From a virus, in IMG/VR virus record IMGVR_UViG_3300033552_000002, positions 1 to 64,000 of that record: a DNA stretch of 64,000 nt; one strand, 5' to 3'. The notes under the pieces were generated by a model. It ran no database searches. It had not been told where the DNA came from and saw only the letters and a list, made by a program, of their open reading frames with translations. A program made the translations under genes and the position numbers. This document shows, in pieces, positions 1 through 64,000 of this stretch. Numbering within the stretch: position 1 is the stretch's first letter; every line of letters starts with the position of its first letter.

Positions 1-1494
1 ATAAGACAACAAACTGTATATGACACTTGGACAAATACAGACAGTAACATTCTAATTCAAGCAGTAGCAGGTGGAGCTAAGACAACTACATTAATGGGAA
101 TCTTAGCTTTATGTGAATACAGAACTTTGTTTTTGGCCTTTAATAAATCTATTCAAGAAGAAATTGATGGCAGAATACAAAATGACCCTAGTTTAAAGCA
201 TGCTAAGTCTATGACTTTACATTCATTAGGCTTATCAGCTATTAAGTATAAGTATGGTAAATGTACTTTAAACAAAAGTAAAAACTATCTTATAATTAAG
301 CAACTACAAACCTATAATAGAAGATTATTTGCTGATATGTCTTGGGAGGAAAAAGCTAAAACTACACTTACTTTAATGGAAATGAATGATGTCAGTAGAA
401 TATATCTTACTCAAGATATTACTGAAATCACTATTTTTATGACAAGTATGGATAAGATGTTTTATTTGCATGAAAGAATGCAAGATTTATGGGAAGAATT
501 TTTATCTATTAGAGAGCAATATACTCAAGAATTGATTATAGATTATATTGATATGATTTATCTTCCAGTAAGCCAGGATTTGTTTATTCCAATTCAACCT
601 TATTATCTTATGATTGATGAAGCACAGGATTTAAATCTTGTTCAACATAAATTAATAGATAATCTTCTAGATCAGGGAGATATTAAGAAATGGGTAGCAG
701 TTGGAGATAGAAGACAATCTATTTATGGTTTTAGTGGTAGTCATGCAGGTTCCTTTGATATTTTTAAAGGCAAGGAAAATGTATATGAATTACCTCTTGA
801 TGTTTGCTATAGATGTCCTCAGCTTATCATAGATGAAGCCAATTTGATTTATGATGTCATAGAACCTTTTAAAAGTTATGATGGTTTAGTGGAGACTATT
901 ACAGATTTCAAACTTATTAAAGATTCTTCTATGGTTATTTGTAGAAATTCTGGACCTTTATTAGATTTATATTTCCAACTTTTAGGACAGAATAAAAAAG
1001 TTTTTATTAAAGGAGAAGATATTTTAAATAGTGTAATCAGGTTTCTTAGACCTTATCAATACAAAACTGTAAAACAAACTCTTCAAAAAATTAATTTTGA
1101 GATACTGGAAATCAGTGAAGTAGAAAATAAATCTGATGACTTAAGATTTAAGTTATATAAATTAAAGGATAACCTTAAAAATTTTATACTTTTGTCTAAA
1201 CATTATTGTAAGCCTACAGATAAAGTTGAAATCATCATTGCAGAGTTGGATAACATGTTTAAAAACATAGATGATACTTCAGCAATTACACTTTGTACTA
1301 TTCATAAATCTAAAGGTTTGGAAGCTGATGTAGTCTATATTCTTAATGAATTTCTTATTCCATCTAAATTTGCTAAATCTCCAGTTCAATTGGAACAGGA
1401 AACAAACCTCAAATATGTAGCTAGAACTAGAGCAAAAGAAGAATTGTATTATTTAAACATAACAGGAAAAACAGATGAATCCGAAGAAATTTAA
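1..1494 (+). CDS. UvrD/Rep-like superfamily 1 DNA helicase (5' end outside window)
   Basis: The frame is open from nt 1 (..ILIQAVAGGAKTTTLMG, Walker A-like). It contains LMIDEAQDLN (motif II DEAQD), VGDRRQSIYGFSG (motif III), TIHKSKGLEADVVY (motif V) and YVARTRAKEELY (motif VI). Confidence 0.85.
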   Translation: MRQQTVYDTWTNTDSNILIQAVAGGAKTTTLMGILALCEYRTLFLAFNKSIQEEIDGRIQNDPSLKHAKSMTLHSLGLSAIKYKYGKCTLNKSKNYLIIKQLQTYNRRLFADMSWEEKAKTTLTLMEMNDVSRIYLTQDITEITIFMTSMDKMFYLHERMQDLWEEFLSIREQYTQELIIDYIDMIYLPVSQDLFIPIQPYYLMIDEAQDLNLVQHKLIDNLLDQGDIKKWVAVGDRRQSIYGFSGSHAGSFDIFKGKENVYELPLDVCYRCPQLIIDEANLIYDVIEPFKSYDGLVETITDFKLIKDSSMVICRNSGPLLDLYFQLLGQNKKVFIKGEDILNSVIRFLRPYQYKTVKQTLQKINFEILEISEVENKSDDLRFKLYKLKDNLKNFILLSKHYCKPTDKVEIIIAELDNMFKNIDDTSAITLCTIHKSKGLEADVVYILNEFLIPSKFAKSPVQLEQETNLKYVARTRAKEELYYLNITGKTDESEEI

Positions 1495-1945
1495 ATTACC
1501 TAAAGAATTTGCTGAAAAGTGGATTAAAGCTTTAGAAAGTGGAGAGTATATACAAGGAAATGGTTATCTTGCTAGTATAGATGAAGATTTGGAAAACAGT
1601 AGTCTCTCAGTATGTTCACATTGTTGCTTAGGTGTTGCTGCGGAAACAGTGGGAAATACTAGAGAAAGTTTACTTGAAGTTGAATATTTATATGAAAGAA
1701 AACATTATTCAGGTATACCTGAAGAATTACTTTCTCCTAATAATAGTTGTAATGCTAATAATAGTTTAGTTTTTATACTTGCACACTTAAATGATGGTAT
1801 GGGTAAGGATACTTTTATACAGTTCAAAAATTATAATTACAATTACAGAACTGATATAAAACAACATTTTGGAGCTAACAACTGTCTTAGATATGATTTT
1901 AATCAGATAATAGAGTTTATTAAGGATAATGTAGAATTTTATTAA
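1475..1945 (+). CDS. hypothetical protein (156 aa)
   Basis: Long ORF tightly packed in the plus-strand operon, overlapping the helicase stop by 20 nt. No recognisable motif apart from a CSHCC cluster. Confidence 0.55.
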   Translation: MNPKKFKLPKEFAEKWIKALESGEYIQGNGYLASIDEDLENSSLSVCSHCCLGVAAETVGNTRESLLEVEYLYERKHYSGIPEELLSPNNSCNANNSLVFILAHLNDGMGKDTFIQFKNYNYNYRTDIKQHFGANNCLRYDFNQIIEFIKDNVEFY

Positions 1946-1946
1946 T

Positions 1947-2441
1947 ATGCAGAACAAGAAACTAGTAATATCCATGCCTTTACTTACACATGTAGCTTGT
2001 ACTAATAACAAGACAGCTAAAAACAAATATTGGAAAATTAATAACCAAGCTATTTATAATGGTGCAGTTAATAAATTTCAAAGAGCTATCATAGTAGAAA
2101 ATATGCATCATTTTATGATAAACAGTTTTGACAGTGTTATATTTGATTTGAAGCTTGAAAAGGTATTTAGTATACATTATGTGTTTAATACAGTAAAGAA
2201 TCATGGGTCTATTACTAGGAGACTAGGTAAAACTTCCTGGAAACCTGTAGCAGAAAATTATAAATCTAATTGGGATTTAAATAATATTTCTGATATATGG
2301 ATTAAGACAGGAAATGATGCCTTAGTATTGGCAGGAGTTTTAGTTGATGACAATACAGATGTCATAGATAAGACTATGTATCAAATGGTTGTAGTTGATC
2401 ATATAGATGATTTAGAATTAGAAATTATAATAACATATTAA
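1947..2441 (+). CDS. RusA-like Holliday junction resolvase (divergent)
   Basis: WDLNNISDIWIKTGNDALVLAGVLVDDNTDVI resembles the RusA core DLDNLxKxxxDALxxAGxxxDDxxV. The second catalytic Asp position is Asn, so activity is uncertain. Confidence 0.4.
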   Translation: MQNKKLVISMPLLTHVACTNNKTAKNKYWKINNQAIYNGAVNKFQRAIIVENMHHFMINSFDSVIFDLKLEKVFSIHYVFNTVKNHGSITRRLGKTSWKPVAENYKSNWDLNNISDIWIKTGNDALVLAGVLVDDNTDVIDKTMYQMVVVDHIDDLELEIIITY

Positions 2442-2636
2442 ATGGAAATAACTGCAAAAGAAAAAATTGAAGGTTTTAGACTATTACTAAAAGTAATAGA
2501 AGAAGGTGTTAAAGACCTTCATAAAGATGGTATTCAACTAGTTTTTACTATAGCTAGTGAACATAAAACTGTTGAGGTAAAATCTAATAACATTTTTGAA
2601 ATTCAAGTAAAAGCAACAATTAATCAAGAAATATAA
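2442..2636 (+). CDS. hypothetical small protein (64 aa)
   Basis: ORF that exactly fills the gap between its neighbours (start is adjacent to the upstream stop, and its stop overlaps the next ATG). Confidence 0.5.
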   Translation: MEITAKEKIEGFRLLLKVIEEGVKDLHKDGIQLVFTIASEHKTVEVKSNNIFEIQVKATINQEI

Positions 2637-3493
2637 TGGCAAAAATTGAAATGGATGTTACAGAGTATGATGCTCTGAGAAAAAACATTGCTCTATTAGA
2701 GGAATCTAAGAAAGAAACAGCTAAATTAACTAAGCAAATTGATCTTTTAAAAGAAGAAAAGCTTGAAGTATTTAGAAATATGCAAATGAAAGTAGTCAAG
2801 CACACTACTATTGAAAATATTAGTAGAACAGTTAGAACAAGAAATACTTTAGAATTTGACAATTTCGTTAAAAGTCTTGTACGAGGCATAGTTAGTAGAA
2901 TGTTTGGAAATAATTATGAAAATAATCGAGAAAGAAGGTATCGTGATGATTCAAGATCAATGAACAATTTTGATTATCATCCTCAAGATATGTTTGGACC
3001 CTCAATGAATCATTCTTCTGCTACAGAATTTGTTGAATATGAATTATCTTCATTTTTAGGTACACTCATTACAACTACTTCAGTTAAAAACAGTGAACCT
3101 GTTTATGTTGGTTTAGAGCAAGTTCAAGCTGAACTTTATACTAGATTAGTTTCTAGTCAAACTTCTAAAATTAAAGATTTATTAGCTCTTGAACCTGCTT
3201 ATAATGATTTCACTAACAAGAAAGCTGAATTAGAAGGTATGACTAATACTCTTTTAAAAGAAAAATTAGAACTAGGTACTAAATTAGTTTCAACTAATGA
3301 AACTAATGTAAAGTTAAAAGAGCAAAATCAAAAATTTATTGAAATACAACTTTTGTATGAAAATAGTTTAACTGATATGGTTGGACAATTTCAGAGTAAA
3401 TTTTATATGTTTCCAAGAAACTTAAAGAAAGATATAACACAGTATTTAGGAGACTTAAACATTGAGGTTAATGAACTTGCTGAAAAGAAATAA
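2636..3493 (+). CDS. hypothetical coiled-coil protein (285 aa)
   Basis: Long ORF with heptad-like Lys/Glu/Leu-rich N- and C-terminal segments. No catalytic motif seen. Confidence 0.55.
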   Translation: MAKIEMDVTEYDALRKNIALLEESKKETAKLTKQIDLLKEEKLEVFRNMQMKVVKHTTIENISRTVRTRNTLEFDNFVKSLVRGIVSRMFGNNYENNRERRYRDDSRSMNNFDYHPQDMFGPSMNHSSATEFVEYELSSFLGTLITTTSVKNSEPVYVGLEQVQAELYTRLVSSQTSKIKDLLALEPAYNDFTNKKAELEGMTNTLLKEKLELGTKLVSTNETNVKLKEQNQKFIEIQLLYENSLTDMVGQFQSKFYMFPRNLKKDITQYLGDLNIEVNELAEKK

Positions 3494-3495
3494 TT

Positions 3496-4548
3496 ATGAT
3501 AAAAGCAGAAATTGTTGCCCATTCAGTATCTCCACAAGGAGAAGAGCTTATTAGTGTATTAGCCACTTTCCCTAGAATTATTCTAGCTGAAGTTAATACA
3601 CATAGAATGTTAAGTAAGAATACTTCATCTAGTAGAGCTATCCCATTTCTTAAAATGGTAGAAACTATTGAGAATAATCCTTTTATACCTATAGCTTGGC
3701 AAAAAGATCATAAAGGTATGCAGGGAACTGAATACTTCACTGATGTTAAAGATGTTATCCTTAGACAAAGCCAATGGTTAAATGCTAGAACAAAAGCTGT
3801 TGTATCTGCTAAAGCATTAAATGAGTCTCAAGTAACTAAACAGCTTACTAATAGACTTCTTGAACCTTTTATGTGGACTACTATGCTTATTACAGGTAGT
3901 AAATCAGGTTGGGATAATTTCTTTAGATTAAGATGCCCTAGTTATGAATATAGTGCTGCTATATTTAAAAGTAGAAAAGATTTAACTAAAACTACAGTAC
4001 ATGCTGAAAATTTTACAAATCTAGACTGGCTTAAAATGAATAAAGGTCAAGCTGAGATTCATATTATGGATTTAGCTGAAAAGATTTGGGATGCAAGAAA
4101 TGAATCTACTCCTAAACAATTAAAAGCTGGAGAATGGCATATTCCTTTTGAAGATAAAATAACTAGATTTTCTACTTTACCTTTAAATGAGACTACTAGT
4201 TTATCAGAATTGGAAACTAATATTTTACACAATAAAATATTTATTTCTGTAGCAATGGGAGCCAGAACTTCTTATACTACTGTAGGAGAAGAGAAAGAAA
4301 TTAATCCTGAAACTCTAATGGGTTTACATGATAGACTTCTTACTTGGGACCCACCTCATAGCAGTCCATTTGAACATTGTGCTAGAGCTATGGATAATGA
4401 TGAATTTACTTCCTTTATAAGAGGTGATATTTATGCTTTAAATGAAAAAACTCCTCAAGAAGTTTATTCACCTGTTTTAGGATGGTGTTATAATCTTAAA
4501 GGTTTCATTCCTTACAGATATTTAGTAGATAATTCATTAACTTTGTAA
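3496..4548 (+). CDS. thyX: ThyX-like flavin-dependent thymidylate synthase family protein (rearranged)
   Basis: ATFPRIILAEVNTHRMLSKNTSSSRA matches the ThyX signature (R)HRxxSxxxxSxR. NRLLEPFMWTTMLITGSKSGWDNFFRLR...QAEIHIMDLAEKI matches the ThyX R..LP...T....NF..LR...AQ.EI segment. The ARTSY...HSSPFEH segment, which is N-terminal in canonical ThyX, lies near the C-terminus here. Confidence 0.65.
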   Translation: MIKAEIVAHSVSPQGEELISVLATFPRIILAEVNTHRMLSKNTSSSRAIPFLKMVETIENNPFIPIAWQKDHKGMQGTEYFTDVKDVILRQSQWLNARTKAVVSAKALNESQVTKQLTNRLLEPFMWTTMLITGSKSGWDNFFRLRCPSYEYSAAIFKSRKDLTKTTVHAENFTNLDWLKMNKGQAEIHIMDLAEKIWDARNESTPKQLKAGEWHIPFEDKITRFSTLPLNETTSLSELETNILHNKIFISVAMGARTSYTTVGEEKEINPETLMGLHDRLLTWDPPHSSPFEHCARAMDNDEFTSFIRGDIYALNEKTPQEVYSPVLGWCYNLKGFIPYRYLVDNSLTL

Positions 4549-4567
4549 AAACAAAAAAAATACAATT

Positions 4568-4885
4568 ATGAAAGTATTAGGTACAATGGTTCTTATAGAA
4601 CAAACAATGACAAAGAAAGTGTCACCAATTATTAGAGCAGGTGGTAAAAAACAAGAATCTTTTGATACTAAATTTAAAGTTCTTCAAGTAGGAGCTAAAT
4701 GCCCTAAAGACGGAGCTGAAGACTATGAAGGTATTGAAGTAGGTGTTTCACCTATATTTTCTACTCATGTAACATTTCATGGCGCTAAGCCAATAGGAGA
4801 AGTTAAAAGTCCAAATGGTACAGAAGTTATTTCAGCTGTAATACACACTATGGTAGACTATGGTGATATTATTGCTATAGAGTAA
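4568..4885 (+). CDS. GroES/Cpn10-like co-chaperonin (possible)
   Basis: About 100 aa. MKVLGTMVLIE.., FKVLQVGAK, IEVGVSPIF and the C-terminal GDIIAIE parallel GroES R.L.DRVLV., VLAVG.G, VKVGD.V.F and SDILAIVE. Confidence 0.4.
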   Translation: MKVLGTMVLIEQTMTKKVSPIIRAGGKKQESFDTKFKVLQVGAKCPKDGAEDYEGIEVGVSPIFSTHVTFHGAKPIGEVKSPNGTEVISAVIHTMVDYGDIIAIE

Positions 4886-5034
4886 TGAAAAAACCTAGAT
4901 ACTTATTAAAAACAGATGGACAGGGGGATATTATAAGTGTCCCCAATCCAGACTGTTATGATAATAATGGAAGTTTTATTAAAGTGAGAAAAAAGAATAC
5001 TCATTTAATTCTTAAAAAGAAAAAAAGAAAATAA
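4885..5034 (+). CDS. small basic protein, 49 aa (absent from the ORF track)
   Basis: ATG overlaps the upstream TAA (TAATG) and its TAA overlaps the MazG ATG (TAATG), so it exactly bridges the only gap in this operon. Translation: MKKPRYLLKTDGQGDIISVPNPDCYDNNGSFIKVRKKNTHLILKKKKRK. Confidence 0.5.
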   Translation: MKKPRYLLKTDGQGDIISVPNPDCYDNNGSFIKVRKKNTHLILKKKKRK

Positions 5035-5600
5035 TGGAAAAAATTAAAACAGTTGAAGAATATCAACAATTAGCAAGTAGGACTTGTGTAGATTTAGGTT
5101 CAGAGGTGTTAAATCTTAGGCACATGCAAATGGGAGTAATTACTGAAGTTGGAGAAACTTTAGATGTAATTAAGAAATTTGTAGCTTATGGTAAACCTCT
5201 TGATATTGTTAATATTGGAGAAGAGATTGCTGATATTCTTTGGTACAAAGCTAATGAAGCTACAATGGCAGGTATCATTTGGAAACAAGAAAAATTTGAA
5301 ATACTTTCTGGTGAATTAGATGCTTTCATGCTTAAAGAAGACGGTATACCTATTTCAGAAGAAGTTGTAGATTCTTTTATAGTGTCTGTTCTTCCCTTTA
5401 GTTATGGTGAAAATGAAGCTGAAATGAGTTTAAAGGATGTAGTAACTCTTAATGTGGTTTGTAATTTTTATGGTCTTGATTTGTTCCAAATCCTTACTAA
5501 TAACATCAATAAGTTAAAGGTAAGATACCCTGAAAAATTCACTAATGAAGCAGCTCTCAATAGAGACTTAGTTGCTGAAAGAACAGAATTAGAGAAATAA
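5034..5600 (+). CDS. mazG: MazG-like nucleoside triphosphate pyrophosphohydrolase
   Basis: YQQLASRT..., GVITEVGETLDVIKK and EEIADILWY form the all-alpha MazG ExxE...ExxD metal-binding pattern. Confidence 0.7.
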   Translation: MEKIKTVEEYQQLASRTCVDLGSEVLNLRHMQMGVITEVGETLDVIKKFVAYGKPLDIVNIGEEIADILWYKANEATMAGIIWKQEKFEILSGELDAFMLKEDGIPISEEVVDSFIVSVLPFSYGENEAEMSLKDVVTLNVVCNFYGLDLFQILTNNINKLKVRYPEKFTNEAALNRDLVAERTELEK

Positions 5601-5605
5601 ACTTT

Positions 5606-5645
5606 AAAATAGCGAAAGTCTTATTGATTTTCGCTATTTTTTTTT
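5606..5645 (+). terminator. rho-independent terminator after mazG
   Basis: Stem AAAATAGCGAAA / TTTCGCTATTTT (core AGCGAAA 5611-5617 with TTTCGCT 5629-5635) followed by a run of about 10 T. Confidence 0.7.
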
Positions 5646-5657
5646 AATTAAAATAAA

Positions 5658-5909
5658 ATGAAAAAACTTATATTAATTTTAATAGTATCTTTGTTATCAC
5701 TTTCATGTGTAAAAGATGCTCAAAGTACTGCAGCTGTAGGTCAATTTAAGAATGAATTTCTTTTTGAAATTGAAGGTTGTAAAATGTACAGGTTTCAAGA
5801 TGGTAGTAGATATATTTACTGGTCAGATTGTAGAGGTAAAGTAAATTATGATTATACTACTGGAGGAAAGCATGTACAAACTGTAAGAGGAGAAACTATT
5901 AATAATTAA
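5658..5909 (+). CDS. small lipoprotein (83 aa)
   Basis: MKKLILILIVSLLSLSC is a signal peptide with a lipobox Cys at residue 17. Confidence 0.7.
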   Translation: MKKLILILIVSLLSLSCVKDAQSTAAVGQFKNEFLFEIEGCKMYRFQDGSRYIYWSDCRGKVNYDYTTGGKHVQTVRGETINN

Positions 5910-5920
5910 ATAATAAAACT

Positions 5921-6682
5921 ATGTCTAGACTAACTAATTTTTGGGTTAAATTCAGAGAATTTGATTTCAACAGAGTAATTATAATTTTAAGTGTTGTTAT
6001 ACTTGTACTTGCTTTGTACAGTAATTACTTAAGAGGTAAAGAAATTGAAGTAGCTGGTAAACTTAATACTTCTCTTAATGATACTATTATCTTTTGGAAA
6101 ACTAGAGAAGGTCATCATAAGGCTAAAATTTCAGTCTTGGAATCTAGAAACACTCGTGATTTTGTGAAATTAAGTACAAAAGATACTACCATTAATAAAT
6201 TGCAAAAACTTGTAAAAGAAAATGAAAAGTATCTTAAGAAACAAGGTAGTGTAAGCATAATTGAAATGGAAACTAAGCTAGACACTGTAATTAAATCAAT
6301 TGTTAATAATAACATCAAATTAGAACCTAGTGGAGATTCTCCTATATACACAGCTCCAATTAAAATGGGTAAGTGGATTAATGGTGAAACTGTTGCTAGT
6401 AGAGATAGTACTCACATTAGAATTTCTTTTAAAAATGAAATACAGAGTATTATTGGAACAGAAAAAACAGGTTTTCTAGGTTTAGGTAAAAGAAAAACTT
6501 TTACTGAAACTACTTTACTTAATCCTTTTAGTGAAGTTAAAACAATTAGAACATATCAAAAACAATCTGCCCCAACTAAAAAAATACATATAGGACCTAC
6601 TTTAATGTATGGTATAGGTCAAAATGTTCAACCTGGAGTCTATATAGGTATTGGAGCTACTTGGGGAGTAATAAATTTTTAA
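5921..6682 (+). CDS. N-terminally membrane-anchored protein (253 aa)
   Basis: One hydrophobic helix (VIIILSVVILVLALY) after a charged N-terminus, then a coiled-coil-like segment. The C-terminal beta-like stretch ends in Phe (VYIGIGATWGVINF). Confidence 0.55.
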   Translation: MSRLTNFWVKFREFDFNRVIIILSVVILVLALYSNYLRGKEIEVAGKLNTSLNDTIIFWKTREGHHKAKISVLESRNTRDFVKLSTKDTTINKLQKLVKENEKYLKKQGSVSIIEMETKLDTVIKSIVNNNIKLEPSGDSPIYTAPIKMGKWINGETVASRDSTHIRISFKNEIQSIIGTEKTGFLGLGKRKTFTETTLLNPFSEVKTIRTYQKQSAPTKKIHIGPTLMYGIGQNVQPGVYIGIGATWGVINF

Positions 6683-6683
6683 A

Positions 6684-7016
6684 ATGAAAACAAGAATAAG
6701 TGAAAATTTTGAAAAAGTATTAGTTACTTTTTCTAAACAAGATACTACTGGAATTTGTACTGCAATAGATAAAACTAGAATGTCTCAAGAAGAAAGAGAA
6801 GAAATTTTTATTTTTTTTAGAAAGAATAAGCCAACTAAATCTTTACATAAAGAATTTTATGTAAATGACATATATACTGGCAATGCATTTTGGTGGCATT
6901 TATATGGTACAGACAGTAATTACCAAAGAGCTATGTTTTTAAAGAAAATGATTTTAATTTCTAATGTAATTCCTTGGTATAAATATCCTTTAATATGGCT
7001 GAAACAAATGGTATAA
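6684..7016 (+). CDS. hypothetical protein (110 aa)
   Basis: ORF packed directly after the previous stop. No motif recognised. Confidence 0.45.
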   Translation: MKTRISENFEKVLVTFSKQDTTGICTAIDKTRMSQEEREEIFIFFRKNKPTKSLHKEFYVNDIYTGNAFWWHLYGTDSNYQRAMFLKKMILISNVIPWYKYPLIWLKQMV

Positions 7017-7204
7017 TCTGGGACTGGAGCTGTAAAGATTCTACTAATATTCTATTTATATACAGAAAACGTGCAAGGACAGAAATAGAAATTGACATGA
7101 GATGCTATACAGCTGGAAGTGAAAGAATTGGAAGTATTTTTTTATTCAGAAAAGAAAGAGAAGTTTTAACTAAATTAAAAAATATGATGGTTAATGGAAA
7201 TTAA
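6995..7204 (+). CDS. hypothetical protein (69 aa)
   Basis: Short ORF overlapping both neighbours in the operon. Weak support. Confidence 0.3.
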   Translation: MAETNGIIWDWSCKDSTNILFIYRKRARTEIEIDMRCYTAGSERIGSIFLFRKEREVLTKLKNMMVNGN

Positions 7205-8045
7205 AAGTCAAATTACTAAAACTCTAGTAACTAGAGATAATACAAGAAGTAGTGATGCTATTTCACCTAATTTTATTTATGGTTGCTTAGGAGGTTGTAT
7301 GCAATCATACTGCTATGTAGGGAGGTTTAACAGAGACAAAGTTTATATTAATACAAATGTGGAGGCTGTTCTTAATTCTATCAATAAATGGTCAGAAAAT
7401 AAAGTTTTTCCTAAAACACCTAATCAAGTAGATGATACTTACTATTGTATAGATATAGGTTGTAGTACAGATGTAGCTTTACATGAAAAATACTATGATT
7501 GGCAAAAAGTGTTTGATTTCTTTAATGAACATCCTAAACTAAAATCTACATTTGCTACTAAATATCCAACTAAATTCAAGCTTGAAAAGTTTAATCTAGT
7601 TAAAGATAAGCATAGAATAAGAGTTAGCTTGATGCCACAAGTAATTTCTGATGTACTTGAACCTAATACAGATAAGATAATAGATAGAATAAATATGATA
7701 CCTATTTTACAAGATAAAATGGAAGTTCATATAAATTTTAGTCCTATTATTTATTATGATAACTGGCTTCAAGATTATAGAGAACTTTTTAGCCTACTAA
7801 AAGAGAAAAATATTGTTGTAAAATGTGAATGTATTTTCTTAACCTATAATAAGAATCAAGCTGTATTGAATTCTGCTGAGATAAACAAATTACTTTGGAG
7901 ACCTGAAATACAAGAAGATAAAAATTCACAATATGCTGCTGATAACATTAGATACCAATGGCAATTAAAGAATACTATGATTCAACAATTTAAGGTATTG
8001 TACTCTCAATATTTTGCTTTAGAAAATATTAGGTATATTTTTTAG
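7194..8045 (+). CDS. radical-SAM / SplB (DNA photolyase)-like protein, atypical Cys spacing
   Basis: The N-terminal YGCLGGCMQSYCYVGRF resembles the COG1533/SplB GCxxGCxYCYA cluster. The spacing is CX3CX4C rather than the canonical CX3CX2C. Confidence 0.35.
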   Translation: MEIKSQITKTLVTRDNTRSSDAISPNFIYGCLGGCMQSYCYVGRFNRDKVYINTNVEAVLNSINKWSENKVFPKTPNQVDDTYYCIDIGCSTDVALHEKYYDWQKVFDFFNEHPKLKSTFATKYPTKFKLEKFNLVKDKHRIRVSLMPQVISDVLEPNTDKIIDRINMIPILQDKMEVHINFSPIIYYDNWLQDYRELFSLLKEKNIVVKCECIFLTYNKNQAVLNSAEINKLLWRPEIQEDKNSQYAADNIRYQWQLKNTMIQQFKVLYSQYFALENIRYIF

Positions 8046-8053
8046 TAAATAAC

Positions 8054-8083
8054 TTGGCAGATTGAAAACTTTTTATATATTTG
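8054..8083 (+). promoter_or_regulatory. Bacteroidota-type promoter (TTG-N19-TATATTTG)
   Basis: TATATTTG (8076-8083) fits the TAnnTTTG -7 consensus, with TTG at 8054-8056. The ATG at 8088 lies 4 nt after the box, which implies a leaderless mRNA. Confidence 0.5.
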
Positions 8084-8087
8084 CACT

Positions 8088-8156
8088 ATGAAAACACAAA
8101 ATCAATATGAACATTTCTTTAATTATTCTAGTAATAGGACAAGGATTGGCATATAA
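8088..8156 (+). CDS. 22-codon leader peptide ORF (MKTQNQYEHFFNYSSNRTRIGI)
   Basis: ATG..TAA ORF lying between the promoter-like box and the hairpin terminator. Codons 8103-8120 are CAA TAT GAA CAT TTC TTT (Q Y E H F F), matching the five downstream tRNA specificities. Confidence 0.45.
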   Translation: MKTQNQYEHFFNYSSNRTRIGI

Positions 8157-8182
8157 ATATATAACGTAAGTTAAATTTAATC

Positions 8183-8213
8183 AAATCCTTCCTAACAGAA
8201 GGATTTTTTATTT
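8183..8213 (+). terminator. intrinsic terminator / attenuator hairpin immediately upstream of tRNA-Glu
   Basis: AAATCCTTC (8183-8191), loop CTAACA, GAAGGATTT (8198-8206), then TTTATTT. The alternative pairing partner GGacAAGGATT lies at 8137-8147. Confidence 0.7.
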
Positions 8214-8215
8214 CT

Positions 8216-8290
8216 GCTGCTTTAGTATAATTGGAATAGTACACAGGACTTTCACTCCTGCAGATGCGGGTTCGATTCCCGTAGGCAGTA
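8216..8290 (+). tRNA. tRNA-Glu (anticodon UUC)
   Basis: Hand-folded cloverleaf. Acceptor GCTGCTT/AGGCAGT (2 G-U pairs); anticodon arm CAGGA-CTTTCAC-TCCTG; T arm GCGGG-TTCGATT-CCCGT. Confidence 0.8.
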
Positions 8291-8298
8291 CAAAATTT

Positions 8299-8381
8299 GG
8301 GTAAGTATGCAAGTGGTTAAAGCTGGTGGTCTGTAACACCATCCTCATTAGAGTTCATAGGTTCAAATCCTATCTTGCCCA
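8299..8381 (+). tRNA. tRNA-Tyr (anticodon GUA), long variable arm
   Basis: Acceptor GGGTAAG/CTTGCCC; anticodon arm GTGGT-CTGTAAC-ACCAT; 14-nt variable arm (CTC-ATTA-GAG); T arm ATAGG-TTCAAAT-CCTAT. The D stem is weak. Confidence 0.75.
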
Positions 8382-8397
8382 CAATATTGTCAGCTAT

Positions 8398-8469
8398 TAT
8401 CTTATAGTGTAATTGGTAACACAACTGCCTTTGAAGTAGTTATTTTAGGTTCGAGTCCTGATAAGATAA
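8398..8469 (+). tRNA. tRNA-Gln (anticodon UUG)
   Basis: Acceptor TATCTTA/TAAGATA; D arm GTGT-AATTGGTA-ACAC; anticodon arm ACTGC-CTTTGAA-GTAGT; T arm TTAGG-TTCGAGT-CCTGA. Confidence 0.8.
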
Positions 8470-8517
8470 CAAGTTAACTCTTTTAAAGAGACAGGAGAGA
8501 GGAGAGTAGCCTTACTA

Positions 8518-8590
8518 GCGTGGATGGCAGATATGGTATATGCACTGGTTTGAAGAACCAGCTATAGAGGTTCGAGTCCTCTTCCTCGCA
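8518..8590 (+). tRNA. tRNA-Phe (anticodon GAA)
   Basis: Acceptor GCGTGGA/TCCTCGC (one U-U mismatch); anticodon arm CTGGT-TTGAAGA-ACCAG; T arm AGAGG-TTCGAGT-CCTCT. Confidence 0.75.
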
Positions 8591-8627
8591 CTATATGTGT
8601 GTTATAACTATAATAAAAAATATAAAT

Positions 8628-8813
8628 ATGGCAAAAATAATAGTATTAGGTGTATCTAAAAAAATGATAGATACTAAACTGATGTTACACAGATTCGGGG
8701 CACATCTTAGATTTAATTCTCAGGAATTACTTGATAAGGCAGTGAAATTGGGTTTTGATAAAGAATTTTGGGAAAAAAGAAACTATCCTAATAAAGTAGA
8801 GATTAGCAAGTAA
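8628..8813 (+). CDS. hypothetical small protein embedded in the tRNA array (61 aa from the second ATG; the ORF track starts at 8595)
   Basis: The ORF track gives 8595..8813, but 8595 lies 5 nt after tRNA-Phe. The internal ATG at 8628 (MAKIIVLGV...) is preferred. Confidence 0.45.
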   Translation: MAKIIVLGVSKKMIDTKLMLHRFGAHLRFNSQELLDKAVKLGFDKEFWEKRNYPNKVEISK

Positions 8814-8824
8814 TACACATACAT

Positions 8825-8898
8825 GGTGATTGTAGCTGAATTGGTAAAGCACCTGATTGTGGTTCAGGAGATTGTGGGTTCAAGTCCCACCTTTCACA
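8825..8898 (+). tRNA. tRNA-His (anticodon GUG) with extra 5' G(-1); imperfect acceptor
   Basis: Anticodon arm CCTGA-TTGTGGT-TCAGG; T arm GTGGG-TTCAAGT-CCCAC; G at -1 as expected for His. The acceptor GTGATTG/CTTTCAC has two U-U mismatches and the discriminator is A. Confidence 0.6.
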
Positions 8899-8995
8899 CA
8901 AAATAGTAAGCGGACTCAGTAGTGTGGGCAGTACCTTTTAATGGTATGGAACAAAGAAGATGTGATGTAATTTCACTCCTTATTATTTTTATTAG

Positions 8996-9036
8996 AAAAG
9001 CAGAAGTGAAATAAACCTCACTTCTGCTTCTTTTTT
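8996..9036. terminator. bidirectional hairpin terminator at the convergent junction
   Basis: GCAGAAGTGA (9000-9009) pairs with TCACTTCTGC (9018-9027). It is flanked by an A run on the left and a T run on the right, between the plus-strand block and the stop of the 1578-aa minus-strand gene (9040). Confidence 0.75.
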
Positions 9037-9039
9037 ACT

Positions 9040-12000
9040 TTACTGTTCTATCAAATCTTGATCTTCATCATAGTTTTCTATATCAGGATTTCCACTTTCA
9101 AGGTTAGCCTGTTTCTTAGCTTCTCTTTTAATTTTGTCCTGTTCTGAAGAAGTTAGTTCATTAAAATCTACATCATTATCTTTTTCATAATCTTCAATGA
9201 AGTCTTGTCTTATTTCATTTCTTTTTTCAGTATTAGCTTTCTTATCTTCTTTATAATCAGAATCAAATAAACCATCTGTAATTTCTGTTTTATCCCATTC
9301 TGTAAGCATTGAATTTTCAAATCCAAATCTGTAAGTATCTTGTCCAATTCCTCTAAACAAAGAAGGTACAAACATAGCTCTTACAGCATTTCCTAATTTA
9401 TTTTGTCCTTGTCTAGGCCCTTTCTGTACTTCATCAAAAGGAGACAATACAGCTTTACTTAATTTATTCATAGCTTTGATCTGAGATTCTACTCCACCTT
9501 CAGTTCCAGAAGAGTAAAGTGCCATAGGGTCTACAGCAAGTGTAGTTTCACTAATAGTTTGAGTCCACATATTTTCAAAGAAATTATATACTTCTTTATT
9601 TTCAGCCTTAGCTTTTTGTTGAGCATCAAAATTAGCTCTTTGTAAACTACCTTCTTTACCTTTAGGTACATCTTCTTCTCCATCTCCCAACATGGCAGCC
9701 ATTGATAGTTTCACTAAAGCTACTAACAATATAGTCTGCATATTTCTAGATAAAAGTCTTATATCCTTAGCTTCCTGTTCTGTAAGGGGGCCTAGACTTA
9801 TAGGTTTGATTAATTCTTTGCCTACTACAGTATTTACAGGCATCTCCAGATAAGCTTTAGGGCTCATACTAAGTTTAAGTACATACAAAAGTTGTTGCAT
9901 TATAGCAATAGGTTCAGTTTGATTTACTCCTAATAAAGCTGTAGAACTTTTATTTGATGCATACTTTGCATAACCAGCTCCAAGAGCAATTCCACCTAGA
10001 CTTATTCCAGCTAATATAGGTGAGATTGTCAGTGCTCCTAATCCTGCTGTTACACCTAATATTACACCTGCAGCTACAGAAGTTCTCTTATTAAGTAAAC
10101 TAGCCAGCAAATAGCCTGTTTCTTCTTCACCAGTAAGTATATTCTTTTGTTTGTATCTCCATCTAGAAGATAAATATCTAGGTAGCCAAGTTTTAAAAGT
10201 TGCTAAAGGTTTTGTTATTAAACTTCCTTTGATTCTAGTTACTCCATATTTAGTATAATCCCCATTCATACTATTGTTCATATTTTCAACATCTAGTTTC
10301 CAATTTCCAATATCTTCAGAAGTTGTATCTATGAAATGTTCTCTGTTTGCTGGAGTGTCAAATTCAGGTTTGAGTTTCAAAACTCCATTTTCAATAGTAT
10401 ATGCAACAAAATTATCTCCATTATGGAAATCATGTTCTACACCATTTACATCTTTTATAAACAAATCCATTGCCATACAAAGAATCCCTTTAACCTGATT
10501 CCTATTTTCTACCTTTTCAGTTAAATAATTAGGTTGTGTCCAGTTTGCTCTATTTTTTATTTCAGCCTCAGCTTTCTGTAATTCATTGGTTCCAGTTTCA
10601 ACTATATTAAGCTTATCAATAAACAATTTAGTAATGTCATATTCTCTTTGAAAACTTGGTACTATCTTTCTATTGGTCCATTTTAAATCTACAGTATGTT
10701 GTATTTTATATATATTACCTTTTTTCCAGAATTCACCATCCCTTGTTAATGCTGCTATAAAACCTTGTCTATAGTTATTTAAAGCTGCCAAAGCATTAAA
10801 ACCTAAACCTACTTTAACTCTTAATTTATTTACCACATTGTCCCACAATGCACTTACCATGTAATCTTTACCTAAAATACCTAATCTACTTTCTATGTTT
10901 GCTTTTTCTTGAAGTAATTCTTCTTTTCTGGTTCCTGTTGCAGTTAAAAGATCATTTTCAATTCTACTTAAGCTTTTTATTGCAGAATTATAAATTATTT
11001 TTTCTTCTTTATTAAAGTTTTTATAATAGAGTTTAGTAATGTTAAGAACATTTACATCTTGTTTATTCATTAAGTCTATAAGCTCTTTACTACCATTCCA
11101 GAAATGCTTTTTTTCATTCTTATTAAGAATAACTTGATCATAAAAAAAATCTTGTCTTTTAATTTCATTTTCTCTGTCTTTTCCTTGAGTTTGAAAAGCT
11201 GTATTCCTGGCCACTTTAATTTTACCACTATTCAATCTGTAAATATTAGTTTCATCTTTAGACTCAGTTTTAGCTTTATGGTCTGCAGAAAGTTCTAATA
11301 AACCTTTCAACATAATTGGAAGATTTAAAGACTGTTGCTGCATAATTTTTATCTGAGAAAAAATCTTTAAAGATGGTGTAGTAAAAGTGTCATTTCCACC
11401 TACTTTATCAATAAAGTCATATTCATTTATAGCTCCAGTAACTTTAATTATGTCATTTTTCTGTTTTTGAGAAAGACCTTTCCAGGAAATTTTAGTTTTA
11501 GGTAATAAAGTGTTACCTAATATGTTAGATATTTCAGTTTTAAGTAAACCAAAATCTGCTTGTATCTGACTTTCTACTGTTTTTATTTCATGTGATAGGG
11601 CCACTACATCTTCTTTAGATGTAATTCTGCTTTTATCACTAAAAATATTTTTCCAGAAACCAAGTAAATTAGTGTATTTAAGTAAACCTTCTACTAGAAA
11701 ATCTTTATTTGATTTATTTATAACTTGTTGAGTTATACCCTTTTGAAAGTCTAATATAGAGTAGTGATTCAATTTCATATTTGAATCTACAAAATTTTCA
11801 TTTATCTTTAGAATACCAGCTCTAGAAGCTTTCCAAAGATTATGTAATGGAGCATTATTTTCAAAGTTCTCAAACTGAGAATCATAAAAATTATTTTGCA
11901 TGCCAAGACTGTTCACTCTCTTTGGTATAAAAGTGTTATAGGTTAAATAAGCAGGTTTTGCATTATTTTGTGTACCTTGAGTTATTACAACCATATTACC

Positions 12001-13776
12001 TAACCCAGCCTTATAGGTTTTAATAAAATTTACAGGATTATTTTTCTGATCATAGTTATTGATATTATCTTTATTGATGTCAGTTAGTTCATCAAAAGTT
12101 TGTACATCTTCCATTACAAGTTTAGTTGTAACAAAAGCATTATACTTATCCATGTATTTGTCTATTAAATCTCTTTGGTTTTGAACAAGTACTTCATACT
12201 CTTCGTTTCCAATTTTACTTATAATTTCTTGTTTATAAGCTTCTGCTTGTTGAGTGTTTCCACCTTTAAAATTATCATATAAAGGACTTATATGTATGTC
12301 ATGGAGTAATGTAGGGTCTATAAATTCAACATTGCTGTCTAAAAGTTCAAATTTATCAGTAAGTAACTGTTCCATTTTAGCAAAATCTCTTTCATCAGAA
12401 GCTAATTTAAAATCTGAAGTAAACTTTTTTTGCATTGAATTAATAGTTCTTTCCCAGTGTTTAGAAAATTTACTTACTAATTCTGGTATACCTAAACCAT
12501 TTTCTTTTCTGTACATCCAAGTATAATCATAGAACTTTTTACCTTTATAGGTAAAGAATTTATTTTGATTATTTAATTCTTCTTCAGCTCCTGCAATAGT
12601 GCTGTCTATGGCTGTTAATAGAGGATTTATTTTACCTCTTTCAGCATGCCTTTTCTTAATATATTCTATTACTGTAATATTTTCAATTAGATTATTCTCA
12701 GTAACTAAGTTTTGACCTGAAGTAAATACAAAAGATTCTAGAAAACTTACATCTTGCATATTTTCTAACAGCTTATCTTTAACCTCCTCTAGTGTTTTTC
12801 CAGGATATAATTTCAATAAGCTATTTTCATTTTTTTCAAGTAACTTTAAAAAAGCATTATCAATAACAGTATCTAGATCATTCTCTAAATCTGTTAGATG
12901 TGTTTCTATATGTCTTCTAAGGTTATCAGTTTGTGCATCAAAAGATTCTCCTGACTTTAAACCAAATAAATCTTGAGTAACATCATCTTTTTTAGATACA
13001 TTTTTTCTAGTCTTCTTCAAATACTCTAGCAAATCCTTAGCTAAGAAGACATTATTTAAATCAGTTGATTCTAAAAGACTATTAATAAGAGCTATATCTT
13101 TATCAAAAAACTTTCTAATCAACTCAAATTTATCTGGAGTATTAGTATACTGTTCCAAATCATCTTCTAAGTCTGATTTTATTTTATTAAACTTACTAAT
13201 CTTAGCTGACAAAGCATTATTATTATGTACAGTTCTTTCATTGTACAATTTAGTAACAGTTTTAGTTACTTTTTTCAATAATGTTTGCTTGTGCTTTATA
13301 TAGTCTTCATAAGAAAGAGGAACCACATTAGTGGTTTGTGAACTAGCTATAAGACTATCAGATACATCTTCTACAGTGTCAAAAAGATTACCTTCATCAT
13401 TAATATTTTGACCTGCTTCATTGTTTATTCTATTTAAAGCATTTATTCTACCTGCTTCAGCTTCTTGTTCAGCTTCTTTTATGCTTTCTTCAGTTTTATA
13501 ATCTTCAACTATAACATCTAATTTTTCAAATGCAGCTTTGTTAAAGACTAATGAATACAGGTTAACTGTTCCTGTAGCAGTAGCATCAGGAGCATTTTTA
13601 AACTTTAAAGTAAATAAGTTTTCAGTAAAGCCATATTTTCTTCCAGCATAAGCTTGCCAAGTTTTAAGCAAAGCTTCTAGTTCAGTGTAATTAGATTCAT
13701 TAACACTATTTTTATCCCCTACAAAACCTTTCTTTACAAGGTCTTGTCTAACATTTGTTAAGGTATTACAGCTCAT
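9040..13776 (-). CDS. very large virion/ejection-type protein (1578 aa) with C-terminal Gly-zipper membrane segment
   Basis: Uninterrupted 4.7-kb ORF that starts 1 nt after the stop of the 4382-aa gene. Hydrophobic Gly/Ala-rich segment VAAGVILGVTAGLGALTISPILAGISLGGIALGAGY (about 9958-10080), and an acidic C-terminal tail. Confidence 0.6.
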   Translation of the reverse strand: MSCNTLTNVRQDLVKKGFVGDKNSVNESNYTELEALLKTWQAYAGRKYGFTENLFTLKFKNAPDATATGTVNLYSLVFNKAAFEKLDVIVEDYKTEESIKEAEQEAEAGRINALNRINNEAGQNINDEGNLFDTVEDVSDSLIASSQTTNVVPLSYEDYIKHKQTLLKKVTKTVTKLYNERTVHNNNALSAKISKFNKIKSDLEDDLEQYTNTPDKFELIRKFFDKDIALINSLLESTDLNNVFLAKDLLEYLKKTRKNVSKKDDVTQDLFGLKSGESFDAQTDNLRRHIETHLTDLENDLDTVIDNAFLKLLEKNENSLLKLYPGKTLEEVKDKLLENMQDVSFLESFVFTSGQNLVTENNLIENITVIEYIKKRHAERGKINPLLTAIDSTIAGAEEELNNQNKFFTYKGKKFYDYTWMYRKENGLGIPELVSKFSKHWERTINSMQKKFTSDFKLASDERDFAKMEQLLTDKFELLDSNVEFIDPTLLHDIHISPLYDNFKGGNTQQAEAYKQEIISKIGNEEYEVLVQNQRDLIDKYMDKYNAFVTTKLVMEDVQTFDELTDINKDNINNYDQKNNPVNFIKTYKAGLGNMVVITQGTQNNAKPAYLTYNTFIPKRVNSLGMQNNFYDSQFENFENNAPLHNLWKASRAGILKINENFVDSNMKLNHYSILDFQKGITQQVINKSNKDFLVEGLLKYTNLLGFWKNIFSDKSRITSKEDVVALSHEIKTVESQIQADFGLLKTEISNILGNTLLPKTKISWKGLSQKQKNDIIKVTGAINEYDFIDKVGGNDTFTTPSLKIFSQIKIMQQQSLNLPIMLKGLLELSADHKAKTESKDETNIYRLNSGKIKVARNTAFQTQGKDRENEIKRQDFFYDQVILNKNEKKHFWNGSKELIDLMNKQDVNVLNITKLYYKNFNKEEKIIYNSAIKSLSRIENDLLTATGTRKEELLQEKANIESRLGILGKDYMVSALWDNVVNKLRVKVGLGFNALAALNNYRQGFIAALTRDGEFWKKGNIYKIQHTVDLKWTNRKIVPSFQREYDITKLFIDKLNIVETGTNELQKAEAEIKNRANWTQPNYLTEKVENRNQVKGILCMAMDLFIKDVNGVEHDFHNGDNFVAYTIENGVLKLKPEFDTPANREHFIDTTSEDIGNWKLDVENMNNSMNGDYTKYGVTRIKGSLITKPLATFKTWLPRYLSSRWRYKQKNILTGEEETGYLLASLLNKRTSVAAGVILGVTAGLGALTISPILAGISLGGIALGAGYAKYASNKSSTALLGVNQTEPIAIMQQLLYVLKLSMSPKAYLEMPVNTVVGKELIKPISLGPLTEQEAKDIRLLSRNMQTILLVALVKLSMAAMLGDGEEDVPKGKEGSLQRANFDAQQKAKAENKEVYNFFENMWTQTISETTLAVDPMALYSSGTEGGVESQIKAMNKLSKAVLSPFDEVQKGPRQGQNKLGNAVRAMFVPSLFRGIGQDTYRFGFENSMLTEWDKTEITDGLFDSDYKEDKKANTEKRNEIRQDFIEDYEKDNDVDFNELTSSEQDKIKREAKKQANLESGNPDIENYDEDQDLIEQ

Positions 13777-13777
13777 A

Positions 13778-16700
13778 TTATTTACAATTAAATGGGTCCA
13801 TTTCTTCTTCAGGCAAATTTACTTCATTTTCAGTAACTTCAGATACATTATCTTCCCTTTTTACTTCTCTACTAGTATCTGCAGCACTTAAAGCCTGTTC
13901 ATTAGCATTAGCTTTTTCCATTTCATACTGAGAACTCATGTCCATCATAGCTAAATATTCTATTTCCATTCTATTATTAGCCTCTTGCTGTACAAAGTTA
14001 AAAGAACTCATAACAGCTTCTTTAGCAATAGTATTATCTTTAAGACCTGGATATATAGCTTCTAAAACATCTAAAATATTTTTCTTAATTCTTTCCCATA
14101 TTGATTCTCCAGACTGTCTGTATTCTACTTTATTCATCTCTTCTTGAAACATAAAAGAAGTAAGTGATACAGTGATAAATTCTTGAATACTAACACCAGC
14201 ATAAATTAATTCTCTTTCTCTATTGGTATATTCCTTGGATCCAAATGAGTCTTTACCACCCTTCATTTTAATATCTAGATTACTGATTTCATTTTTAAAT
14301 TTATTTCTAAAGTGATTAAAAGACAATACTAAATTAGTTACATGGGCAGGTATAGTAACACCTTTCTTTAGAGTAATTCCATCAGTTTCAAAATATTGAA
14401 AAACTTCATTAACACTTAAAGTATGTATAAGTTCATGTATAAATACTAGAGCAGTTCTATCTTTAGATACATCAGTAGTATAAATTGGATTAAGATTAAT
14501 ATCTAAACTTACTCTAAAAGCCTCTCCTTCATTGTTTATGCCAGGTGTCATTCTAAGTTTAGAAGTTTCTCTTTTATCTATGTCACCTTTTTTAACCAGT
14601 GGAAGTAACCATTTAGCAGCTTCTATTAAATGAGTATATTCTGAGCTTAAATCAGCATTAGAAATCTGAGTTAGTAAATCTGTATAGCTAGTGTTTTCAT
14701 CAATAACAAAAGCATCATTTTGACCTAAAAATGCATCAGATTCAGGTAATTTAGCTACTACAGGTAAAACAGTGGTATTAATCCCCACTACATTTTCATT
14801 TTTCCATTCATACTCAGCTACACCTTTATTACCTAAAACATCTATCTTATGATACAAACTATTTCCAGCATGCTCATACAGACCATATCTATCTAAATCT
14901 CCTTTTCTACCTTTAATTGATATAAAAGCAGGACTCTTTCCTTCTTTATTTAAGTAGTTAAATGTGTTTCCTTGCTCATTTTTTTTATCTTTATAAGATG
15001 CTTTAGGAGCCTTATCTGGATTATGTTGGAAATACTGTCTAGTAAAAGTACTGGTGGTATCTTCTTTCATTCCCAAAGCCACTTCAAAGATATTATTACC
15101 TTCTCTAATCTTTTGTAGCTTAGAACTAAAGAATTGAAGTTTTCTGTTAGCTGGCACAAATTTATTATCTGGGCCTTCATACATACCTACACTTTCTAAA
15201 TACTCTACAGGAACAAATTTTACAAATTCAGTAGCTTTTTGAATACCACCTTGTAAGTAAGCATAACTTGCTAAATCCTGAGCTAGTAACCTAGTAGAAT
15301 ATGGTTGCCCATTTCTATCAGGTAAAACTTCATCATCAATTATTAAGTTTGGAATAGAATTGTACAAATCTTCTTCATCAAGATTATCAGTAACTGTATT
15401 GTTATACTTAATTAATGAAAGTTCATTTTCAGTCACACCAGTTTCATAGCTGAAAGTTTTAATTAATGGATTTTGATTAATACTTTTAACTGCTCTTCTA
15501 TATGTTTTATCAGTGTTTCTTAATGTATTTTTCAAGTAAGTAGAAAGTGATGTGTTATCATCAGTATCTTTAAATAACTCAAATCTCTTGGCCTTAGGGT
15601 CAATATTAAAAATGTTGTTTTCTTTTCTTGAGTAAACATATTTTTTAATGTTTTCAACTATATCTTCAAAATTCTCAATAACAACTGAATCAGAAGCTTC
15701 TTGTTTACCTTGTACAGCCAGTATTTCCTTAACTACATTTATTATAGCAGGGTCTTGGTAAGGAAAAAAATCTTGATAAATAGTATTACCTAAATTAAAT
15801 CCATTAATTACAATTTGGCCTTGAGGTGTGTTAGCTGTTACATAGTAATCACCTATCCAGACACCATCAGTTTTATCTCCTTGTTCAGTAGCAAAATCAC
15901 CTAATAATACAGCTACATTACCTATAACTTTATTCTTTGGTAAAACTTTTAATGCTTCATACTTTAACTGAGATTCAATCATAGATTTACCTAAACTATT
16001 AGCATTAATAGTTTTCTGAACTGTAGAAAGAGCCCTAGCTTGTTTTTCAAGAGATATATATAAGTCTAGTGCAAGTAATTGAATTGCATCATCTTTTCCA
16101 TTAAATTCTATACCATCAAGTAAAGCTTTACCGTCTAAAGCAGAAAAAGAAATTGTTTTAACTAAGTCTCCACTTGCATCTACAGTACTTACTACCCCTG
16201 TACCTAGTTTAAAAACATTCTTAGAATCAGCTCCGTACTTCTTTGTTAGTTCATCAATTAATGCTTCTTCTTTTAAAAAAGTGCCCAATATACCTTTACT
16301 ATCTTTTTTCCTTTTATTAAATTCTTTGATAATAGGTTGAGACAATAACATGTAAGGAATAGAATTTCCATTTTCATCTTTATCAAATCCAAGTAATGTC
16401 AAGTAAGCATCTACATTAATAGTGGCATCATTAACACCTACTCTACCAAGTACTTGCTCTTTTTCATTATCTGTAGCAGTATTTTCTTTTTCAGCAAATA
16501 CATCAGCAATACTTCTTTGGTATTTTTTCCATGTAGCATAACCTCCTATAGGAGAAAGTGTCGTACTCATACCTAAAGTACCATCAGAGTTGAATTTACC
16601 TATATTAATTTCAGCTGGATTACCCTCTTCATCTTGAATATAAACATCTTCTCCTGTATTTTGTTGAAGTAAACCATTGAAAGTAGTATAGTTAGCATAT

Positions 16701-19700
16701 ACTCCAATTGCTACTTTACCAATACTTCCCAAGTCCATTTTACTTTTTTGGTAACTTCCAGTTAGTAATGTAAAGTTTAATTGTTTTTCATCATATAATG
16801 TTCCAGCTTGCTCAGGTGTTAGACCTGTGTTTTTTGCATCATTAATTTCAGCATTTCTCTTACCTTCTTCATTTAATTTTTCAATAATATTGGCTTGATC
16901 TTTAGCAAAATCAATAGACAAAATCTTATTGGTTTTCTTTTGAATTTCATTGTTAGTACTATTAAATACAGCTAAGTGACTTTTAATAAACTCATTTTCA
17001 GCTAGTTTTATTTCTAAATCTAATGTAAGTTTACTAAGTTTTTGTGCTGGCTCCAATTGAGGTAACATTAAAGTCTCTAAAGATTCTTCATCTAACATAT
17101 TACCAAAAGAGTTCTCATTTATAAATTGTGTAAACAATTCATTAAAGGCATTAGATTTAGAAGAAATATAGGTATTCTCTCTGTTAAATTCAGCAATCTT
17201 ATCTTTTAGTTTCTGAGTAATTTCATTAACACTTTCTTGAGTTAATGGAACTATTTGACCTGCTTCATTAACATAATGATTAAGTTGATAAGCAGATTCT
17301 TTGTCAATATCATAATCAAGACCTTTTTGTTTAGTAAAGTTTTTAGGTACTATCATTAAATCTCCTACTTCTGGAGGTAATATACCAGCAATCTCTACAC
17401 TTGAGCCAGATACGTGAGAAGATGTAGGAGTTCTAAATGTAAACATATTCATAAGTTCAGGAGAAATAGCTCCTTCTTTTAGTCCTAATGTACCATTATC
17501 TCTTCTGTAAATATATTTACCTTCTTTAGTAGTTTCACTAAATCCTTCAAATAAGTTTATAAGCTGCTTATTAGCATCTTTAAATTTAGATGGTACAAAT
17601 ATCTGATTTTTACTTAATACTGTCTTACCATCCTCTGTTGTAGTTGTGTGAGCACCTTGAAGTTCTTTACCATTCCAATTGTCAAGGTAAATAATTCTAG
17701 ACTTTTCAATTCCTTCTAACTCTGACTTAAATTTAAATCCACTTTCAGAACCTGCTATAAATCCATTACCAGGCATTTTGTGTTTCATTAATCTATTAGT
17801 GATAATAGAATTTAGTAATGATTCATATCTGTTGCTATCAGAAGATAACCATAATGGAGTTTTAAATTCATAGTAAAATCCAGCCTTAGACTCTAATTGC
17901 TCTATAGTAAGACCTGCTAAAGATTTTATACTGTAGCCTCTAGAAGATGCTTCTTTATATAAAAGTTCTTGTAAGCTAACCATGAAAGTATTCTGGTTAA
18001 CTATTTTACCATCAGGTGCTAAACCTAATTCTAAGAATAGGCCAGCTTTTTTATTCTGTACTATAGTAGTAAAAGATTTGTTGTAGTGATTATACAGCTC
18101 TTTACCTGTAACCATTTCACCATTTAAAGGAAAATGAGCAAATTTATCTCTGTTCTCTTCTGTATAATTTTCAACTACTCCATCTCCAAATAACAATTTA
18201 AAGAATTGAGTACCCATAGATACTTTGTCATCTTGTTTTTTATCAGACTTAAAAGGTACATCCTGTTGAATTCTAAAATTATCTCTTTTAAGTACTAATA
18301 CTCTAGAATCAGATTCATCATTTAATGCAGTATTACTATCAATAGAATCTAAGCTTACTAGTGAATTTACATCAAAAGGATTGATAGTATTTACAGTACT
18401 ACCTACTTTGTTAGCTGTCTGATAAGAAGCTCTAGTAAATCTACCAGTTCTATTTTCCAATCTTTCCATACTGAGTCTAAGTTCATTTAATCTATTTCCT
18501 GCAGTAAGCTGAGGAATTAAAGGAAATGAAGAAGATTTAATATAAACTACTCTGTTAACATCTTGTTTTTTATTAATGTAGGTTCCTGTATGTACAGGTT
18601 TAATAGGTTGGAAAACTAATTCCAATTCTTCTTTAGTTAAATAACCATCTGCAGTAGGATTTCCATTGTTATCTACACTTAATAATTTAGTAGAAATCAA
18701 TTTAAATTCTTCATCAGAAATTCTACCATACCTATGTAACACTGAAATATGTTCTGTAGCTGTAGAATATTCTTGAGCATCAGTAGATTCAATATCAAAG
18801 TAAGCATCTAAGTCAGGATAATTTGTAGCTAAAGTTTTTCTTAAGGAAGCTAAAAGATTTTTGACATTATTATATCTTTCAGGATTTAATCTTAAGATAC
18901 CTTCTTCATGTTTATCTAGTAAAGCTACAGCTTTTGTATACTTATTTAGTAAAGGTTCAGCTTCTTTCATGGCAGTTTCACCATAAAAATTACCAATTAA
19001 ATACTTTGCATTCTCAGTAATATCAATAGAATCTTCTAGGAAAATTTGATTATACTGCTCATTGTAAGAATCAGCAATTTTATTTCCTGGAGCTATTAAT
19101 AAAGCTAATCTTTTACCTAAGTTAACTCCAATTTCCTTGTTTATAGAAATATAGGTAGAGGCTTTTGTGATCTCAGAAGGAGATATTTTTTTACCATCTT
19201 CTTTATAGTTTTTATCTTTACTGTACAAGGCTACATCTCCAGCAAATACTTTAAATATTTCTGAATTAAACAATAGTCCATTAAGAACAAAATCATAAAT
19301 ACCTAATTCATAATCATTGGCTGGATTTTTACCTACTTCAGTAAAATAGTTGCTGTCAAATATATTTGAAATTACTTTACCATTAGAATTAGTTTCTGTG
19401 TAAGGGGCCCATAAAGCTTTTTTATGTTCTACTTCATTTTTAACTACACTCTCAAGAGCATTTACAAATGTATCTTTATATTTTTCTAGTACTTCTTCTA
19501 GAGAAAATTCTAAATCTTGGTTAGCTATTTTAGCTAATATGTTAGTACCATCTTCATCCTTCAAGGTATTCATTATAGGAAGTAAGTGAAACAATTGTGC
19601 TCCATTATCATAATCCTTAATGTTAGTTGCTTTAATTTCTCTATGAAATTTTACTATTCTTTCTAATTCTGGAAGAACTAATTTATCAAAAAGTAATTCT

Positions 19701-22700
19701 TTTATATTTGCTCCAATACTTGTAATCTCACCTTCTGCAGTTTTTTCAAAAAGTAAATTACCTTTACTCATAAAATCAAAGACAGCAGTAGTCATAAACA
19801 TACCTGTACTTTTATCAGACATAGTAGGTATTAGCATGTTAGCCATTCTTACAGCTATTCCAGATATTACTGATCCATCAGGAAGCTTAGTAATCTTTCT
19901 ATCAGTAAAACCAGTCATACTAGCTATATCATAATCAATTTCACCTAAGTCAGTTATACCTGCTTTAAGTGGAGTGTCACCTTTTTCTTTGACAGCTGTA
20001 AGACTTAAATGAGCTATCTCAAATAAGTTTTTAAAAGTTGGCTCATTCTGTAACATTTCAAGTATGATAGAGCTCTTAGAGAATGATAATGATTGTAAGT
20101 CTTCAATTAGTGTATCATTGTCATCAGTTACACTTCTTTTTAAACTTGACACCATATCAGTAATATACTTAGTTGGCACTAATGTAGAAATGTTTTTACC
20201 TGAATCTCTAAAAGATAGAGCAACAAGATTTGGATTGTACTTAGCTTCAATTAGTGTTAAAGCTTTCATTACATTATTAAGTTCAGAAAATATAGTTTTA
20301 CCACTATCTAAACCTTTTTCAATTGGGCTTTCAATACCTTCCTTTAAGAATTTATAAATAGGTACAAAAAGACCTCCAGCATCTTGTGTAAATAATTCTT
20401 GAAAAACATATTGCTTTTGAGAATTATAAACACCTTCATTATATAACTCTTCCCAAGCACTATCTTCTAATGTAATACCTATCTTCTCTAACCAATTTTT
20501 TAAATCAGCTTGAGGTACATTAAGGTAATCATTATTAGAAGCTTCTCTCAAATTTTCAAGAGTTGTAGTCATTTCAGTTGCAAAAACTTTGTTAATACTA
20601 CCATCTTTGTTGTAAAGACCTGAACTTCTATTATCATTTTTCCACTTCTTATCTATAATTCTAGTGGCTTCATTAGAGTTAGTATTATAAATTTTTAATG
20701 TAATACCATTTGAACCTTTTTCATACATAGCAAATTTAGATACAAGAGTGTGTCTAACAAAATTAGAAACAAATTCATTCTTAATTTGTTCATCTGCAGA
20801 ATCTAGTTTAGTTAAAATTTCTCCAACAAAAGAAGATGCCCCATGCTTCACATACATTGGATTTAACTTAAGTTTTTCTATAATTTTATTGTAGTCTGAA
20901 ACTACCTCACTTCCCATAGCTAAAATTTTGCTTAACTCATTGTACACATCATTAAATGACATATAAACAGGTAAACCTAGATAGCCAGTTTCTTTGTTGT
21001 TTGCATTATCATATCTATTAATTTTATGTAAAAATCTTCTAAGTCTGTATGATGCTTTAGCTTTACCAGACTCTTCAATAGAATCTTTGTTGTAATCTTT
21101 TACAGTAAGACTAACATCATCTGTATCTTGATCTTCACTTAAATCTTCTTTAAGTACATTATCTATAGTTTCTTCTTTAATTTCATTCTTTCTAACTACA
21201 GTTAGTTTAGTTTGTAATTGAATATCCTTGAAAGCTTTATCATAAATTTCTTTATAATTAGCTTTAATATCTACAATGTTAGTAATTGTTGCAGCATAAG
21301 CATCACTTATAGCTTTATTCATAGGTAAAGAACTGTCAGAAGAGTTTGTAACTTCAGCTAACATTGCTACCATATCACTATTCAGTTTGTTTAAAACTAA
21401 ATTTAATTCTGATCTGATTTCTTCTTTAATCTTAGTTTCAGAGATTTTAAATTTATATTCAAAACTAACCTTCTCTCCAATACTATGTAAAATAAATTGT
21501 CTTATAGTTTTTTCTTGTAGGATATTAAGGTTACCAACTACTTTAAAAATATTTTCAAGCTTACTAGTGTCAGCAATCATGGCATCACTTTGATCAAAAT
21601 CTAAAGCATCTACACCTATATTTCTTAAAAAGTCAATGTGTTTTTGAGCATTTAAAGGAGTATTTTTAGCTTCATTTTCTTGATACATTTTTTCCAATGC
21701 AGCATTAACAGCTTTCATCCTGGCCTCTTCAGAAGTCATAGTAGCTACAGGTGCAGGTAAAACTTCTTGGCCTACTACTTCTGTATAAGATATATTAACA
21801 ATAGGTTGTATAGCAGTAGCATATACAGGGTCTAAATCTGTACCAACATTAAAAGATTTTACATTAGTTAATAAAGTTTGTTTTAGATAATCCTCATAGT
21901 TCATATTTTGAGATTCTACATTACCCTTACTAATATGAATCATGTTTTTAGTTTTACCTAAAGACTTCATGTTAGTATGTTGAGATACCAAATCCAGTAT
22001 ATTTTCTGAATTAAAAAGAATTTCTCTGTATTTATTCAAAGAACCTTGTTTAGGCATATTCTTACCTTGAAAATATAACTTAATAAAAGTCTCTATATTA
22101 TCAGTATTCTCAATGTCAAATCCAGTTTGATTATAAATATCTTGCTGTAATTGTTTAGCTTGAGCTAACTCTAATCCAAATTTCTTTTTGGTATCTCTTG
22201 AAATACCTTTTAACTTGATATTTGTAGCATCTGCTATAGTTAAGTGAGCAGAAAGGGCCCATTGAGCTGTTTCAATTTGGATAGCAGTAACTTGTCTACC
22301 TACTTCTAAAGCTCTATAGGTAGGAACAATTTCTCCTTTATCATTTTTCTCAAAACCTATTCTGTTTACATACCAAGTGTGACCATCTTTATTATTTCCT
22401 TCATCATCAGTTAAATCAAACTTACCTGCTTCACCTGCCCTGTTTTTATTTAGTAAAACTCCTTTATTAAAAGCTTGAGCAAAAGTTGAGTGTAAGTTTA
22501 CACCCCTTTGTACTACAATAAAAGATTGTGGATTTGATTCAGTTATTGAAATCTTAGGCAACTCTTCTGGAATTTTATGAAATACACCATCAGAAATCTT
22601 ATTAACAGTAACTTCTCTAAGACCTTTGTTAATATTATTTCTAAGATTTCTGGTATTATCTATACCTTTCTTAATATGATTTAACCAGTCTTTTGAAGCC

Positions 22701-25700
22701 AAATCAGGATTATCTGATGGCCCATAAGGATTACCTACATTATAAGGATTATACCAATCTGTATCTTGTACATAGGCTAATCTCTTACCTTTACTGTCAG
22801 TATAGAATATAGGATATTTATCTGTAAATTCTTGAGTCCTTCTAAAATTTGGATTTGCAATTTCTCTTTGTTCAACCCATTCTTTAAAAGAAATTTTTCC
22901 AAGTGCACCTAATGTATTTCTACCATTGGAAACTTGAATACTTCCCCATAAAGTTTCATCTGCAATTTCAATTTGAAACTTAGAGTCTGGCCCAAACTTG
23001 TCTGGATTAAGAATATCTCTAGGGTCTATATAAGAGTTCTCAGATAAATTTAAACTATTGCCTACAGTTTCTCTAGTTACAACTCCATTGACATTCACAT
23101 CAACATAAGGTAAGGCTAAAAATGCAGCTTTAGGTAGTATGTTTAATGTTCTAGTACTATCAATAAGTTGTACATCAGATTTAACTAATGGCATATTTTC
23201 TTCATCATAACCTATTACAGTTGTCTGCTTTTTAGCTACTTCTATTTGAGCTTTTTCTGTAGCTTCTTCATGTTGAACATAAGTACTTACAGTTCCTGTA
23301 GTTACAGTCTTTGTAAATATATTCATAATGTCATTTGCAAAATCAGAAAAAATACCTTTTTCAGGACTGAATAATTCATCATAAACAGATTGATAATCTG
23401 CTGTAGGATAGTTATTTGATTCCCAACCTTTAACCATATAGCTAAAGATTTGTTTCATTTTCTCCTTATCATCAGTAAACTTATAATAAGTATGCATAAA
23501 TTCCCTAAAAGTAGGGTTCTTACCCATTACTTCAGAGATTCTATCATAGGTTCTTTTAGCAGAAGCTTTAAGAGCAGCAAGTTGCTCAGGAGTATATTCA
23601 GTTTCAGAACCAATTTGAGAGTCAAATTCTGGGTCTTCTACAAAACTACCTACAGGAATTGTTTTTGGAGTTTCTTCTGGAGTACCAAATATATCAAATA
23701 AAGATATAGTGTCTTCAGTTTCAACAACTAATTGTTCTATAAATTCATTTTCAGCAACATCATCATATACTTCAATTGGAGCACTTTCACTAACTATTCC
23801 ATCACCATTTTCTATAGCTACCTCACTTGCAATTTTTCTTTGCTCTAGCAAATAATTTAAAGTGGCTTGGTCTTTTTCTTCCTTTTGCTGTAATTTTTTA
23901 CTAGCTAATTCTTCTTTTTTAACTGCAGCTAATTCATCAAAAACATTGGCTTTAATAGTTCCTCCAGAATTATTTTTAAGTTCCATTACAAACTGATCTA
24001 CCATTTCTGGAGTTTGTTGTAAGTCATTTTCAGAATTATTAAGAACTCTTTCACCTTCAATCTCAGCAACTAGAGCATCATATTGTCTAGAAACTTCTTT
24101 TCTTTCAGCTACATTTTCAGCATATTTAGGATTGATTTGCTCATTATACATTTTCATTGTATTATTCTGAGAATCCTGTATAGCACCTTTAGTCATTAAT
24201 AATGAAGTAAAAGTTTTAACTGGAGCCATACCTTCTTTTTCTAGACCATCTAAGAAATTATGGTAAATATCTTGCTCTACTGCATTATCAAATTGTCTAG
24301 ACAATAAAGTTTCCATAGAATAGTCAACAGTTATTCCTTCTCTTTGAATAAAAGCATCTATCTCTTCTTTAGCTTTATCTCTTGTAGTATCAAGGTCTTT
24401 ATCTATCTGAATTACAGCTTGTTTGTTAGCTAATTTTCTTTCAGCTAGACTAAATATTTCAGGAAAATTATCCTTTTCAGAATGTTCATCATAAACATTT
24501 TTTAATTCTTGAATTCTGCCTTTAGCTAATTGAAGATTTAATTTTGTTTCAGAACTAATATCTGGTTTAGATTGAAGTTTTTCTAATGTTTCTTCAAAGT
24601 TTTTAATTGTACCTGTTCTAATAGCTTGTCCAGCTAGGTTTACAAATTTCTTTTGTTCCAGTGTATTAGCAAGACCAGTTTTACCAGCTTCTTTTAATTG
24701 ATGTATAGCATAGTCATATTCAGAAGGATTGTATAAAGTTCCTCCTGTATTCATCATAATATGTTTGGCTAAGTCTGCATCATTCATTGAAGCATCTAAG
24801 CCTTTATATAATCTTTTAATATCATTCTTGTCTAACCTATAGTTATTAGCTCTAGCAGCCATTCCTGCACCTGCAAAACCACCTCCCATTATTAAAGTTT
24901 GAGCAATTACATCTATGTAAAAGTCAGGATTTGTAAGTTCTTCTAATTGTTGTTGATAATCTTGTTTATAAGTTGGCATGAACTGGTTCCATACTTCTTC
25001 TGCAACCTCTCCAGGAAGACCATTAATTAAACTTGCTCTACCTGTATGAGCAATAGCTTCTCCAGATAATTTACCTAAAGCAGCATTGTTTACAAGATTT
25101 TTAGTTTTATTATATCCTTTAACAACTGCATTAACTCCTTTACCTACTAAACTTTGAGATGCTTTTTCCCCTACATTTGCTATTCCTTTTACAATTTTAC
25201 CTCCTAAGTTGGTTCTTTCTACAGCACTTAATACTCTCCTAGTAGCCATATTATTAAATACACCTGGCAATGCTTCACCTACATACTTTTCAGAGAAATT
25301 TTCTTTAACAGATTCACTGAATCCATACCATAAAGATTCTCCTGTAGTATGAGATTTAGGTACAAGCATGTCAAACTCTTTCTTTAAGCCTGCAATTTGT
25401 GAAGTTAAAGTTTCAAGTTCACTTTTCTCCCCACCATTAAGATTTTGTTTTTTAGATAAAAGTTCTTGACGAGATGTAAGCATCTCAGTCTTTTTATCAA
25501 ATTCATCTTTATATTTATTATATCTACTTTCTCCAATTAATACTTTTTCAGTACCATCTTTACCTTTAATAATTTCAGCTTGACCTAAATTATCTTTAGC
25601 AAATTGTTGATACATCATAGGGGTTGCAACAGCTCCAGCACTTAAACTAGCTGCTCCACCTGCTGCTCTAGCAAGTACAGTAGACATTAAAGCTTTTTTA

Positions 25701-26926
25701 CCACCTTGCTTGGCAATTTCTTTTAGTGAGTTTTCAAAAGCACCTTTAACAAAAAATTCAGCTACACCTTTTTCAATTCCACCAGTTAAAGGACCTGCAG
25801 ATATCATACCTTGCATCATTACAAGTGATTGTCCTACTCCTTTACCCCAACCATATCCAGTTTGTCCTCTATCTAATCTAAGAGATTCTACTTCTTGTTT
25901 AGAAGCATAAGACATAAGAAGTGCTTCATCTCCTGATGATAATTTTTCAGTAGGTATATAGCCTATTACATTTTCATTTTCTCTTTTTTCTTTTTCTATT
26001 CTATCACTTTTATTCTTAGCTGCAACAGTAACAAGACCTCCATACATAGAGTTTACACCTATAGTTGCTAAATCTTTCTTCTGAGTACCAAGACCACTCC
26101 AAAAGTTTAAATCTCCAGATAGATAATCTTCCATCTGAGTAATACTTTCATTATAATTACTTTCTGCAATAGAATGTTTGTCTCCTTCAAAAGTTGTCAT
26201 AGGTCCAGAAGAAGGTTCCATTCCCATTCCTATTTGAGTATTTATAGGAATCTGTTCAGAAGCTCTTTTATCTGCAGAAATTTTTCTTTTTCTTTGAGTT
26301 TCAATAATATGTTGTTCAACAATAGGAGCTAAGTCTCTCTTTTCAATAGAGCTTCTTTTTTCAAATTCTTTATTTTGCTCTTTACTAAGACCAGTAAAAG
26401 GTTTATTTTCTATACTTTTGCTAATAGCGCCTACAAAAAGAGAAGCTTTAACTGAATCAGGTAAAGGATTAAACACACTGTTCATTACATCAGTGGCAGT
26501 ATTTTTTATCTTACCCCAAACAGTACTATCTTGTAATTCATTAAGTCTTGCACTATTATCAATAAGTTTAATTGTTTCATCATCAGCATTTTCTTCACCA
26601 AATTTCTTTGCTTGAGCTTCTTTTACTTTAGACCAAACTTCACTCTTATCTATAGTATTTACCTTATTCTGTTTCTCCATTTCTTTAGAAGATGCAGAAT
26701 TTTTAAAATCTCTAGCTTGTTTTTCATCAGATGATAGAGTCATCATATCTAATGCTTCAACAGAAAGATTACCTAACCCCATATTAGTAGAAGCTAATTC
26801 TTCTTGTGATATAGTGTTTTTAGGTATTGCAGTATTTTGCATTACTGCTGAAGAAAATTTAGCTTCTTTTTCTTTAATACTATTTTTTAAGAAATCTGCA
26901 GCTGTACTTTTTTTAGGTTGAAGCAT
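13778..26926 (-). CDS. giant virion-associated RNA polymerase-like polyprotein (4382 aa) with C-terminal zincin motif
   Basis: Uninterrupted 13.1-kb ORF. GLDYDIDKE (DYDID, nt 17303-17317, residues 3204-3208) matches the DxDxD metal loop of crAss-like virion RNAPs and QDE-1-type two-barrel polymerases. HELIH (nt 14423-14437, residues 4164-4168) is a zincin HExxH motif. Position among the large tail-proximal genes is as in crAss-like phages. Confidence 0.65.
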   Translation of the reverse strand: MLQPKKSTAADFLKNSIKEKEAKFSSAVMQNTAIPKNTISQEELASTNMGLGNLSVEALDMMTLSSDEKQARDFKNSASSKEMEKQNKVNTIDKSEVWSKVKEAQAKKFGEENADDETIKLIDNSARLNELQDSTVWGKIKNTATDVMNSVFNPLPDSVKASLFVGAISKSIENKPFTGLSKEQNKEFEKRSSIEKRDLAPIVEQHIIETQRKRKISADKRASEQIPINTQIGMGMEPSSGPMTTFEGDKHSIAESNYNESITQMEDYLSGDLNFWSGLGTQKKDLATIGVNSMYGGLVTVAAKNKSDRIEKEKRENENVIGYIPTEKLSSGDEALLMSYASKQEVESLRLDRGQTGYGWGKGVGQSLVMMQGMISAGPLTGGIEKGVAEFFVKGAFENSLKEIAKQGGKKALMSTVLARAAGGAASLSAGAVATPMMYQQFAKDNLGQAEIIKGKDGTEKVLIGESRYNKYKDEFDKKTEMLTSRQELLSKKQNLNGGEKSELETLTSQIAGLKKEFDMLVPKSHTTGESLWYGFSESVKENFSEKYVGEALPGVFNNMATRRVLSAVERTNLGGKIVKGIANVGEKASQSLVGKGVNAVVKGYNKTKNLVNNAALGKLSGEAIAHTGRASLINGLPGEVAEEVWNQFMPTYKQDYQQQLEELTNPDFYIDVIAQTLIMGGGFAGAGMAARANNYRLDKNDIKRLYKGLDASMNDADLAKHIMMNTGGTLYNPSEYDYAIHQLKEAGKTGLANTLEQKKFVNLAGQAIRTGTIKNFEETLEKLQSKPDISSETKLNLQLAKGRIQELKNVYDEHSEKDNFPEIFSLAERKLANKQAVIQIDKDLDTTRDKAKEEIDAFIQREGITVDYSMETLLSRQFDNAVEQDIYHNFLDGLEKEGMAPVKTFTSLLMTKGAIQDSQNNTMKMYNEQINPKYAENVAERKEVSRQYDALVAEIEGERVLNNSENDLQQTPEMVDQFVMELKNNSGGTIKANVFDELAAVKKEELASKKLQQKEEKDQATLNYLLEQRKIASEVAIENGDGIVSESAPIEVYDDVAENEFIEQLVVETEDTISLFDIFGTPEETPKTIPVGSFVEDPEFDSQIGSETEYTPEQLAALKASAKRTYDRISEVMGKNPTFREFMHTYYKFTDDKEKMKQIFSYMVKGWESNNYPTADYQSVYDELFSPEKGIFSDFANDIMNIFTKTVTTGTVSTYVQHEEATEKAQIEVAKKQTTVIGYDEENMPLVKSDVQLIDSTRTLNILPKAAFLALPYVDVNVNGVVTRETVGNSLNLSENSYIDPRDILNPDKFGPDSKFQIEIADETLWGSIQVSNGRNTLGALGKISFKEWVEQREIANPNFRRTQEFTDKYPIFYTDSKGKRLAYVQDTDWYNPYNVGNPYGPSDNPDLASKDWLNHIKKGIDNTRNLRNNINKGLREVTVNKISDGVFHKIPEELPKISITESNPQSFIVVQRGVNLHSTFAQAFNKGVLLNKNRAGEAGKFDLTDDEGNNKDGHTWYVNRIGFEKNDKGEIVPTYRALEVGRQVTAIQIETAQWALSAHLTIADATNIKLKGISRDTKKKFGLELAQAKQLQQDIYNQTGFDIENTDNIETFIKLYFQGKNMPKQGSLNKYREILFNSENILDLVSQHTNMKSLGKTKNMIHISKGNVESQNMNYEDYLKQTLLTNVKSFNVGTDLDPVYATAIQPIVNISYTEVVGQEVLPAPVATMTSEEARMKAVNAALEKMYQENEAKNTPLNAQKHIDFLRNIGVDALDFDQSDAMIADTSKLENIFKVVGNLNILQEKTIRQFILHSIGEKVSFEYKFKISETKIKEEIRSELNLVLNKLNSDMVAMLAEVTNSSDSSLPMNKAISDAYAATITNIVDIKANYKEIYDKAFKDIQLQTKLTVVRKNEIKEETIDNVLKEDLSEDQDTDDVSLTVKDYNKDSIEESGKAKASYRLRRFLHKINRYDNANNKETGYLGLPVYMSFNDVYNELSKILAMGSEVVSDYNKIIEKLKLNPMYVKHGASSFVGEILTKLDSADEQIKNEFVSNFVRHTLVSKFAMYEKGSNGITLKIYNTNSNEATRIIDKKWKNDNRSSGLYNKDGSINKVFATEMTTTLENLREASNNDYLNVPQADLKNWLEKIGITLEDSAWEELYNEGVYNSQKQYVFQELFTQDAGGLFVPIYKFLKEGIESPIEKGLDSGKTIFSELNNVMKALTLIEAKYNPNLVALSFRDSGKNISTLVPTKYITDMVSSLKRSVTDDNDTLIEDLQSLSFSKSSIILEMLQNEPTFKNLFEIAHLSLTAVKEKGDTPLKAGITDLGEIDYDIASMTGFTDRKITKLPDGSVISGIAVRMANMLIPTMSDKSTGMFMTTAVFDFMSKGNLLFEKTAEGEITSIGANIKELLFDKLVLPELERIVKFHREIKATNIKDYDNGAQLFHLLPIMNTLKDEDGTNILAKIANQDLEFSLEEVLEKYKDTFVNALESVVKNEVEHKKALWAPYTETNSNGKVISNIFDSNYFTEVGKNPANDYELGIYDFVLNGLLFNSEIFKVFAGDVALYSKDKNYKEDGKKISPSEITKASTYISINKEIGVNLGKRLALLIAPGNKIADSYNEQYNQIFLEDSIDITENAKYLIGNFYGETAMKEAEPLLNKYTKAVALLDKHEEGILRLNPERYNNVKNLLASLRKTLATNYPDLDAYFDIESTDAQEYSTATEHISVLHRYGRISDEEFKLISTKLLSVDNNGNPTADGYLTKEELELVFQPIKPVHTGTYINKKQDVNRVVYIKSSSFPLIPQLTAGNRLNELRLSMERLENRTGRFTRASYQTANKVGSTVNTINPFDVNSLVSLDSIDSNTALNDESDSRVLVLKRDNFRIQQDVPFKSDKKQDDKVSMGTQFFKLLFGDGVVENYTEENRDKFAHFPLNGEMVTGKELYNHYNKSFTTIVQNKKAGLFLELGLAPDGKIVNQNTFMVSLQELLYKEASSRGYSIKSLAGLTIEQLESKAGFYYEFKTPLWLSSDSNRYESLLNSIITNRLMKHKMPGNGFIAGSESGFKFKSELEGIEKSRIIYLDNWNGKELQGAHTTTTEDGKTVLSKNQIFVPSKFKDANKQLINLFEGFSETTKEGKYIYRRDNGTLGLKEGAISPELMNMFTFRTPTSSHVSGSSVEIAGILPPEVGDLMIVPKNFTKQKGLDYDIDKESAYQLNHYVNEAGQIVPLTQESVNEITQKLKDKIAEFNRENTYISSKSNAFNELFTQFINENSFGNMLDEESLETLMLPQLEPAQKLSKLTLDLEIKLAENEFIKSHLAVFNSTNNEIQKKTNKILSIDFAKDQANIIEKLNEEGKRNAEINDAKNTGLTPEQAGTLYDEKQLNFTLLTGSYQKSKMDLGSIGKVAIGVYANYTTFNGLLQQNTGEDVYIQDEEGNPAEINIGKFNSDGTLGMSTTLSPIGGYATWKKYQRSIADVFAEKENTATDNEKEQVLGRVGVNDATINVDAYLTLLGFDKDENGNSIPYMLLSQPIIKEFNKRKKDSKGILGTFLKEEALIDELTKKYGADSKNVFKLGTGVVSTVDASGDLVKTISFSALDGKALLDGIEFNGKDDAIQLLALDLYISLEKQARALSTVQKTINANSLGKSMIESQLKYEALKVLPKNKVIGNVAVLLGDFATEQGDKTDGVWIGDYYVTANTPQGQIVINGFNLGNTIYQDFFPYQDPAIINVVKEILAVQGKQEASDSVVIENFEDIVENIKKYVYSRKENNIFNIDPKAKRFELFKDTDDNTSLSTYLKNTLRNTDKTYRRAVKSINQNPLIKTFSYETGVTENELSLIKYNNTVTDNLDEEDLYNSIPNLIIDDEVLPDRNGQPYSTRLLAQDLASYAYLQGGIQKATEFVKFVPVEYLESVGMYEGPDNKFVPANRKLQFFSSKLQKIREGNNIFEVALGMKEDTTSTFTRQYFQHNPDKAPKASYKDKKNEQGNTFNYLNKEGKSPAFISIKGRKGDLDRYGLYEHAGNSLYHKIDVLGNKGVAEYEWKNENVVGINTTVLPVVAKLPESDAFLGQNDAFVIDENTSYTDLLTQISNADLSSEYTHLIEAAKWLLPLVKKGDIDKRETSKLRMTPGINNEGEAFRVSLDINLNPIYTTDVSKDRTALVFIHELIHTLSVNEVFQYFETDGITLKKGVTIPAHVTNLVLSFNHFRNKFKNEISNLDIKMKGGKDSFGSKEYTNRERELIYAGVSIQEFITVSLTSFMFQEEMNKVEYRQSGESIWERIKKNILDVLEAIYPGLKDNTIAKEAVMSSFNFVQQEANNRMEIEYLAMMDMSSQYEMEKANANEQALSAADTSREVKREDNVSEVTENEVNLPEEEMDPFNCK

Positions 26927-26946
26927 ATAAATTTTATTTTAGTCTA

Positions 26947-26954
26947 CAAATATA
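26947..26954 (-). promoter_or_regulatory. TAnnTTTG -7 box (TATATTTG) upstream of the giant gene
   Basis: The reverse complement of CAAATATA lies in the 32-nt gap between the 728-aa and 4382-aa genes, 20 nt before the ATG. Confidence 0.4.
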
Positions 26955-26958
26955 GTAA

Positions 26959-29145
26959 TTACTCTTCTGCTGAATATACTATTTGATGAATTCTTTTTAT
27001 TTCTTTTTCAGTTTTGTATTCAACTCTAGAACCATCAGCATGTACTATAAAAGCCCTACCTTTATCAGTCATAAAGCTTTCACCATTTCCAACATCTTTA
27101 ACTCTTTTAGCTAATGTACTAATATTAGTATGTGACATATCTCTGTTAAAAGCTCTTTCAGACATATTAGTATTTAAGAATGTATTTAAAGTTGGTACAT
27201 TAAGCTGATTAGTAGACATCAATACAGGTAATCTACTATTACCCATTTGCACATGCATAACTAAATTACTATCCCCATCATTAGCTAATGACATATCTAA
27301 TCCAATAGTTTTTTCATCTATAACAAAGCCTGCTTCTTTACCATTTTTTCTAGTTGTATACTTCTTGTTTCCATTTGCATCTACTCCAGATGTCATTAAC
27401 CCTTCTTTTTCTAGAAGTCCAAAACTTAACCTTCCTCCAGGAGCTGTTTTGTAAATAACTCTTTTACTACTTTTAACACCATCACTATCACTTTCTCCAT
27501 CAAACCATTTTGTTTTCTTAGCACCTGTAACTGAGTTAACAATAAGACTTGTCCCTGCTCTTTTATCATTCTGAGGTACATAAACAATAGTGTTACCTTT
27601 GGCATCATCAAACTCTAGAGTGGAACCTTTAACAGTCTGATCAATATTAAAATATGCATCATCAAAAAATTGTCCAGCTGCACCTTGAATTTCTTTTATA
27701 GTTGCAGTAGACATACCAGTTTCATTAAAAGAAACTACATTGTCCATAACATTATTTTTGTTCTTGGTTTCACCTAAGAACTTATTGTAAACATTTTTAA
27801 TTAAAGGATTATTTAACCATCCAGGTTTACTTGTATCTAAGTTTTTTAGAGTTGAATTTTTTAAATAATCTTTAAATCCTTGGGCCTGAGCAGATAAGAA
27901 ATTCTTTTTAGTTAATTGAGATTTATAATCACTTGATAATTTATAAGCACTATCTTCAGATAAACCTGCAGCTACCATAGCTTGCACATTTCCTTGTTTT
28001 ATTAATTTTTCTGTTTCACTTCCAGGTTTAACTTTTAATTGTTTAATTTGACTTTGTAAAGCATTCTGACTATTTGTTAATCCTTGATTAACTAAACCTA
28101 AAGCTTTTTGAAAATTATCAGCTGAGTTACTAGCTACTTGATATACATGACCATAAGTAGTATTAATGTGTTCTGGAATTAGTTTAGCAGCAGCTGCATC
28201 TTCTCTTTGATAATCTTTGTTTTTAAAGTAACCTGCATCATTACCTATAGTATTAGAATCTTTAGTTACTCCTCTAGCATAAGTACTGATACCAGCATTT
28301 ATTTTGTTACCATAATAATCATTTCTAAAACCTTTGAATTGCTTTTTACCATCTTTGTCAGTATTAAATTCATATAACTGAGATAAATCAGCATTTTCAA
28401 ATCCAGCTATACCTAAATTTCTTCTTTCATTTACAGCTGCTTGTAAATTAGGATTTGCTTGTATGTAATCAACATAAGCTTGAGCTACTCTTTCTTTAGA
28501 AACTCCTTGATAAGAACCTTGCTTAGTATAGGTATAACCATTTCCACCATTAGTTTCTTTGGTTACATCATATCCACTATCTTTCATGTGTTGAGCAAAA
28601 CCTTCATCAAATACTAAACCTTTGTAATCCCCAGTAATACTAGGACTTTGCCCAGCTGTACCAGTATTATTGTTCCAACCAATTCCTGTATATTTAGCTA
28701 AGATTTCTTTTTTCCTAGCTGCTTTATAAGCTGCATCATATCCATCTTTTTCTGACAATTTATCTATAACATCATACTCTTCAGCAACTTGTTTTCTATA
28801 CTTTTGCATAGTACCAATTTCACCTGTACTCCAATCAGCCCCAATATCTCTACCAAGTTTAGTAATATCTCCTTGATACTTACTATACTCCATAGGATTA
28901 GCTTGAATATTAGAAACAATGCCACTAATATTTTGTTCATAAGCTTTGATCTTTTCTTGTAGTCTTGGAGTATCTTGTGTTAAAGCTTCTGCTTTAAGTT
29001 TATCTAAAAAAGATACTGCACTAGATATAGTATCATCAACTGCTTTCTCTTTGTTCATTAGAACATTAGACATTAATTCAGCAGGAGCTTCATACATTTT
29101 ATTATCTATGAAGTGTGGTTGCGAAGTTTCATAAAATCTACCCAT
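26959..29145 (-). CDS. large virion protein (728 aa), function unknown
   Basis: Long ORF packed within 3 nt of the neighbouring large genes. No motif recognised. Confidence 0.55.
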   Translation of the reverse strand: MGRFYETSQPHFIDNKMYEAPAELMSNVLMNKEKAVDDTISSAVSFLDKLKAEALTQDTPRLQEKIKAYEQNISGIVSNIQANPMEYSKYQGDITKLGRDIGADWSTGEIGTMQKYRKQVAEEYDVIDKLSEKDGYDAAYKAARKKEILAKYTGIGWNNNTGTAGQSPSITGDYKGLVFDEGFAQHMKDSGYDVTKETNGGNGYTYTKQGSYQGVSKERVAQAYVDYIQANPNLQAAVNERRNLGIAGFENADLSQLYEFNTDKDGKKQFKGFRNDYYGNKINAGISTYARGVTKDSNTIGNDAGYFKNKDYQREDAAAAKLIPEHINTTYGHVYQVASNSADNFQKALGLVNQGLTNSQNALQSQIKQLKVKPGSETEKLIKQGNVQAMVAAGLSEDSAYKLSSDYKSQLTKKNFLSAQAQGFKDYLKNSTLKNLDTSKPGWLNNPLIKNVYNKFLGETKNKNNVMDNVVSFNETGMSTATIKEIQGAAGQFFDDAYFNIDQTVKGSTLEFDDAKGNTIVYVPQNDKRAGTSLIVNSVTGAKKTKWFDGESDSDGVKSSKRVIYKTAPGGRLSFGLLEKEGLMTSGVDANGNKKYTTRKNGKEAGFVIDEKTIGLDMSLANDGDSNLVMHVQMGNSRLPVLMSTNQLNVPTLNTFLNTNMSERAFNRDMSHTNISTLAKRVKDVGNGESFMTDKGRAFIVHADGSRVEYKTEKEIKRIHQIVYSAEE

Positions 29146-29148
29146 TTC

Positions 29149-31143
29149 TTATTTAGTTTTCTTGTTAACAGATATAATTTTATTATTCTTATCAAACTTA
29201 AAGTACTTGCTCATTTGATTTACCATGTCCATCATGGTTTTATTTTGAGCAACTTGATTTAAATCTTTACCAGTTTGTTGCAAACCTAAACCTATAGTGG
29301 CTTTATCTAATCCTAACTGAGTAGCAAAAGCATCTTTATCTTGTCTGTTGGCTAAATCTGCATCTGCAGCTCCCCCCATTTTAATTTGATCTATATTAGC
29401 TTTTAATGAAGTTTCTTGACCTAACATTGCCATCATTTGCTTAGCATATTGATCAGATAAATTTGCATTGGCATCATTAGCTGCAATGTCTGCAGATAAA
29501 TCTGTTGCTCTTATGGTGTTAATACTACTTGCACTATTTCTAGATTGTTTCTTTGCTGTATTAACTCCTCTAGTTACTCTTTGTAAGTTATTGTCATTCT
29601 CAGCTGTTAAAGTATTTTTAGCACCTTGTAAAGATTCTAATGCATCCTGGCCATAGTCTTCAAACTGATTAACATTAGGTGTATCAGAAGCTCTGTTGTT
29701 AAGTGTATTGTTCATAGGTGCAAACATAGAAACTGCATTTCCAAGTAGACCTGTAACATCCCCTGTAGTAAAATTTAAGCCTGATGTCAAAGGGTCATTA
29801 TTTCCTGTTTGTTCTGCAAAATTAGTGTCATAAACTTCAGCTGAAACTTCTTCAGAAATTACTGGATTATAACTTAATAAATTATCTTGAATTTCTTCTC
29901 CAAAATTATTCAAAAAAGTTTTAGGGTTATAGTTATCTACACCAGTTGGAGGAGTTCCTAAAGCATATTCTACACCTTGCTTACCTGTTCCCATAGCAAA
30001 TTCTTGCATCTGAGTAAACTGAGTAGCTATTTCTTGCATTTGCAAATCTCCCTGATCTTCATTCTCTATAGCAGCTTTCATTCTTTGATGTGAATTGGCT
30101 ATAGCTTTATCTCCTTTACTTGTAGCAAGAAGTTCATCTAACTTAAGTGTTCTTCTTTCTCTAGACTTTTTTCTATCTGCCATAGTCTTACCATCAGCTC
30201 CTTTAAGTTGATCAGAATATATCTTAGTACCTTCTGGAACATTCATATCAATTCCTCCTTGAGTATGCTTTGGCCCCTTTAATTCTGCAGGTTCACCTCC
30301 TGGAGCTTCTACAATTTCACCACCTTCAGCTTCAATTTGACCTTCAGCATCATCCATACCCATAGCAGCATAACCTTTTTGAAACATAGCTGCTTGAGAA
30401 GGATTCATTACTTGAAAATTAGAATTAGTTAAAAAAGTACCTTCTCCTGAACCTTGTATATCTTTAGAGGTTAAATTTTTTGCAGTACTTGCAGGTAAAT
30501 TTTGAGCAATAGAAGAACCAATTTGTCCTGCCATTTGCATTCCCATAGCTAAAGGATTATCAAAAGCATCAGCTTCTGCTTTAGCCATCAATAACTGATT
30601 GTCAATTAAAGCTTGATTTGGAGTTTGCATATAGTTCTTAACAGTTACTCCACTAGCACCTGTACCTACACCATACTTTCTTACTATCTTTTTCATACTA
30701 GGTTCATTTATAATACCCTTTCCAAGGGTAAATTGTGAAGTGTTATCCATTCCTGTAAAACCATTAACTAAAGCCTTAAGCTTATCTTTTTGTTTTGCAA
30801 TTTTACCAACTCCTCCAACACTTTTAATTGCAGGAACAAAGTTTAAACTTTCAGCTACAACAGTAGCTATATCTCCTTTAGATAAAGCTTTCCCTCCCTT
30901 AGCAGCTGAGGTAGTGTAAAAGGCTGGATTCAAAATATCTAAAGGTGAATCTAAGATATTCCTCTCTATATTATTAGAATCTATACCTCTTTGTAAATGT
31001 AAAGGAATAGGTTCATTACGAGCAGAATATCCAAAAGCAGTTAAAGGATTACTTAAGAGCTCATAAGCTCTGTCCATGTAATCTTGTTCTTTACTAGCTT
31101 TAACCTCAGATTTATTTTTATAAGCTTTTTTAGGTTGTAACAT
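29149..31143 (-). CDS. large virion protein (664 aa), function unknown
   Basis: Long ORF. Its N-terminus MLQPKK is identical to that of the 4382-aa protein. Gln/Asn/Ala-rich C-terminal half. Confidence 0.55.
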   Translation of the reverse strand: MLQPKKAYKNKSEVKASKEQDYMDRAYELLSNPLTAFGYSARNEPIPLHLQRGIDSNNIERNILDSPLDILNPAFYTTSAAKGGKALSKGDIATVVAESLNFVPAIKSVGGVGKIAKQKDKLKALVNGFTGMDNTSQFTLGKGIINEPSMKKIVRKYGVGTGASGVTVKNYMQTPNQALIDNQLLMAKAEADAFDNPLAMGMQMAGQIGSSIAQNLPASTAKNLTSKDIQGSGEGTFLTNSNFQVMNPSQAAMFQKGYAAMGMDDAEGQIEAEGGEIVEAPGGEPAELKGPKHTQGGIDMNVPEGTKIYSDQLKGADGKTMADRKKSRERRTLKLDELLATSKGDKAIANSHQRMKAAIENEDQGDLQMQEIATQFTQMQEFAMGTGKQGVEYALGTPPTGVDNYNPKTFLNNFGEEIQDNLLSYNPVISEEVSAEVYDTNFAEQTGNNDPLTSGLNFTTGDVTGLLGNAVSMFAPMNNTLNNRASDTPNVNQFEDYGQDALESLQGAKNTLTAENDNNLQRVTRGVNTAKKQSRNSASSINTIRATDLSADIAANDANANLSDQYAKQMMAMLGQETSLKANIDQIKMGGAADADLANRQDKDAFATQLGLDKATIGLGLQQTGKDLNQVAQNKTMMDMVNQMSKYFKFDKNNKIISVNKKTK

Positions 31144-31151
31144 AATGTACT

Positions 31152-34100
31152 TTATCTTTGTGATGGTTTTTCATCTTGAGCTGAAAAGTTCATAATTAAT
31201 CTTGTGTTGTCAAAAGTATCAAATATTAGTCTAACAACCAAGAATTTATCTCTAAAACTTTCTAGCTCTGTCCAATGCTTATTATAATTAATTGCATTAG
31301 CATTTACTATTTTATCAATGTAATATTTAGATTGTAGATTAGCTAAGTTTTTATCAAACATAGGTATATCATAATTTGATCTAATATTTCTTAAATCATT
31401 AATATTCCAGTTTCTTTCAGTTCTAGATATAATAATATCAGTTGGACTGTTTAAAACTTGTTTAGCAAGATAATCTGACTCTTCACCTTTAACTATCATA
31501 TTTTTAACACCACCAATTTGGTGAGTATTATAAACTAGTATCTTGTTAAAAGTAATATCTCTTTTATCAAAGTATTCTTGATATTCAGTGTTGTACTGTT
31601 TAGCTTCTGTTTGCAACATTATGTTATCACATATAGAAGTTTGCAAACCATAAGTGTCTACATATTCCACAATAAATGGATGACGTACATCATAAAAAGT
31701 TTGATAATGATTTTTTCTATTATGTCTCCATATAGCACTGCCCCCTTGTTTCCATGAGTAGAATTTTTCTTGTACTCTAAAATAAAAGCTTGGAAGATAA
31801 CTATGCCAGCTAACCCACTTTTCTTCTTTTAAAGAATAACTCATAGTCCAACTATTGTTTAATGTTTGAAGATTAATAGGTGTACCATCAACATAAGAGA
31901 ATACAGTTGTAGGTACTTGTACAGTAACTAAAGCTGCTGTAGTTGTTGTTGTTTGAGTTGTATTTCCACTTGTTGCAGGATTAAGTAAATTATTCAAATC
32001 AGTAGCAAACTGTAATGGAGTAATTATGGAAGATTGAGTTCCTGCTATTACTGCATAATCATTTCTATCAACTTTACCTGACCATCCATATTGGTCTGCC
32101 CCTAATCCTAATACATTATAAGGATTGGTTCCAGTTAACTGTAATTTTACTGCATTCCATTCTGCAACTGTGAAAGCTGCATTTATAGGTAAAGCATCTG
32201 CTTCTGCTACAGTATATGATCTTCCTTTTAATGCTAATAAAGTATGTCTTATATAATCTTTAGAATTTTCATAAGCAGCTCCTACTGTGGCAATTGGATA
32301 AGTAATACCTCTAAAGAAACTAAATTGAGAATGAATAGTACTTACAAAAGAATTATAATCAGTTATATACTGTGATGTAACTGCAGTAGTCCCACCTAAA
32401 GTCCCTGTATGATAAATTGGAGAAGCTTCATTAACTAGTGAAATTATTAATACTTTGCCACCATGTTCAGCTGTGTTAGCTGCAATTCTACTTGGAAAAT
32501 TAATCCATCTTTCACTTGGGTCCATTAATACATGAAGCTTGCTGTATGTAGTATCTGCTGGTCTAAAACTAATATACCATGCTCTGAGAGAAGTTTCCAA
32601 ATCAGCTAAATATGTACCTGTATTAAAAGACCCTGAAGTATCTAGAAACCCATATACATGAGCTTCTTCAGGTACAGTGTTTTGAACTACAGTAGTAATT
32701 AATCTAGTTTCTAATTTATCAACTAATACACTCTTTTGGAATTTTAGCCTACAGTCTTCTATACCAACATATTGAAAATCTAAAGCTTTCTTAGCTGCCA
32801 CAATATCATTAAAATTATTAAAGATAGTTGTGCCATTTCCTTTATCACATAATTTATAATTTGTACCTAAATTATTAAGAACTTTAAAATCTTTTTTAGT
32901 AATAATTATTCTTTCTTTCTTAGTGTCATAAGTAATTAAGTAGCCTACTCCAATAGGATTAGAAGGATTATTATTAAAAGGATATACAATTTTATTATTT
33001 TCATAGTAGTCCTCAGCCATTAAAAACTTCATATTCTCTTTAAAGTAATTTGACAAACCTGTATCTGAAATAGGTTTAAGTTGCTCTCCATTAAATATGT
33101 AAATCTTTTTTTCTTTATGAGAAGGAAACACTACACCATATTTAGTTTTTATTCTTGCCCACTTATGTAAGTTACCTGCAGAACTATTACTGTCATCAAC
33201 TATTTTCCTAGGTGGAGTAGAGAAAAACTCACCTGTACCTAGAAAAGATAATATATCTCCTGTAATTCTTTCTTGTCTTACTTGAGGAAGATGCCATAAT
33301 GCTTCTTCTGTATGAATGTAAAGATTGTTTTGAATTCTAAACACATCAGTTATGGGTCCTGTTTCTCCTTCAATATCTCTATAATTATTAGGTAAAAAAG
33401 TTCTATAGTTATCAGTAAGCTCTTCTTGAAAAGATTCCTCAGACCAATGTATTCTGTGAGGGAAAGTTTCTATACAATCTGAACAGCAATCATACTCTAA
33501 AGGTAAATGATTAAAAATCTTTTGCTTGTTTCTTCTGTAGTAATCTAAATTTACTTTATATAGTTCTGGCAAAGCTAGACCTATATATTCTCTACCACCT
33601 TCTTTTTCTTGATTAATGGTAGTAAGTTTATTTAGCATGTGTCTGTCTAAGCTATTTGCAGGCTTTACAGGGCCACTATTTCCATTTCCTGTCTCAGCAA
33701 TACTTGGAGAGTTTATAAAGTCTGGTATGGAACCTATATTAGCTCCATGTCTCAATGACATATTAACACTAGACTCAAACCAAAGATTAGTCAAAGCTTC
33801 ACCAAACCATCTAATTTCATCATCAGGTGGATTTACTGCTTTAAATTTATCATTTAAAAAATCATCTTCTATAGTTTCTCTAAGACCTTGTTGATATAAT
33901 TCATTATAGGTTTTGGCCCAGTTATCTTGTTTAATACCTGAAGCAGCTAACAAAGCTCCTCCACTTATGGCAGCAGCTCCTGCACCAGCTATTAAGCCTA
34001 AACCTAATCCACTAATTGCTAAACTTGTTCCTGCTGAGAAAATGGCTGCAGCTATTCCTGCAATCACTAATATACTTCCTAAAGCTATAGAAAAGAAACC

Positions 34101-36824
34101 ACTTTTGGTTCCTCTTTGTTTTATTCTATTTTCATAAAATATAGAGTTTACATATTTCATAGAAGTAATGTAACTATCTCCATTAGAAACTTTAGTTTGA
34201 CTGATTACATCTTTCTCAAATTTAACTATGTTTTTACTTTCTTTGTAATATGGCATTGTTCTAAAGTTACTATAAGAATCTGCTATATTTCTTTTAAGAA
34301 TTACATAAGGTAAAGTATTAATAATAGGGTCATTAAAATTTGAGTTTAAAGATATGATACCTATTTTATTATCTGCTGAAACATTAAAAACATCTTTAGC
34401 TACTGGTACAGTAGAACTGTCTTCTACATTTTTGTATGTTAAGGCATCTAGGTAAAACACCTCTTTAATATCAGTTTTTACAAATAACTTTTTAAATACT
34501 TTATTATATAAAAGAATGTTATCCTTAGTTCTAACTCTTAAATCAAAACCATCATTATCAGTTTCAGATTTTCTATGTCTTTTACTATCATAAGAACTTC
34601 CTTCTAGAACATCTTGTACTAAAAAGTTACTGTATAATGCTCCTATCCCTGAATGTACATATTCACCTTCCTTTATAATTTCATCAATTTCAGTATAAGT
34701 TTTATTATTAAACTTATATTCTGGATTAATAAGACCTAAGAAATCTCTTTTAATCTTAGGTGTAGCTGCATTAGCAAAGTTAGGCATAAGTAAACCATGA
34801 GAAACAAAATGAGCATTCTGTATAGTAGAAGTAAGTATTCCACTATCCAAAATAGTTTTTTCATTTTCAGTTCTTTCATTTCTAACAATGTAGTAACCTA
34901 TAATTTTCTGGCCATTTGTATCAATTAAACTTGGCATTTCTATATTAGAAAACTCTATATGCATTACTTCAGAGAAATAAAGTTTACCTTCCGTCTCAGC
35001 AATATAAGGGACATCAGCTACAGTATAGGTCAGGCCTGTTCTTGGAGAAACTGTTCCTTGAGCTATAACTATCCCATTTTCTTTAATAGAAGTTACTGTA
35101 ATTATCCCACTGGTAAGAACAGGTTCCAAAAATATCTCTTGACCTGGAGTAGAAAAACTATCCCAATTCGAGTAAGTTATTATATTGTTTACATAAAAAG
35201 TTATGCCATTAGCTACATACTCCACTAAGTATTCTATGTTTTCTGGAGGTATACAGTTAGGATCATAAGCAGGGTCTGCTGTATTAGTAATACAAGGAGG
35301 AGGTAATGTAATAGTTCCATTAACTCTAATTCTTAAAGTATGAAATTCAGTAGAAGTTTCACTTGCTATAATTTCAGTAAATAAAGGTTTGTTAATTTCA
35401 CTTCTTAAAGGAAATCTATGATGCCTAACTAGTTTATTTTTTAATGTTACACCTTCACTATCAACTCCCCAGTAACCTAAATTATCACAAGTATCATTAT
35501 CAATATATCTACTTGTTAAAGAAGAATTATTTGAGCTCATTGGAAGATACTTTTTAATAGTTGTATTAGCTAAAAAAGTTGTACCAATAGATAGACTAGG
35601 ATTTTTTCCAGGAATATGACATACAGGAGAAGTAGTCATATCATCAAATACATATACTACACCAAAAGAATATATTTCACCTGGAGTATATGCTATACCA
35701 TTAATGTTAGCATTAGGTTGCTTAGCATTAGAACCTAGTAATTCATTTAATGGAATGGTAGTTAATGTACAGTCAGCTTTAATTTTACTAGCATATCTCT
35801 GTAAGGCACAGTAATTTAACTGCTTCCCTTTTATATTAGATAAAATAAGTTTGTTTTCAATTTGCTCTATATGTTTTGCAGACTCAATTATATTATTGAA
35901 AACAATAATATCTTGTTGTGTACCTGAAGTTTCGAAGTTGGCTCCTGTATAAACAAAGGTTGGGTTTCTTGTAGAAATTTCAGCAGAGTATTTTGTATCA
36001 CTAATTTGTCCACTTCCATTAGTAGATTCAGTTATAGCTAATCTATAGAAAGGAAAATTTAAATCTAAGTCAGATAGAACTATTTTTATAGATTTATTAG
36101 TAATAGTGCTTACATAAGTTGGAGTAGTTTCACTTGTACTTCCTCTTATATCTTTATAGTCATTTGTTAGACTATCATTATAAATATGTACTACTTCAGA
36201 ACTTGTAGCAAATTCAGTTGCATTTAAATCTTCATCTAAATATTGTACAGATATATTATAACTGCCTGATACTAAAACTCCTCCACTGTTAACAGCTTCA
36301 ATAGTTTCAAATCTAGGGACTGAATTGTACATCTTAAATAACTTAAATTTACTGATGTTCCAATTACCTAATGCATCTTTAAATTTTTCTTCTCTACCTA
36401 TTACAAATGTTCTAGGTATAGGGTCTACCCAATATACAACTACTTCACATCCTCTTCTTAATCTGAATGTAGCTGAAATTTGGTTTTCAATACTAAAGCC
36501 AAATTTATCAATTTGATTAGTATCATCTACTATAATAGTAAAATTACAATTTCTATCAGCAATACCTAATGCAGAATTACCTGTATTAGAAACTAGAAAG
36601 ATTAAAGTGTTTTCTGCTCCAATGTAAAGTTCACCTATAGGAGAAAATCCTATAGGTAAGGCATAGCAAATTTCATTGCTTTCTTCATTACTTCTATTAC
36701 CTAAGTCACCCTCATTAGTTTCATTAACTCCATTCAATACAAATCTAGTTGTACCTTGTGGTTGAGAAACTAATGAAGTATCTAAACTTAATGCTCCAGG
36801 CTGAATAACTTTATTTTCTTTCAT
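31152..36824 (-). CDS. very large tail/ejection-associated protein (1890 aa) with internal Gly-zipper membrane segment and vWA-like MIDAS motif
   Basis: Uninterrupted 5.7-kb ORF. FFSIALGSILVIAGIAAAIFSAGTSLAISGLGLGLIAGAGAAAISGGALLAASG lies at about 33931-34100. FLDTSGSF (DxSxS, nt 32628-32642) is preceded by a hydrophobic strand. Confidence 0.55.
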   Translation of the reverse strand: MKENKVIQPGALSLDTSLVSQPQGTTRFVLNGVNETNEGDLGNRSNEESNEICYALPIGFSPIGELYIGAENTLIFLVSNTGNSALGIADRNCNFTIIVDDTNQIDKFGFSIENQISATFRLRRGCEVVVYWVDPIPRTFVIGREEKFKDALGNWNISKFKLFKMYNSVPRFETIEAVNSGGVLVSGSYNISVQYLDEDLNATEFATSSEVVHIYNDSLTNDYKDIRGSTSETTPTYVSTITNKSIKIVLSDLDLNFPFYRLAITESTNGSGQISDTKYSAEISTRNPTFVYTGANFETSGTQQDIIVFNNIIESAKHIEQIENKLILSNIKGKQLNYCALQRYASKIKADCTLTTIPLNELLGSNAKQPNANINGIAYTPGEIYSFGVVYVFDDMTTSPVCHIPGKNPSLSIGTTFLANTTIKKYLPMSSNNSSLTSRYIDNDTCDNLGYWGVDSEGVTLKNKLVRHHRFPLRSEINKPLFTEIIASETSTEFHTLRIRVNGTITLPPPCITNTADPAYDPNCIPPENIEYLVEYVANGITFYVNNIITYSNWDSFSTPGQEIFLEPVLTSGIITVTSIKENGIVIAQGTVSPRTGLTYTVADVPYIAETEGKLYFSEVMHIEFSNIEMPSLIDTNGQKIIGYYIVRNERTENEKTILDSGILTSTIQNAHFVSHGLLMPNFANAATPKIKRDFLGLINPEYKFNNKTYTEIDEIIKEGEYVHSGIGALYSNFLVQDVLEGSSYDSKRHRKSETDNDGFDLRVRTKDNILLYNKVFKKLFVKTDIKEVFYLDALTYKNVEDSSTVPVAKDVFNVSADNKIGIISLNSNFNDPIINTLPYVILKRNIADSYSNFRTMPYYKESKNIVKFEKDVISQTKVSNGDSYITSMKYVNSIFYENRIKQRGTKSGFFSIALGSILVIAGIAAAIFSAGTSLAISGLGLGLIAGAGAAAISGGALLAASGIKQDNWAKTYNELYQQGLRETIEDDFLNDKFKAVNPPDDEIRWFGEALTNLWFESSVNMSLRHGANIGSIPDFINSPSIAETGNGNSGPVKPANSLDRHMLNKLTTINQEKEGGREYIGLALPELYKVNLDYYRRNKQKIFNHLPLEYDCCSDCIETFPHRIHWSEESFQEELTDNYRTFLPNNYRDIEGETGPITDVFRIQNNLYIHTEEALWHLPQVRQERITGDILSFLGTGEFFSTPPRKIVDDSNSSAGNLHKWARIKTKYGVVFPSHKEKKIYIFNGEQLKPISDTGLSNYFKENMKFLMAEDYYENNKIVYPFNNNPSNPIGVGYLITYDTKKERIIITKKDFKVLNNLGTNYKLCDKGNGTTIFNNFNDIVAAKKALDFQYVGIEDCRLKFQKSVLVDKLETRLITTVVQNTVPEEAHVYGFLDTSGSFNTGTYLADLETSLRAWYISFRPADTTYSKLHVLMDPSERWINFPSRIAANTAEHGGKVLIISLVNEASPIYHTGTLGGTTAVTSQYITDYNSFVSTIHSQFSFFRGITYPIATVGAAYENSKDYIRHTLLALKGRSYTVAEADALPINAAFTVAEWNAVKLQLTGTNPYNVLGLGADQYGWSGKVDRNDYAVIAGTQSSIITPLQFATDLNNLLNPATSGNTTQTTTTTAALVTVQVPTTVFSYVDGTPINLQTLNNSWTMSYSLKEEKWVSWHSYLPSFYFRVQEKFYSWKQGGSAIWRHNRKNHYQTFYDVRHPFIVEYVDTYGLQTSICDNIMLQTEAKQYNTEYQEYFDKRDITFNKILVYNTHQIGGVKNMIVKGEESDYLAKQVLNSPTDIIISRTERNWNINDLRNIRSNYDIPMFDKNLANLQSKYYIDKIVNANAINYNKHWTELESFRDKFLVVRLIFDTFDNTRLIMNFSAQDEKPSQR

Positions 36825-36834
36825 TTATTTATTT

Positions 36835-37356
36835 TTAAGTCCACGGCCCAAAATTAGTTTGCGTATTTACTCCTATTGGAACAGCTCTGAAATAACTGTT
36901 TATACCTACAACTGCAGGAGCAGCAATACCTAAACTTACAGCTGGTATTAATGTACCTCCAGTGTTTACTCTAATGATTCCACTAATTATAGCATTTCCT
37001 GCAGCTGACACAGAAGCTGACACTATTCCAACAGCAGTTGCAACACTAACTACAGTAGATTGAGATGTAGAAGGAGTTCCAATAGCTGAAGTTTTTTGAG
37101 CAGTTGAGTTATATTTTAAACTGTTCATTACAGCAGTACCTAAAAATCCAAAGCCAAAATTTCCTGATGTAATGCTCATAGCAGTCAAATCAAAACTACA
37201 CTCAAAGAAATATGATGTTCCTGCTTCTACAGTTAAAGCTCCACCAGCTGTAGCATTAAACAATCTTTGTAATGCAGTTTGTGAAACCAATGTAAAAGCA
37301 GCATTTAAGAATACATATTCTTCTAAGGCTCTAAGTGATAGTTGAGTAGGTGGCAT
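36835..37356 (-). CDS. Ala/Gly/Thr/Ser-rich virion protein (173 aa)
   Basis: ORF in the structural operon with beta-rich low-complexity composition. Confidence 0.5.
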   Translation of the reverse strand: MPPTQLSLRALEEYVFLNAAFTLVSQTALQRLFNATAGGALTVEAGTSYFFECSFDLTAMSITSGNFGFGFLGTAVMNSLKYNSTAQKTSAIGTPSTSQSTVVSVATAVGIVSASVSAAGNAIISGIIRVNTGGTLIPAVSLGIAAPAVVGINSYFRAVPIGVNTQTNFGPWT

Positions 37357-37362
37357 ATTTTA

Positions 37363-38190
37363 TTATCTACGGTATGAAACTCTTATTCTCTCTCCTGTCA
37401 AAGGTGCAGCTAAAAATGTAATAGTTGTACCTGTAATAGTATAATCATTACCTGCCCCGACTTCTTGTAATAAACCATTTAAATAAACTTGTTCACTTCC
37501 TACAATAGGTGTGTTGGCAATTATAAAGGATGCATTAACTCCATTAATTGCTCCAGAAGGAACTTCTTTGTCTATAAAGTTTGATTGTAAAAGTCCTGCT
37601 GAAGTAGGTATTTGTTGAAATGTAATAGGTGTAGTACCTAATGTTCCACCTTGATTGGCAGTACAAAGATGTACAGTATCAGCAAAGGTAGTTCCTTCTT
37701 CTACTGCAAAAAATGCACCTGGAATTTCTATCCAAACATCCATCTCTGGAATTCTTGTAAGAGGTGAAGCACTTCCATTAAAAGTATATAAACCATTTTC
37801 AGCTGTAGCAGTATTTGCTCTTACAAAAAGAATTTGTCCATTTGCTAAAGTAATACTATCAAAGATAGCTGTACCAGGATTAACAATACTTACATTGGCT
37901 ACAGTTGCAACTCTTGCAGAAGGTTTTGATTTAAACAATGAATTTAAAGCTGCAATAGCACTATTCATTTGTCCTACATTGACTGCATCAGAATTTGCAG
38001 TACCTGTCAAAACATTTGACATTAGCTGTCCACCCATGTTAAGAGGTCCAGTCATAGGCACTGAGCCATCTCTTTTAATAAAGTTAATTCCATCAGCTAA
38101 TTTGCTGGTCTCAATAGCAGCTCCTGCTTGTATCTTTGCATTATCAATAGCTCCATCTGCTATTTGTTTTTTAGTAATTTGTGTTGGCAT
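37363..38190 (-). CDS. tail fibre/spike-like protein (275 aa)
   Basis: The N-terminal ITKKQIADGAIDNAKIQAGAAIETSKLADG repeat style is common in phage fibre N-termini. The C-terminal domain PSGAINGVNASF...YLNGLLQ...DYTITGTTITF is shared with the next gene. Confidence 0.5.
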   Translation of the reverse strand: MPTQITKKQIADGAIDNAKIQAGAAIETSKLADGINFIKRDGSVPMTGPLNMGGQLMSNVLTGTANSDAVNVGQMNSAIAALNSLFKSKPSARVATVANVSIVNPGTAIFDSITLANGQILFVRANTATAENGLYTFNGSASPLTRIPEMDVWIEIPGAFFAVEEGTTFADTVHLCTANQGGTLGTTPITFQQIPTSAGLLQSNFIDKEVPSGAINGVNASFIIANTPIVGSEQVYLNGLLQEVGAGNDYTITGTTITFLAAPLTGERIRVSYRR

Positions 38191-38195
38191 GTCTT

Positions 38196-38609
38196 TTATA
38201 ATTTAGTGTAGTTAATAAATATACTGTCTATTATGTCAAGTGAAAAAGTAAAAATAATATTTCTGTTAACAGTTAACTGGTAATCTTTCACTATACTTTG
38301 TTTAATCCCATTTACAAAAATAGTAACTGTTTTATGAATAAAAGGAAATTCAGATGTAAAATTCACATTGCTACCATTTATTATACCTATAGGTATTTCA
38401 TTATAAACATGAAGTAAAGGAGTTGTTAACCTAACTACACTTTCTTCTATAAGATCAGTAATCATTTCTTTGTTACCTAGCTTCTTTAGTGAACCTGACT
38501 TATTAACAATATATAAATTAATATAATCTCCATCCTCAACTAAATACAAAGAATTTGGTTCTAATGTATTAGGTAAAACAAGTACTTTATGTTTATTAAG
38601 TCCTATCAT
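38196..38609 (-). CDS. small structural protein sharing the C-terminal domain of the 275-aa protein (137 aa)
   Basis: IPIGIINGSNVNFTSEF...FVNGIKQ...DYQLTVNRNIIFTF aligns with the C-terminus of the 37363-38190 product. Confidence 0.5.
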   Translation of the reverse strand: MIGLNKHKVLVLPNTLEPNSLYLVEDGDYINLYIVNKSGSLKKLGNKEMITDLIEESVVRLTTPLLHVYNEIPIGIINGSNVNFTSEFPFIHKTVTIFVNGIKQSIVKDYQLTVNRNIIFTFSLDIIDSIFINYTKL

Positions 38610-38611
38610 TT

Positions 38612-39595
38612 TTACCAGTCATTTGTATTAAAAGTATCTTTACTCTCACTTATATTATTAACTATATTAACTTGCTCAAGTTTATTTGCAAAGGTAGCAC
38701 TATTATTTGTATAGTTTTCATTTTGTAAATTATTTCCTCCCTTACCAAAGAAACCATAATACTTTCTATGGTTAGGTACTATATTGAAAGATGCTTCTAA
38801 CAAATTTTGATATTGATCTATTCCTTGAGGCATCTTAGCTTTGTTTCCAAATTGCTTTACATATTTAAGCCATTTACTTTCAGCTTTTTCAGCTAACTGA
38901 CATGAGCCTTCTCTATGGTTCCAACATTCTCTTTCTTTAAATTTCCAACCTAAGTAATATGTAATAGCTGATTTAGCAGATTCATCATCTGGAACCATAG
39001 GATAACCTGTATCACAGTCTATCATTTGTCTTACATAAGATACGGCTACAAAACCTTGTTTAAAGTTAAACCTCAAATTATCTTGTACTATAGTATATTC
39101 ATCTGAGGTAGCTGTGTATAAGTTTTCTAATGCTGGAATCTTACAAACTAAAGAATTAAAAAAACTTGCATCAGCTAATCTAACATTTGAAAATTCTTTT
39201 TTGGTATAAGAACTATTATTCCAAGATAAATTCTTAAAAGGGAAATTAAAATAAGGTGTATACTCTGGAATGGCTTCTGTAGTATCACCTACAATTTTCT
39301 GAGTAACATGTAAATTAGAATGCATACTTGTAGGATTACAAGAAGTATCTTGATCTACCCAACTAGTTTTTCTTGCAATTTGCATAATGTAATGAAGACC
39401 TTCAGGAATAGTGGCTTGATAATCTTTAACTTCAATAAAAGCTACAGCTTCTTCAGAAGCACTGACTATTTTCATAAAACCTAAAGCTTCCCCTACCCAT
39501 TCAATAGCATCATCAGTATTAATATCCAGTCCTCTAAAATCCCTAAAGTATTTAGCTAAGATTGTATCAATAGTTACAAATTGAAATTTTTGCAT
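38612..39595 (-). CDS. hypothetical structural-module protein (327 aa)
   Basis: ORF packed tightly in the operon. No motif recognised. Confidence 0.55.
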   Translation of the reverse strand: MQKFQFVTIDTILAKYFRDFRGLDINTDDAIEWVGEALGFMKIVSASEEAVAFIEVKDYQATIPEGLHYIMQIARKTSWVDQDTSCNPTSMHSNLHVTQKIVGDTTEAIPEYTPYFNFPFKNLSWNNSSYTKKEFSNVRLADASFFNSLVCKIPALENLYTATSDEYTIVQDNLRFNFKQGFVAVSYVRQMIDCDTGYPMVPDDESAKSAITYYLGWKFKERECWNHREGSCQLAEKAESKWLKYVKQFGNKAKMPQGIDQYQNLLEASFNIVPNHRKYYGFFGKGGNNLQNENYTNNSATFANKLEQVNIVNNISESKDTFNTNDW

Positions 39596-39596
39596 G

Positions 39597-39869
39597 TTAG
39601 TCTAGTTTATCAGCTAAGGATTTCTCCTTTGGCATTGTTATTTTTAAAGGGTTATCTTTTGAAAACCATTCTTTAGTATAATATTCATATTGAGTACCTT
39701 CTTCTCCACTTCTTTTGTACTTTAAATCACAACTCATATTTAGTACAAAACCATTTTCAATTTCTCTGACAGTTATTCTTTTTGATTCAGAAATTACTTC
39801 AGCACCTTCAGGTAGTTGAAAAGATTTCTTACTTTCAAAACTTGCCTCACTTGTTAATTTTTCTTCCAT
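39597..39869 (-). CDS. hypothetical protein (90 aa)
   Basis: ORF that fills the gap exactly. Confidence 0.45.
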   Translation of the reverse strand: MEEKLTSEASFESKKSFQLPEGAEVISESKRITVREIENGFVLNMSCDLKYKRSGEEGTQYEYYTKEWFSKDNPLKITMPKEKSLADKLD

Positions 39870-39871
39870 GT

Positions 39872-40342
39872 TTATGTTTTTATAAAGTATTCTTTACCTG
39901 CTTTAATACTTTTGTTAACAGCTCTTTTATTATTTCTTACCATTCTAAGTGCATACAATGTTTTGTTTTCAATAGGCACTCTATTTTTAGACCAATGATA
40001 TTTATAAACTACACCATTTGTTTCCTCATTAGTACAGTAAATTATTTTCTTCTCAAGTCTAGCTTTCTCATTAGCTTCCCTAAGTTTTTTAGTTTTCCCC
40101 CAGTTTGGTGGAAGTATAGGTTCACCTTTATCATTAAATCTTAGCTTTCTTTTATTACCTATTACACTTAATGTACCTAATCTAGCTGGTAATGTAACTT
40201 CATTCCCTTCAATAATTTCATTGACAAGAAACTTCATATATGCATTAGCAATTAAAATATATGTTTTAACATCTTGTGGAGCTTTAACTAAGCTCAAATA
40301 AAGTTTATAACTACTTCTAGTGTTGCTTTCAGTTTTTATCAT
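39872..40342 (-). CDS. HU/IHF-like DNA-binding protein (possible)
   Basis: FLVNEIIEGNEVTLPARLGTLSVIGNKRKLRFNDKGEPILPP follows the HU/IHF pattern (helix, then V.L.G.G.F.V..R..R....GE.I.IP). crAss-like structural modules are known to contain an IHF-like gene. Confidence 0.4.
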   Translation of the reverse strand: MIKTESNTRSSYKLYLSLVKAPQDVKTYILIANAYMKFLVNEIIEGNEVTLPARLGTLSVIGNKRKLRFNDKGEPILPPNWGKTKKLREANEKARLEKKIIYCTNEETNGVVYKYHWSKNRVPIENKTLYALRMVRNNKRAVNKSIKAGKEYFIKT

Positions 40343-41037
40343 TTAGACTGTCCTTTGTCAGTATCAATTGAATTGTTTGTAATATCTTCTTGCATTTTGT
40401 TAAAGATTTCAATTAACTCAATACTAGCCATTTCAATAAGAGTTTTTACCATATCTCCATCAATAGGAAATTCTTTGTCTGATATTTCTCCACAGCCATC
40501 ACAGTCAGTACATTCACATTTAGAAGGATAATTATAAGCTTCTATTGGGTCTTCTGGTAAAATTTTAATTCTTACTATTCCAGGAGAACTTTTTACTGGA
40601 AAATATAAATGACCTTTTTCAATTATATATTTAGGTTTTTCTTTTGTATATTTATTACCTGCAGTAAATAACTGTTCTGTTCTTGAAGCTTCTTCTATTC
40701 TCATAGAACTGTCTATGGCCATAACATATTCAATAAGATGTGAACTGTTATTAGTTAAGATTTTAGGTAAAGGATGTTTGGTTCTAAATACACTACAAGC
40801 CTTATCAACTATACAGGGACATTCTTGATTAGGAACCTTTATTAATTCCACACAAGGCAGTATTAAATAATTCCAGTCACTTATCTTTTGTCTTTTCTTA
40901 ACTTGCTGAGAAATAAGTGTTTGCCTAGTTGTAACAAGTACACTGTAGATATGTCTTGATGACAATCTACTGCTTCTACTCTGCACCCCTTTACTGTAGA
41001 GAGACTGTACTCTTTGTATTAGCTCTTTTATTTTCAT
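40339..41037 (-). CDS. Cys-rich hypothetical protein (232 aa)
   Basis: ECPCIVDKAC and CECTDCDGC clusters. The ORF start overlaps the upstream nuclease gene by 47 nt. Confidence 0.5.
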   Translation of the reverse strand: MKIKELIQRVQSLYSKGVQSRSSRLSSRHIYSVLVTTRQTLISQQVKKRQKISDWNYLILPCVELIKVPNQECPCIVDKACSVFRTKHPLPKILTNNSSHLIEYVMAIDSSMRIEEASRTEQLFTAGNKYTKEKPKYIIEKGHLYFPVKSSPGIVRIKILPEDPIEAYNYPSKCECTDCDGCGEISDKEFPIDGDMVKTLIEMASIELIEIFNKMQEDITNNSIDTDKGQSK

Positions 41038-41746
41038 GTTTAATTTCTAAGTATTGTCCTAGTTCTTGAGTAAAATCTTGGGTATCATAAGTAATATAAT
41101 TACCATCTAATTGTAACCAAATTATTCTTCTTTTATAAACCTTTATTCCTAACTGTTCTAAAAGTATTTGATAAAAAGAAAGTTGAATTTGGTAATGATT
41201 AAAAGGATTATCTAAGAACTGATTAAATATTCCCAACATTTTCTTCTCCTTGAAATTTTTAAATAAGTCTTTATTAGTCTTGTAATCAGCTATGATATAC
41301 TGTTGATTCTTAGTATTGAACAATAATATATCTGCTGTACCTGGAAACATAAATACCTTATGATACATTTTAATTTCAACACCAACTGGTATTATCCATT
41401 CTGGAAGTTCATTCCAAAACTTAACTACTGCTTCTTCTTGAGGGCATGAAGGTTTTAAACTTCTATTAAAAGGATAGAGTTCACCAAATAAGTGAACTCT
41501 GTTTCCTCTTTCTATTGCTTCCTTGTTAGTTGCTGTCCATTCAGCTAAAACTTCTTCTGTACTAATTCCTCTATACTTTGCAGTTCTAGCTGCTATTTTA
41601 GGTGCATTGAATTTTTCATAAAAAGTTTCAATGAGTTTTGATACTGACCCATTAAAAGGTTTATCATCTACTGAATATATATGTTCTTTCTCATTGAAAA
41701 CTAAATCTTTAAAGCTTTCTTTAATTATGTCTCTAATTCCTTCCAT
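40991..41746 (-). CDS. RecB/Cas4-type PD-(D/E)XK nuclease
   Basis: GTADILLF...YIIADYKTNK (D...D/ExK) followed by QIQLSFYQILL (the QxxxY motif typical of the RecB nuclease family). Confidence 0.65.
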   Translation of the reverse strand: MEGIRDIIKESFKDLVFNEKEHIYSVDDKPFNGSVSKLIETFYEKFNAPKIAARTAKYRGISTEEVLAEWTATNKEAIERGNRVHLFGELYPFNRSLKPSCPQEEAVVKFWNELPEWIIPVGVEIKMYHKVFMFPGTADILLFNTKNQQYIIADYKTNKDLFKNFKEKKMLGIFNQFLDNPFNHYQIQLSFYQILLEQLGIKVYKRRIIWLQLDGNYITYDTQDFTQELGQYLEIKHENKRANTKSTVSLQ

Positions 41747-41750
41747 GAGA

Positions 41751-41758
41751 CAAATATA
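41751..41758 (-). promoter_or_regulatory. TAnnTTTG -7 box (TATATTTG) 4 nt upstream of the nuclease ATG
   Basis: CAAATATA lies in the 24-nt gap. The spacing to the ATG is the same as for the plus-strand box at 8076-8083, suggesting a leaderless mRNA. Confidence 0.4.
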
Positions 41759-41770
41759 TAAAAAATTTTA

Positions 41771-42016
41771 TTAAAAAACTTTTAATCTAGCATGTAATCT
41801 TAAAGATAATAAAACTAGTAAAGAAACATTAAAAAGAAAATATAATATTGGTAAAGAGATTCCAATAGATGATAAACAAAGCACAGCAATACCACCAAAG
41901 ATAATCTTAAGAAAAGCTTCATGCTTAATTGTTGTCTTATCCTCAATCTCCACAAGAAGATTTAAAAGTGATATTATAGCAGTAGCTATAAGTACCAAAG
42001 TATTAATTATCTCCAT
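41771..42016 (-). CDS. small multi-pass membrane protein, holin/antiholin-like (81 aa)
   Basis: Almost entirely hydrophobic, with 2-3 predicted helices and a short basic C-terminus. Confidence 0.45.
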   Translation of the reverse strand: MEIINTLVLIATAIISLLNLLVEIEDKTTIKHEAFLKIIFGGIAVLCLSSIGISLPILYFLFNVSLLVLLSLRLHARLKVF

Positions 42017-42293
42017 CTTTTTTAAATTTTGCCATTATTAATTTTTGAATACCTTGAATACCTAAGTACCCTATTAATACTGCAATACCAAGTTTAGAAG
42101 GTTCTCCAACTATATGAAAAACTTCACAAAATAAAGGAGTTAGATATATGGCCACACCCACACCTAGAAAAATAGATGATATACTAGCCAGTAAAGATTT
42201 CTTTGTACCTTGTGTACCTGCTATAGTTCCTATTAATCCAGCTATGATTATTGCACCATTGGTTATTCCTAAATACTCTAATATCTCTTTCAT
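42003..42293 (-). CDS. small multi-pass membrane protein, holin-like (96 aa)
   Basis: Three hydrophobic helices and a charged C-terminal tail (KFKKDGDN). Overlaps the next membrane ORF. Confidence 0.45.
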   Translation of the reverse strand: MKEILEYLGITNGAIIIAGLIGTIAGTQGTKKSLLASISSIFLGVGVAIYLTPLFCEVFHIVGEPSKLGIAVLIGYLGIQGIQKLIMAKFKKDGDN

Positions 42294-42342
42294 TGTATGC
42301 AGTTTTATTATTCTTATTTAAACATTCAAAATGAATCCTAAA

Positions 42343-42519
42343 TTATTTAGCTTGTTTATCTTGACCTGTTGCTTGTGTTAGTTCTTCAACAACTGGAAAT
42401 ACTAAAGCTACTTTTACAGCTTCTGCTACTACAGCTGCTTCATCTAAAGTTAATAGTCCTCCTCTTTGAGCTGCTGCAGCTACATCAATCAATACTTTAA
42501 TTGCATATTCTTGTGTCAT
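42343..42519 (-). CDS. unannotated 58-aa Ala/Val-rich ORF
   Basis: Minus-strand ATG (42517-42519) to TAA (42343-42345). Translation: MTQEYAIKVLIDVAAAAQRGGLLTLDEAAVVAEAVKVALVFPVVEELTQATGQDKQAK. It fills most of an otherwise unexplained 310-nt gap and is visibly GC-richer than the flanks. Confidence 0.5.
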   Translation of the reverse strand: MTQEYAIKVLIDVAAAAQRGGLLTLDEAAVVAEAVKVALVFPVVEELTQATGQDKQAK

Positions 42520-42604
42520 AATACTTTAATTTAGTTTAAATTTATTTTTTGTAAAAATACAAATTAATTTTAGTTTTAATGAAATAAATAAAATTAAATT
42601 TTAT

Positions 42605-43117
42605 TTAACAATCTACTACATTTAAATCTCCAAAAAGTTTTTGAAGTTTTACTTTCAATCTATTGTAAGCAAAAGAAAAAATGTTTATTGTATCTAAAGA
42701 AGAAAAATCAGGAACTACTTGAGTATAGGTTTCTTGATAAGTTTCCTCTACCATTCTGAATTCTTTTCTAGTAACAACTTGTTCAACTGGTTCCCCAGTT
42801 TCATTTGTTGTAGTAATAGTTTCTGTAACATCAACTTCTTTACCTACTTGTCTAGTTGAAGTTCTAGTTGCAATAACTTCCTTAGTTAAAGCAACAGTTA
42901 AACTGTCACCTATTTCACTATTTCTAGCTACTAAAAACATCATAGGTTGATATATACTAGCTACAGGTGGTATTGAGTTTTCCTGACTTTGATAAATTTG
43001 AAGATCAAAGTAAGCATGTCCTGAACTTTTCTCTATTCTGTAAGAACTAATTCTTACATAGGCTTCACTAGTAATACCTTGATCTGTTCCAATTGGAGTT
43101 GTGATTTTTAATCCCAT
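42605..43117 (-). CDS. hypothetical structural protein (170 aa)
   Basis: ORF downstream of the fibre cluster. No motif recognised. Confidence 0.5.
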   Translation of the reverse strand: MGLKITTPIGTDQGITSEAYVRISSYRIEKSSGHAYFDLQIYQSQENSIPPVASIYQPMMFLVARNSEIGDSLTVALTKEVIATRTSTRQVGKEVDVTETITTTNETGEPVEQVVTRKEFRMVEETYQETYTQVVPDFSSLDTINIFSFAYNRLKVKLQKLFGDLNVVDC

Positions 43118-43151
43118 TTTATTTGTTTTTTATTAATTATTATTGAATGCA

Positions 43152-43916
43152 TTATACTGGATTTATACCAGGGTTTATGTTTATAGTATTACTTTGTGGA
43201 CTAATACTGGATATATTTCCAGCTGCATCTAAAGCATAAACATGATAATAGTAACTTGCACCTCCAGGTAAATTATAATCAGCATAATTTCTTACTGTAT
43301 TAGTTCCTACAAATGTACCATTTCTATATATATGATACAATGTTACTGCAACATTATCAGTATCGCCATTCCAAAATATATCTATATTACCTGTAGTAAC
43401 ACCTCCATCTGCCTGTACATATGTTGGTGGAGTAGGTGGAGTTGTATCAGAAACAGAACAAGATTGATATTCACTAACTACTCCTACATTACTTAATCTT
43501 CCAATAACCCCTTCTATAACTTGAAAATAATTAATTCCTGGAAAAACAGTTGTAAGATTAGCATCCTGATAAAATACAGTACCATTAGTTACAGGATTTG
43601 TGTTAGCCTTATAAAGTCCCCCCATTGCTGTAGTTCCTACAACTGCACATGCCTCAGCTGCTGTAGCAAATTGAGAAAAAGATATAGGAACAAAATAAGA
43701 TACAACAGCTGTTTCCCAAGCACTTTTGGGAACCAGTTGATTTGACGCATAGCTATTCATGGAAGCTACTTTTAAATTATATCTGTCCAATGCTAAAACT
43801 TTAGTCATCATCATATTCCCAGAACCATGAGATTTGCTAGGATTTAAAGCAAATCCTGAAGAAGCAGCCTCTTGTTCTGATACCATTTGATTTGCTGCTA
43901 AAGTGCTAAATGGCAT
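43152..43916 (-). CDS. structural protein with C-terminal fibronectin type III-like domain (254 aa)
   Basis: TPPTPPTYV linker followed by IDIFWNGDTDNVAVTLYHIYRNG....YYYHVYALDAAGNISSIS, a typical FN3 pattern. Confidence 0.55.
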   Translation of the reverse strand: MPFSTLAANQMVSEQEAASSGFALNPSKSHGSGNMMMTKVLALDRYNLKVASMNSYASNQLVPKSAWETAVVSYFVPISFSQFATAAEACAVVGTTAMGGLYKANTNPVTNGTVFYQDANLTTVFPGINYFQVIEGVIGRLSNVGVVSEYQSCSVSDTTPPTPPTYVQADGGVTTGNIDIFWNGDTDNVAVTLYHIYRNGTFVGTNTVRNYADYNLPGGASYYYHVYALDAAGNISSISPQSNTININPGINPV

Positions 43917-45471
43917 ATTGTAATTGTTTAAGTTGTTTTTCTAACATTTCTACTTTAGCTACTAATACTTGAATATAGTTTACAGACAACATTCCTTCAC
44001 TATCTTCATTAATAGCATCAGGCATATACTTTTGTACTTCTTGCGCTGAATAACCTACCTGTATCTTCTTCCCTTTAGGTTTATCTTTCCAAGTGTATGA
44101 AATAGCTTTTAATTTACTTACATCATATTCTTTTTTAATTACATCTTTTAATCTAATATCAGAAGAAGCATAAAAAGCTAGTCCATAAATATTATTTGCT
44201 CCAAAATCTTCATACGAAGTCCCTGGATTATTTCTTATAACTATTCTACCACTAGGTTCCATAGCAATGCTTGAAGCTACTACATTACCCCAATGAAATG
44301 CTAATCTTGGTGCAAACTGCATTAAGTTACCTTGTGCTCCTGCTTGATTTACTTCCCTCATTTGTACAGCATCCCCATAAGAAGTAGAAGCTACAGTAGA
44401 ATAAATAGTGTTTACTCCGACTAAGGGACCTCTAAAAGAGGTTGCAGTTACACTTGAACCAAAAGTAGACATGCCTGTAGCTCTATTCATACTTAAAAAA
44501 GTACCTAAATAAGACCCATCATCATTATATCTGTATAAAGTAAGATTTGAACCAGAATTTGAACCAGTTTCAGGTGCGTCTCTATCTAATTCCCATCTTA
44601 GAATATTACTACTATTCCTAAAAACAAGGGCAATTGGAGAACTAGTAACAAAGCCACTGTTAGTAGATAAGTTTCCTGTTAGAGTACCTCCTGTTATAGG
44701 TAAATAATTATTTGGGTTAAAATTGACATCATCCCATACTTTTCTCCATGCACTATAACTAGGGCCATATTTAACTTTCACTCTTTGTTCTCCTGCATTA
44801 TCATAATCGTGATAAACTTTTCCATAAGTATCAACATTTCCAAATATAGATAACATACTATATGAATTAGGTTCGTTAGTACTTCCTGTTCCATTACCTG
44901 TTACATTTAAGTAAAATCCTGTACTGTCTAGAGTGTGAAAATCCACATTACTACCTAACCCTCCTCTATAAGTATAAGCATGGTTATTTAAAGGTACAAA
45001 GGCAGTAGAATTATAAGCGTTAGAGCCTAAACCTAAAAAGGTTTTAACTGCTGCTGGTGAATACTGTCTTTGTATTGCAAAATTGGCATCTCTACCAAAT
45101 AAAGCAAACACTCCACTTTCTTGCACAGCCACATCATCTAAAGACCAGCCATTCCATTTTGTGGAAGTACCACTAATATTAATACCCCAAGTACCACTTG
45201 CACCAACACCTGTTAAACCTGGATATAATCCAGCATGATTTCCCCAATTAAATGCACTTTGACCATTTAATATTCTACTATCATTTCCCTCTGCTGTAGT
45301 GTTTACTACTGTACCAAAGTTTTTATTAAATGCAGTGTTTTTTGAAAAAAATAATTCATAATTACTTGAATCTATACTACCATCTGCTTTAAGAAATTGT
45401 GAAGCTAGACCACCTACTCTAGATATAGACCCATTAACAAGAATACTAACTTCAAATTTTTTATTGGCCAT
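43906..45471 (-). CDS. tail fibre with C-terminal S74-type intramolecular chaperone domain (521 aa)
   Basis: The C-terminal SSDIRLKDVIKKEYDVSKLKAISYTWKDK...VGYSAQEVQKYMPDAI...SVNYIQVLVAKVEMLEKQLKQLQ matches the SDxRxK.. auto-cleaving chaperone domain of endosialidase and tail-fibre proteins. Confidence 0.7.
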   Translation of the reverse strand: MANKKFEVSILVNGSISRVGGLASQFLKADGSIDSSNYELFFSKNTAFNKNFGTVVNTTAEGNDSRILNGQSAFNWGNHAGLYPGLTGVGASGTWGINISGTSTKWNGWSLDDVAVQESGVFALFGRDANFAIQRQYSPAAVKTFLGLGSNAYNSTAFVPLNNHAYTYRGGLGSNVDFHTLDSTGFYLNVTGNGTGSTNEPNSYSMLSIFGNVDTYGKVYHDYDNAGEQRVKVKYGPSYSAWRKVWDDVNFNPNNYLPITGGTLTGNLSTNSGFVTSSPIALVFRNSSNILRWELDRDAPETGSNSGSNLTLYRYNDDGSYLGTFLSMNRATGMSTFGSSVTATSFRGPLVGVNTIYSTVASTSYGDAVQMREVNQAGAQGNLMQFAPRLAFHWGNVVASSIAMEPSGRIVIRNNPGTSYEDFGANNIYGLAFYASSDIRLKDVIKKEYDVSKLKAISYTWKDKPKGKKIQVGYSAQEVQKYMPDAINEDSEGMLSVNYIQVLVAKVEMLEKQLKQLQYAI

Positions 45472-45484
45472 TATATCTATTTAT

Positions 45485-46747
45485 TTATTTTTTAATAATT
45501 ACTCTGTACTGGTTAAGAGCTGGTGCAACATTACATTGTACATTAACTATTGTTGTTGAAGTTGCACGTACTTGCATTTCAATTTGTTCTCCTGTAGCTA
45601 CTTCCATAATTGTAACAGAAACGTCTGTAGTATTTAACCCATGAGTGATATTAAATGATATCGCAACTCCATCACCAAATGTTGCAGCAAAGCCACCAAC
45701 AAGAGAAGACAAATGATTTTTTAATTTTAGTGCAGTAATTGCTTTTACATTATCTGTACCTGTAGTAACTTCTGCCTGAGTAGCTATAGCAATTAATCCA
45801 ATTGCAGTTTCTGTAGCAACTTTAGATTGTAAGCTTGCAGGAGTTACTGCTTTTGTAGCATCTACTCCAGCAATTGTTTCTGCATCAGTGGCTAACTGAA
45901 CAATACCTTGAACAGATGTAGAAGCAGATACAATGTCAGCAATGTTTTTATTAACAGTAGTCCAATGTGCTAATGTAGTAGGATTATCTTGTTTGGCAAT
46001 AATCATATCACCTATCTGTACATTTTCAGTAAAGAATGCTCCAGCAGCAGTAACAACATAGGCCCAACCATTTTTAATTCCTGCAATAGGAGTTGCATCT
46101 AATAATGGAGTATTTGTAGCAGCATCATACCCTCCTTTGTTTATTAACCCTCCTGTTATTGTATTGTTAATAGCTGCAAGTTCAGCAGCAATTTTAGTAG
46201 ATGACCAAGTAAATGTAGCATTAGTTGCTGCATCATTTATGATTAGTGCAGATAAGTCAGCATTTGTTAAACTTCTAGTTGACATTCCAGTAACATGCCC
46301 TTCAGAATTAACTATAACATTACTGATCACAGTTGTACCTGCAAGAGGTGCTCCTGCTAAACCATTACCTGTAAAACTAGGATGAACATAAAAATTTGCA
46401 TTTGCAGCACCAGTATAGCCAAGATCAGCTAGGGTTAATGTTCTACTAGTAGCAGCTACAACATGCCCTTCAGTATTAAAGGTTAATGTAGCTAATACAT
46501 TGTTCCCTGATAATGTAGGAGCTAAAGCTGCTTGAGTGTTATGTGTGTATAGTTGACCTAGATTTAGCCATTGATTTGGACTTGCTAGACCTGTAAAAAC
46601 ATAAGCTGTTTTTTCTGTAGTGTTCCAATAAATAAAACCAGGTATTCTGCCTGTAACTGTAGGAGCTACAGATAAGTTTTGAATAGTTGCATTAAGTAAT
46701 TGATTATTATTTAAGTCAATGTCAACACCAAAGTTCTTTTTTGCCAT
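45485..46747 (-). CDS. tail fibre protein with internal repeats (420 aa)
   Basis: Tandem motifs IVQLATDAETIAGVDATKAVTPASL and IAIATQAEVTTGTDNVKAITALKL (phage fibre repeat). Also a duplicated EGHV..(S/T)R(T/S)LT.ADL unit, with the DNA repeat AACATGCCCTTCAG near 46293 and 46460. Confidence 0.65.
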   Translation of the reverse strand: MAKKNFGVDIDLNNNQLLNATIQNLSVAPTVTGRIPGFIYWNTTEKTAYVFTGLASPNQWLNLGQLYTHNTQAALAPTLSGNNVLATLTFNTEGHVVAATSRTLTLADLGYTGAANANFYVHPSFTGNGLAGAPLAGTTVISNVIVNSEGHVTGMSTRSLTNADLSALIINDAATNATFTWSSTKIAAELAAINNTITGGLINKGGYDAATNTPLLDATPIAGIKNGWAYVVTAAGAFFTENVQIGDMIIAKQDNPTTLAHWTTVNKNIADIVSASTSVQGIVQLATDAETIAGVDATKAVTPASLQSKVATETAIGLIAIATQAEVTTGTDNVKAITALKLKNHLSSLVGGFAATFGDGVAISFNITHGLNTTDVSVTIMEVATGEQIEMQVRATSTTIVNVQCNVAPALNQYRVIIKK

Positions 46748-46765
46748 CTTTTATATTTTTATATA

Positions 46766-47125
46766 TTAATTTAATATTGCTGTTCCTGAAAAAGAACCAT
46801 TAAATTCAATAATAATTCTGCTGTCAGATAGATAATTAACTGCTCCTTCTATACAAGTTCCACCAGAATCAACAACTACTACAGATACTTTCTTCTTTAA
46901 TGGATGGTCTATTAGCCAGCTATCTGAAGGTACTCCTTGTACATACTCAAAATTCTTATCAAATAGGCCTTCTATTGTAATATTCCCTGCACCTAATAAA
47001 CTCTGATTATTTAAAGTTTTTATAGTAATACCACTTTCTAAAGCATCTTCTTTAATCAAAAGAAGTTCTTCTGGAGAAATAGACTCTATAGTACCTTTAC
47101 CTTTATTTATTATTTCAAATATCAT
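46766..47125 (-). CDS. small fibre-associated protein sharing the N-terminal module of the 528-aa fibre (119 aa)
   Basis: MIFEIINKGKGTIESISPEELLLIKE aligns with MVFEIVNKGKGIIDALSPNNLIVIEK of the 47596-49182 product. Confidence 0.5.
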   Translation of the reverse strand: MIFEIINKGKGTIESISPEELLLIKEDALESGITIKTLNNQSLLGAGNITIEGLFDKNFEYVQGVPSDSWLIDHPLKKKVSVVVVDSGGTCIEGAVNYLSDSRIIIEFNGSFSGTAILN

Positions 47126-47188
47126 TTATAAAATATGTTTTTACTCTGTAAAGATATTAATAATTATTTAAAGATCACAGTTAATATA

Positions 47189-47593
47189 TTATGAGCAAGC
47201 AGTTCCTTGAACATCTAATGTAATACTTATAGAAGGATTTGTTGACAAATCTATTCCATTAAAAGATATGTCTCCTGTAGATAATTGACAAGAAACAAGA
47301 GCAGGATTTGTGCCTACATTTAATCTTACAGGTGCATCTGTTGCATTATTAGAAGTTACTCTTATTATTGTAACTGGGTTTCCAGAAACTGAATAAGAAC
47401 CAGAAACAGTTGCACCACCTTGTACAGGAAATGCTCCTCCATTATTTAATGTAATAACAGTTTGACTTATCTCCACAGTAACAAATATGCCATTAGCATT
47501 TAAATTTCTTACTTCAATATTTCCAGAAATTTGTACTGGTGCAGAAACAACTTCTGTTTGTGTTCTATATATATTTCTTTGAAAGCTATTCAT
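47189..47593 (-). CDS. hypothetical beta-rich structural protein (134 aa)
   Basis: ORF within the fibre cluster. Val/Thr/Asn/Gly-rich. Confidence 0.45.
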   Translation of the reverse strand: MNSFQRNIYRTQTEVVSAPVQISGNIEVRNLNANGIFVTVEISQTVITLNNGGAFPVQGGATVSGSYSVSGNPVTIIRVTSNNATDAPVRLNVGTNPALVSCQLSTGDISFNGIDLSTNPSISITLDVQGTACS

Positions 47594-47595
47594 AA

Positions 47596-49182
47596 TTATA
47601 CTTTAGTGTTACCTCCTAAAAAGTAATTGTTAGTAGCTAGTTCTTGACTTAGAAAGGTTTGATGATATTGTCCTTTTATTTTTAACCCAATAGGGTTTCT
47701 AATAGTTGTACCTGATACTAAATAATTTACATCTCCTGTACCTTTTTGAGTAAAGCCTATACCTATCTTAGCCAATAACCCAGCAGGCACTGCTATTGTT
47801 ACTGCTGTAGCACCATTATCTATAATAATTTCATAATTACTATCATTATTACTTAATGTATAAGTAGTACCAACAAAATGTGTAGGATAAGTAATTACTT
47901 TTTGTAAATTTAATTCCTCTGTAGTTGCTATTGTATATGTACCAGGTTCAATTTTTGCGGGAAAATTAATGGAAGTAAGTACTGTTGGAGTTAATATTCC
48001 AATTTGTGTATTTGCTGAAGGACTGCTCCAATCTACTTTATAAATTCTTAAATTACCATTAACTGTTTCAACACCACTTTCAATATCTCCTTTTCTAGTT
48101 CTAAAACGGACAACATTATTGTCCATATTAAACCTTGAAAATGCAGTTTGTGCTCCATAAACACCTGAGTCAGTAGAAAATGAAAAGTTTCTATTATTTG
48201 CAGTTCCTCCCATTATTAAAACATGACTATTTCCAGCTTCGTATTCTGCATAATCTCCTACACTTAAAACCTGTTGTAAAGTTGGAAGTGTAGAAATAGT
48301 GTTAGCTACTAAGTATTCTTTAGTAACAATAGCTTTACCTGATGCTGCAGCTATTAACGTGTTTGTTACAGTTGGTAATAAGCATAGTCCATTTTTAAGT
48401 AATGTCAGTCCATCTAATCTATTAATAGAATCAGTTCCAACACCAACATTAAATATTCTATCTGTTAAAGAAAAACCTAAGACACTTACAGGAGTATAGT
48501 CAGTTCCATAATAACCCACTGATATTTCAGCAGCAGACCTTGCAAAGTTTGAAACATTAAGAGCTACAGCACCTATTCCTGTTGATACACATTTATATCC
48601 AAATGAAAATCCCCAATCACGAGTTGCAATACTTTCTTGACCACCTGTAAAAGAAGCTACACCAGAAGACACACAATATGATCCAGTTACAAAAGCTAAT
48701 TGTCCACTAGCTATACTGTCATTACCAAAAGCTGCTGCACCATATCCAGATGCTGTAACTTCTCTATTTGCTGCAAAGGCAAAATTGCCAGTTGCACCTA
48801 AAGTAGTTGATGGACTTCCACTATATGATAAATCTATAGCATTAAATCCAACAACAGCATAATTATCAGGTACTCTACCTCTAATTATTATTCCATTTCC
48901 TTTACCTTCATCTATAGTTACAAAAGCAGGTAAAATTATTGTAGGCCTATTTAATATAGCTCCAATACCTGTGGTAGCATTCCAATCTGTTTGAACTTGT
49001 GGAACTAATACAGGTATAATAGGCTTATTAAATATTTTAGTAACACCTGCTTCACTATTCCAGTCTGCATTTGCTTGTATGTACTCTACTTTTTTTTCTA
49101 CATTTTTCTCTATAACAATTAAATTGTTAGGAGAAAGAGCATCTATAATTCCTTTACCTTTGTTGACTATTTCAAATACCAT
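47596..49182 (-). CDS. tail fibre/receptor-binding-like protein (528 aa)
   Basis: Shares the N-terminal module with the 119-aa protein. The central Gly/Ala/Ser-rich repeats (GYGAAAFGNDSIASGQLAFVTGSYCVSSGVASFTGG) are typical of beta-helical fibre shafts. Confidence 0.55.
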   Translation of the reverse strand: MVFEIVNKGKGIIDALSPNNLIVIEKNVEKKVEYIQANADWNSEAGVTKIFNKPIIPVLVPQVQTDWNATTGIGAILNRPTIILPAFVTIDEGKGNGIIIRGRVPDNYAVVGFNAIDLSYSGSPSTTLGATGNFAFAANREVTASGYGAAAFGNDSIASGQLAFVTGSYCVSSGVASFTGGQESIATRDWGFSFGYKCVSTGIGAVALNVSNFARSAAEISVGYYGTDYTPVSVLGFSLTDRIFNVGVGTDSINRLDGLTLLKNGLCLLPTVTNTLIAAASGKAIVTKEYLVANTISTLPTLQQVLSVGDYAEYEAGNSHVLIMGGTANNRNFSFSTDSGVYGAQTAFSRFNMDNNVVRFRTRKGDIESGVETVNGNLRIYKVDWSSPSANTQIGILTPTVLTSINFPAKIEPGTYTIATTEELNLQKVITYPTHFVGTTYTLSNNDSNYEIIIDNGATAVTIAVPAGLLAKIGIGFTQKGTGDVNYLVSGTTIRNPIGLKIKGQYHQTFLSQELATNNYFLGGNTKV

Positions 49183-49206
49183 AGCTTATATTTGTTTTAT
49201 TAAATA

Positions 49207-49731
49207 TTATACTAAAAAAGTATACTCTGCATAAGTAAGATACACTTCAATATTACCAGAACCTCCAGTAGGATTAGCTACAGGTGTATTTAAAAAGTAT
49301 TCAGAAGCACTAAGGTCTCCTCCAGTAATACTTCCATTTAAAGCTAAAGTTGCAATCCAAGCTCCAAGGGTATTAATCAAAGGATTGGCATTTATGTTTG
49401 GAGAAATTATATTACCTAAAGTATCTTTAATTTGCAGAACATTGTTTGCCATTGTATATCCTACACCATTTAATCTTTTAATGTAAACATTAATAGGAAC
49501 TCTAACTTTACCTGCAGGAGTTGAACCCAAAATTTTAACTGGTACACTAAACAAAGTTAATATTTGAGCTTGAGTAATAATAGTTTTAGCTACTTTAGTT
49601 ACAGATTGTGCATCTGTATAATCAACTAAAGAGTCAAGTATATCAGCTATTTCAACATTTGAAATGCTTGAAGGAACTGTCTTAAGAACTAAGTTATTTT
49701 GTATGTTAGTTTTTATAGTTGTATTTGTCAT
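49207..49731 (-). CDS. hypothetical structural protein (174 aa)
   Basis: ORF in the structural operon. Confidence 0.5.
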   Translation of the reverse strand: MTNTTIKTNIQNNLVLKTVPSSISNVEIADILDSLVDYTDAQSVTKVAKTIITQAQILTLFSVPVKILGSTPAGKVRVPINVYIKRLNGVGYTMANNVLQIKDTLGNIISPNINANPLINTLGAWIATLALNGSITGGDLSASEYFLNTPVANPTGGSGNIEVYLTYAEYTFLV

Positions 49732-49745
49732 AATAGTAAATATAA

Positions 49746-50636
49746 TTAGTTAAATAAAGTATTAAATAATGGACTAAACAGATTTGCATTAAGAAGAGTA
49801 TCATCTATGATTTCTATATTCCATTTACTATCTGTTTCAAGTATAACTCTTTGTTCAATAGGTAAAGTTAATATATAAGCACATACTTGCTCTTCTATGG
49901 TTCCTACTCCACTCAATTGAGATTTGTATATAGTTAATACTCTAACAAAGTTATTTTGTTGTAAAAGAGCTATATCAGGTAAAGAGCCATTAAGTCCAAT
50001 AGGTAAACCTAAAGTTCTTATACAAGGAAGTATTAAAGCTGATTTAAACTTGATTTTTATATAGTCTATTTCTGCTTGATCTATAGCTTTGCTAAGTTGC
50101 TGGAAATAAAATACTGAATATAAAAAAGCAATGTTTTGTTTTAATAATCCTATGTGGTTACTTTCACCAGTTAACTGTTCTTTATACTCATTGTCATATA
50201 TTAAGTTTTCAGAATAACAAAAGAAAACAGTAGATACACCTACCATATACTCAGTATATTTAATTAGGTTTAACTGATTATATAACATTAATTTAGAGAA
50301 AACAGTAGAAGTAGTTTCACAATTACTATCACAATCTACACATACCTGACCACAAAGAATATCTTGAACTACACATATTGTGTCTTCCAAGATTTTTTCA
50401 AAGTTATAAATAATCTTTTGTATGTCTGGATTAACACCATCTCTAAAAGTAAATTCATATTTACCTGTAAGTGGCATTTTCAAGATTACACTTTGATTTA
50501 ATGCTAAGGTTCCTGACATTGTAGTAGTCATTTCTCCACAAGCATTTCTTTGTAAGGTGTAACTTAAAGTTGCAACACCCTTATTAGTAAGGGTGTTAAC
50601 ATCTTTATAAGTAAGAAAAGTGTGCTCTATAGCCAT
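49746..50636 (-). CDS. hypothetical structural protein (296 aa)
   Basis: ORF in the structural operon. Contains a Cys cluster (CGQVCVDCDSNC). Confidence 0.5.
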   Translation of the reverse strand: MAIEHTFLTYKDVNTLTNKGVATLSYTLQRNACGEMTTTMSGTLALNQSVILKMPLTGKYEFTFRDGVNPDIQKIIYNFEKILEDTICVVQDILCGQVCVDCDSNCETTSTVFSKLMLYNQLNLIKYTEYMVGVSTVFFCYSENLIYDNEYKEQLTGESNHIGLLKQNIAFLYSVFYFQQLSKAIDQAEIDYIKIKFKSALILPCIRTLGLPIGLNGSLPDIALLQQNNFVRVLTIYKSQLSGVGTIEEQVCAYILTLPIEQRVILETDSKWNIEIIDDTLLNANLFSPLFNTLFN

Positions 50637-50653
50637 TTATCTTAGTTTTAAAA

Positions 50654-51856
50654 TTAAGCTATACCATCAGTTGATGCATTGGCTGGATCACTTTCTACTA
50701 CTGTTGGACCTACATTAGCTGCAGCAGCATCATCAGCCAAAGGCTCAAATGCACCACCTGCTACAATAGCATCTATTAAAGCTGCTACAGAAGCTCTAGT
50801 TGTAGTCTCTGTTGCTGGAATAGCAATAAAGGTACTTAAAGTATTTTCATACTCTAACCATCCACTCTCAGATTTCATAAAATATTCCAAAGCAAATTGG
50901 TCATATTTTGTAGCATCTACAGCCAAGTAATGAATGTCACCTCTTGCAGTACCTGTAGTTTCAGATAAAACATAAGGGCCACTTCCATTATAACTAGAAG
51001 AATGATACTCTTTATGTTTAATATTTGTTCCAGAACCTTCCTCATAAGCTATCTCTTGTACAGTAGAAACTACAGTAGAAGAAGTAAAGCCTTCAACTAC
51101 AGCTACACCAATGTTAGTTTCTAACAATTTGTGAAAGTTCAAGTTGATTTGGAAATTTGCACCAACTCTCAAAGGACTAGCTTGAACAGTAAAATCTGTA
51201 AATACTTTGTTTGCTGTAGTAGCAGTAGTATTAAACACAATTAATCTGTCAAGATCAGCCTCAGTCATTGTAGCACCTTTAGCATAATCTAAAGATGTTC
51301 CATGTGTAAGAATTGTAATAGCTTGTCTTGCAACAATCTTAGCCACAATCATTTTGCTTTCATCTAATGAAATTTCTCTAACTAAAAGTTTAGTTAGTAC
51401 ATTTGAATCTACAGTTCCTTCTGGAGTTCTCACTACAAAAGTTTTGGCAAAAGTATTTTGACCTTGAATTCTAGAAATTCTTGAATTTCTAAATTCTATC
51501 TTTACTCCATAATCAGTGTCAGCTATTACACCATACTCACCTACTTCAACAATCTTAGGTCTCCCTGCAGAATGTGGTTTGAAAGTATAACCTGTAATAC
51601 CTTTTCTCTGAATCATTTGTCCTGCTGAAGTTCTGATATCTTCTAAAGTACCACTTCCTGTCTTATCAACTCCTACTGCAAAGTAAAAATCTCTAGACAT
51701 TGGGCTAGTAGCAGCTCCAATAGATAAACCAGTATTCACATCAAATGCTCCTAATTGACCTATGGCCAAACCAGAAATATTTAAACCTGCAGCAAGAACA
51801 GCTTGGTTTCCTTTAGTTACAAGAACTTGGAATACGTCATTGTTTCTATTACTCAT
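50654..51856 (-). CDS. abundant-type virion structural protein (400 aa), role unknown
   Basis: Ala/Gly/Thr/Val-rich composition, atypical for this AT-rich genome. Lies in the capsid-proximal module. Confidence 0.5.
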   Translation of the reverse strand: MSNRNNDVFQVLVTKGNQAVLAAGLNISGLAIGQLGAFDVNTGLSIGAATSPMSRDFYFAVGVDKTGSGTLEDIRTSAGQMIQRKGITGYTFKPHSAGRPKIVEVGEYGVIADTDYGVKIEFRNSRISRIQGQNTFAKTFVVRTPEGTVDSNVLTKLLVREISLDESKMIVAKIVARQAITILTHGTSLDYAKGATMTEADLDRLIVFNTTATTANKVFTDFTVQASPLRVGANFQINLNFHKLLETNIGVAVVEGFTSSTVVSTVQEIAYEEGSGTNIKHKEYHSSSYNGSGPYVLSETTGTARGDIHYLAVDATKYDQFALEYFMKSESGWLEYENTLSTFIAIPATETTTRASVAALIDAIVAGGAFEPLADDAAAANVGPTVVESDPANASTDGIA

Positions 51857-51872
51857 AATAATACGTTTTTAA

Positions 51873-52574
51873 TTAAATAATTTGATTAAAATTCAGTTTG
51901 TTCAGTTTCACCTGATAATCAGAAGTTTGAATTTCCGAAGATGCAAGCATTACAGCAATATCAACAATTTCTCTATGAGTATGGTCTGGAAGTTCACAAT
52001 TTACAGAGCCTGTTAAGGCTACTCCAGAGGGCATCACATATCCATCAATTCTGTAATCTTCAGCATTGTGGATATACTTTGTTTTGCGTATATAGGTAAT
52101 ACAAACATTGTCTACAGTAAATGTACCATCAGTGCCAAATAACATTCCATCTGAATTAAAAAGAGCATTAACTTCTCTCCATTCAAAAGATGACTTATTA
52201 AAAACACTTCCCTCAGAATCATCATCATGTTGGACAATGAATACTTTAGCTTTTCTATTAGCACATTCTTTTTTAGTTATAGTACAATTACTTGATATAT
52301 GATACTTATATCTTTCAGGTAATTGTACTACACTTTTTCCATTAGGATTTAAACATTCAGTTACTACTATAGACTTTATATCTTCTGTAGACCTTTGACT
52401 AGTTTCAAAACCTAAGTTGTTTTTAATTCTAGGTTCAGCAATTAGTTTAATAAAAATTTCTTCAGCTTCATTTAAGAACCAGTCAATTTCAGGCACAAGA
52501 AGATTTCTATTCTTCTGACTGTCAATCTTGTTGAATTTCTTTTTAAAATCGTAATGCATCTCCTTAACATTCAT
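51873..52574 (-). CDS. hypothetical structural-module protein (233 aa)
   Basis: ORF in the operon. Confidence 0.5.
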   Translation of the reverse strand: MNVKEMHYDFKKKFNKIDSQKNRNLLVPEIDWFLNEAEEIFIKLIAEPRIKNNLGFETSQRSTEDIKSIVVTECLNPNGKSVVQLPERYKYHISSNCTITKKECANRKAKVFIVQHDDDSEGSVFNKSSFEWREVNALFNSDGMLFGTDGTFTVDNVCITYIRKTKYIHNAEDYRIDGYVMPSGVALTGSVNCELPDHTHREIVDIAVMLASSEIQTSDYQVKLNKLNFNQII

Positions 52575-52579
52575 CCTTC

Positions 52580-53380
52580 TTAGTTATTAGCTTGTGATAA
52601 AAGAACTAATTTCAAATCTTGATTTTCATCTAAAGAAAGATATTTGGCCACTTCTAATTCATCAATTCCTAGTAAAGAATCCATGTGTAAGATTTTGTGC
52701 CCTTCTCTTCTTAAGATACTTTTTTGTAAACACTCTAAAACTAAAGCATAGTTAGTAGATTCTTTTTTATCCATTGTTAAATGTCTTAAGAATCCATCAG
52801 CATCTTTAGTGACAATTTTGTCTAATGCAACTTCTATGAAAGATGTACTCTGTCCTTTGAGATTTTTGCCATCTATAATCATAATAAGCTCAATTTTTTT
52901 ATCAGGTGATAATTTGGATGCTTCAATGATAGCTTTGTTTTTAGTTGCTACTTTAGTTGCAACAATATCAGCTTCTTCTGTTTCATCATAAATCACGTGA
53001 GTAGCTTCAGGGAATAAACCTTCATTGTAATCTGACATTGAATTAGCAATGTACTTACTTGCTCTCATAATTTTAACTTTGATAAAATTAAGAGGTAAGT
53101 TAATGTCAAAAAACATTGTATTATTTTCTAACTTAAATGTACTCATATTTGAATCCCAAAAAGGGTGAGGTACTTCAGAATCAAAATTATCTGATAAATC
53201 ATACTTAATACCTTTAGCTTTCAAATCTTTAATATCAGCTACAGTTAATCCAGTTGCATATTTCATGGTTTCTGTATCAACTAATGCTTGCATTTTCTTA
53301 GGTCTTGTGAAAGACTCATTACCTACTTTATTGTGCCATTTTTTGACTTCGATAGGTCTAACTTCAATTAGTGTGCTCAT
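52580..53380 (-). CDS. hypothetical structural-module protein (266 aa)
   Basis: First ORF after the terminator/promoter pair downstream of the MCP gene. Confidence 0.5.
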   Translation of the reverse strand: MSTLIEVRPIEVKKWHNKVGNESFTRPKKMQALVDTETMKYATGLTVADIKDLKAKGIKYDLSDNFDSEVPHPFWDSNMSTFKLENNTMFFDINLPLNFIKVKIMRASKYIANSMSDYNEGLFPEATHVIYDETEEADIVATKVATKNKAIIEASKLSPDKKIELIMIIDGKNLKGQSTSFIEVALDKIVTKDADGFLRHLTMDKKESTNYALVLECLQKSILRREGHKILHMDSLLGIDELEVAKYLSLDENQDLKLVLLSQANN

Positions 53381-53403
53381 AATTTTCTTTTTAATTATTT
53401 TAG

Positions 53404-53411
53404 CAAATATA
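53404..53411 (-). promoter_or_regulatory. TAnnTTTG -7 box (TATATTTG) upstream of the 266-aa gene
   Basis: CAAATATA on the plus strand, 23 nt before the ATG at 53380 and directly downstream of the MCP terminator hairpin. Confidence 0.4.
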
Positions 53412-53428
53412 ATTCTTTTAATTAAATA

Positions 53429-53458
53429 AAACTACCTTAAAATTAATTAAGGTAGTTT
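53429..53458 (-). terminator. hairpin terminator downstream of the putative major capsid gene
   Basis: 12-bp perfect stem AAACTACCTTAA / TTAAGGTAGTTT with a 6-nt loop. On the minus-strand transcript it is followed by TTATTTAATT. Confidence 0.6.
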
Positions 53459-53474
53459 GTTATTTATCTACTAA

Positions 53475-54932
53475 TTAGTTTCTTGATAAGATCAATTCAC
53501 CACATTTAGTTACATCTTCAATATGAATACCACATGATTTTCCAACATGCATTTCATAGTAATCTCCAGCGTGAGCAGAAGAACCACCATTCTTAGGACC
53601 ATAAGGGCCATACATACCTTCCACATAAGTGAAACTGAAACCATCTTTCTTGTTCATAATTTTCAAGTTAGATTTTTTACCTTCTCCTGAGAAGTCTAAG
53701 AATGTAATTCTTTGAGACTCAATAGGGAATCCAGTTACTTCATCAATCTCGAAATTGATTTCTCTATCATCATAAAGAGGATTATGAATCAACTCTAAAG
53801 ATGCTCCATTTGCCATGTTGTATTTAACAAATTGGTAACCAGCTTCCAATGCATTTGTATGCACATCAGACTGAACTTTGTTTGTATAAACTTCAACATT
53901 CTTAATGAAAGAAGATTTAGCTTGCCAATCTTGGATAGCTCTATGGAATTGTAACATACCATATTCACCTGTATATCCTTTGATTTGTCTTCCTTTTCCA
54001 GGTTTAACTCTAGAGTAGAAAATATCTTGCAAGTACTCTTCAATTAACTTGGCAGTTAAGTGAGTGTATCTATGTACATGAGAATCTTCTAATTGCTCTT
54101 GAATTCCAGGGCCCATTCTTACAGGTCTACCATTTGCACCAAGAACTGTTTCAGCACTTCTTGAATACCAGTAACCTCTTTCAATTTCTCTGTACCATTG
54201 AATCCAATATTCAACTTCAGCATAACGCATCCATGAATTATGATATGTTCCTTTACTATCAGGAATAGCTACAGCTAAAACTTCAGTAGAAGCATAGTCA
54301 GTAATTCTGTATTCCTTTCTGTATTTTGACATTTTGTTTCTGAAAGCAATTGGCATACTGAAAACAGTAGAACCTGATTGCTCAGCAGCTTCTTCATACT
54401 GAGAAAATAACTTACCCCATTGTTGTCCTGGCTTCAAATACTTCAAAGGCATAAATGCTTGAGGATCATCAGAGTTCATTCTAACAGTATAGACTGTACC
54501 ATCTCCAGATTTTTGACCTTGATTTTGGATTCTTACTTGATACTTCTTGTTAGAAGTACCTGGAAAAATAACATCTCCTGGAAGATACCAATTTTCATCC
54601 AACTTAATTTTAAAGGTAGCTCTAAACTTACCTGGAGTTGTATTTGATGTAGGCTCTACATTTGAAATTACAACTAAAGGTCTAGTGTTAGCTCCTTTTA
54701 AATCCCATTCCCATTCAGTAGCAGCAATAGTTTCTTCTGTTCTTGGGCTTCCCATCAATGTTGAACTGATTGGGTTATCAGAGTAGTAGTTTTGTGCAGA
54801 GAACAATTTGTCCATTTCTCCTATCAATCTGTGTGGTTTTGCAAGTAAAGCTTTCCCTAAGTGAGACTGCTCAGTCATATTTGCATTCCACTCCATCTCT
54901 TTGATAATGAGTTTATTTCCTAATGTAGCCAT
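53475..54932 (-). CDS. putative major capsid protein (485 aa)
   Basis: Position: TerL, portal, acidic scaffold-like protein, then this gene. The size fits crAss-like HK97-fold MCPs, and it has a dedicated strong hairpin terminator right after it. No homology search was possible. Confidence 0.55.
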   Translation of the reverse strand: MATLGNKLIIKEMEWNANMTEQSHLGKALLAKPHRLIGEMDKLFSAQNYYSDNPISSTLMGSPRTEETIAATEWEWDLKGANTRPLVVISNVEPTSNTTPGKFRATFKIKLDENWYLPGDVIFPGTSNKKYQVRIQNQGQKSGDGTVYTVRMNSDDPQAFMPLKYLKPGQQWGKLFSQYEEAAEQSGSTVFSMPIAFRNKMSKYRKEYRITDYASTEVLAVAIPDSKGTYHNSWMRYAEVEYWIQWYREIERGYWYSRSAETVLGANGRPVRMGPGIQEQLEDSHVHRYTHLTAKLIEEYLQDIFYSRVKPGKGRQIKGYTGEYGMLQFHRAIQDWQAKSSFIKNVEVYTNKVQSDVHTNALEAGYQFVKYNMANGASLELIHNPLYDDREINFEIDEVTGFPIESQRITFLDFSGEGKKSNLKIMNKKDGFSFTYVEGMYGPYGPKNGGSSAHAGDYYEMHVGKSCGIHIEDVTKCGELILSRN

Positions 54933-54956
54933 AGTTATTTACATTTTTAATTAATA

Positions 54957-56120
54957 TTAGTCTAGTAAATCTGCTAGAGATTTTTTTTGTTTTTGTGAAC
55001 TTCCTGAAGACCCTTTTAAATTTATTTTATCTGAGTTCTGTATGGTAGCTTGAGCTGCCTTTGAAAACTCTGTAATTGTTTTTGCACTAATTGAACTGAA
55101 ATCAAAGTCACTGTTTACTAACTTGGCTAAACCTATAAGTTTAGTTTTGTCTCCTAGTATAGCAAATAAGTCAGCTTGAAATTTACTAACAGTTGTTCCA
55201 TTTTGAAGAGGAATTTTTACATCAGCAATATAGTTTGGAAGACTTTCTTTATCCTTTTTACTAATTACTAAACCTTTAAAGTTTTCAACTGTTTCAAGAT
55301 AAGTAGTTAATTCATCTTTGTATTTTTTCTGAGTAGCTTTATTTCTAATCTTAGTTTGTTCTATTTCAGTAATACCAGCTTTTCTTTCTTTTTCTTGTCT
55401 TGCTACACGCTTAGTTTGAGCTTTAGTAGAAAAGTTTTCTAACTTACCACTATCCTTTAAAAACTCAATTTGAGTAATAACATCCTCAGCATCATATTCT
55501 AAATCCTGTAATTCAAGTGTTGCAGATAAAATTTGATTAGCTTCATCTGTCATATCACTATCTTTATCTAAACCTGTAACAGCATGACTAGACATTTTAG
55601 AAAGCAATTCTGTAACATTTCCACCTTTAGATGCAAACCTTACTAAATCTTTTACAGCTTCTGGTAAATCCTTAATTGTATTCTCAACACCTGCTTGGAT
55701 AGAATCTTCCCAGTTATCTTCTAATATTTCTTGAGCTAGGTCTTCTGTCATTACTGTACCTTCTTCAAGTTCAAAAGATAACATACCTTTCTCTTTTAAA
55801 AATTCAACAGTATCTTTATTACCTATTTTTACAACTGGAGCCTTTTCCTTTACTTTATCTGGAGTTGTAATATCTGTATTGTCATCATCTTCATCAGACA
55901 TTTTATGTACAGCTTCAAATTCTTCAAACTGTTTGTCAACAGTTATTTCTTCAGCTTTTTCTTTTTTGTCTGTTTTTTCTTTTTCAACAGTAACTTTATC
56001 TTCAGCTACTTGTTCTAAAACTTCTTGAGGAGTTAGTTCAGCAATAATTTCTTTTTCTCCAAAGAAATCATGTGAGCTTGCTTCAAATCCTGAAAAGTTG
56101 TCTAGGGTTTCTTTAATCAT
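54957..56120 (-). CDS. acidic, Lys/Glu-rich protein, possible scaffolding protein (387 aa)
   Basis: Highly charged, helix-prone sequence lying between the portal and the putative MCP. Confidence 0.35.
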   Translation of the reverse strand: MIKETLDNFSGFEASSHDFFGEKEIIAELTPQEVLEQVAEDKVTVEKEKTDKKEKAEEITVDKQFEEFEAVHKMSDEDDDNTDITTPDKVKEKAPVVKIGNKDTVEFLKEKGMLSFELEEGTVMTEDLAQEILEDNWEDSIQAGVENTIKDLPEAVKDLVRFASKGGNVTELLSKMSSHAVTGLDKDSDMTDEANQILSATLELQDLEYDAEDVITQIEFLKDSGKLENFSTKAQTKRVARQEKERKAGITEIEQTKIRNKATQKKYKDELTTYLETVENFKGLVISKKDKESLPNYIADVKIPLQNGTTVSKFQADLFAILGDKTKLIGLAKLVNSDFDFSSISAKTITEFSKAAQATIQNSDKINLKGSSGSSQKQKKSLADLLD

Positions 56121-56128
56121 AATGGTTG

Positions 56129-56161
56129 CAAATTTAAGTTTAATTATTTATAAAATACAAG
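56129..56161 (-). promoter_or_regulatory. Bacteroidota-type promoter (TTG-N21-TAAATTTG) upstream of the scaffold-like/MCP genes
   Basis: On the minus strand, TAAATTTG lies at 56136-56129, 8 nt before the ATG at 56120, with cTTG at 56161-56158. Confidence 0.45.
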
Positions 56162-56204
56162 TTTAATTCTTTACTCGACTTATTTAAAGTGTAATAGCCT
56201 TTTC

Positions 56205-58610
56205 TTATTTTGAGCTACTTTTTGCTTGCTTGTTAGCTTTATCTATTTTGTTTTTCTCTTTGTCATTTTCAATTAGATGATCTAGAGCTCTATCTTCTCT
56301 AGCTTCTTTTCTCATTTGTATGTGAGCATTTACACCATCCCTAGCAATCTCAAGGGCATCAGGTACTCCATCACTATCCTGATCTTTATTAGGGTCAAAG
56401 CCAACAGTAAGAATAAGTTGTTTCTGAATATCAGTTTCTCTTTTTTCTTTTTCTTTAAGAATAATGATTTCTTTTTCATGTTCCCAGATTTCTTTTTGAT
56501 GTGCAATTTTCTTATCTTCTTGTTCAGATTTGAACTTTCTTTCTGCTTCAGCATTAGCTTGTTCTCTCTGTATTCTAGTTTCTTCAGCAACTTCAAGTAT
56601 CTCACTAGATTCTTGTATACTATCTTGTCTAATAATTTTAAGTACATCAGACAATTCAACTTTTTGATTTTGCATTGCAGCATGTGACAAGTTCTGGATA
56701 GTTTCTCTAATACCTTCTGATATAGAACTATCTTCCACATACAAACCTAAATTACTAGATACCAACATATCTAGGTCTAATGTCAATAATTCAACTGACA
56801 TATCATCTAGTACATTAGTAAGAACTTTTAAATCAGAATTAATATAAGCTATCTTAGCTACATCAAGTAATCCTTGAAGAACATTCTTTTTTACACAATT
56901 ATGTAAATCAAAGTATGGTTCAAGTATGTAAGAAGTTTGTACAAGATTTTGTTGATTATTACTTACTCTTTCAGATACAGCAGTTTGACCTAATACTGGG
57001 TCTGTAATACCTACAGACTTACCAGATTTTTGTTCCAGATATTCTGCCATTTCAACATACTTATTAATATCAGAAGCCAAAGATAAATCCAAAGTCTTAG
57101 CAATAGTATTAATATCACTTTGGTCCATACCTTCTTCATTAGGGTCAAACCACATAAACGGTGAACTCTTAAAGAAATACTGCCACTTTTCAATATCAAC
57201 TCCAGCACTTGAAGGTATAGCATTAATGTTCATTAATATTTTCTTACCATCATCAGATGCCATAAGAAGTTCTATTCTGTACATTACAATATTGTAGTAA
57301 TATTGATAAGCTTTCATTCTATCCATTATAGAAGTAGGATTAGAGTTTAAACTATCATACACAGCTCCATAATAAGAAAGTTTAGATTCTCCAATATTGT
57401 CAGTATCTTTTAACTGTCCTTCTACAAGTTGCATATTTTTGTAAATATCAGGGCCTATTTTATAACCTTCATAAGTTTGCACTATCCATTCACTTACAAT
57501 AGATACATCACCTATTTCTTTATTAAGTTTATAGTTTTCGTCTACTAAAAATTTCTTTTGTAGTACACCATCTTGATCAATAAAATCTAACCATTTTATT
57601 TCTCTAAGACTTTTAAATTGTACATGGATTAATTTTATACCAGTTTCATCAATGTTTTCAACTTGCTCTCCAAAATTAAATAAATTGCTTTGAGTATGAA
57701 TACCCATGTTTTGTTGATAATTAGAATACAAAGTATCTATTTCATTATCTGTTAAGTCAAACATAGCAACTAATTCTGATGGGTGCATTCTGAATTCAGC
57801 AACTGCCCATCTAGAATCTTCAATGAATTCTAGGTCTGAGGATTTCTCAAAATTAAACCTAAGTGGATTTACTACTTTGAGTATTGGTTTTCCATTTATT
57901 ATACCTATCCAATATACTTCATAAGCAGATAACAATGCATGTTTCCAACCATTGTTAAGCTTTCTTTTTACATCTTGTTGCTTAGTAAGGTGGTTAAGAA
58001 TTTGTTGGCCTTGTATTTCAGAAGGGTCTTGATGATCTCTTCTCATATACTTCTTAACCTGATCAGGAGTTTTAGCAGTAACTTCATCCTGCATTTTCTT
58101 TTGTAGTTCCTGCTTCTGTTGAGGAGTCATTTCCCCATTTAATTGTTCTTGATATTGAAGTTCAATTTGTTGTTTAATAGGACCAAGAATACCTTCAATA
58201 ACATAATCTCTTATTCTGGAAGTTTCTTCTTGTTCTTTTCTAGTAGTAGCCTCAGGATTAACTGCAAGCAATTTATAATTGAATGGTCTCTTAGATTCCA
58301 TTCCTTGTAAAGCTTTTATTCTATTAGATGAAATATCTCTATTAACCATTTGTGCAGGCAGTTCACCTACATTGGCTCCATAGGGACTACATACATATTC
58401 AAAATCTTTTAGATTAAGAATGTTATTGAACAAGTCATAATTGACTTTCATTCTTTTATATTCTGAAATACCTGAACCACCACTATTATGATTACCACTA
58501 GCTTCTACATCATAAGAGTCTATTCTTTCCCTAAACCACTGAAAATTATTCTCTTCTCTTTGTGCTCTAGTTAATCTTTCAGTATCTTTTATAATTTGTC
58601 TAGTTCCCAT
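56205..58610 (-). CDS. portal protein (801 aa) with Lys/Glu-rich C-terminal extension
   Basis: Large ORF immediately downstream of TerL. The size and position are typical of a portal. The C-terminal ~150 aa is KE-rich low complexity and contains DPNKDQDSDGVPDALE. Confidence 0.6.
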   Translation of the reverse strand: MGTRQIIKDTERLTRAQREENNFQWFRERIDSYDVEASGNHNSGGSGISEYKRMKVNYDLFNNILNLKDFEYVCSPYGANVGELPAQMVNRDISSNRIKALQGMESKRPFNYKLLAVNPEATTRKEQEETSRIRDYVIEGILGPIKQQIELQYQEQLNGEMTPQQKQELQKKMQDEVTAKTPDQVKKYMRRDHQDPSEIQGQQILNHLTKQQDVKRKLNNGWKHALLSAYEVYWIGIINGKPILKVVNPLRFNFEKSSDLEFIEDSRWAVAEFRMHPSELVAMFDLTDNEIDTLYSNYQQNMGIHTQSNLFNFGEQVENIDETGIKLIHVQFKSLREIKWLDFIDQDGVLQKKFLVDENYKLNKEIGDVSIVSEWIVQTYEGYKIGPDIYKNMQLVEGQLKDTDNIGESKLSYYGAVYDSLNSNPTSIMDRMKAYQYYYNIVMYRIELLMASDDGKKILMNINAIPSSAGVDIEKWQYFFKSSPFMWFDPNEEGMDQSDINTIAKTLDLSLASDINKYVEMAEYLEQKSGKSVGITDPVLGQTAVSERVSNNQQNLVQTSYILEPYFDLHNCVKKNVLQGLLDVAKIAYINSDLKVLTNVLDDMSVELLTLDLDMLVSSNLGLYVEDSSISEGIRETIQNLSHAAMQNQKVELSDVLKIIRQDSIQESSEILEVAEETRIQREQANAEAERKFKSEQEDKKIAHQKEIWEHEKEIIILKEKEKRETDIQKQLILTVGFDPNKDQDSDGVPDALEIARDGVNAHIQMRKEAREDRALDHLIENDKEKNKIDKANKQAKSSSK

Positions 58611-58630
58611 CTATCAATATTAAGTGTTTA

Positions 58631-58638
58631 CAAAAATA
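58631..58638 (-). promoter_or_regulatory. TAnnTTTG -7 box (TATTTTTG) upstream of the portal gene
   Basis: CAAAAATA lies in the 33-nt TerL-portal gap, 20 nt before the ATG. Confidence 0.35.
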
Positions 58639-58643
58639 GTAAT

Positions 58644-60866
58644 TTAATTCAATCTTTTATTTAAATTCACATTATTATTTTTAACATACATAGTAGACAT
58701 CATTTCAACTAACTTTTTAGCATTACCTGAAACTGGCTTAGCTTCTTCCTCATATACTTTAGTTAAAGCTTCTTCTTCTTCTTGGAACATAACTTGCATT
58801 AATGCCATTACCCTATCAAAGTTTCCTTTTCTATTATAAGCTATAAGTTCTTCTAATATTCCTGGAGAATATATTCTATCTATAGTTCTAACTGGGTCAC
58901 CATTTTCATCAAAATCTATAACTTCTAATAACCAATCTTTAATATATTTTTCACCAGCATCTTTTAATTTTTCAATCATGTGACACCCATATACTCTAGC
59001 TACTTTACTATTTTTTACATTTTTACTAATTACTGCATCAGGCTGGTAAGCTAGAAAATGTAATTGTTTTCTTTTTCTAAAGTATGACTTAACATGAGTA
59101 ACTTCATTCTCATGCATTATTTTAGTATTATAAAGCTCAGCAAAAAGTCTACCAATGTAGTTTACATCATCTGCTTCATTGGGTCTACCAACATATTCAG
59201 CTACAATAATTCTTTTAGTTTTGTGTCCCATTATAACACTTTTGTAAACTATGATAGAAGCAAGAGAACTTCCTCTATCTTGTCTGTATGGGTCATACCC
59301 TATTTTATATGCTCCAGGTACAGGTATTACTGAAGGATATTCATAAATTACAGGACAACCTGCAAGAGAAGTATTCTCTGGTTGTCTTCTATAAATTACA
59401 TTAGCAGTACCATCTAGTATAGGGTCTGCCTTAACTCTTTTAGTTTCATAATCATAATACAACTTAACTGGTGTACCTTTAGTAAGATGAAGACCTTTAG
59501 ATAATACAATATCCAATTGTCTTTTTAATTCTAGTACAGGAAAGTTATTAGTAGATACCATTCCAAATGCTTCAAAAGGACCAAATGGTTTTTCTTGCAT
59601 TCTGCTTTGCATATCAGTACTGGTGGCTCCATTATCTTTTCTAGTTTTTCTAACCTTTAATTCTGCATCTTTAGCTGACTGCAAATTAGAATTACCTTGC
59701 TTATCATAGTGGCCTGGCATGTTCCAAGTAATAGGGTGAAAGAATCCACACTTAGTATCTTCACTATCTTCATCCCAAACATTTTGAAATGGAAGCAGTC
59801 CAAATCTAAGAGGGCTACCATGCATCTCAGCATAATCTGCAGTACCACCACCCATATCTCCAGATGTACCAAATATTGTAATAAGACCTGTTTTAACATC
59901 TCCATCCATTACACAATCCTCAGAAGCTTTGTAACTATCTTTCAATAATCCTGGAGGCCCAAAAGAACCAGCTTCTTCAAAAATTAAATCATAAGCATCT
60001 TTTCCCCTTGCAGCATCTGGATTATCAGAAAATGTAAGTGACATAAGTTCTGACATAAATCCTACTTCTACAGGTACTCCATTCTTAGTCTCTAATGTAG
60101 AAGCTCTGAAATGTCCTTTGGAAGCTTGGTTAATAACATCCCTAGGATATACCCACGGAGTATGTTGAGTAATAAAATTTATATAATTATTTGCCATAGT
60201 AAAAATACCTTTTGGATATAGGTATTTCTTATCTTCAGCACCAAAAATTGTAAGCTTATTAGGTCTAGTCAAATAGTTATTAACACCAATAGAGGCATTC
60301 TTAAATGAATAACCTTTCCTTCTGGATTTACCTACAATAAGATTATACCCACCATAAAGATAATCTATTTCAATTCTAACCTCAAGATGTAAAGAATCAA
60401 ATACTTTTTTTAATTGTAAAGCTTGTTCCAGATCGGGTAAATTATATATTTCATCAGCTTCCTCATTTGTAATGATTCCTGAATCTAATACACCATTTCT
60501 TGCTATTTCTCTTGACCAATAGTAGTTATAATCTCCATCCCAGAAATCTGGAAAATCTAATTCTTTACTACCTTTTAATACTCTCTTTCTTTTAATTTCA
60601 TTGGTACCTTTTTCATCTTCTTCTGTTTTCATAATAGGACAGAAGTTCAAATAAAAATAGTGGTCCCCTGTAATACGAGAACCACCTACAGCATGTCCAA
60701 ACCTACATCTTCTTCTTTGTTCTTGCCAATAGTTAAACCAATCAGGACTTCCCTCAGGGTCAGCACAGTAGTAACCATACTTTTTAAAGTTCAAAGCTTC
60801 TTCTCTAAAAGCTTGTGAATTTATCCAAATACCATCTGGATTCCTAATTGAATTTACTATACTCAT
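58644..60866 (-). CDS. terL: terminase large subunit (740 aa)
   Basis: LIVGKSRRKGYSF (Walker A-like R..G(K/Y)S motif of phage terminases) and YDLIFEEAGSF (Walker B, hhhhEE). Large size and position directly upstream of the portal. Confidence 0.65.
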   Translation of the reverse strand: MSIVNSIRNPDGIWINSQAFREEALNFKKYGYYCADPEGSPDWFNYWQEQRRRCRFGHAVGGSRITGDHYFYLNFCPIMKTEEDEKGTNEIKRKRVLKGSKELDFPDFWDGDYNYYWSREIARNGVLDSGIITNEEADEIYNLPDLEQALQLKKVFDSLHLEVRIEIDYLYGGYNLIVGKSRRKGYSFKNASIGVNNYLTRPNKLTIFGAEDKKYLYPKGIFTMANNYINFITQHTPWVYPRDVINQASKGHFRASTLETKNGVPVEVGFMSELMSLTFSDNPDAARGKDAYDLIFEEAGSFGPPGLLKDSYKASEDCVMDGDVKTGLITIFGTSGDMGGGTADYAEMHGSPLRFGLLPFQNVWDEDSEDTKCGFFHPITWNMPGHYDKQGNSNLQSAKDAELKVRKTRKDNGATSTDMQSRMQEKPFGPFEAFGMVSTNNFPVLELKRQLDIVLSKGLHLTKGTPVKLYYDYETKRVKADPILDGTANVIYRRQPENTSLAGCPVIYEYPSVIPVPGAYKIGYDPYRQDRGSSLASIIVYKSVIMGHKTKRIIVAEYVGRPNEADDVNYIGRLFAELYNTKIMHENEVTHVKSYFRKRKQLHFLAYQPDAVISKNVKNSKVARVYGCHMIEKLKDAGEKYIKDWLLEVIDFDENGDPVRTIDRIYSPGILEELIAYNRKGNFDRVMALMQVMFQEEEEALTKVYEEEAKPVSGNAKKLVEMMSTMYVKNNNVNLNKRLN

Positions 60867-60869
60867 TTA

Positions 60870-61439
60870 TTACAATGTATCAGGATTAGCAAAGACACTT
60901 ACAATTTTTTGTCCTTTAGTTTTAACACTTTCAAAAATCTCATTATTTACTTTCTCTTCAAGTACAGTAAGATTTTGCAACACTCTTTCAGTATCATTTA
61001 AAGCAGATGTAATATCTTTAGGTTTAAGTAAAGGATTACCTGTTTTAATATTTACTGCATTTAGATCAAAAGTATTAAAGAAATTTTGAAGTCTTAATGC
61101 TGCTTTCTTTACTGACATATAGTAATTATAAGTAGCAGAAGCATTAGCTTGAAAATCTTGTAATACAGCAATTCCCTTAAGTACCAACTCGTCAGGTACA
61201 TAATCTTCATGCTTCATAATATCTTTATTCAATCTCAATCTTCTTTCTTCTTCAGGATAACCTTTATAAGGATTAGTCTTGTTGACAGACACCATAAACT
61301 CAATATAAGTAAACTCTTCCATAGCAACAAACTTACCTGGATTAGTATCTCTTTCCCAAATTTCAGTGAAAGGAGAAATCAATAAAGTTTCTATATTAGG
61401 TTTTACTATCTTGTTTTCTAATGTAAATAATATACTCAT
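60870..61439 (-). CDS. hypothetical protein upstream of terL (189 aa; small-terminase position)
   Basis: Supported by position only. No motif recognised. Confidence 0.3.
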   Translation of the reverse strand: MSILFTLENKIVKPNIETLLISPFTEIWERDTNPGKFVAMEEFTYIEFMVSVNKTNPYKGYPEEERRLRLNKDIMKHEDYVPDELVLKGIAVLQDFQANASATYNYYMSVKKAALRLQNFFNTFDLNAVNIKTGNPLLKPKDITSALNDTERVLQNLTVLEEKVNNEIFESVKTKGQKIVSVFANPDTL

Positions 61440-61636
61440 AAACTTTTTTTTAAATTATTAACTGTGTCCATTACATACATCTCTTTTGGAGGAAATGTAA
61501 AGGCAAATAAAAGTCCTTTTATTTGAGGTTTACTACACTCTAACATACACTTAGAAGCTTTTTGTATATCATCTACAGAGTAAAATTCTTGCTTTAATTC
61601 TTCTATATAATTTTCATGTTCTATTAGTAAATTCAT
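61436..61636 (-). CDS. hypothetical small protein (66 aa)
   Basis: ORF with ATGA-type overlaps on both sides. Confidence 0.4.
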   Translation of the reverse strand: MNLLIEHENYIEELKQEFYSVDDIQKASKCMLECSKPQIKGLLFAFTFPPKEMYVMDTVNNLKKSL

Positions 61637-62019
61637 TATTCTTTATGTTTTAAATAACATCTATAAATTTCCTTTACTATGTGATCTACTAAATAAGCTT
61701 GAGGTTCATCGTTGTCATTATCTAACTTAGCACCTATAGCATTAAACATAGTATTGCAAGCATGAACTGCTTCATGTGCTATTGTAGCAATTACCTCAAT
61801 TTCAAAATTCTTTTTAAAAATTTTTTTATGTTTACCAACATTAATAACAATTAATGTAGAACCTTCTCTTTGTTGACTAAAACCTAGTGAAGCATCTTCT
61901 TCAGTAAAATTATTGTGGTACTTTTTATTAATTTCTGCCATATCAGACATAAAGTTTTCTGTAATAACTATATGTAAGTTAAGTCCGTAAATAGGAATCT
62001 TTGAAAGTTTAGTTACCAT
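61636..62019 (-). CDS. mini zincin-like protein with HExxH motif (127 aa)
   Basis: IATIAHEAVHACN (HEAVH, nt 61762-61776) in a 127-aa protein immediately downstream of the endolysin. Confidence 0.4.
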   Translation of the reverse strand: MVTKLSKIPIYGLNLHIVITENFMSDMAEINKKYHNNFTEEDASLGFSQQREGSTLIVINVGKHKKIFKKNFEIEVIATIAHEAVHACNTMFNAIGAKLDNDNDEPQAYLVDHIVKEIYRCYLKHKE

Positions 62020-62618
62020 TATGCTTTGAAGATTGCTATTGATCTATTTAGCCAACCTTTAATGAATTTCTTCATCTTGATATTAGCTCTAACGATATTA
62101 TTGTAAGCAGTATTTCTGGCATTGTACAGACATTCCTCTGTTACATACTGCATTTTTTCTCTAGTCATAGGGCCTATAATACCATCAGCAGGAACTCCTG
62201 CACAACCTTGCATAAGTTTAATAGCTCTCATATTCCCCATATTATATGCTATATCAAAGTACATAAGTCTAGCACCAATAGGTAATATGAATGCATTGAT
62301 GGCTCTATAATATTTAGTATAAGCAAGAGCAGCTGCTTCTTCATAAGTAGTATCTTTAAAGTCATCAAAATTTTTAAACATGCCTGAATTCATATTATAG
62401 GCTATTCCCCATAATGTCCACCCACCTGTATCTCCTGCAACATTATGTAGTTGCCCACCTTTCTTGATGTCTTTGACACCTTCCCAAATTAAAGTCTTAT
62501 TAAAGATATTTTCTTTAAATAACTCAAATTCCTTTTCTACTGTAGGGTTAATCTTTGCTAACCTTACATAATCCTCTATCATTGTTCTGCTCATTTTATC
62601 TAGTTTTAGTTCCTTCAA
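62019..62618 (-). CDS. endolysin, GH108-type muramidase with PG_binding_3-like C-terminus
   Basis: LIWEGVK...GDTGGWTLWGIAYN parallels the GH108 EGGY..D..D.GG.T..GI motif. GVPADGIIGPMTREKM parallels the peptidoglycan-binding DG..G..T motif. Confidence 0.7.
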   Translation of the reverse strand: MKELKLDKMSRTMIEDYVRLAKINPTVEKEFELFKENIFNKTLIWEGVKDIKKGGQLHNVAGDTGGWTLWGIAYNMNSGMFKNFDDFKDTTYEEAAALAYTKYYRAINAFILPIGARLMYFDIAYNMGNMRAIKLMQGCAGVPADGIIGPMTREKMQYVTEECLYNARNTAYNNIVRANIKMKKFIKGWLNRSIAIFKA

Positions 62619-62892
62619 TTACTAATATATCTTCTGTATCATCTTTGTATACTACATTTATAGTTTTATAAACTAATTGGTCTCCTTCAATATGATTAGG
62701 AATTTCACCAGCATCAAATCTTACCTTTAAGATTCTATTCTTAGCATCATACTTTGCTTTAGTACAACCACATCCTACATTGATTTCCTTTACTTCAGGA
62801 ATTGTAATCAAACCTTGAAACTCAAAATCTCTAGAAGAGTTTCTTCTAATTGTACCAAAGTTTACTTTTTTACTCTGCCAATAATTTTTCAT
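62596..62892 (-). CDS. DUF1573-like small protein (98 aa)
   Basis: VNFGTIRRNSSRDFEFQG...INVGCGCTKAKYD resembles the F.FG.I......F.F.N.G......SCGCT signature of DUF1573, a domain typical of Bacteroidota. Confidence 0.45.
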   Translation of the reverse strand: MKNYWQSKKVNFGTIRRNSSRDFEFQGLITIPEVKEINVGCGCTKAKYDAKNRILKVRFDAGEIPNHIEGDQLVYKTINVVYKDDTEDILVIEGTKTR

Positions 62893-63190
62893 AATCTTTA
62901 ATTTTTGTTGTACTATTAAACTTCTTCCATTGTTTCTTATCCATCATTACAGGATAACAGTTCCCTGGACATGATTTATTTGCCATTTGTAAAGCAGTGG
63001 TTTCACAACCACACTTAATACAGCTCCCTTGTAAGTAACAATCTAAGTTCATTACAGATATTCTCCATGCTATTTGCTCAAAGATATGAGGCCTCATTAA
63101 GAACCAGAGCTTAGTATTATAGTAAAGCTTGTACCTATACTTACCTATAAGATATGCAAATATATCATTAAATTTTCTTTTATGCTTCAT
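62870..63190 (-). CDS. Cys-rich small protein (106 aa)
   Basis: CYLQGSCIKCGCETTALQMANKSCPGNC holds seven Cys residues in 28 aa, a possible metal-binding cluster. Confidence 0.45.
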   Translation of the reverse strand: MKHKRKFNDIFAYLIGKYRYKLYYNTKLWFLMRPHIFEQIAWRISVMNLDCYLQGSCIKCGCETTALQMANKSCPGNCYPVMMDKKQWKKFNSTTKIKDYEKLLAE

Positions 63191-63491
63191 GCTTTCTTAA
63201 GTATTTATCTATCATAGCTTTCTTATTGAAATAAGTTTTAGCTGATAAAGTTAAGTTTTTAAATTGCTCTTCCATTCTAATAAGAATGTGTTCTACTCTT
63301 TTAGGATAAGTAAGGAATGTACCAAAGTACTTAAGTCTTACTGTATTTAATTCCCCACTTTCCATTTCTTTTCTAACAAATAAGAAGGGAGTATTACAAC
63401 ATAACTTCATCTCTTCTAAATTCATGTGAGGATAAAGATGTTTATTAGCTTCATAGAATTTTTCAACAAGTTCTTGGTTACTTAGTGTCAT
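63180..63491 (-). CDS. hypothetical protein (103 aa)
   Basis: ORF in a chain of overlapping genes. Confidence 0.45.
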   Translation of the reverse strand: MTLSNQELVEKFYEANKHLYPHMNLEEMKLCCNTPFLFVRKEMESGELNTVRLKYFGTFLTYPKRVEHILIRMEEQFKNLTLSAKTYFNKKAMIDKYLRKHEA

Positions 63492-63838
63492 TTCTTTTCT
63501 ATTTTAAACTGATAAAATTGTTTACTTTCTTCTGGAAATAAAAATTCTTGTATGCTAAGATTACCTTCTAAGTTCTCTTTAATTGCACCTTTAGTCTTTA
63601 AATTACCTAAGTGATTTGACAGACCTGCATCTGACATCTTTAGATTATTCTTAACTTCCTTTCTGAATGTGGTTCCAAACCTATCCTTATCTACTAATAT
63701 ACCTTTTAAAGACATAAAACCTGCAAGTACTTCAATCTCTTTAGGAGTTAGATTTACAGGTAAGAAAGTATTGATAATATTCAAATGAGTCACATTATAT
63801 TCTAACTCTGTCAGAGCTGTGATTGCTTTTTGTATCAT
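63488..63838 (-). CDS. winged-helix DNA-binding-like protein (116 aa)
   Basis: LTPKEIEVLAGFMSL...MSDAGLSNHLGNLKTKGAI resembles a MarR/ArsR-type wHTH (helix, turn, recognition helix, wing). Confidence 0.35.
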   Translation of the reverse strand: MIQKAITALTELEYNVTHLNIINTFLPVNLTPKEIEVLAGFMSLKGILVDKDRFGTTFRKEVKNNLKMSDAGLSNHLGNLKTKGAIKENLEGNLSIQEFLFPEESKQFYQFKIEKK

Positions 63839-64000
63839 TATATGTTTATTAAAGGTTTCACATTACCTTCAGAATCAATAACATACCTACCCTCAAAAGG
63901 ATATAATATTTTAGCTGCAATTATGTAAACAGCTTTATCTGTTTCATCAAAATCTTCTCCTCTAAGCCTAGCTTCTTTTTTCTTTCTACACCAGTGGTCA
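63838..64000 (-). CDS. 3' end of a minus-strand ORF continuing beyond the window
   Basis: Hand translation of the reverse strand is open from 64000 down to the TAA at 63838-63840 (..DHWCRKKKEARLRGEDFDETDKAVYIIAAKILYPFEGRYVIDSEGNVKPLINI*). The stop overlaps the next ATG (TAATG). Confidence 0.5.
   Translation of the reverse strand, partial: DHWCRKKKEARLRGEDFDETDKAVYIIAAKILYPFEGRYVIDSEGNVKPLINI

Follow-up and report, generated by a model that had tools for sequence, protein, structure and literature searches.

A predicted leader-peptide attenuator ahead of a phage tRNA array, and related leaders before the tRNA blocks of other Bacteroidota phages

The window analysed here (the whole stretch of 64,000 nucleotides, positions 1 to 64,000 of IMG/VR virus record IMGVR_UViG_3300033552_000002) carries an array of five tRNA genes, preceded by a short open reading frame (ORF) that lies between a promoter-like site and a terminator hairpin. 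The features of the locus are as follows, with positions counted along the window.

8054..8083, plus strand: sigma-A-type promoter-like site, with -33 TTG at 8054-8056 and -7 box TATATTTG at 8076-8083; predicted from sequence, its use in infection unverified
8088..8156, plus strand: leader ORF, predicted to be leaderless, 22 codons plus stop, MKTQNQYEHFFNYSSNRTRIGI
8097..8126, plus strand: sensor codons 4-13, CAA AAT CAA TAT GAA CAT TTC TTT AAT TAT
8105..8119, plus strand: region 1, pairing with 8141-8154 in the untranslated minimum-energy fold, about -7.5 kcal/mol
8135..8147, plus strand: region 2, G-rich segment forming the 5' side of the antiterminator, TAGGACAAGGATT; it repeats the sequence of the terminator 3' arm
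8183..8213, plus strand: intrinsic terminator, arms 8183-8191 and 8198-8206, loop CTAACA, U tract 8207-8213
8216..8291, plus strand: tRNA-Glu (UUC), ARAGORN; Rfam 61.4 bits
8299..8382, plus strand: tRNA-Tyr (GUA), ARAGORN; Rfam 50.6 bits
8398..8470, plus strand: tRNA-Gln (UUG), ARAGORN; Rfam 64 bits
8518..8591, plus strand: tRNA-Phe (GAA), ARAGORN; Rfam 56 bits
8826..8899, plus strand: tRNA-His (GUG), ARAGORN; Rfam 66.9 bits
8998..9029, no strand assigned: strong hairpin and T run, 12 pairs, 5 of them G-C, between convergent modules

No further tRNA was found in the window array, even at relaxed thresholds. A 61-codon orphan ORF (8628-8813) sits between tRNA-His and the other four tRNAs; no homologue of it was found in the protein collection, and in 90% clustering it groups with nothing but a longer call of the same gene. 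Transcription of the tRNA unit probably ends at the hairpin at 8998-9029. The phage is crAss-like, and its own polymerases may transcribe most of its genes. Its major capsid protein is 84% identical to that of Flavobacterium psychrophilum phage FpV4, the nearest cultured phage, which carries no tRNAs in the genome half holding the equivalent junction.

The upstream TTG and the TATATTTG box are separated by a 19-nt spacer, and the ATG at 8088 lies 4 nt 3' of the box. In the map of transcription start sites (TSSs) of F. psychrophilum, the sigma-A box occupies positions -12 to -5 and leaderless mRNAs exist (5.5%) (PMC9723704). This spacing makes the A of the ATG at 8088 the predicted +1, so that the leaderless transcript proposed in the first-pass annotation fits the F. 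psychrophilum map (PMC9723704), the start itself being inferred. The window site matches the pattern of TAnnTTTG at -12 to -5, an upstream TTG and an ATG at +1 exactly. The promoter-like sequence claimed earlier is present, but such patterns occur in the window no more often than by chance (two found, about two expected), and the TSS is a prediction only. The promoter core TAnnTTTGCnnTATGAAAACA is kept in the closest relative and in more than 18 other tRNA leaders.

The codons at 8103-8120 read CAA TAT GAA CAT TTC TTT, with a further CAA at 8097 and TAT at 8124, in agreement with the first reading of a Gln-Tyr-Glu-His-Phe-Phe run accompanied by extra Gln and Tyr codons. Eight of the ten sensor codons can be read by the five downstream tRNAs, each of which is represented, and five of codons 4-16 (three Asn and two Ser) are without a downstream cognate tRNA. 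Runs of five residues containing all of Q, Y, E, H and F occur at three of 127,972 six-frame positions in the window, the leader being one of the three. The chance of such a run is ∼ 3e-4 for the leader ORF and ∼ 3e-3 for any frame of the 170-nt gap, both calculated post hoc. The eight cognate codons among codons 4-13 exceed the 21.7% found across the genes of the phage itself (binomial p = 1.4e-4). An earlier hand estimate of ∼ 1e-4 was thus of the right order (run statistics p ∼ 1e-4 to 3e-3). The fold of the whole leader gave z = -1.9 against shuffles, with 10 of 200 shuffles as good. Taken alone, the evidence from the window is moderate and no more than suggestive, and the weight of the case comes from relatives.

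The terminator hairpin (AAATCCTTC at 8183-8191 with GAAGGATTT at 8198-8206) has 9 bp and a 6-nt loop and is followed by TTTATTTCT. Its stem ends 9 nt before the start of tRNA-Glu, the distance given in the first-pass annotation, and its U tract 2 nt short of it. With only three G-C pairs it is weak, at -9.1 to -9.7 kcal/mol. Within the ORF, GGACAAGGATT (8137-8147) is complementary to 8184-8192, which bears out the suggestion of a mutually exclusive antiterminator; in full, 8135-8147 pairs with 8184-8194 in competition with the terminator. Region 2 is located 7-19 nt ahead of the leader stop codon, and its duplex has an energy of -7.3 kcal/mol compared with -2.9 for shuffles (p=0.012). Region 1, one strand of an anti-antiterminator hairpin, spans the TAT GAA CAT TTC TTT codons, and in the closest relative a double change from G-C to A-U (8109/8150; our own reading) still pairs. 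This region is the weakest part of the attenuator model.

When left untranslated, the leader adopts the region 1:2 hairpin together with the terminator (-18.6 kcal/mol), and a transcript cut at 8196 folds into the antiterminator (-12.9 kcal/mol). With 8088-8128 masked, as by a ribosome occupying the sensor codons, the constrained fold is the antiterminator (-13.3 kcal/mol), whereas with 8139-8169 masked, as by a ribosome at the stop codon, it is the terminator (-10.7 kcal/mol). Ribosome masks thus switch the computed structure between the two states in the direction originally proposed.

The closest relative was found on contigs L006/L007, where the upstream SPL gene is 84% identical to that of the window. 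The promoter, ATG, 22 codons in frame, region 2 and stop are all kept, and the leader reads MKTSIQHNQFFNYPSNRTRIGI. Region 2 is identical in L006, conservation is higher in the 3' half of the leader than in its codon run, and by our own count nine of the ten nucleotide changes between the window and L006 leaders are non-synonymous. The L006/L007 leader has no Glu codon; both contigs stop inside the leader, and the downstream tRNAs are not visible. Searches for other close relatives gave little: blastn of 7000-9100 against INPHARED returned tRNA-level matches only, and the leader 20-mer AGTAATAGGACAAGGATTGG was absent from IMG/VR and the GTDB genomes. Scans of IMG/VR and the JGI metagenomes with the SPL and tail proteins returned relatives 53-67% identical with no tRNAs nearby, and on the contigs of SPL homologues P0003, P0004, P0005, P0007, P0013 and P0020 other genes, and no tRNAs, follow SPL. 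A protein search that used the C-terminal part of the 1578-aa protein was unproductive, since low-complexity words dominated it.

A module of the same design precedes tRNA blocks at more than 20 other Bacteroidota phage loci in different phage families, these loci having been chosen by the promoter/start motif and not by peptide content. Its order is TAnnTTTG-N4-ATGAAAACA, variable codons, a G-rich segment, stop, terminator and tRNA. It stands ahead of tRNA blocks twice in Tenacibaculum phage Gundel_1, there is one leader per tRNA block in Cellulophaga phages phi4:1 and Calle_1 and Maribacter phage Panino, and further examples lie on IMG/VR contigs and on two MAG contigs; the phages concerned include published ones carrying 15-24 tRNAs. 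A leader beginning MKTKRLHLEQLEQP is found ahead of Pro-Glu-Gln-His-Leu-Leu-Arg tRNAs, MKTTKLYLSLSYSLLS ahead of Tyr-Leu-Ser-Ser-Leu, MKTNMTYNNFSWYSNCSFSSYN ahead of Tyr-Ser-Ser-Asn-Trp-Phe-Cys, MKTIMNIATDIRTKGVK ahead of (Ala)-Lys-Ile-Gly-Met-Asp-Thr-Val-Arg and MKTNFTPSTFYCFPRRFP ahead of Pro-Tyr-Phe-Cys-Arg-Thr. In 23 loci the leader ORFs have 20-32 codons, always begin at the predicted +1 and always stop shortly after region 2. Some are annotated as hypothetical proteins (PANI_CDS0063, Phi4:1_gp075 and gp076). Out of sample, a leader beginning MKKFSFCLSYWLSFYT and a terminator were found upstream of the minus-strand Tyr-Leu-Ser-Ser-Phe-Cys block of L203; the minus-strand block of L203 that begins Lys-Ile-Gly has a short MKT ORF and no terminator.

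The start module is not restricted to leaders. Of 125 IMG/VR matches, 79 begin an ORF of 60 codons or more, and in phages MA9V-2 and Larrie annotated CDSs follow the module; judged from sequence, it is a real translation start. Leader-like blastn matches in Chryseobacterium phage MA9V-2 and Tenacibaculum phage Larrie were rejected as ordinary genes with the common promoter/start module. A looser pattern, TANNTTTGNNNNATGAAAACA, gave 120 rows in IMG/VR with no tRNA leader among them. In the GTDB genomes, which were not searched exhaustively, 2 of 63 motif matches precede tRNAs, and both of the contigs concerned (MAGs, ∼ 80-110 kb) may be phage.

Across 20-21 leader/array pairs, 70-78% of codons 4-16 fall in codon boxes served by the downstream tRNAs. 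The mean cognate fraction of these codons over 20 pairs was 0.78, compared with 0.32±0.06 when arrays were permuted, and none of 100,000 permutations reached the observed value. Similar results were obtained with 11 non-redundant pairs (0.73 versus 0.30±0.07; 0/100,000) and with default-threshold tRNA calls only (0.70 versus 0.28±0.05; 0/200,000); with the latter, 95% of tRNA codon boxes were represented in their own leader. The match belongs to the ORF frame (0.78, compared with 0.17 in the +1 and 0.19 in the +2 frame), and in the family as a whole codons 7-14 have the highest cognate fractions, 0.75-1.0. Moreover, CGN codons accompany Arg-ACG and AGR codons Arg-UCU, UUR and CUN codons occur with Leu-UAA and Leu-UAG, and UCN and AGY codons with Ser-UGA and Ser-GCU. 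The permutations and the frame test together indicate that leader codon content co-varies strongly with the downstream tRNA repertoire, which was the comparative check put forward at the outset. Because leaders of the same class are homologous across phages, the number of independent co-variation events is nearer ∼ 10 than 21.

A terminator and an antiterminator, the latter formed by the equivalent of region 2, are present in 23 of 23 leaders. The family terminators end 4-21 nt before the first tRNA (taken as the first one detected by ARAGORN), except in Gundel_a, Gundel_b, L192, L177 and Calle_B, where they are farther away or overlapping. Taken together, the 23 antiterminators are better than shuffles (Fisher p = 6e-13), although 10 of them individually are not. 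Pairing with the leader's own terminator arm gave -10.3 kcal/mol, compared with -8.0±0.4 kcal/mol for swapped arms (0/100,000). The family is not uniform: L308 (S=0.38) is an imperfect member, and in L146, L192, L213 and L285 region 2 precedes the stop codon by 27-34 nt, which would leave it uncovered by a ribosome parked there.

We interpret the window leader as a ribosome-mediated attenuator through which the supply of aminoacyl-tRNAs feeds back on the tRNA genes themselves, and assign this reading a probability of roughly 0.8. It is the trp/his/pheST-style attenuation first suggested, and the support that it has gained (co-variation, folding with masks, conserved terminator and antiterminator) is computational only. 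In this model, host RNA polymerase would start at the A of the ATG at 8088, and a ribosome would load on the leaderless mRNA once its 5' end emerges. When charged Gln, Tyr, Glu, His and Phe tRNAs are scarce, the ribosome would linger on codons 4-13 (8097-8126) and leave region 2 (8135-8147) free to pair with 8184-8194; the terminator would be blocked and the polymerase would continue into tRNA-Glu, Tyr, Gln, Phe and His. When they are plentiful, a ribosome at the stop codon (8154) would cover region 2, the hairpin 8183-8206 with its U tract would form, and transcription would end 2 nt before tRNA-Glu. Without translation, region 1 (8105-8119) is predicted to pair with region 2, and the terminator would form too. 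The transcription start, translation of the ORF, termination and its efficiency, the response to tRNA supply and its direction, and the physiological trigger are all inferred. Codon usage that differs from that of the host, late-infection decay of the host tRNA pool or the action of host anticodon nucleases could each be the trigger, and the sensor cannot tell a shortage of tRNA from a shortage of amino acid.

Translation of the leader has not been demonstrated, and the ∼ 125-nt unit from promoter to terminator could also yield a free-standing small RNA ending at 8213, or be a riboswitch or T-box-like tRNA sensor with an untranslated ORF, for which the greater conservation of the leader 3' half in L006 might speak. 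However, the tRNA match appears in the ATG frame only and consists of consecutive in-frame codons that specify as many as nine different amino acids one after another. The position of the ORF, always from the predicted +1 to just after region 2 and 20-32 codons long, and the use of the same start module by genuine protein genes also argue against an RNA-only element, as does the lack of a match to the T-box or any other Rfam family apart from a sub-threshold Phe_leader score (24-28 bits, gathering threshold 55); we regard such an element as unlikely. A small peptide with a function of its own, perhaps at the membrane or in regulation, could be the product of the ORF, its gene merely adjoining the tRNAs; this would agree with the hypothetical-protein annotation of several members. 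Such a peptide should hardly be without common sequence beyond MKT and the G-rich 3' part (3-7 of 16 residues match those of the window), shift in composition with the neighbouring tRNAs or differ from L006 mostly by non-synonymous changes, and RNA pairing explains the parts that are conserved; very little credence is left for it.

The likeness of the ORF to the tRNA set could instead be a coincidence, the tRNAs being made by unregulated read-through and the hairpin being a leaky terminator of the upstream SPL gene or of a constitutive short transcript. The window-only statistics (∼ 3e-4 to 3e-3, post hoc), the chance-level promoter match and the weak terminator leave room for this view, but a coincidence is not expected to recur with different amino-acid sets, and the permutation tests contradict it. 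Its recurrence at more than 20 loci of different phage families, with codons that track the local tRNA set, and the co-variation of region 2 with the terminator arm make chance scarcely tenable. A further rival accepts a translation-coupled attenuator that serves as a general timer or gauge of translation capacity, sensing ribosome availability, amino-acid starvation or transcription-translation coupling. A stalled ribosome is indeed blind to whether tRNA or amino acid is missing, leaderless initiation depends on 70S availability, and there are no data on what varies during infection; a general gauge would nevertheless have no need for codons that follow the anticodons even in the choice of box for Arg, Leu and Ser, and we think it improbable that the leader is not specific to tRNA supply.

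Extended to the family, the attenuator reading makes it likely, in our judgement, that Bacteroidota phage tRNA blocks are demand-driven modules, each with its own leaderless, multivalent leader peptide. The hosts of the module would be phages of Flavobacteriia and at least one Bacteroidales-associated contig. Each leader may sense up to nine amino acids, the three blocks of large arrays would jointly cover all 20, and a block would be transcribed more strongly only during a shortage of the corresponding charged tRNAs. The purpose of phage tRNAs is debated, the proposals being compensation for codon usage, replacement of a decaying host pool and escape from tRNA-cleaving defences, and to our knowledge the control of phage-borne tRNAs is essentially unknown. 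If the model is correct, phage tRNA genes are deployed on demand and the debate on their purpose becomes testable. It would also represent the first attenuator to regulate tRNA genes and the first viral feedback loop on tRNA supply, widen the range of leader-peptide attenuation to include viruses and genes for non-coding RNAs, and allow a set of 'hypothetical proteins' to be re-annotated as leader peptides. Since a leader lists its tRNAs, it offers an independent clue to phage tRNAs left undetermined by software. Finally, it would provide a natural, compact sensor of several aminoacyl-tRNAs for Bacteroidota, a phylum with few genetic tools.

Clustered tRNA genes in lytic phages are shared by the window phage with Cellulophaga phage phi4:1, T4 and T5. 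No earlier description of leader peptides tied to the expression of phage tRNA clusters is known to us or was found in the literature searched, and the Panino paper discusses tRNAs and mentions no leader. In F. psychrophilum, leader-peptide attenuation at amino-acid operons has been inferred from transcriptome structure (PMC9723704); those attenuators have the host lineage, sigma-A promoter type and kind of mechanism that are predicted for the phage leader, but govern bacterial biosynthesis operons and not tRNA genes or phages (PMC9723704). T-boxes likewise sense tRNA status and switch between terminator and antiterminator upstream of translation-related genes. However, no translation is involved in T-box sensing, in which a specifier codon and the T-box sequence contact uncharged tRNA directly, whereas the phage signal is an in-frame string of codons; no T-box (Rfam RF00230) match was found at E<=1 in 7500-9500.

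The region 1-2-3-4 logic, the regulatory codons and the favouring of the terminator by a ribosome at the stop codon are common to the phage leader and to trpL, hisL, pheL, thrL, leuL and ilvL, and the thr (Thr/Ile) and ilvGMEDA (Ile/Leu/Val) attenuators are precedents for multivalency. There is no sequence homology with the amino-acid operon leaders, and Rfam models gave scores below the threshold of 55 for both Phe_leader (RF01859; 24.3 bits, E=0.33, for the window and 27.9 for Gundel_1) and Thr_leader (RF00506; 23.1). Region 2 lies inside the ORF before the stop codon in the phage leader and after the stop in the amino-acid operon leaders, a run of mixed single codons replaces their homopolymeric run, and the targets are tRNAs instead of biosynthetic enzymes. 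In Escherichia coli pheST, the leader peptide pheM, led by a Shine-Dalgarno sequence, carries Phe codons and operates an antiterminator/terminator pair. Both systems combine a short codon-bearing ORF, such a pair, a gene of the translation apparatus and a response to charged tRNA, which for the phage leader is inferred. However, pheM is cellular, responds to Phe only and controls an aminoacyl-tRNA synthetase, whereas the phage leader is viral, is predicted to be leaderless, would sense five amino acids (up to nine in relatives) and would control tRNAs in direct feedback. All described ribosome-mediated attenuators that we know of regulate amino-acid biosynthesis or aminoacyl-tRNA synthetase genes, and the phage leader, with tRNAs as its downstream genes, is therefore not placed in any described attenuator family. 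Overall, it is very probably a switch of a kind not described before, worked by ribosomes, through which phage tRNAs are made available on demand.

The locus upstream of the tRNA genes has the layout described in the first-pass annotation, in which a promoter-like site, an ATG, a short ORF, a hairpin and the tRNA genes had been recognised:

TTG at 8054-8056, 19-nt spacer, TATATTTG at 8076-8083, + strand: promoter-like site, read from sequence
8088-8156, + strand: leader ORF of 22 codons with its ATG at 8088, encoding the peptide MKTQNQYEHFFNYSSNRTRIGI
8183-8191 / 8198-8206, + strand: 9-bp hairpin with the loop CTAACA, followed by TTTATTTCT
8216 onwards: tRNA-Glu(UUC), then Tyr(GUA), Gln(UUG), Phe(GAA), a 61-codon ORF and His(GUG), the array ending at 8899

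The five tRNAs score 50.6-66.9 bits against Rfam, and no additional tRNAs were detected even with relaxed thresholds. Rfam identified no known leader or riboswitch family at the locus, with Phe_leader at just 24.3 bits (gathering score, 55). A search of 5.8 billion clustered proteins with the 61-codon ORF (8628-8813), which lies between tRNA-Phe and tRNA-His, recovered no homologue other than the ORF itself; the array may have been split by its insertion. Beyond tRNA-His, the unassigned ~100 nt leading to a strong hairpin at 8998-9029 (8900-8997) fold at -16.8 kcal/mol and give only a weak L20_leader match (E=0.03, far below threshold). The gene directly upstream of the leader (7194-8045) encodes a spore-photoproduct-lyase family protein (Pfam SPL, E=2.6e-13) with 818 homologues at E<=1e-20, many of them on phage-sized contigs (50-125 kb).

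Taken alone, the window is suggestive of an attenuator, not conclusive. Five-residue runs in which Q, Y, E, H and F are all present are found at 3 of 127,972 six-frame positions in the window, the leader's own included. The probability of such a run by chance is ~3e-4 for the leader ORF, rising to ~3e-3 if any frame of the gap (170 nt) is allowed. Eight cognate codons are present among codons 4-13, compared with a background of 21.7% across genes of the phage itself (binomial 1.4e-4). The fold of the whole leader has a z of only -1.9, and the promoter patterns TTG-N19-TAnnTTTG and TAnnTTTG-N4-ATG each have 2 matches in the whole 64 kb, which is the chance frequency.

The earlier proposal that a terminator and an antiterminator alternate with ribosome position was supported by constrained folding. 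When 8088-8128 was masked, mimicking a ribosome held at the sensor codons, the antiterminator 8135-8147 x 8184-8194 was formed (-13.3 kcal/mol), whereas a mask on 8139-8169, mimicking a ribosome at the stop codon, gave the terminator (-10.7). The same 8135-8147 segment (region 2) pairs with 8184-8194 in a transcript cut at 8196, before the 3' arm has been made (-12.9 kcal/mol). In the untranslated leader, 8105-8119 pairs with 8141-8154 as a hairpin and the terminator also forms (-18.6 kcal/mol). If standard footprint sizes are assumed (our own calculation), a ribosome whose A site is at the final cognate codon (8124) would extend to ~8136, ending shortly before region 2, and one at the leader stop would cover 8139-8166. 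The window terminator is weak.

A weak tRNA-Gln match led to the tRNA region of Tenacibaculum phage Gundel_1, where the same architecture is found twice. The first leader, TATGTTTG-CCGT-ATGAAAACA.., encodes MKTKLYSYSCFSSWFKNRAG and is followed by a terminator and by Trp-like, Phe, Ser, undetermined and Ser tRNAs. The second, TATATTTG-CAGT-ATGAAAACA.., encodes MKTNNLHIQQNNLPVFLEGFLYM and has a terminator nearly identical to that of the window (AAATCCTTCC..GGAAGGATTT), followed by an HNH gene and then Pro, Gln, Met, Asn and Leu tRNAs. A scan of IMG/VR for TANNTTTGCNNTATGAAAACA, a more specific pattern applied to IMG/VR and GTDB genomes, and blastn searches of cultured phages with the leaders as queries together brought the family to 23 leaders, not counting that of the closest relative (L006, below).

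Examples of family leaders and the tRNAs downstream of them (tRNA assignments by ARAGORN)
Locus L152: leader MKTKRLHLEQLEQP..; Pro Glu Gln His Leu Leu Arg
Locus L169: leader MKTTKLYLSLSYSLLS..; Tyr Leu Ser Ser Leu
Locus L183: leader MKTQSLYLSFCYSL..; Tyr Phe Leu Ser Cys
Locus L288: leader MKTNFTPSTFYCFPRRFP..; Pro Tyr Phe Cys Arg(UCU) Thr
Cellulophaga phage Calle_1: leader MKTIMNIATDIRTKGVK..; Lys Ile Gly Met Asp Thr Val Arg(UCU)
Calle_1: leader MKTNMTYNNFSWYSNCSFSSYN..; (Tyr) Ser Ser Asn Trp (Phe, Cys), with Tyr, Phe and Cys at relaxed threshold only
Calle_1: leader MNARLLHQEPLEQLRLP..; Pro Glu Gln His Leu Arg(ACG)

Cellulophaga phage phi4:1 and Maribacter phage Panino have the block structure of Calle_1. 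In all three phages (phi4:1, NC_021788 87.0-91.0 kb) the large arrays consist of three putatively leader-controlled blocks, Pro-Glu-Gln-His-Leu-Leu-Arg(ACG), Ala-Lys-Ile-Gly-Met-Asp-Thr-Val-Arg(UCU) and Tyr-Ser-Ser-Asn-Trp-Phe-Cys, which jointly serve all 20 amino acids and are grouped roughly by first codon base (C-; A-/G-; U-). The annotated coordinates of Calle_1 are offset by ~52 nt from the ARAGORN coordinates on the stored locus sequence. The tmRNA calls in Panino (L240 7262-7594, annotated SsrA) and phi4:1 (L239 7156-7817, ARAGORN 'tmRNA*') span ordinary tRNA genes and a CDS, and look like false positives. Within the GTDB collection, leader-plus-tRNA matches were confined to L288 (MAG Bacteroidales bacterium STF1_8, 109-kb contig) and L285 (MAG Lacinutrix sp., 79-kb contig), both on phage-sized contigs that may be mis-binned phages; L288 widens the range of the element to Bacteroidales-associated sequences.

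That leader codons should co-vary with the tRNA repertoire downstream was confirmed in this family. The fraction of codons 4-16 in codon boxes served by the downstream tRNAs (S) averages 0.78 in frame, against 0.17 and 0.19 in frames +1 and +2, and falls to 0.32±0.06 when arrays are permuted among leaders (a value as high as the observed one arose in 0/100,000 permutations). Leaders that are homologous do not count as independent; eleven non-redundant pairs gave 0.73 against 0.30±0.07 (0/100,000), and default-threshold tRNAs only gave 0.70 against 0.28±0.05 (0/200,000). The cognate fraction is 0.1-0.2 at codons 1-3, peaks at 0.75-1.0 over codons 7-14 and is mostly 0.2-0.4 from codon 18 onward. 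On average 95% of the codon boxes of each array are represented in its own leader, and the types of Arg, Leu and Ser codon used match the anticodons downstream. The window leader covers 5/5 of its own tRNAs and scores a higher S only with the nine-box array of another locus, L213. One imperfect member, L308, has S=0.38. Out of sample, a minus-strand Tyr-Leu-Ser-Ser-Phe-Cys block at locus L203 has MKKFSFCLSYWLSFYT.. upstream and a matching terminator.

Several phage tRNAs, often Tyr-GUA, Trp-CCA or Cys-GCA, are missed or left undetermined by default ARAGORN and by deposited annotations (L012 1638-1781 and 1959-2033; L146, L177 and L183 right after the terminators), and the leader peptides 'predict' their identities.

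The predicted RNA switch is also a family property. An intrinsic terminator lies 18-49 nt (mostly 23-28) past the stop in 23/23 leaders, and in most of them ends 4-21 nt before the first ARAGORN-detected tRNA. All 23 carry, in the 3' part of the ORF, a G-rich segment complementary to the terminator 5' arm (Fisher p = 6e-13 against shuffles), and pairing with the leader's own arm is stronger than with swapped arms (-10.3 vs -8.0±0.4 kcal/mol; 0/100,000). In four long leaders region 2 lies well before the stop. The start module TAnnTTTG-N4-ATGAAAACA opens ORFs of at least 60 codons at 79/125 IMG/VR matches and, in phages MA9V-2 and Larrie, lies ahead of annotated CDSs; as it opens ordinary genes, it is inferred to be a genuine translation start.

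On the minus strand of L203 (8940-9215, 9900-10060) one leader is not leaderless, being preceded by a CAU-anticodon tRNA-like gene that directly adjoins a sigma-A promoter. The Lys-Ile-Gly.. block on that strand has no terminator, and only a 9-codon ORF, MKTSKKYKR.

The window phage is crAss-like, with huge minus-strand ORFs and ~30% G+C; the major capsid proteins of this phage and of Flavobacterium psychrophilum phage FpV4 share 84% identity. The sigma-A box of F. psychrophilum, TAnnTTTG, is located at -12 to -5, leaderless mRNAs make up 5.5% of transcripts in this bacterium, and its amino-acid operons show leader-peptide attenuation (PMC9723704). This box position would place +1 at the A of the ATG at 8088, and a leaderless mRNA is thus predicted. 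Judged from the pattern counts in its sequence, the phage seems to make little use of host sigma-A promoters; the tRNA cassette may be among the few units that host polymerase transcribes, promoter use in infection not having been shown.

Apart from the 95-kb source contig, which is identical to the window, the sole close relative is a sister phage represented by two contigs, L006 and L007, with an upstream SPL gene 84% identical. It retains the promoter core, ATG, 22 codons, region 2 and stop; the L006 peptide, MKTSIQHNQFFNYPSNRTRIGI, opens MKTSIQHNQFFNYPSN.. and has no Glu. Both contigs stop inside the leader, so the downstream tRNAs are not visible. The two assemblies (L006 1..1856, L007 1..1852) break at the same base (..CACTAAATC), just upstream of the terminator hairpin, which points to variation between strains, either within the tRNA cassette or beyond it. 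No tRNAs were found at the equivalent junction in more distant SPL-bearing relatives or FpV4, which argues that the cassette was recently acquired in the window lineage. The window leader is similar to those of the Tyr/Ser/Asn/Trp/Phe/Cys class (L285, with MKTQN..FNYSN, may be compared). By inference, its first half appears to have been re-written to QYEH, which would explain the residual Asn and Ser codons.

Overall, given the family co-variation and the switch folds, leader-peptide attenuation, as first proposed, remains the best explanation in the absence of experimental data: a multivalent attenuator that would make transcription of the tRNA genes depend, by negative feedback, on how much of those same tRNAs is available in charged form. 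Full-text literature searches turned up no account of tRNA genes or phage tRNA arrays being governed by leader peptides or attenuation, and the Panino paper covers tRNAs without mentioning leaders. The class of attenuation is classical; its use on tRNA genes, in viruses, and with leaderless multivalent sensors appears to be new.

Follow-up and report, generated by a model that had tools for sequence, protein, structure and literature searches.

A 4382-residue crassvirus protein combining a two-barrel RNA polymerase with a zincin-like domain, and paired terminal cysteines in related cargo proteins

The virion RNA polymerase (vRNAP) gp66 of phage phi14:2 (6VR4) belongs to a set of three genes (1797 + 2180 + 1421 amino acids) whose records carry MS/MS notes, which place these homologues in the virion. 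According to a preprint, mutation of each catalytic aspartate of gp66 leads to a loss of activity. A Zincin-like protease domain has been assigned to gp65, and the fusion of gp65, gp66, and gp67 into a huge polyprotein in some phages has already been stated (Drobysheva et al., bioRxiv 10.1101/2020.03.07.982082). In crAss001, gp47, gp50, and gp49 are encoded by three genes on two strands, and all three proteins were found in virions by mass spectrometry (PMC10172136). Phage N4 gp50 (3500 amino acids) is a giant ejected single chain with an N-terminal domain, a polymerase, and an HExxH zincin-like domain (PMC5512222, PMC13434306).

The giant open reading frame (ORF) described here, found in a 64,000-nucleotide stretch of viral DNA (the window), is a further member of the known class of giant fused vRNAPs (Table 1). 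Its polymerase is homologous to phi14:2 gp66, with aligned DxDxD loops and a core identity of about 24%, but it shares one chain with the zincin-like domain, carries about 1900 additional N-terminal residues compared to gp66, and is followed by a split located after the zincin, which in phi14:2 is located before it. The N4 gp50 core is T7-like whereas that of the giant ORF is of the two-barrel type, yet the zincin-like modules of the two are detectably homologous. Taking all observations jointly, the best explanation, which we hold with good confidence, is that the giant ORF encodes the 'RNAP-associated cargo' protein of Crassvirales in its Fpv-type form. By analogy with phi14:2, crAss001, and N4, the giant protein would be packaged in the capsid, threaded via the tail ahead of the DNA, and refolded inside the host, where it would transcribe early genes.

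Table 1 Coordinates of the giant ORF, its modules, and its neighbours in the window
Feature	Nucleotides	Strand	Basis or remark
Giant ORF, RNAP-associated cargo protein	13778..26926	-	N-terminal modules + two-barrel RNAP + zincin-like domain + Cys-ended tail
N1 module, aa 1-1050	23777..26926	-	'giant' subgroup only; inferred ejection or packaging module
Conserved 'lPxExxEE...QTLxMGG..G' region including Gly-rich GGFAGAGMAARA, aa 573-697	24836..25210	-	alignment
N2 module, aa 1100-1900	21227..23629	-	start of widely conserved core
Predicted two-barrel (QDE-1/gp66-type) DNA-dependent RNA polymerase, aa ~1900-3900	15227..21229	-	blastp, HMMs, Foldseek
Predicted catalytic Mg-binding loop DYDID, aa 3204-3208	17303..17317	-	aligned to gp66 1361-DFDID-1365
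Beta-rich subdomain + low-confidence linker, aa 3900-4069	14720..15229	-	model; phi14:2 gp66/gp65 split region
Zincin-like (MPTase / minigluzincin-like) domain, aa 4070-4330	13937..14719	-	HMM, Foldseek; pLDDT ~90
HELIH, predicted zinc-binding + catalytic motif, aa 4164-4168	14423..14437	-	conserved HExxH
E4249, candidate third zinc ligand (NIxEF helix)	14180..14182	-	conserved Glu, predicted helix
Variable acidic low-confidence tail, aa 4331-4382	13781..13936	-	pLDDT <50; variable in alignment
C4381, penultimate residue, sole Cys of 4382 aa	13784..13786	-	translation
Downstream ORF, 1578 aa, begins M-S-C (Cys3 = nt 13768-13770)	9040..13776	-	1 nt past giant ORF stop
Two upstream ORFs, 728 and 664 aa, without Cys	26959..31143	-	crassvirus cargo C1/C2 position
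Crassvirus muzzle protein, 1890 aa	31152..36824	-	Pfam PF25731 crAss_MUZ, E 1.9e-38, 132.8 bits

The giant ORF, its relatives, and its neighbourhood

The ORF listing of the window contains the giant ORF as a single frame with an ATG start, and the sole stop in its translation is the terminal one. A stop-free run of 4382 codons has a probability of about 1e-178 under a base-composition model, and the giant ORF is therefore real. The earlier note on this DNA had reported the ORF, its motifs, and their positions, and all four strings that it quoted were located as it said: GLDYDIDKE starts at residue 3202, FIHELIHTLS at residue 4162, GGFAGAGMAARA at residue 682, and AAGGAASLSAGAVATP at residue 421, with 960 residues between DYDID and HELIH. 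As bare motifs, DxDxD and HExxH are weak evidence because their chance occurrence is not negligible (DxDxD is seen three times in the giant ORF against 0.97 expected, and shuffled sequences contain D[FY]D[IV]D in 1% and HExxH in 3.5% of cases); their significance derives from conservation among homologues.

Full-length giant relatives are present in the records of 29 cultured Flavobacterium psychrophilum phages, 54 metagenomic cluster representatives have a length of at least 3800 residues, and RefSeq Crassvirales carry giants of 4,200-4,650 residues, six such genomes having been examined. Both motifs occur in 77 proteins with a spacing of 797-1208 residues (median 936), and the corresponding distance across the phi14:2 gp66/gp65 boundary is 1064 residues. 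A polymerase and a zincin in one chain, at a near-constant spacing of 800-1200 residues, is the common state in the recovered family, the phi14:2 split being one variant among several, and intermediates exist: P0149 combines gp67, gp66, and the zincin, and P0118 runs on through the gp65 tail. The unusual length of the ORF could by itself raise the suspicion that an assembly or sequencing error had falsely fused neighbouring genes. This is refuted, to the point of being negligible, by the conservation of the uninterrupted architecture in the 29 phages, which were sequenced independently, in the six RefSeq Crassvirales, and in the 54 metagenomic representatives, and by the presence of an identical protein in JGI, ENA, and Logan data.

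The giant ORF matches PHROG 16227 ('virion structural protein', a profile of 4401 positions), with the match beginning at residue 1095. The gp32/gp33-type orthologues of Fipvunavirus FpV4, Fpv1-3, and FPSV (4287-4419 amino acids, PHROG 16227) are collinear with it over the full length and share its neighbours, namely the muzzle, two small ORFs, the giant, and an ORF of about 1590 amino acids. Their identity to the giant ORF is 35-39% at the N-terminus, 62-67% in the core, and 44% at the C-terminus, values so low that the giant ORF comes from a distinct species or genus. The RefSeq giants, which belong to the Suoliviridae (cr53_1 gp57, 4645 amino acids; cr125_1, cr10_1, cr113_1, cr60_1) and the Intestiviridae (crAss002 gp33, 4245 amino acids), resemble the giant ORF in size class, in following a muzzle gene and two cargo genes, and in the DFDID-type loop. 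The Suoliviridae giants are, however, a different fusion, which joins the RNAP to a gp47-like part that has an HEAxH of its own (at ~1700-2180), and the gp65-type zincin of cr53_1 and cr125_1 (HExxH at 167-205) belongs to the protein that follows. The crAss002 giant instead unites the RNAP with the downstream part. Read with table 11, cr53_1, cr125_1, cr113_1, and cr60_1 are interrupted by many in-frame stops.

The order of muzzle, 664-residue ORF, 728-residue ORF, and giant ORF corresponds to the canonical crAss001-like position. The two smaller ORFs, which belong to PHROGs of unknown function, are likened to crAss001 gp45/gp46 by gene order alone. On the other side of the giant ORF, sequence homology of the 1578-residue ORF to the gp65 tail was not detected; its FpV4 orthologue, gp33, starts with MAC, and we infer that the ORF continues the cargo chain at the place taken elsewhere by the gp65 tail and crAss001 gp49.

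The polymerase and the N-terminal modules

Sequence comparison and structure prediction support the crAss-type virion RNAP proposed in the earlier note and assign residues ~1900-3900 to a gp66-type two-barrel enzyme with an intact DxDxD loop. Blastp aligned residues 1916-2669 with phi14:2 gp66 199-1034 and residues 2706-3237 with gp66 952-1396 (E 2e-19 and 2e-7, respectively), pairing GLDYDIDK with the catalytic GSDFDIDK of gp66 (DFDID 1361-1365). Segment HMMs matched gp66 with E-values of 5e-36 (gp66 224-893) and 7e-45 (gp66 952-1457), and they also matched crAss001 gp50, which is homologous to residues 1900-3300 of the giant ORF. The HMM of residues 3300-3920 left gp66 unmatched, and the case for homology of this part comes therefore solely from the fold match. 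With the AlphaFold model of residues 2650-3849 (pLDDT 79, pTM 0.73), the top PDB match of Foldseek was 6vr4_A (E 2.7e-23, prob 1.0, TM 0.50, 1220 columns), and the largest subunits of cellular RNAPs ranked next. A polymerase fold is thus predicted around DYDID, and D3204, D3206, D3208, and K3209 are invariant in three alignments (63, 53, and 35 homologues), so that the two properties on which the earlier reading hinged, the fold and the conservation of the motif, were both found. The giant ORF does not fit a T7-like single-subunit vRNAP of the N4 kind: the T7/N4-type polymerase domains (PF21894, PF21769 and related) were absent from the giant ORF and present in N4 gp50 in a Pfam search, and the zincin-like module alone is common to the two proteins.

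Residues 1-1900 are conserved within the family, and a search for their homology to gp67, crAss001 gp47, and the N4 N-terminal domain by HMM and hhalign found none. The HMM of the N1 module, whose local version recovers 31 giant clusters, left gp67, gp47, and N4 unmatched (hhalign probability 21%). The N2 HMM (79 sequences) gave strong matches to P0118, P0139, and P0146 but not to gp67 or gp47, and a counterpart of the N2 module was not detected in phi14:2. Neither phi14:2 gp67 nor the gp65 tail shows detectable similarity to the giant ORF. The relation of this region to gp67/gp47 is thus one of position only, although a true gp67-gp66 fusion exists in P0149. The giant ORF can be called a fusion because the counterpart of its HExxH region has a gene of its own elsewhere, forming the N-terminus of gp65 in phi14:2. 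The suggestion that the ORF unites proteins that are otherwise separate therefore holds for the RNAP and the zincin, which have their own genes in phi14:2, but found no support for residues 1-1900, for which these searches detected no counterpart.

The Gly/Ala-rich hydrophobic stretches pointed out earlier do exist, and their positions are conserved, but they are weakly hydrophobic: the 19-residue Kyte-Doolittle maximum, 1.39 at residues 673-691, is below the usual transmembrane range. The Pfam LPD14 (PF18827) match to residues 573-697 (E 6e-4, 20.2 bits) is under the 27-bit cutoff, and Pfam finds LPD14 in none of gp67, gp47, gp49, gp50, and N4 gp50. The hydropathy and the sub-threshold match do not support the membrane-active module that had been proposed for this part.

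The zincin-like domain and its possible roles

Profile searches and the model support a zincin-like (MPTase) domain in residues ~3920-4382, as at the N-terminus of phi14:2 gp65, in agreement with the C-terminal zincin of the earlier note. The family HMM (142 sequences, Z=1e5) matches gp65 at 127-257 and 265-407, and the homology has an E-value of 8e-11, gp65 residue 127 mapping to about residue 4039 of the giant ORF; pairwise blast alone was non-significant (E 3.2). The HMM of this module left crAss001 proteins unmatched at E <=1, crAss001 gp49 being homologous to the gp65 tail. In BFVD, Foldseek retrieved gp65 (S0A048; E 8e-4, rmsd 5.6 Å, 242 columns), internal core proteins, and PolyVal proteins. 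Profile matches in the PDB comprised 9sfn_G, an internal virion protein (6e-7), and subdomain C1 of the N4 vRNAP (1e-4), and Foldseek against the PDB gave selecase/jannalysin with probabilities of 0.8-0.99, but weak E-values (>=0.09). The MPTase-type module of the giant ORF also occurs in the N4 vRNAP, to which it is linked by sequence homology, and in core proteins of the T7-gp16 type, which it matches by fold. Two unrelated polymerase folds are therefore attached to homologous zincin-like modules, which bears on a question raised in the 2026 N4 paper (PMC13434306).

In the model, strands 225-227, 235-237, and 244-246 (model numbering) are followed by helix 256-275, which bears HELIH, and E4249 (model E350) sits in predicted helix 348-357. 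This predicted core, a three-stranded sheet with an HExxH helix and a Glu helix, agrees with the published description of MPTases (PMC5512222) and is the minimal core common to the PolyVal MPTase, T7-gp16-type core proteins, and minigluzincins (selecase, jannalysin). In the preceding region (residues 3900-4069), the strands have a pLDDT of ~75-88 and the linker (model residues 149-170) is below 50. Of 129 family members, 114 retain HExxH and the other 15 have K/E-ExxH in its place, and a Glu is found 81 residues downstream in 123 of 124. Because 12% carry K/E-ExxH, catalysis may not be universal in the family. Every Pfam gathering threshold was missed by the domain (SprT-like, 17.4 vs 25.6 bits), and the SprT-like matches of 15 out of 24 family members were all sub-threshold (best E 1.9e-5). 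The domain differs from the named zincin families in its sub-threshold scores, in terminating a polymerase chain, and in its candidate third ligand, a Glu 81 residues downstream.

By analogy, the zincin-like domain might process or activate the chain, or it might serve regulation or encapsidation like the N4 C-terminal domain. A role without cleavage, in which the module docks on the polymerase like N4 C-terminal subdomain C1 (modulation or auto-inhibition) or serves packaging, is a possibility of limited weight. It draws on the profile link to N4 gp50 2153-2288 (E 1.6e-5), on the reports that the N4 C-terminal domain binds the RNAP and regulates it allosterically (PMC13434306) and that the N4 MPTase region is needed for encapsidation (PMC5512222), and on the tolerance of K/E-ExxH variants. 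The N4 link is, however, short and motif-centred (26.6 bits), Foldseek with the domain model did not retrieve the N4 structure from the PDB, and a HExxH Glu, second His, and distal Glu that hardly ever vary are what one typically sees in an active metal site. Such catalytic residues, kept in 88% of the family, would suit a self-processing polyprotein, whose zincin acts within the capsid or once ejection is over, cuts out gp67-like, RNAP, and protease pieces, and so activates the polymerase. The earlier note raised such processing, and the phi14:2 preprint put it forward for fused homologues (10.1101/2020.03.07.982082); a domain that blocks the cleft of gp66 auto-inhibits the enzyme in the crystal form (preprint), and MPTases are predicted to autoprocess polyvalent proteins, P1 DdrB being processed (PMC5512222). 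We nevertheless regard self-processing as rather unlikely. The N4 vRNAP is reportedly packaged unprocessed with its homologous domain (PMC5512222), the first His is lost in 12% of members, the module borders showed no cleavage-site motif, and the cysteine pairing described below suggests selection for connected pieces. Moreover, the zincin is equally conserved in phi14:2, where the three proteins are already separate, and cutting fused junctions can therefore not be its sole role.

An improbable alternative is that the zincin is directed at the envelope or the host, digesting cross-links of peptidoglycan or some host protein in the course of ejection or later, as suggested for gp65 (10.1101/2020.03.07.982082). 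The fold is common to T7-gp16-type core proteins, some of which have lytic transglycosylase domains, and the N4 ejection proteins are without a known peptidoglycan hydrolase (PMC13434306). Similarity to M15 and M23 peptidoglycan peptidases was absent in Pfam and the PDB, however, and, as the chain is thought to leave N-terminus first, a zincin at or near its C-terminal end would exit late.

Paired terminal cysteines

Cysteine is nearly absent from the RNAP-associated cargo proteins and is located at chain ends that face split points: the upstream product ends in ...C and the downstream product starts with M-x-C. Among short-tailed family proteins, 96 of 96 have a Cys within the last 8 residues. 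The FpV phages have a single terminal Cys, as in the giant ORF, followed by an ORF that starts MAC/MSC; the RefSeq giants likewise have a terminal Cys and then an M-x-C partner; and the phi14:2 termini read ...TIC for gp67, MAC...ECK for gp66, and MSC... for gp65. The junctions examined number 16, come from 12 genomes or contigs, and cover four different split points; paired terminal Cys were found at 15 of them, although the junctions are not fully independent because the genomes are related. The remaining junction (g3|P0017 in L015) has Cys on neither side. The pairs include non-adjacent genes on opposite strands (crAss001, where the polarity is that of the giant ORF, and cr128_1) and a gene pair with a ferritin-like gene in between. 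In cr10_1, the terminal Cys lies 11 residues before the end, and crAss002 fits the pattern only with a gp33 start at Met33. The polarity is strict, an N-terminal Cys never occurring in the first chain member and a C-terminal Cys never in the last. In a background of 88 other ORFs with an 11-fold higher Cys content, Cys occurs in the last 11 residues of 5 and in the first 5 residues of 2. N4 gp50, gp51, and gp52, unlike the Cys-ended giant ORF, have zero cysteines.

The literature searched holds no mention of terminal Cys pairing in crAss-like cargo proteins, and the pattern is apparently new and unreported. It suggests that separately encoded cargo pieces are joined head-to-tail via their terminal Cys and that the conserved trait is the connection of the pieces rather than their cleavage. 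We tentatively propose, at somewhat less than even confidence, that the Crassvirales RNAP-associated cargo is one covalent thread, in which at least four coding cuts are each offset by a head-to-tail disulfide or equivalent Cys-Cys link, and which is ejected whole and separated by reduction in the cytoplasm. The RNAP-associated proteins would then act as one continuous thread, joined in multi-gene cases by a C-terminal Cys and the Cys of an N-terminal M-x-C, most simply through a disulfide; in the window, such a link would run from C4381 to Cys3 of the 1578-residue protein. Structural disulfides exist in crAss001 virions. Phage assembly, however, takes place in the reducing cytoplasm, which counts against a disulfide thread.

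The terminal Cys could instead be metal ligands, either as a cysteine switch acting on the zincin or within a shared Zn site, or they could be recognised by another virion protein as a signal for packaging or ejection; we consider these readings doubtful. C4381 lies about 217 residues past HExxH, behind a flexible acidic tail able to fold back, and the zymogens of minigluzincins, the closest PDB folds (4jix, 4jiu), are blocked by their own C-terminal tails. Yet Cys pairs also flank splits far from any zincin (gp67|gp66 and, within the polymerase, P0017|g6), and the strict polarity, together with the lack of Cys on both sides of g3|P0017, is easier to reconcile with pairwise partners than with a generic signal. 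If the covalent thread is real, its loosening by reduction would be a redox equivalent of polyprotein processing. The terminal Cys thus offer a concrete and cheap-to-test hypothesis for the order and release of several cargo proteins of ~150-500 kDa, testable in the cultured phages phi14:2, crAss001, and FpV4.

As a gene, the giant ORF has little value beyond improved annotation. For the Flavobacterium orthologues and for several of the crassvirus giants in RefSeq, the existing labels are still 'structural protein', 'hypothetical' or 'nuclear pore complex protein-like'.

The giant ORF and its polymerase domain

The window has a G+C content of about 30%, and nearly all genes from position 9040 onward lie on its minus strand. 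The ORF listing contains a single ORF of 4382 aa in the region of interest (hereafter the giant protein; see the table of coordinates), and its translation reproduced the uninterrupted frame reported in an earlier note, whose four quoted strings, two motifs and motif coordinates all proved exact. From composition, the probability of a stop-free frame of this length is about 1e-178, so the length of the ORF is not due to chance. The bare motifs, in turn, possibly are (about one DxDxD is expected in the giant protein and three are seen, and HExxH arises in 3.5% of shuffles), and the case therefore relies on homology and conservation. Between the plus-strand and the minus-strand virion blocks, the strand switch coincides with a sign change in GC skew, and the cumulative skew reaches its maximum near 8 kb. 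The muzzle protein of the crassvirus (Pfam PF25731, E = 1.9e-38) has 15 cysteines; the adjoining cargo genes are Cys-free.

Coordinates of the features discussed
Feature	Sequence	Nucleotides (strand)	Protein
Plus-strand block	window	94-8045 (+)	
Strand switch and block border	window	~8045-9040	
w1578, ORF following the giant ORF	window	9040-13776 (-)	1578 aa
Cys3 of w1578	window	13768-13770 (-)	M-S-C start
Giant ORF	window	13778-26926 (-)	4382 aa; DYDID 3204-3208, HELIH 4164-4168
C4381 of giant protein	window	13784-13786 (-)	penultimate residue
MLQPKK start, giant ORF	window	26909-26926 (-)	MLQPKKSTAA
MLQPKK start, ORF two genes upstream	window	31126-31143 (-)	MLQPKKAYKN; 664 aa
Muzzle protein	window	31152-36824 (-)	1890 aa
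N4 virion RNAP, gp50	L005	14524-25026	
crAss002 gp33	L007	11794-24531	
cr128_1 gp059	L012	8867-9112	
Ferritin/rubrerythrin-like gene	L015 (JGI 3300011339)	13264-13752	162 aa

A tblastn search of GenBank phages with residues 2643-3642 retrieved 29 Flavobacterium psychrophilum podoviruses (FpV4, Fpv1-3, FPSV) at 62% identity, followed by Cellulophaga phage phi14:2 and by Bacteroides and uncultured crAss-like phages. The phi14:2 match falls in a 2,180-aa gene whose product is gp66, the virion RNAP of solved structure (PDB 6VR4). By blastp, residues 1916-2669 and 2706-3237 align with gp66 residues 199-1034 and 952-1396 (E = 2e-19 for the latter), and the catalytic GSDFDIDK of gp66 coincides with GLDYDIDK of the giant protein. 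Family HMMs of residues 1900-2700 and 2700-3300 match gp66 224-893 (E = 5e-36) and 952-1457 (E = 7e-45), respectively, and also match crAss001 gp50. In alignments of 63, 53 and 35 homologues, D3204, D3206, D3208 and K3209 are invariant, as are R3165, P3167, G3181, Q3393, G3443, D3486 and N3487.

The AlphaFold model of residues 2650-3849 (pLDDT 79, pTM 0.73) has one significant Foldseek match in the PDB, 6vr4_A (E = 2.7e-23, probability 1.0, TM 0.50, 1,220 columns), and the weaker matches that follow are nearly all largest subunits of cellular RNAPs. A phmmer search of the PDB by sequence, with the whole giant protein and with residues 2401-3700, gave no relevant match, 6VR4 included; blastp against the phi14:2 locus first revealed the link to gp66, and Foldseek recovered it afterwards. 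The earlier note had proposed a crAss-type virion RNAP, a reading that stood or fell with the polymerase fold and the conservation of its motif. The fold match to gp66 and the conserved catalytic loop thus favor this assignment and demonstrate the identity of the polymerase domain.

The zincin-like module and the fusion architecture

In phi14:2, the HExxH motif is absent from gp66 and is located at residue 245 of the product of the next gene, gp65. Pairwise similarity between the C-terminal region of the giant protein and gp65 is insignificant, and a word-indexed protein search returned only two matches with the C-terminus as query and nothing with the N-terminus. Retrieval of the C-terminal family required an exhaustive HMMER search, which found 128 representatives with a small profile of residues 3900-4382. 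A 142-sequence HMM of residues 3920-4382 matches gp65 127-407 collinearly (E = 8e-11) and residues 2153-2288 of the N4 virion RNAP (E = 1.6e-5). A 24-sequence profile matches the phage 'internal virion protein' 9sfn_G (6e-7), the N4 virion RNAP (1.3e-4) and the PhiM1 ejection protein gp48 (8vb2, 9e-4), and matches minigluzincins weakly; 15 of the 24 members match Pfam SprT-like, always below threshold.

The model of residues ~4070-4320 (pLDDT ~90) comprises three strands, the HELIH helix and later helices, one of which bears the nearly invariant E4249, an arrangement that is the MPTase core of Iyer et al. (PMC5512222). Foldseek matches of the module in the PDB are selecase and jannalysin (probability 0.8-0.99, E of at least 0.09). 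In BFVD, they are Fpv-type relatives, T7-gp16-type internal core proteins, crAss 'ART-PolyVal-like' proteins, phi14:2 gp65 (E = 8e-4), polyvalent-protein domains and an N4-like vRNAP. The gp65 homology, the conservation of the motif and E4249, and the fold matches bear out the proposal of a C-terminal zincin. The HExxH region of N4 has been described as an MPTase (PMC5512222), and a 2026 N4 paper left open how crassvirus proteins relate to N4 domains (PMC13434306). At the level of sequence profiles, the crAss-type module shows homology to subdomain C1 in the C-terminal domain of the N4 virion RNAP, and two unrelated polymerase folds are therefore attached to a homologous module.

Of 129 family members, 114 retain HExxH. 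The other 15 (12%; P0061, P0071, P0078, P0085, P0086, P0089, P0090, P0095, P0099, P0100, P0107, P0110, P0112, P0122 and P0146) have KExxH or EExxH in its place and preserve the catalytic Glu, the second His and also the distal Glu. This change could mean that, in some lineages, the module binds metal differently or is not catalytic.

The fusion of RNAP and zincin is very common. Both motifs occur 797-1208 aa apart (median 936) in 77 retrieved proteins, compared with 960 aa in the giant protein and 1,064 over the phi14:2 gp66/gp65 boundary; 49 of the 77 are at least 3,800 aa long, and these 49 have a median tail of 228 aa after HExxH (218 in the giant protein). RefSeq Crassvirales giants measure 4,245-4,645 aa, and a protein identical to ours is encoded on a 95-kb metagenomic contig. 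The 4,600-aa P0149 unites gp67, gp66 and zincin homology in one chain, and in P0118 (6,146 aa) homology runs on through the gp65 tail, which is homologous to crAss001 gp49. The RefSeq giants, in contrast, are other types of fusion; those of Suoliviridae combine a gp47-like part with the RNAP, and the gp65-type zincin motif of cr53_1 and cr125_1 belongs to the next protein rather than to the giant. We rejected w1578 as a counterpart of the gp65 tail: jackhmmer run both ways found no homology and kept gp65, P0137 and crAss001 gp49 apart from w1578, whose side held FpV4 gp33 only.

The giant ORF thus joins modules encoded separately in phi14:2, the kind of fusion that the earlier note supposed; the phi14:2 preprint had already stated that gp65, gp66 and gp67 are fused in some phages and had ascribed a Zincin-like domain to gp65 (bioRxiv 10.1101/2020.03.07.982082), so that interpretation was anticipated and the gene belongs to a known kind. 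Read with table 11, the giant ORFs of the RefSeq Suoliviridae cr53_1, cr125_1, cr113_1 and cr60_1 are interrupted by 40-78 in-frame stops, in keeping with the stop-codon reassignment of Yutin et al. 2021 (PMC7886860). Several of these four bear annotations that look mistaken ('nuclear pore complex protein-like', 'DprA-like' or 'DNA helicase').

Within the N-terminal 1,900 residues, positions 1-1050 are conserved across 31 'giant' clusters, with motifs, lPxExxEE and QTLxMGG..G among them, that take in a Gly-rich stretch quoted in the earlier note, and positions 1100-1900 are conserved more widely. Family HMMs and hhalign demonstrated no homology of residues 1-1900 to gp67, crAss001 gp47 or gp49, or the N4 N-terminal domain. 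Equivalence to gp67 was rejected as unproven (no proof from phmmer, blastp or family HMMs; hhalign probability 21%); a look-alike 'EGxxEE...Gly-rich helix' motif is present in the gp67-P0149 alignment. The Pfam match to LPD14 was below threshold and this domain is absent from related proteins, and the hydropathy maximum of the giant protein, 1.39, is below the transmembrane range; the 'membrane-active' module therefore stays conjecture.

Terminal cysteines of the RNAP-associated proteins

The only cysteine of the giant protein is its penultimate residue, and w1578, which begins 1 nt past the giant stop, carries a cysteine at position 3. Where HExxH is followed by a 150-700-aa tail, a cysteine lies within the last 8 residues in 96 of 96 family proteins, at a Cys frequency of 0.08%, and 38 of 54 giants contain exactly one. 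The RNAP-associated cargo proteins are nearly Cys-free, and their cysteines lie at the ends facing a split point: the upstream product ends in ...C(x0-10) and the downstream product starts with M-x(1-3)-C. Such a pair is present at 15 of 16 junctions from 12 genomes or contigs (the window and loci L001, L002, L006-L013 and L015), at four different split points. An N-terminal Cys never occurs in the first member of a chain, nor a C-terminal Cys in the last. For comparison, 88 other ORFs in these loci have an 11-fold higher Cys content, and a cysteine is found in the last 11 residues of five and in the first five residues of two. N4 gp50, gp51 and gp52 have no cysteines.

Facing ends of consecutive RNAP-associated proteins
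Phage	Ends in chain order
phi14:2	gp67 ...TIC (only Cys) / gp66 MAC...ECK (only two) / gp65 MSC... (only Cys)
FpV4	gp32 ...NCN / gp33 MAC...
crAss001	gp47 ...RCNS / gp50 MSKRC...ICGANTLYEL / gp49 MAKKC...
cr128_1	gp051 ...IACLAI / gp053 MNNC...SICGATNLLS / gp052 MSRNC...
cr53_1	gp57 ...KKECK / gp56 MQC...
cr125_1	gp021 ...KKECE / gp020 MQC...
cr113_1	gp38 ...KFICNL / gp37 MYKC...
cr60_1	gp27 ...KKHCKKS / gp26 MTC...
cr10_1	gp32 Cys 11 residues before end / next ORF MKIIC...
crAss002	gp32 ...SFVCS / gp33 MSC... only with start at Met33

The fourth split point is within the polymerase. Ten metagenomic 'N-terminal half' proteins each have one Cys, located within their last 1-6 residues; their 'C-terminal half' counterparts begin MACQYFVNG. 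The crass-like metagenomic contig L015 carries both halves, P0017 (...KKCE) and, after the ferritin-like gene, a MACEYFVGG protein with DFDVD at 269. Its other junction, between a 1,890-aa N-terminal protein and P0017, is the sole unpaired one, with no Cys on either side and no orphan Cys. For crAss002 gp33, the true start is probably 32 codons downstream of the annotated one, at Met33: the sequence there, MSCTPSN..., would match the M-x-C form with which all homologous chain members begin, and a 170-nt gap precedes the annotated start.

A cysteine switch on the zincin was rejected as a general explanation because Cys pairs also flank splits far from the zincin. A nucleotide-level junction signal is ruled out: crAss001 and cr128_1 encode the partners on opposite strands, and in L015 the ferritin-like gene stands between them. 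Structural disulfides of the virion tail are described in the crAss001 atlas, which nowhere mentions cargo-protein cysteines (PMC10172136); the phi14:2 preprint does not mention cysteines, and gp66 was purified in DTT (bioRxiv 10.1101/2020.03.07.982082). We found no mention of terminal-Cys pairing in the literature searched, and consider this rule the part of the analysis worth pursuing.

The domain identities, collinearity, genomic context and cysteine pattern are established here. By analogy with its homologues, the giant protein would be packaged in the virion, ejected N-to-C through the tail in a partly unfolded state, and refolded for early transcription. The cysteine pattern suggests that the RNAP-associated proteins act as one thread. 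Where this is encoded in pieces, Cys pairs would link the end of each piece to the start of the next, in the simplest case through a disulfide that would undergo reduction in the cytoplasm. The zincin may process the protein itself, as the earlier note suggested, may act in regulation or encapsidation, by analogy with N4, or may attack the envelope or a host target; for gp65, RNAP activation or peptidoglycan digestion has been suggested (bioRxiv 10.1101/2020.03.07.982082). Right on polymerase, zincin and fusion, the earlier interpretation is unproven on processing and on the membrane module.

MLQPKK opens both the giant ORF and, two genes upstream, the 664-aa ORF; in other crassviruses, the first cargo-position proteins again have short basic N-termini (MAKKKIKRRG, MKKKINKKN, MKKINKRKK). 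These starts could be a common packaging or ejection signal. In L015, a split virion RNAP has the ferritin/rubrerythrin-like gene inserted between its halves. In cr128_1, whose cargo has the terminal-Cys pattern, gp059 is annotated 'thiol-disulfide isomerase and thioredoxin' and might be relevant to making or resolving Cys links, or merely to ribonucleotide reduction.
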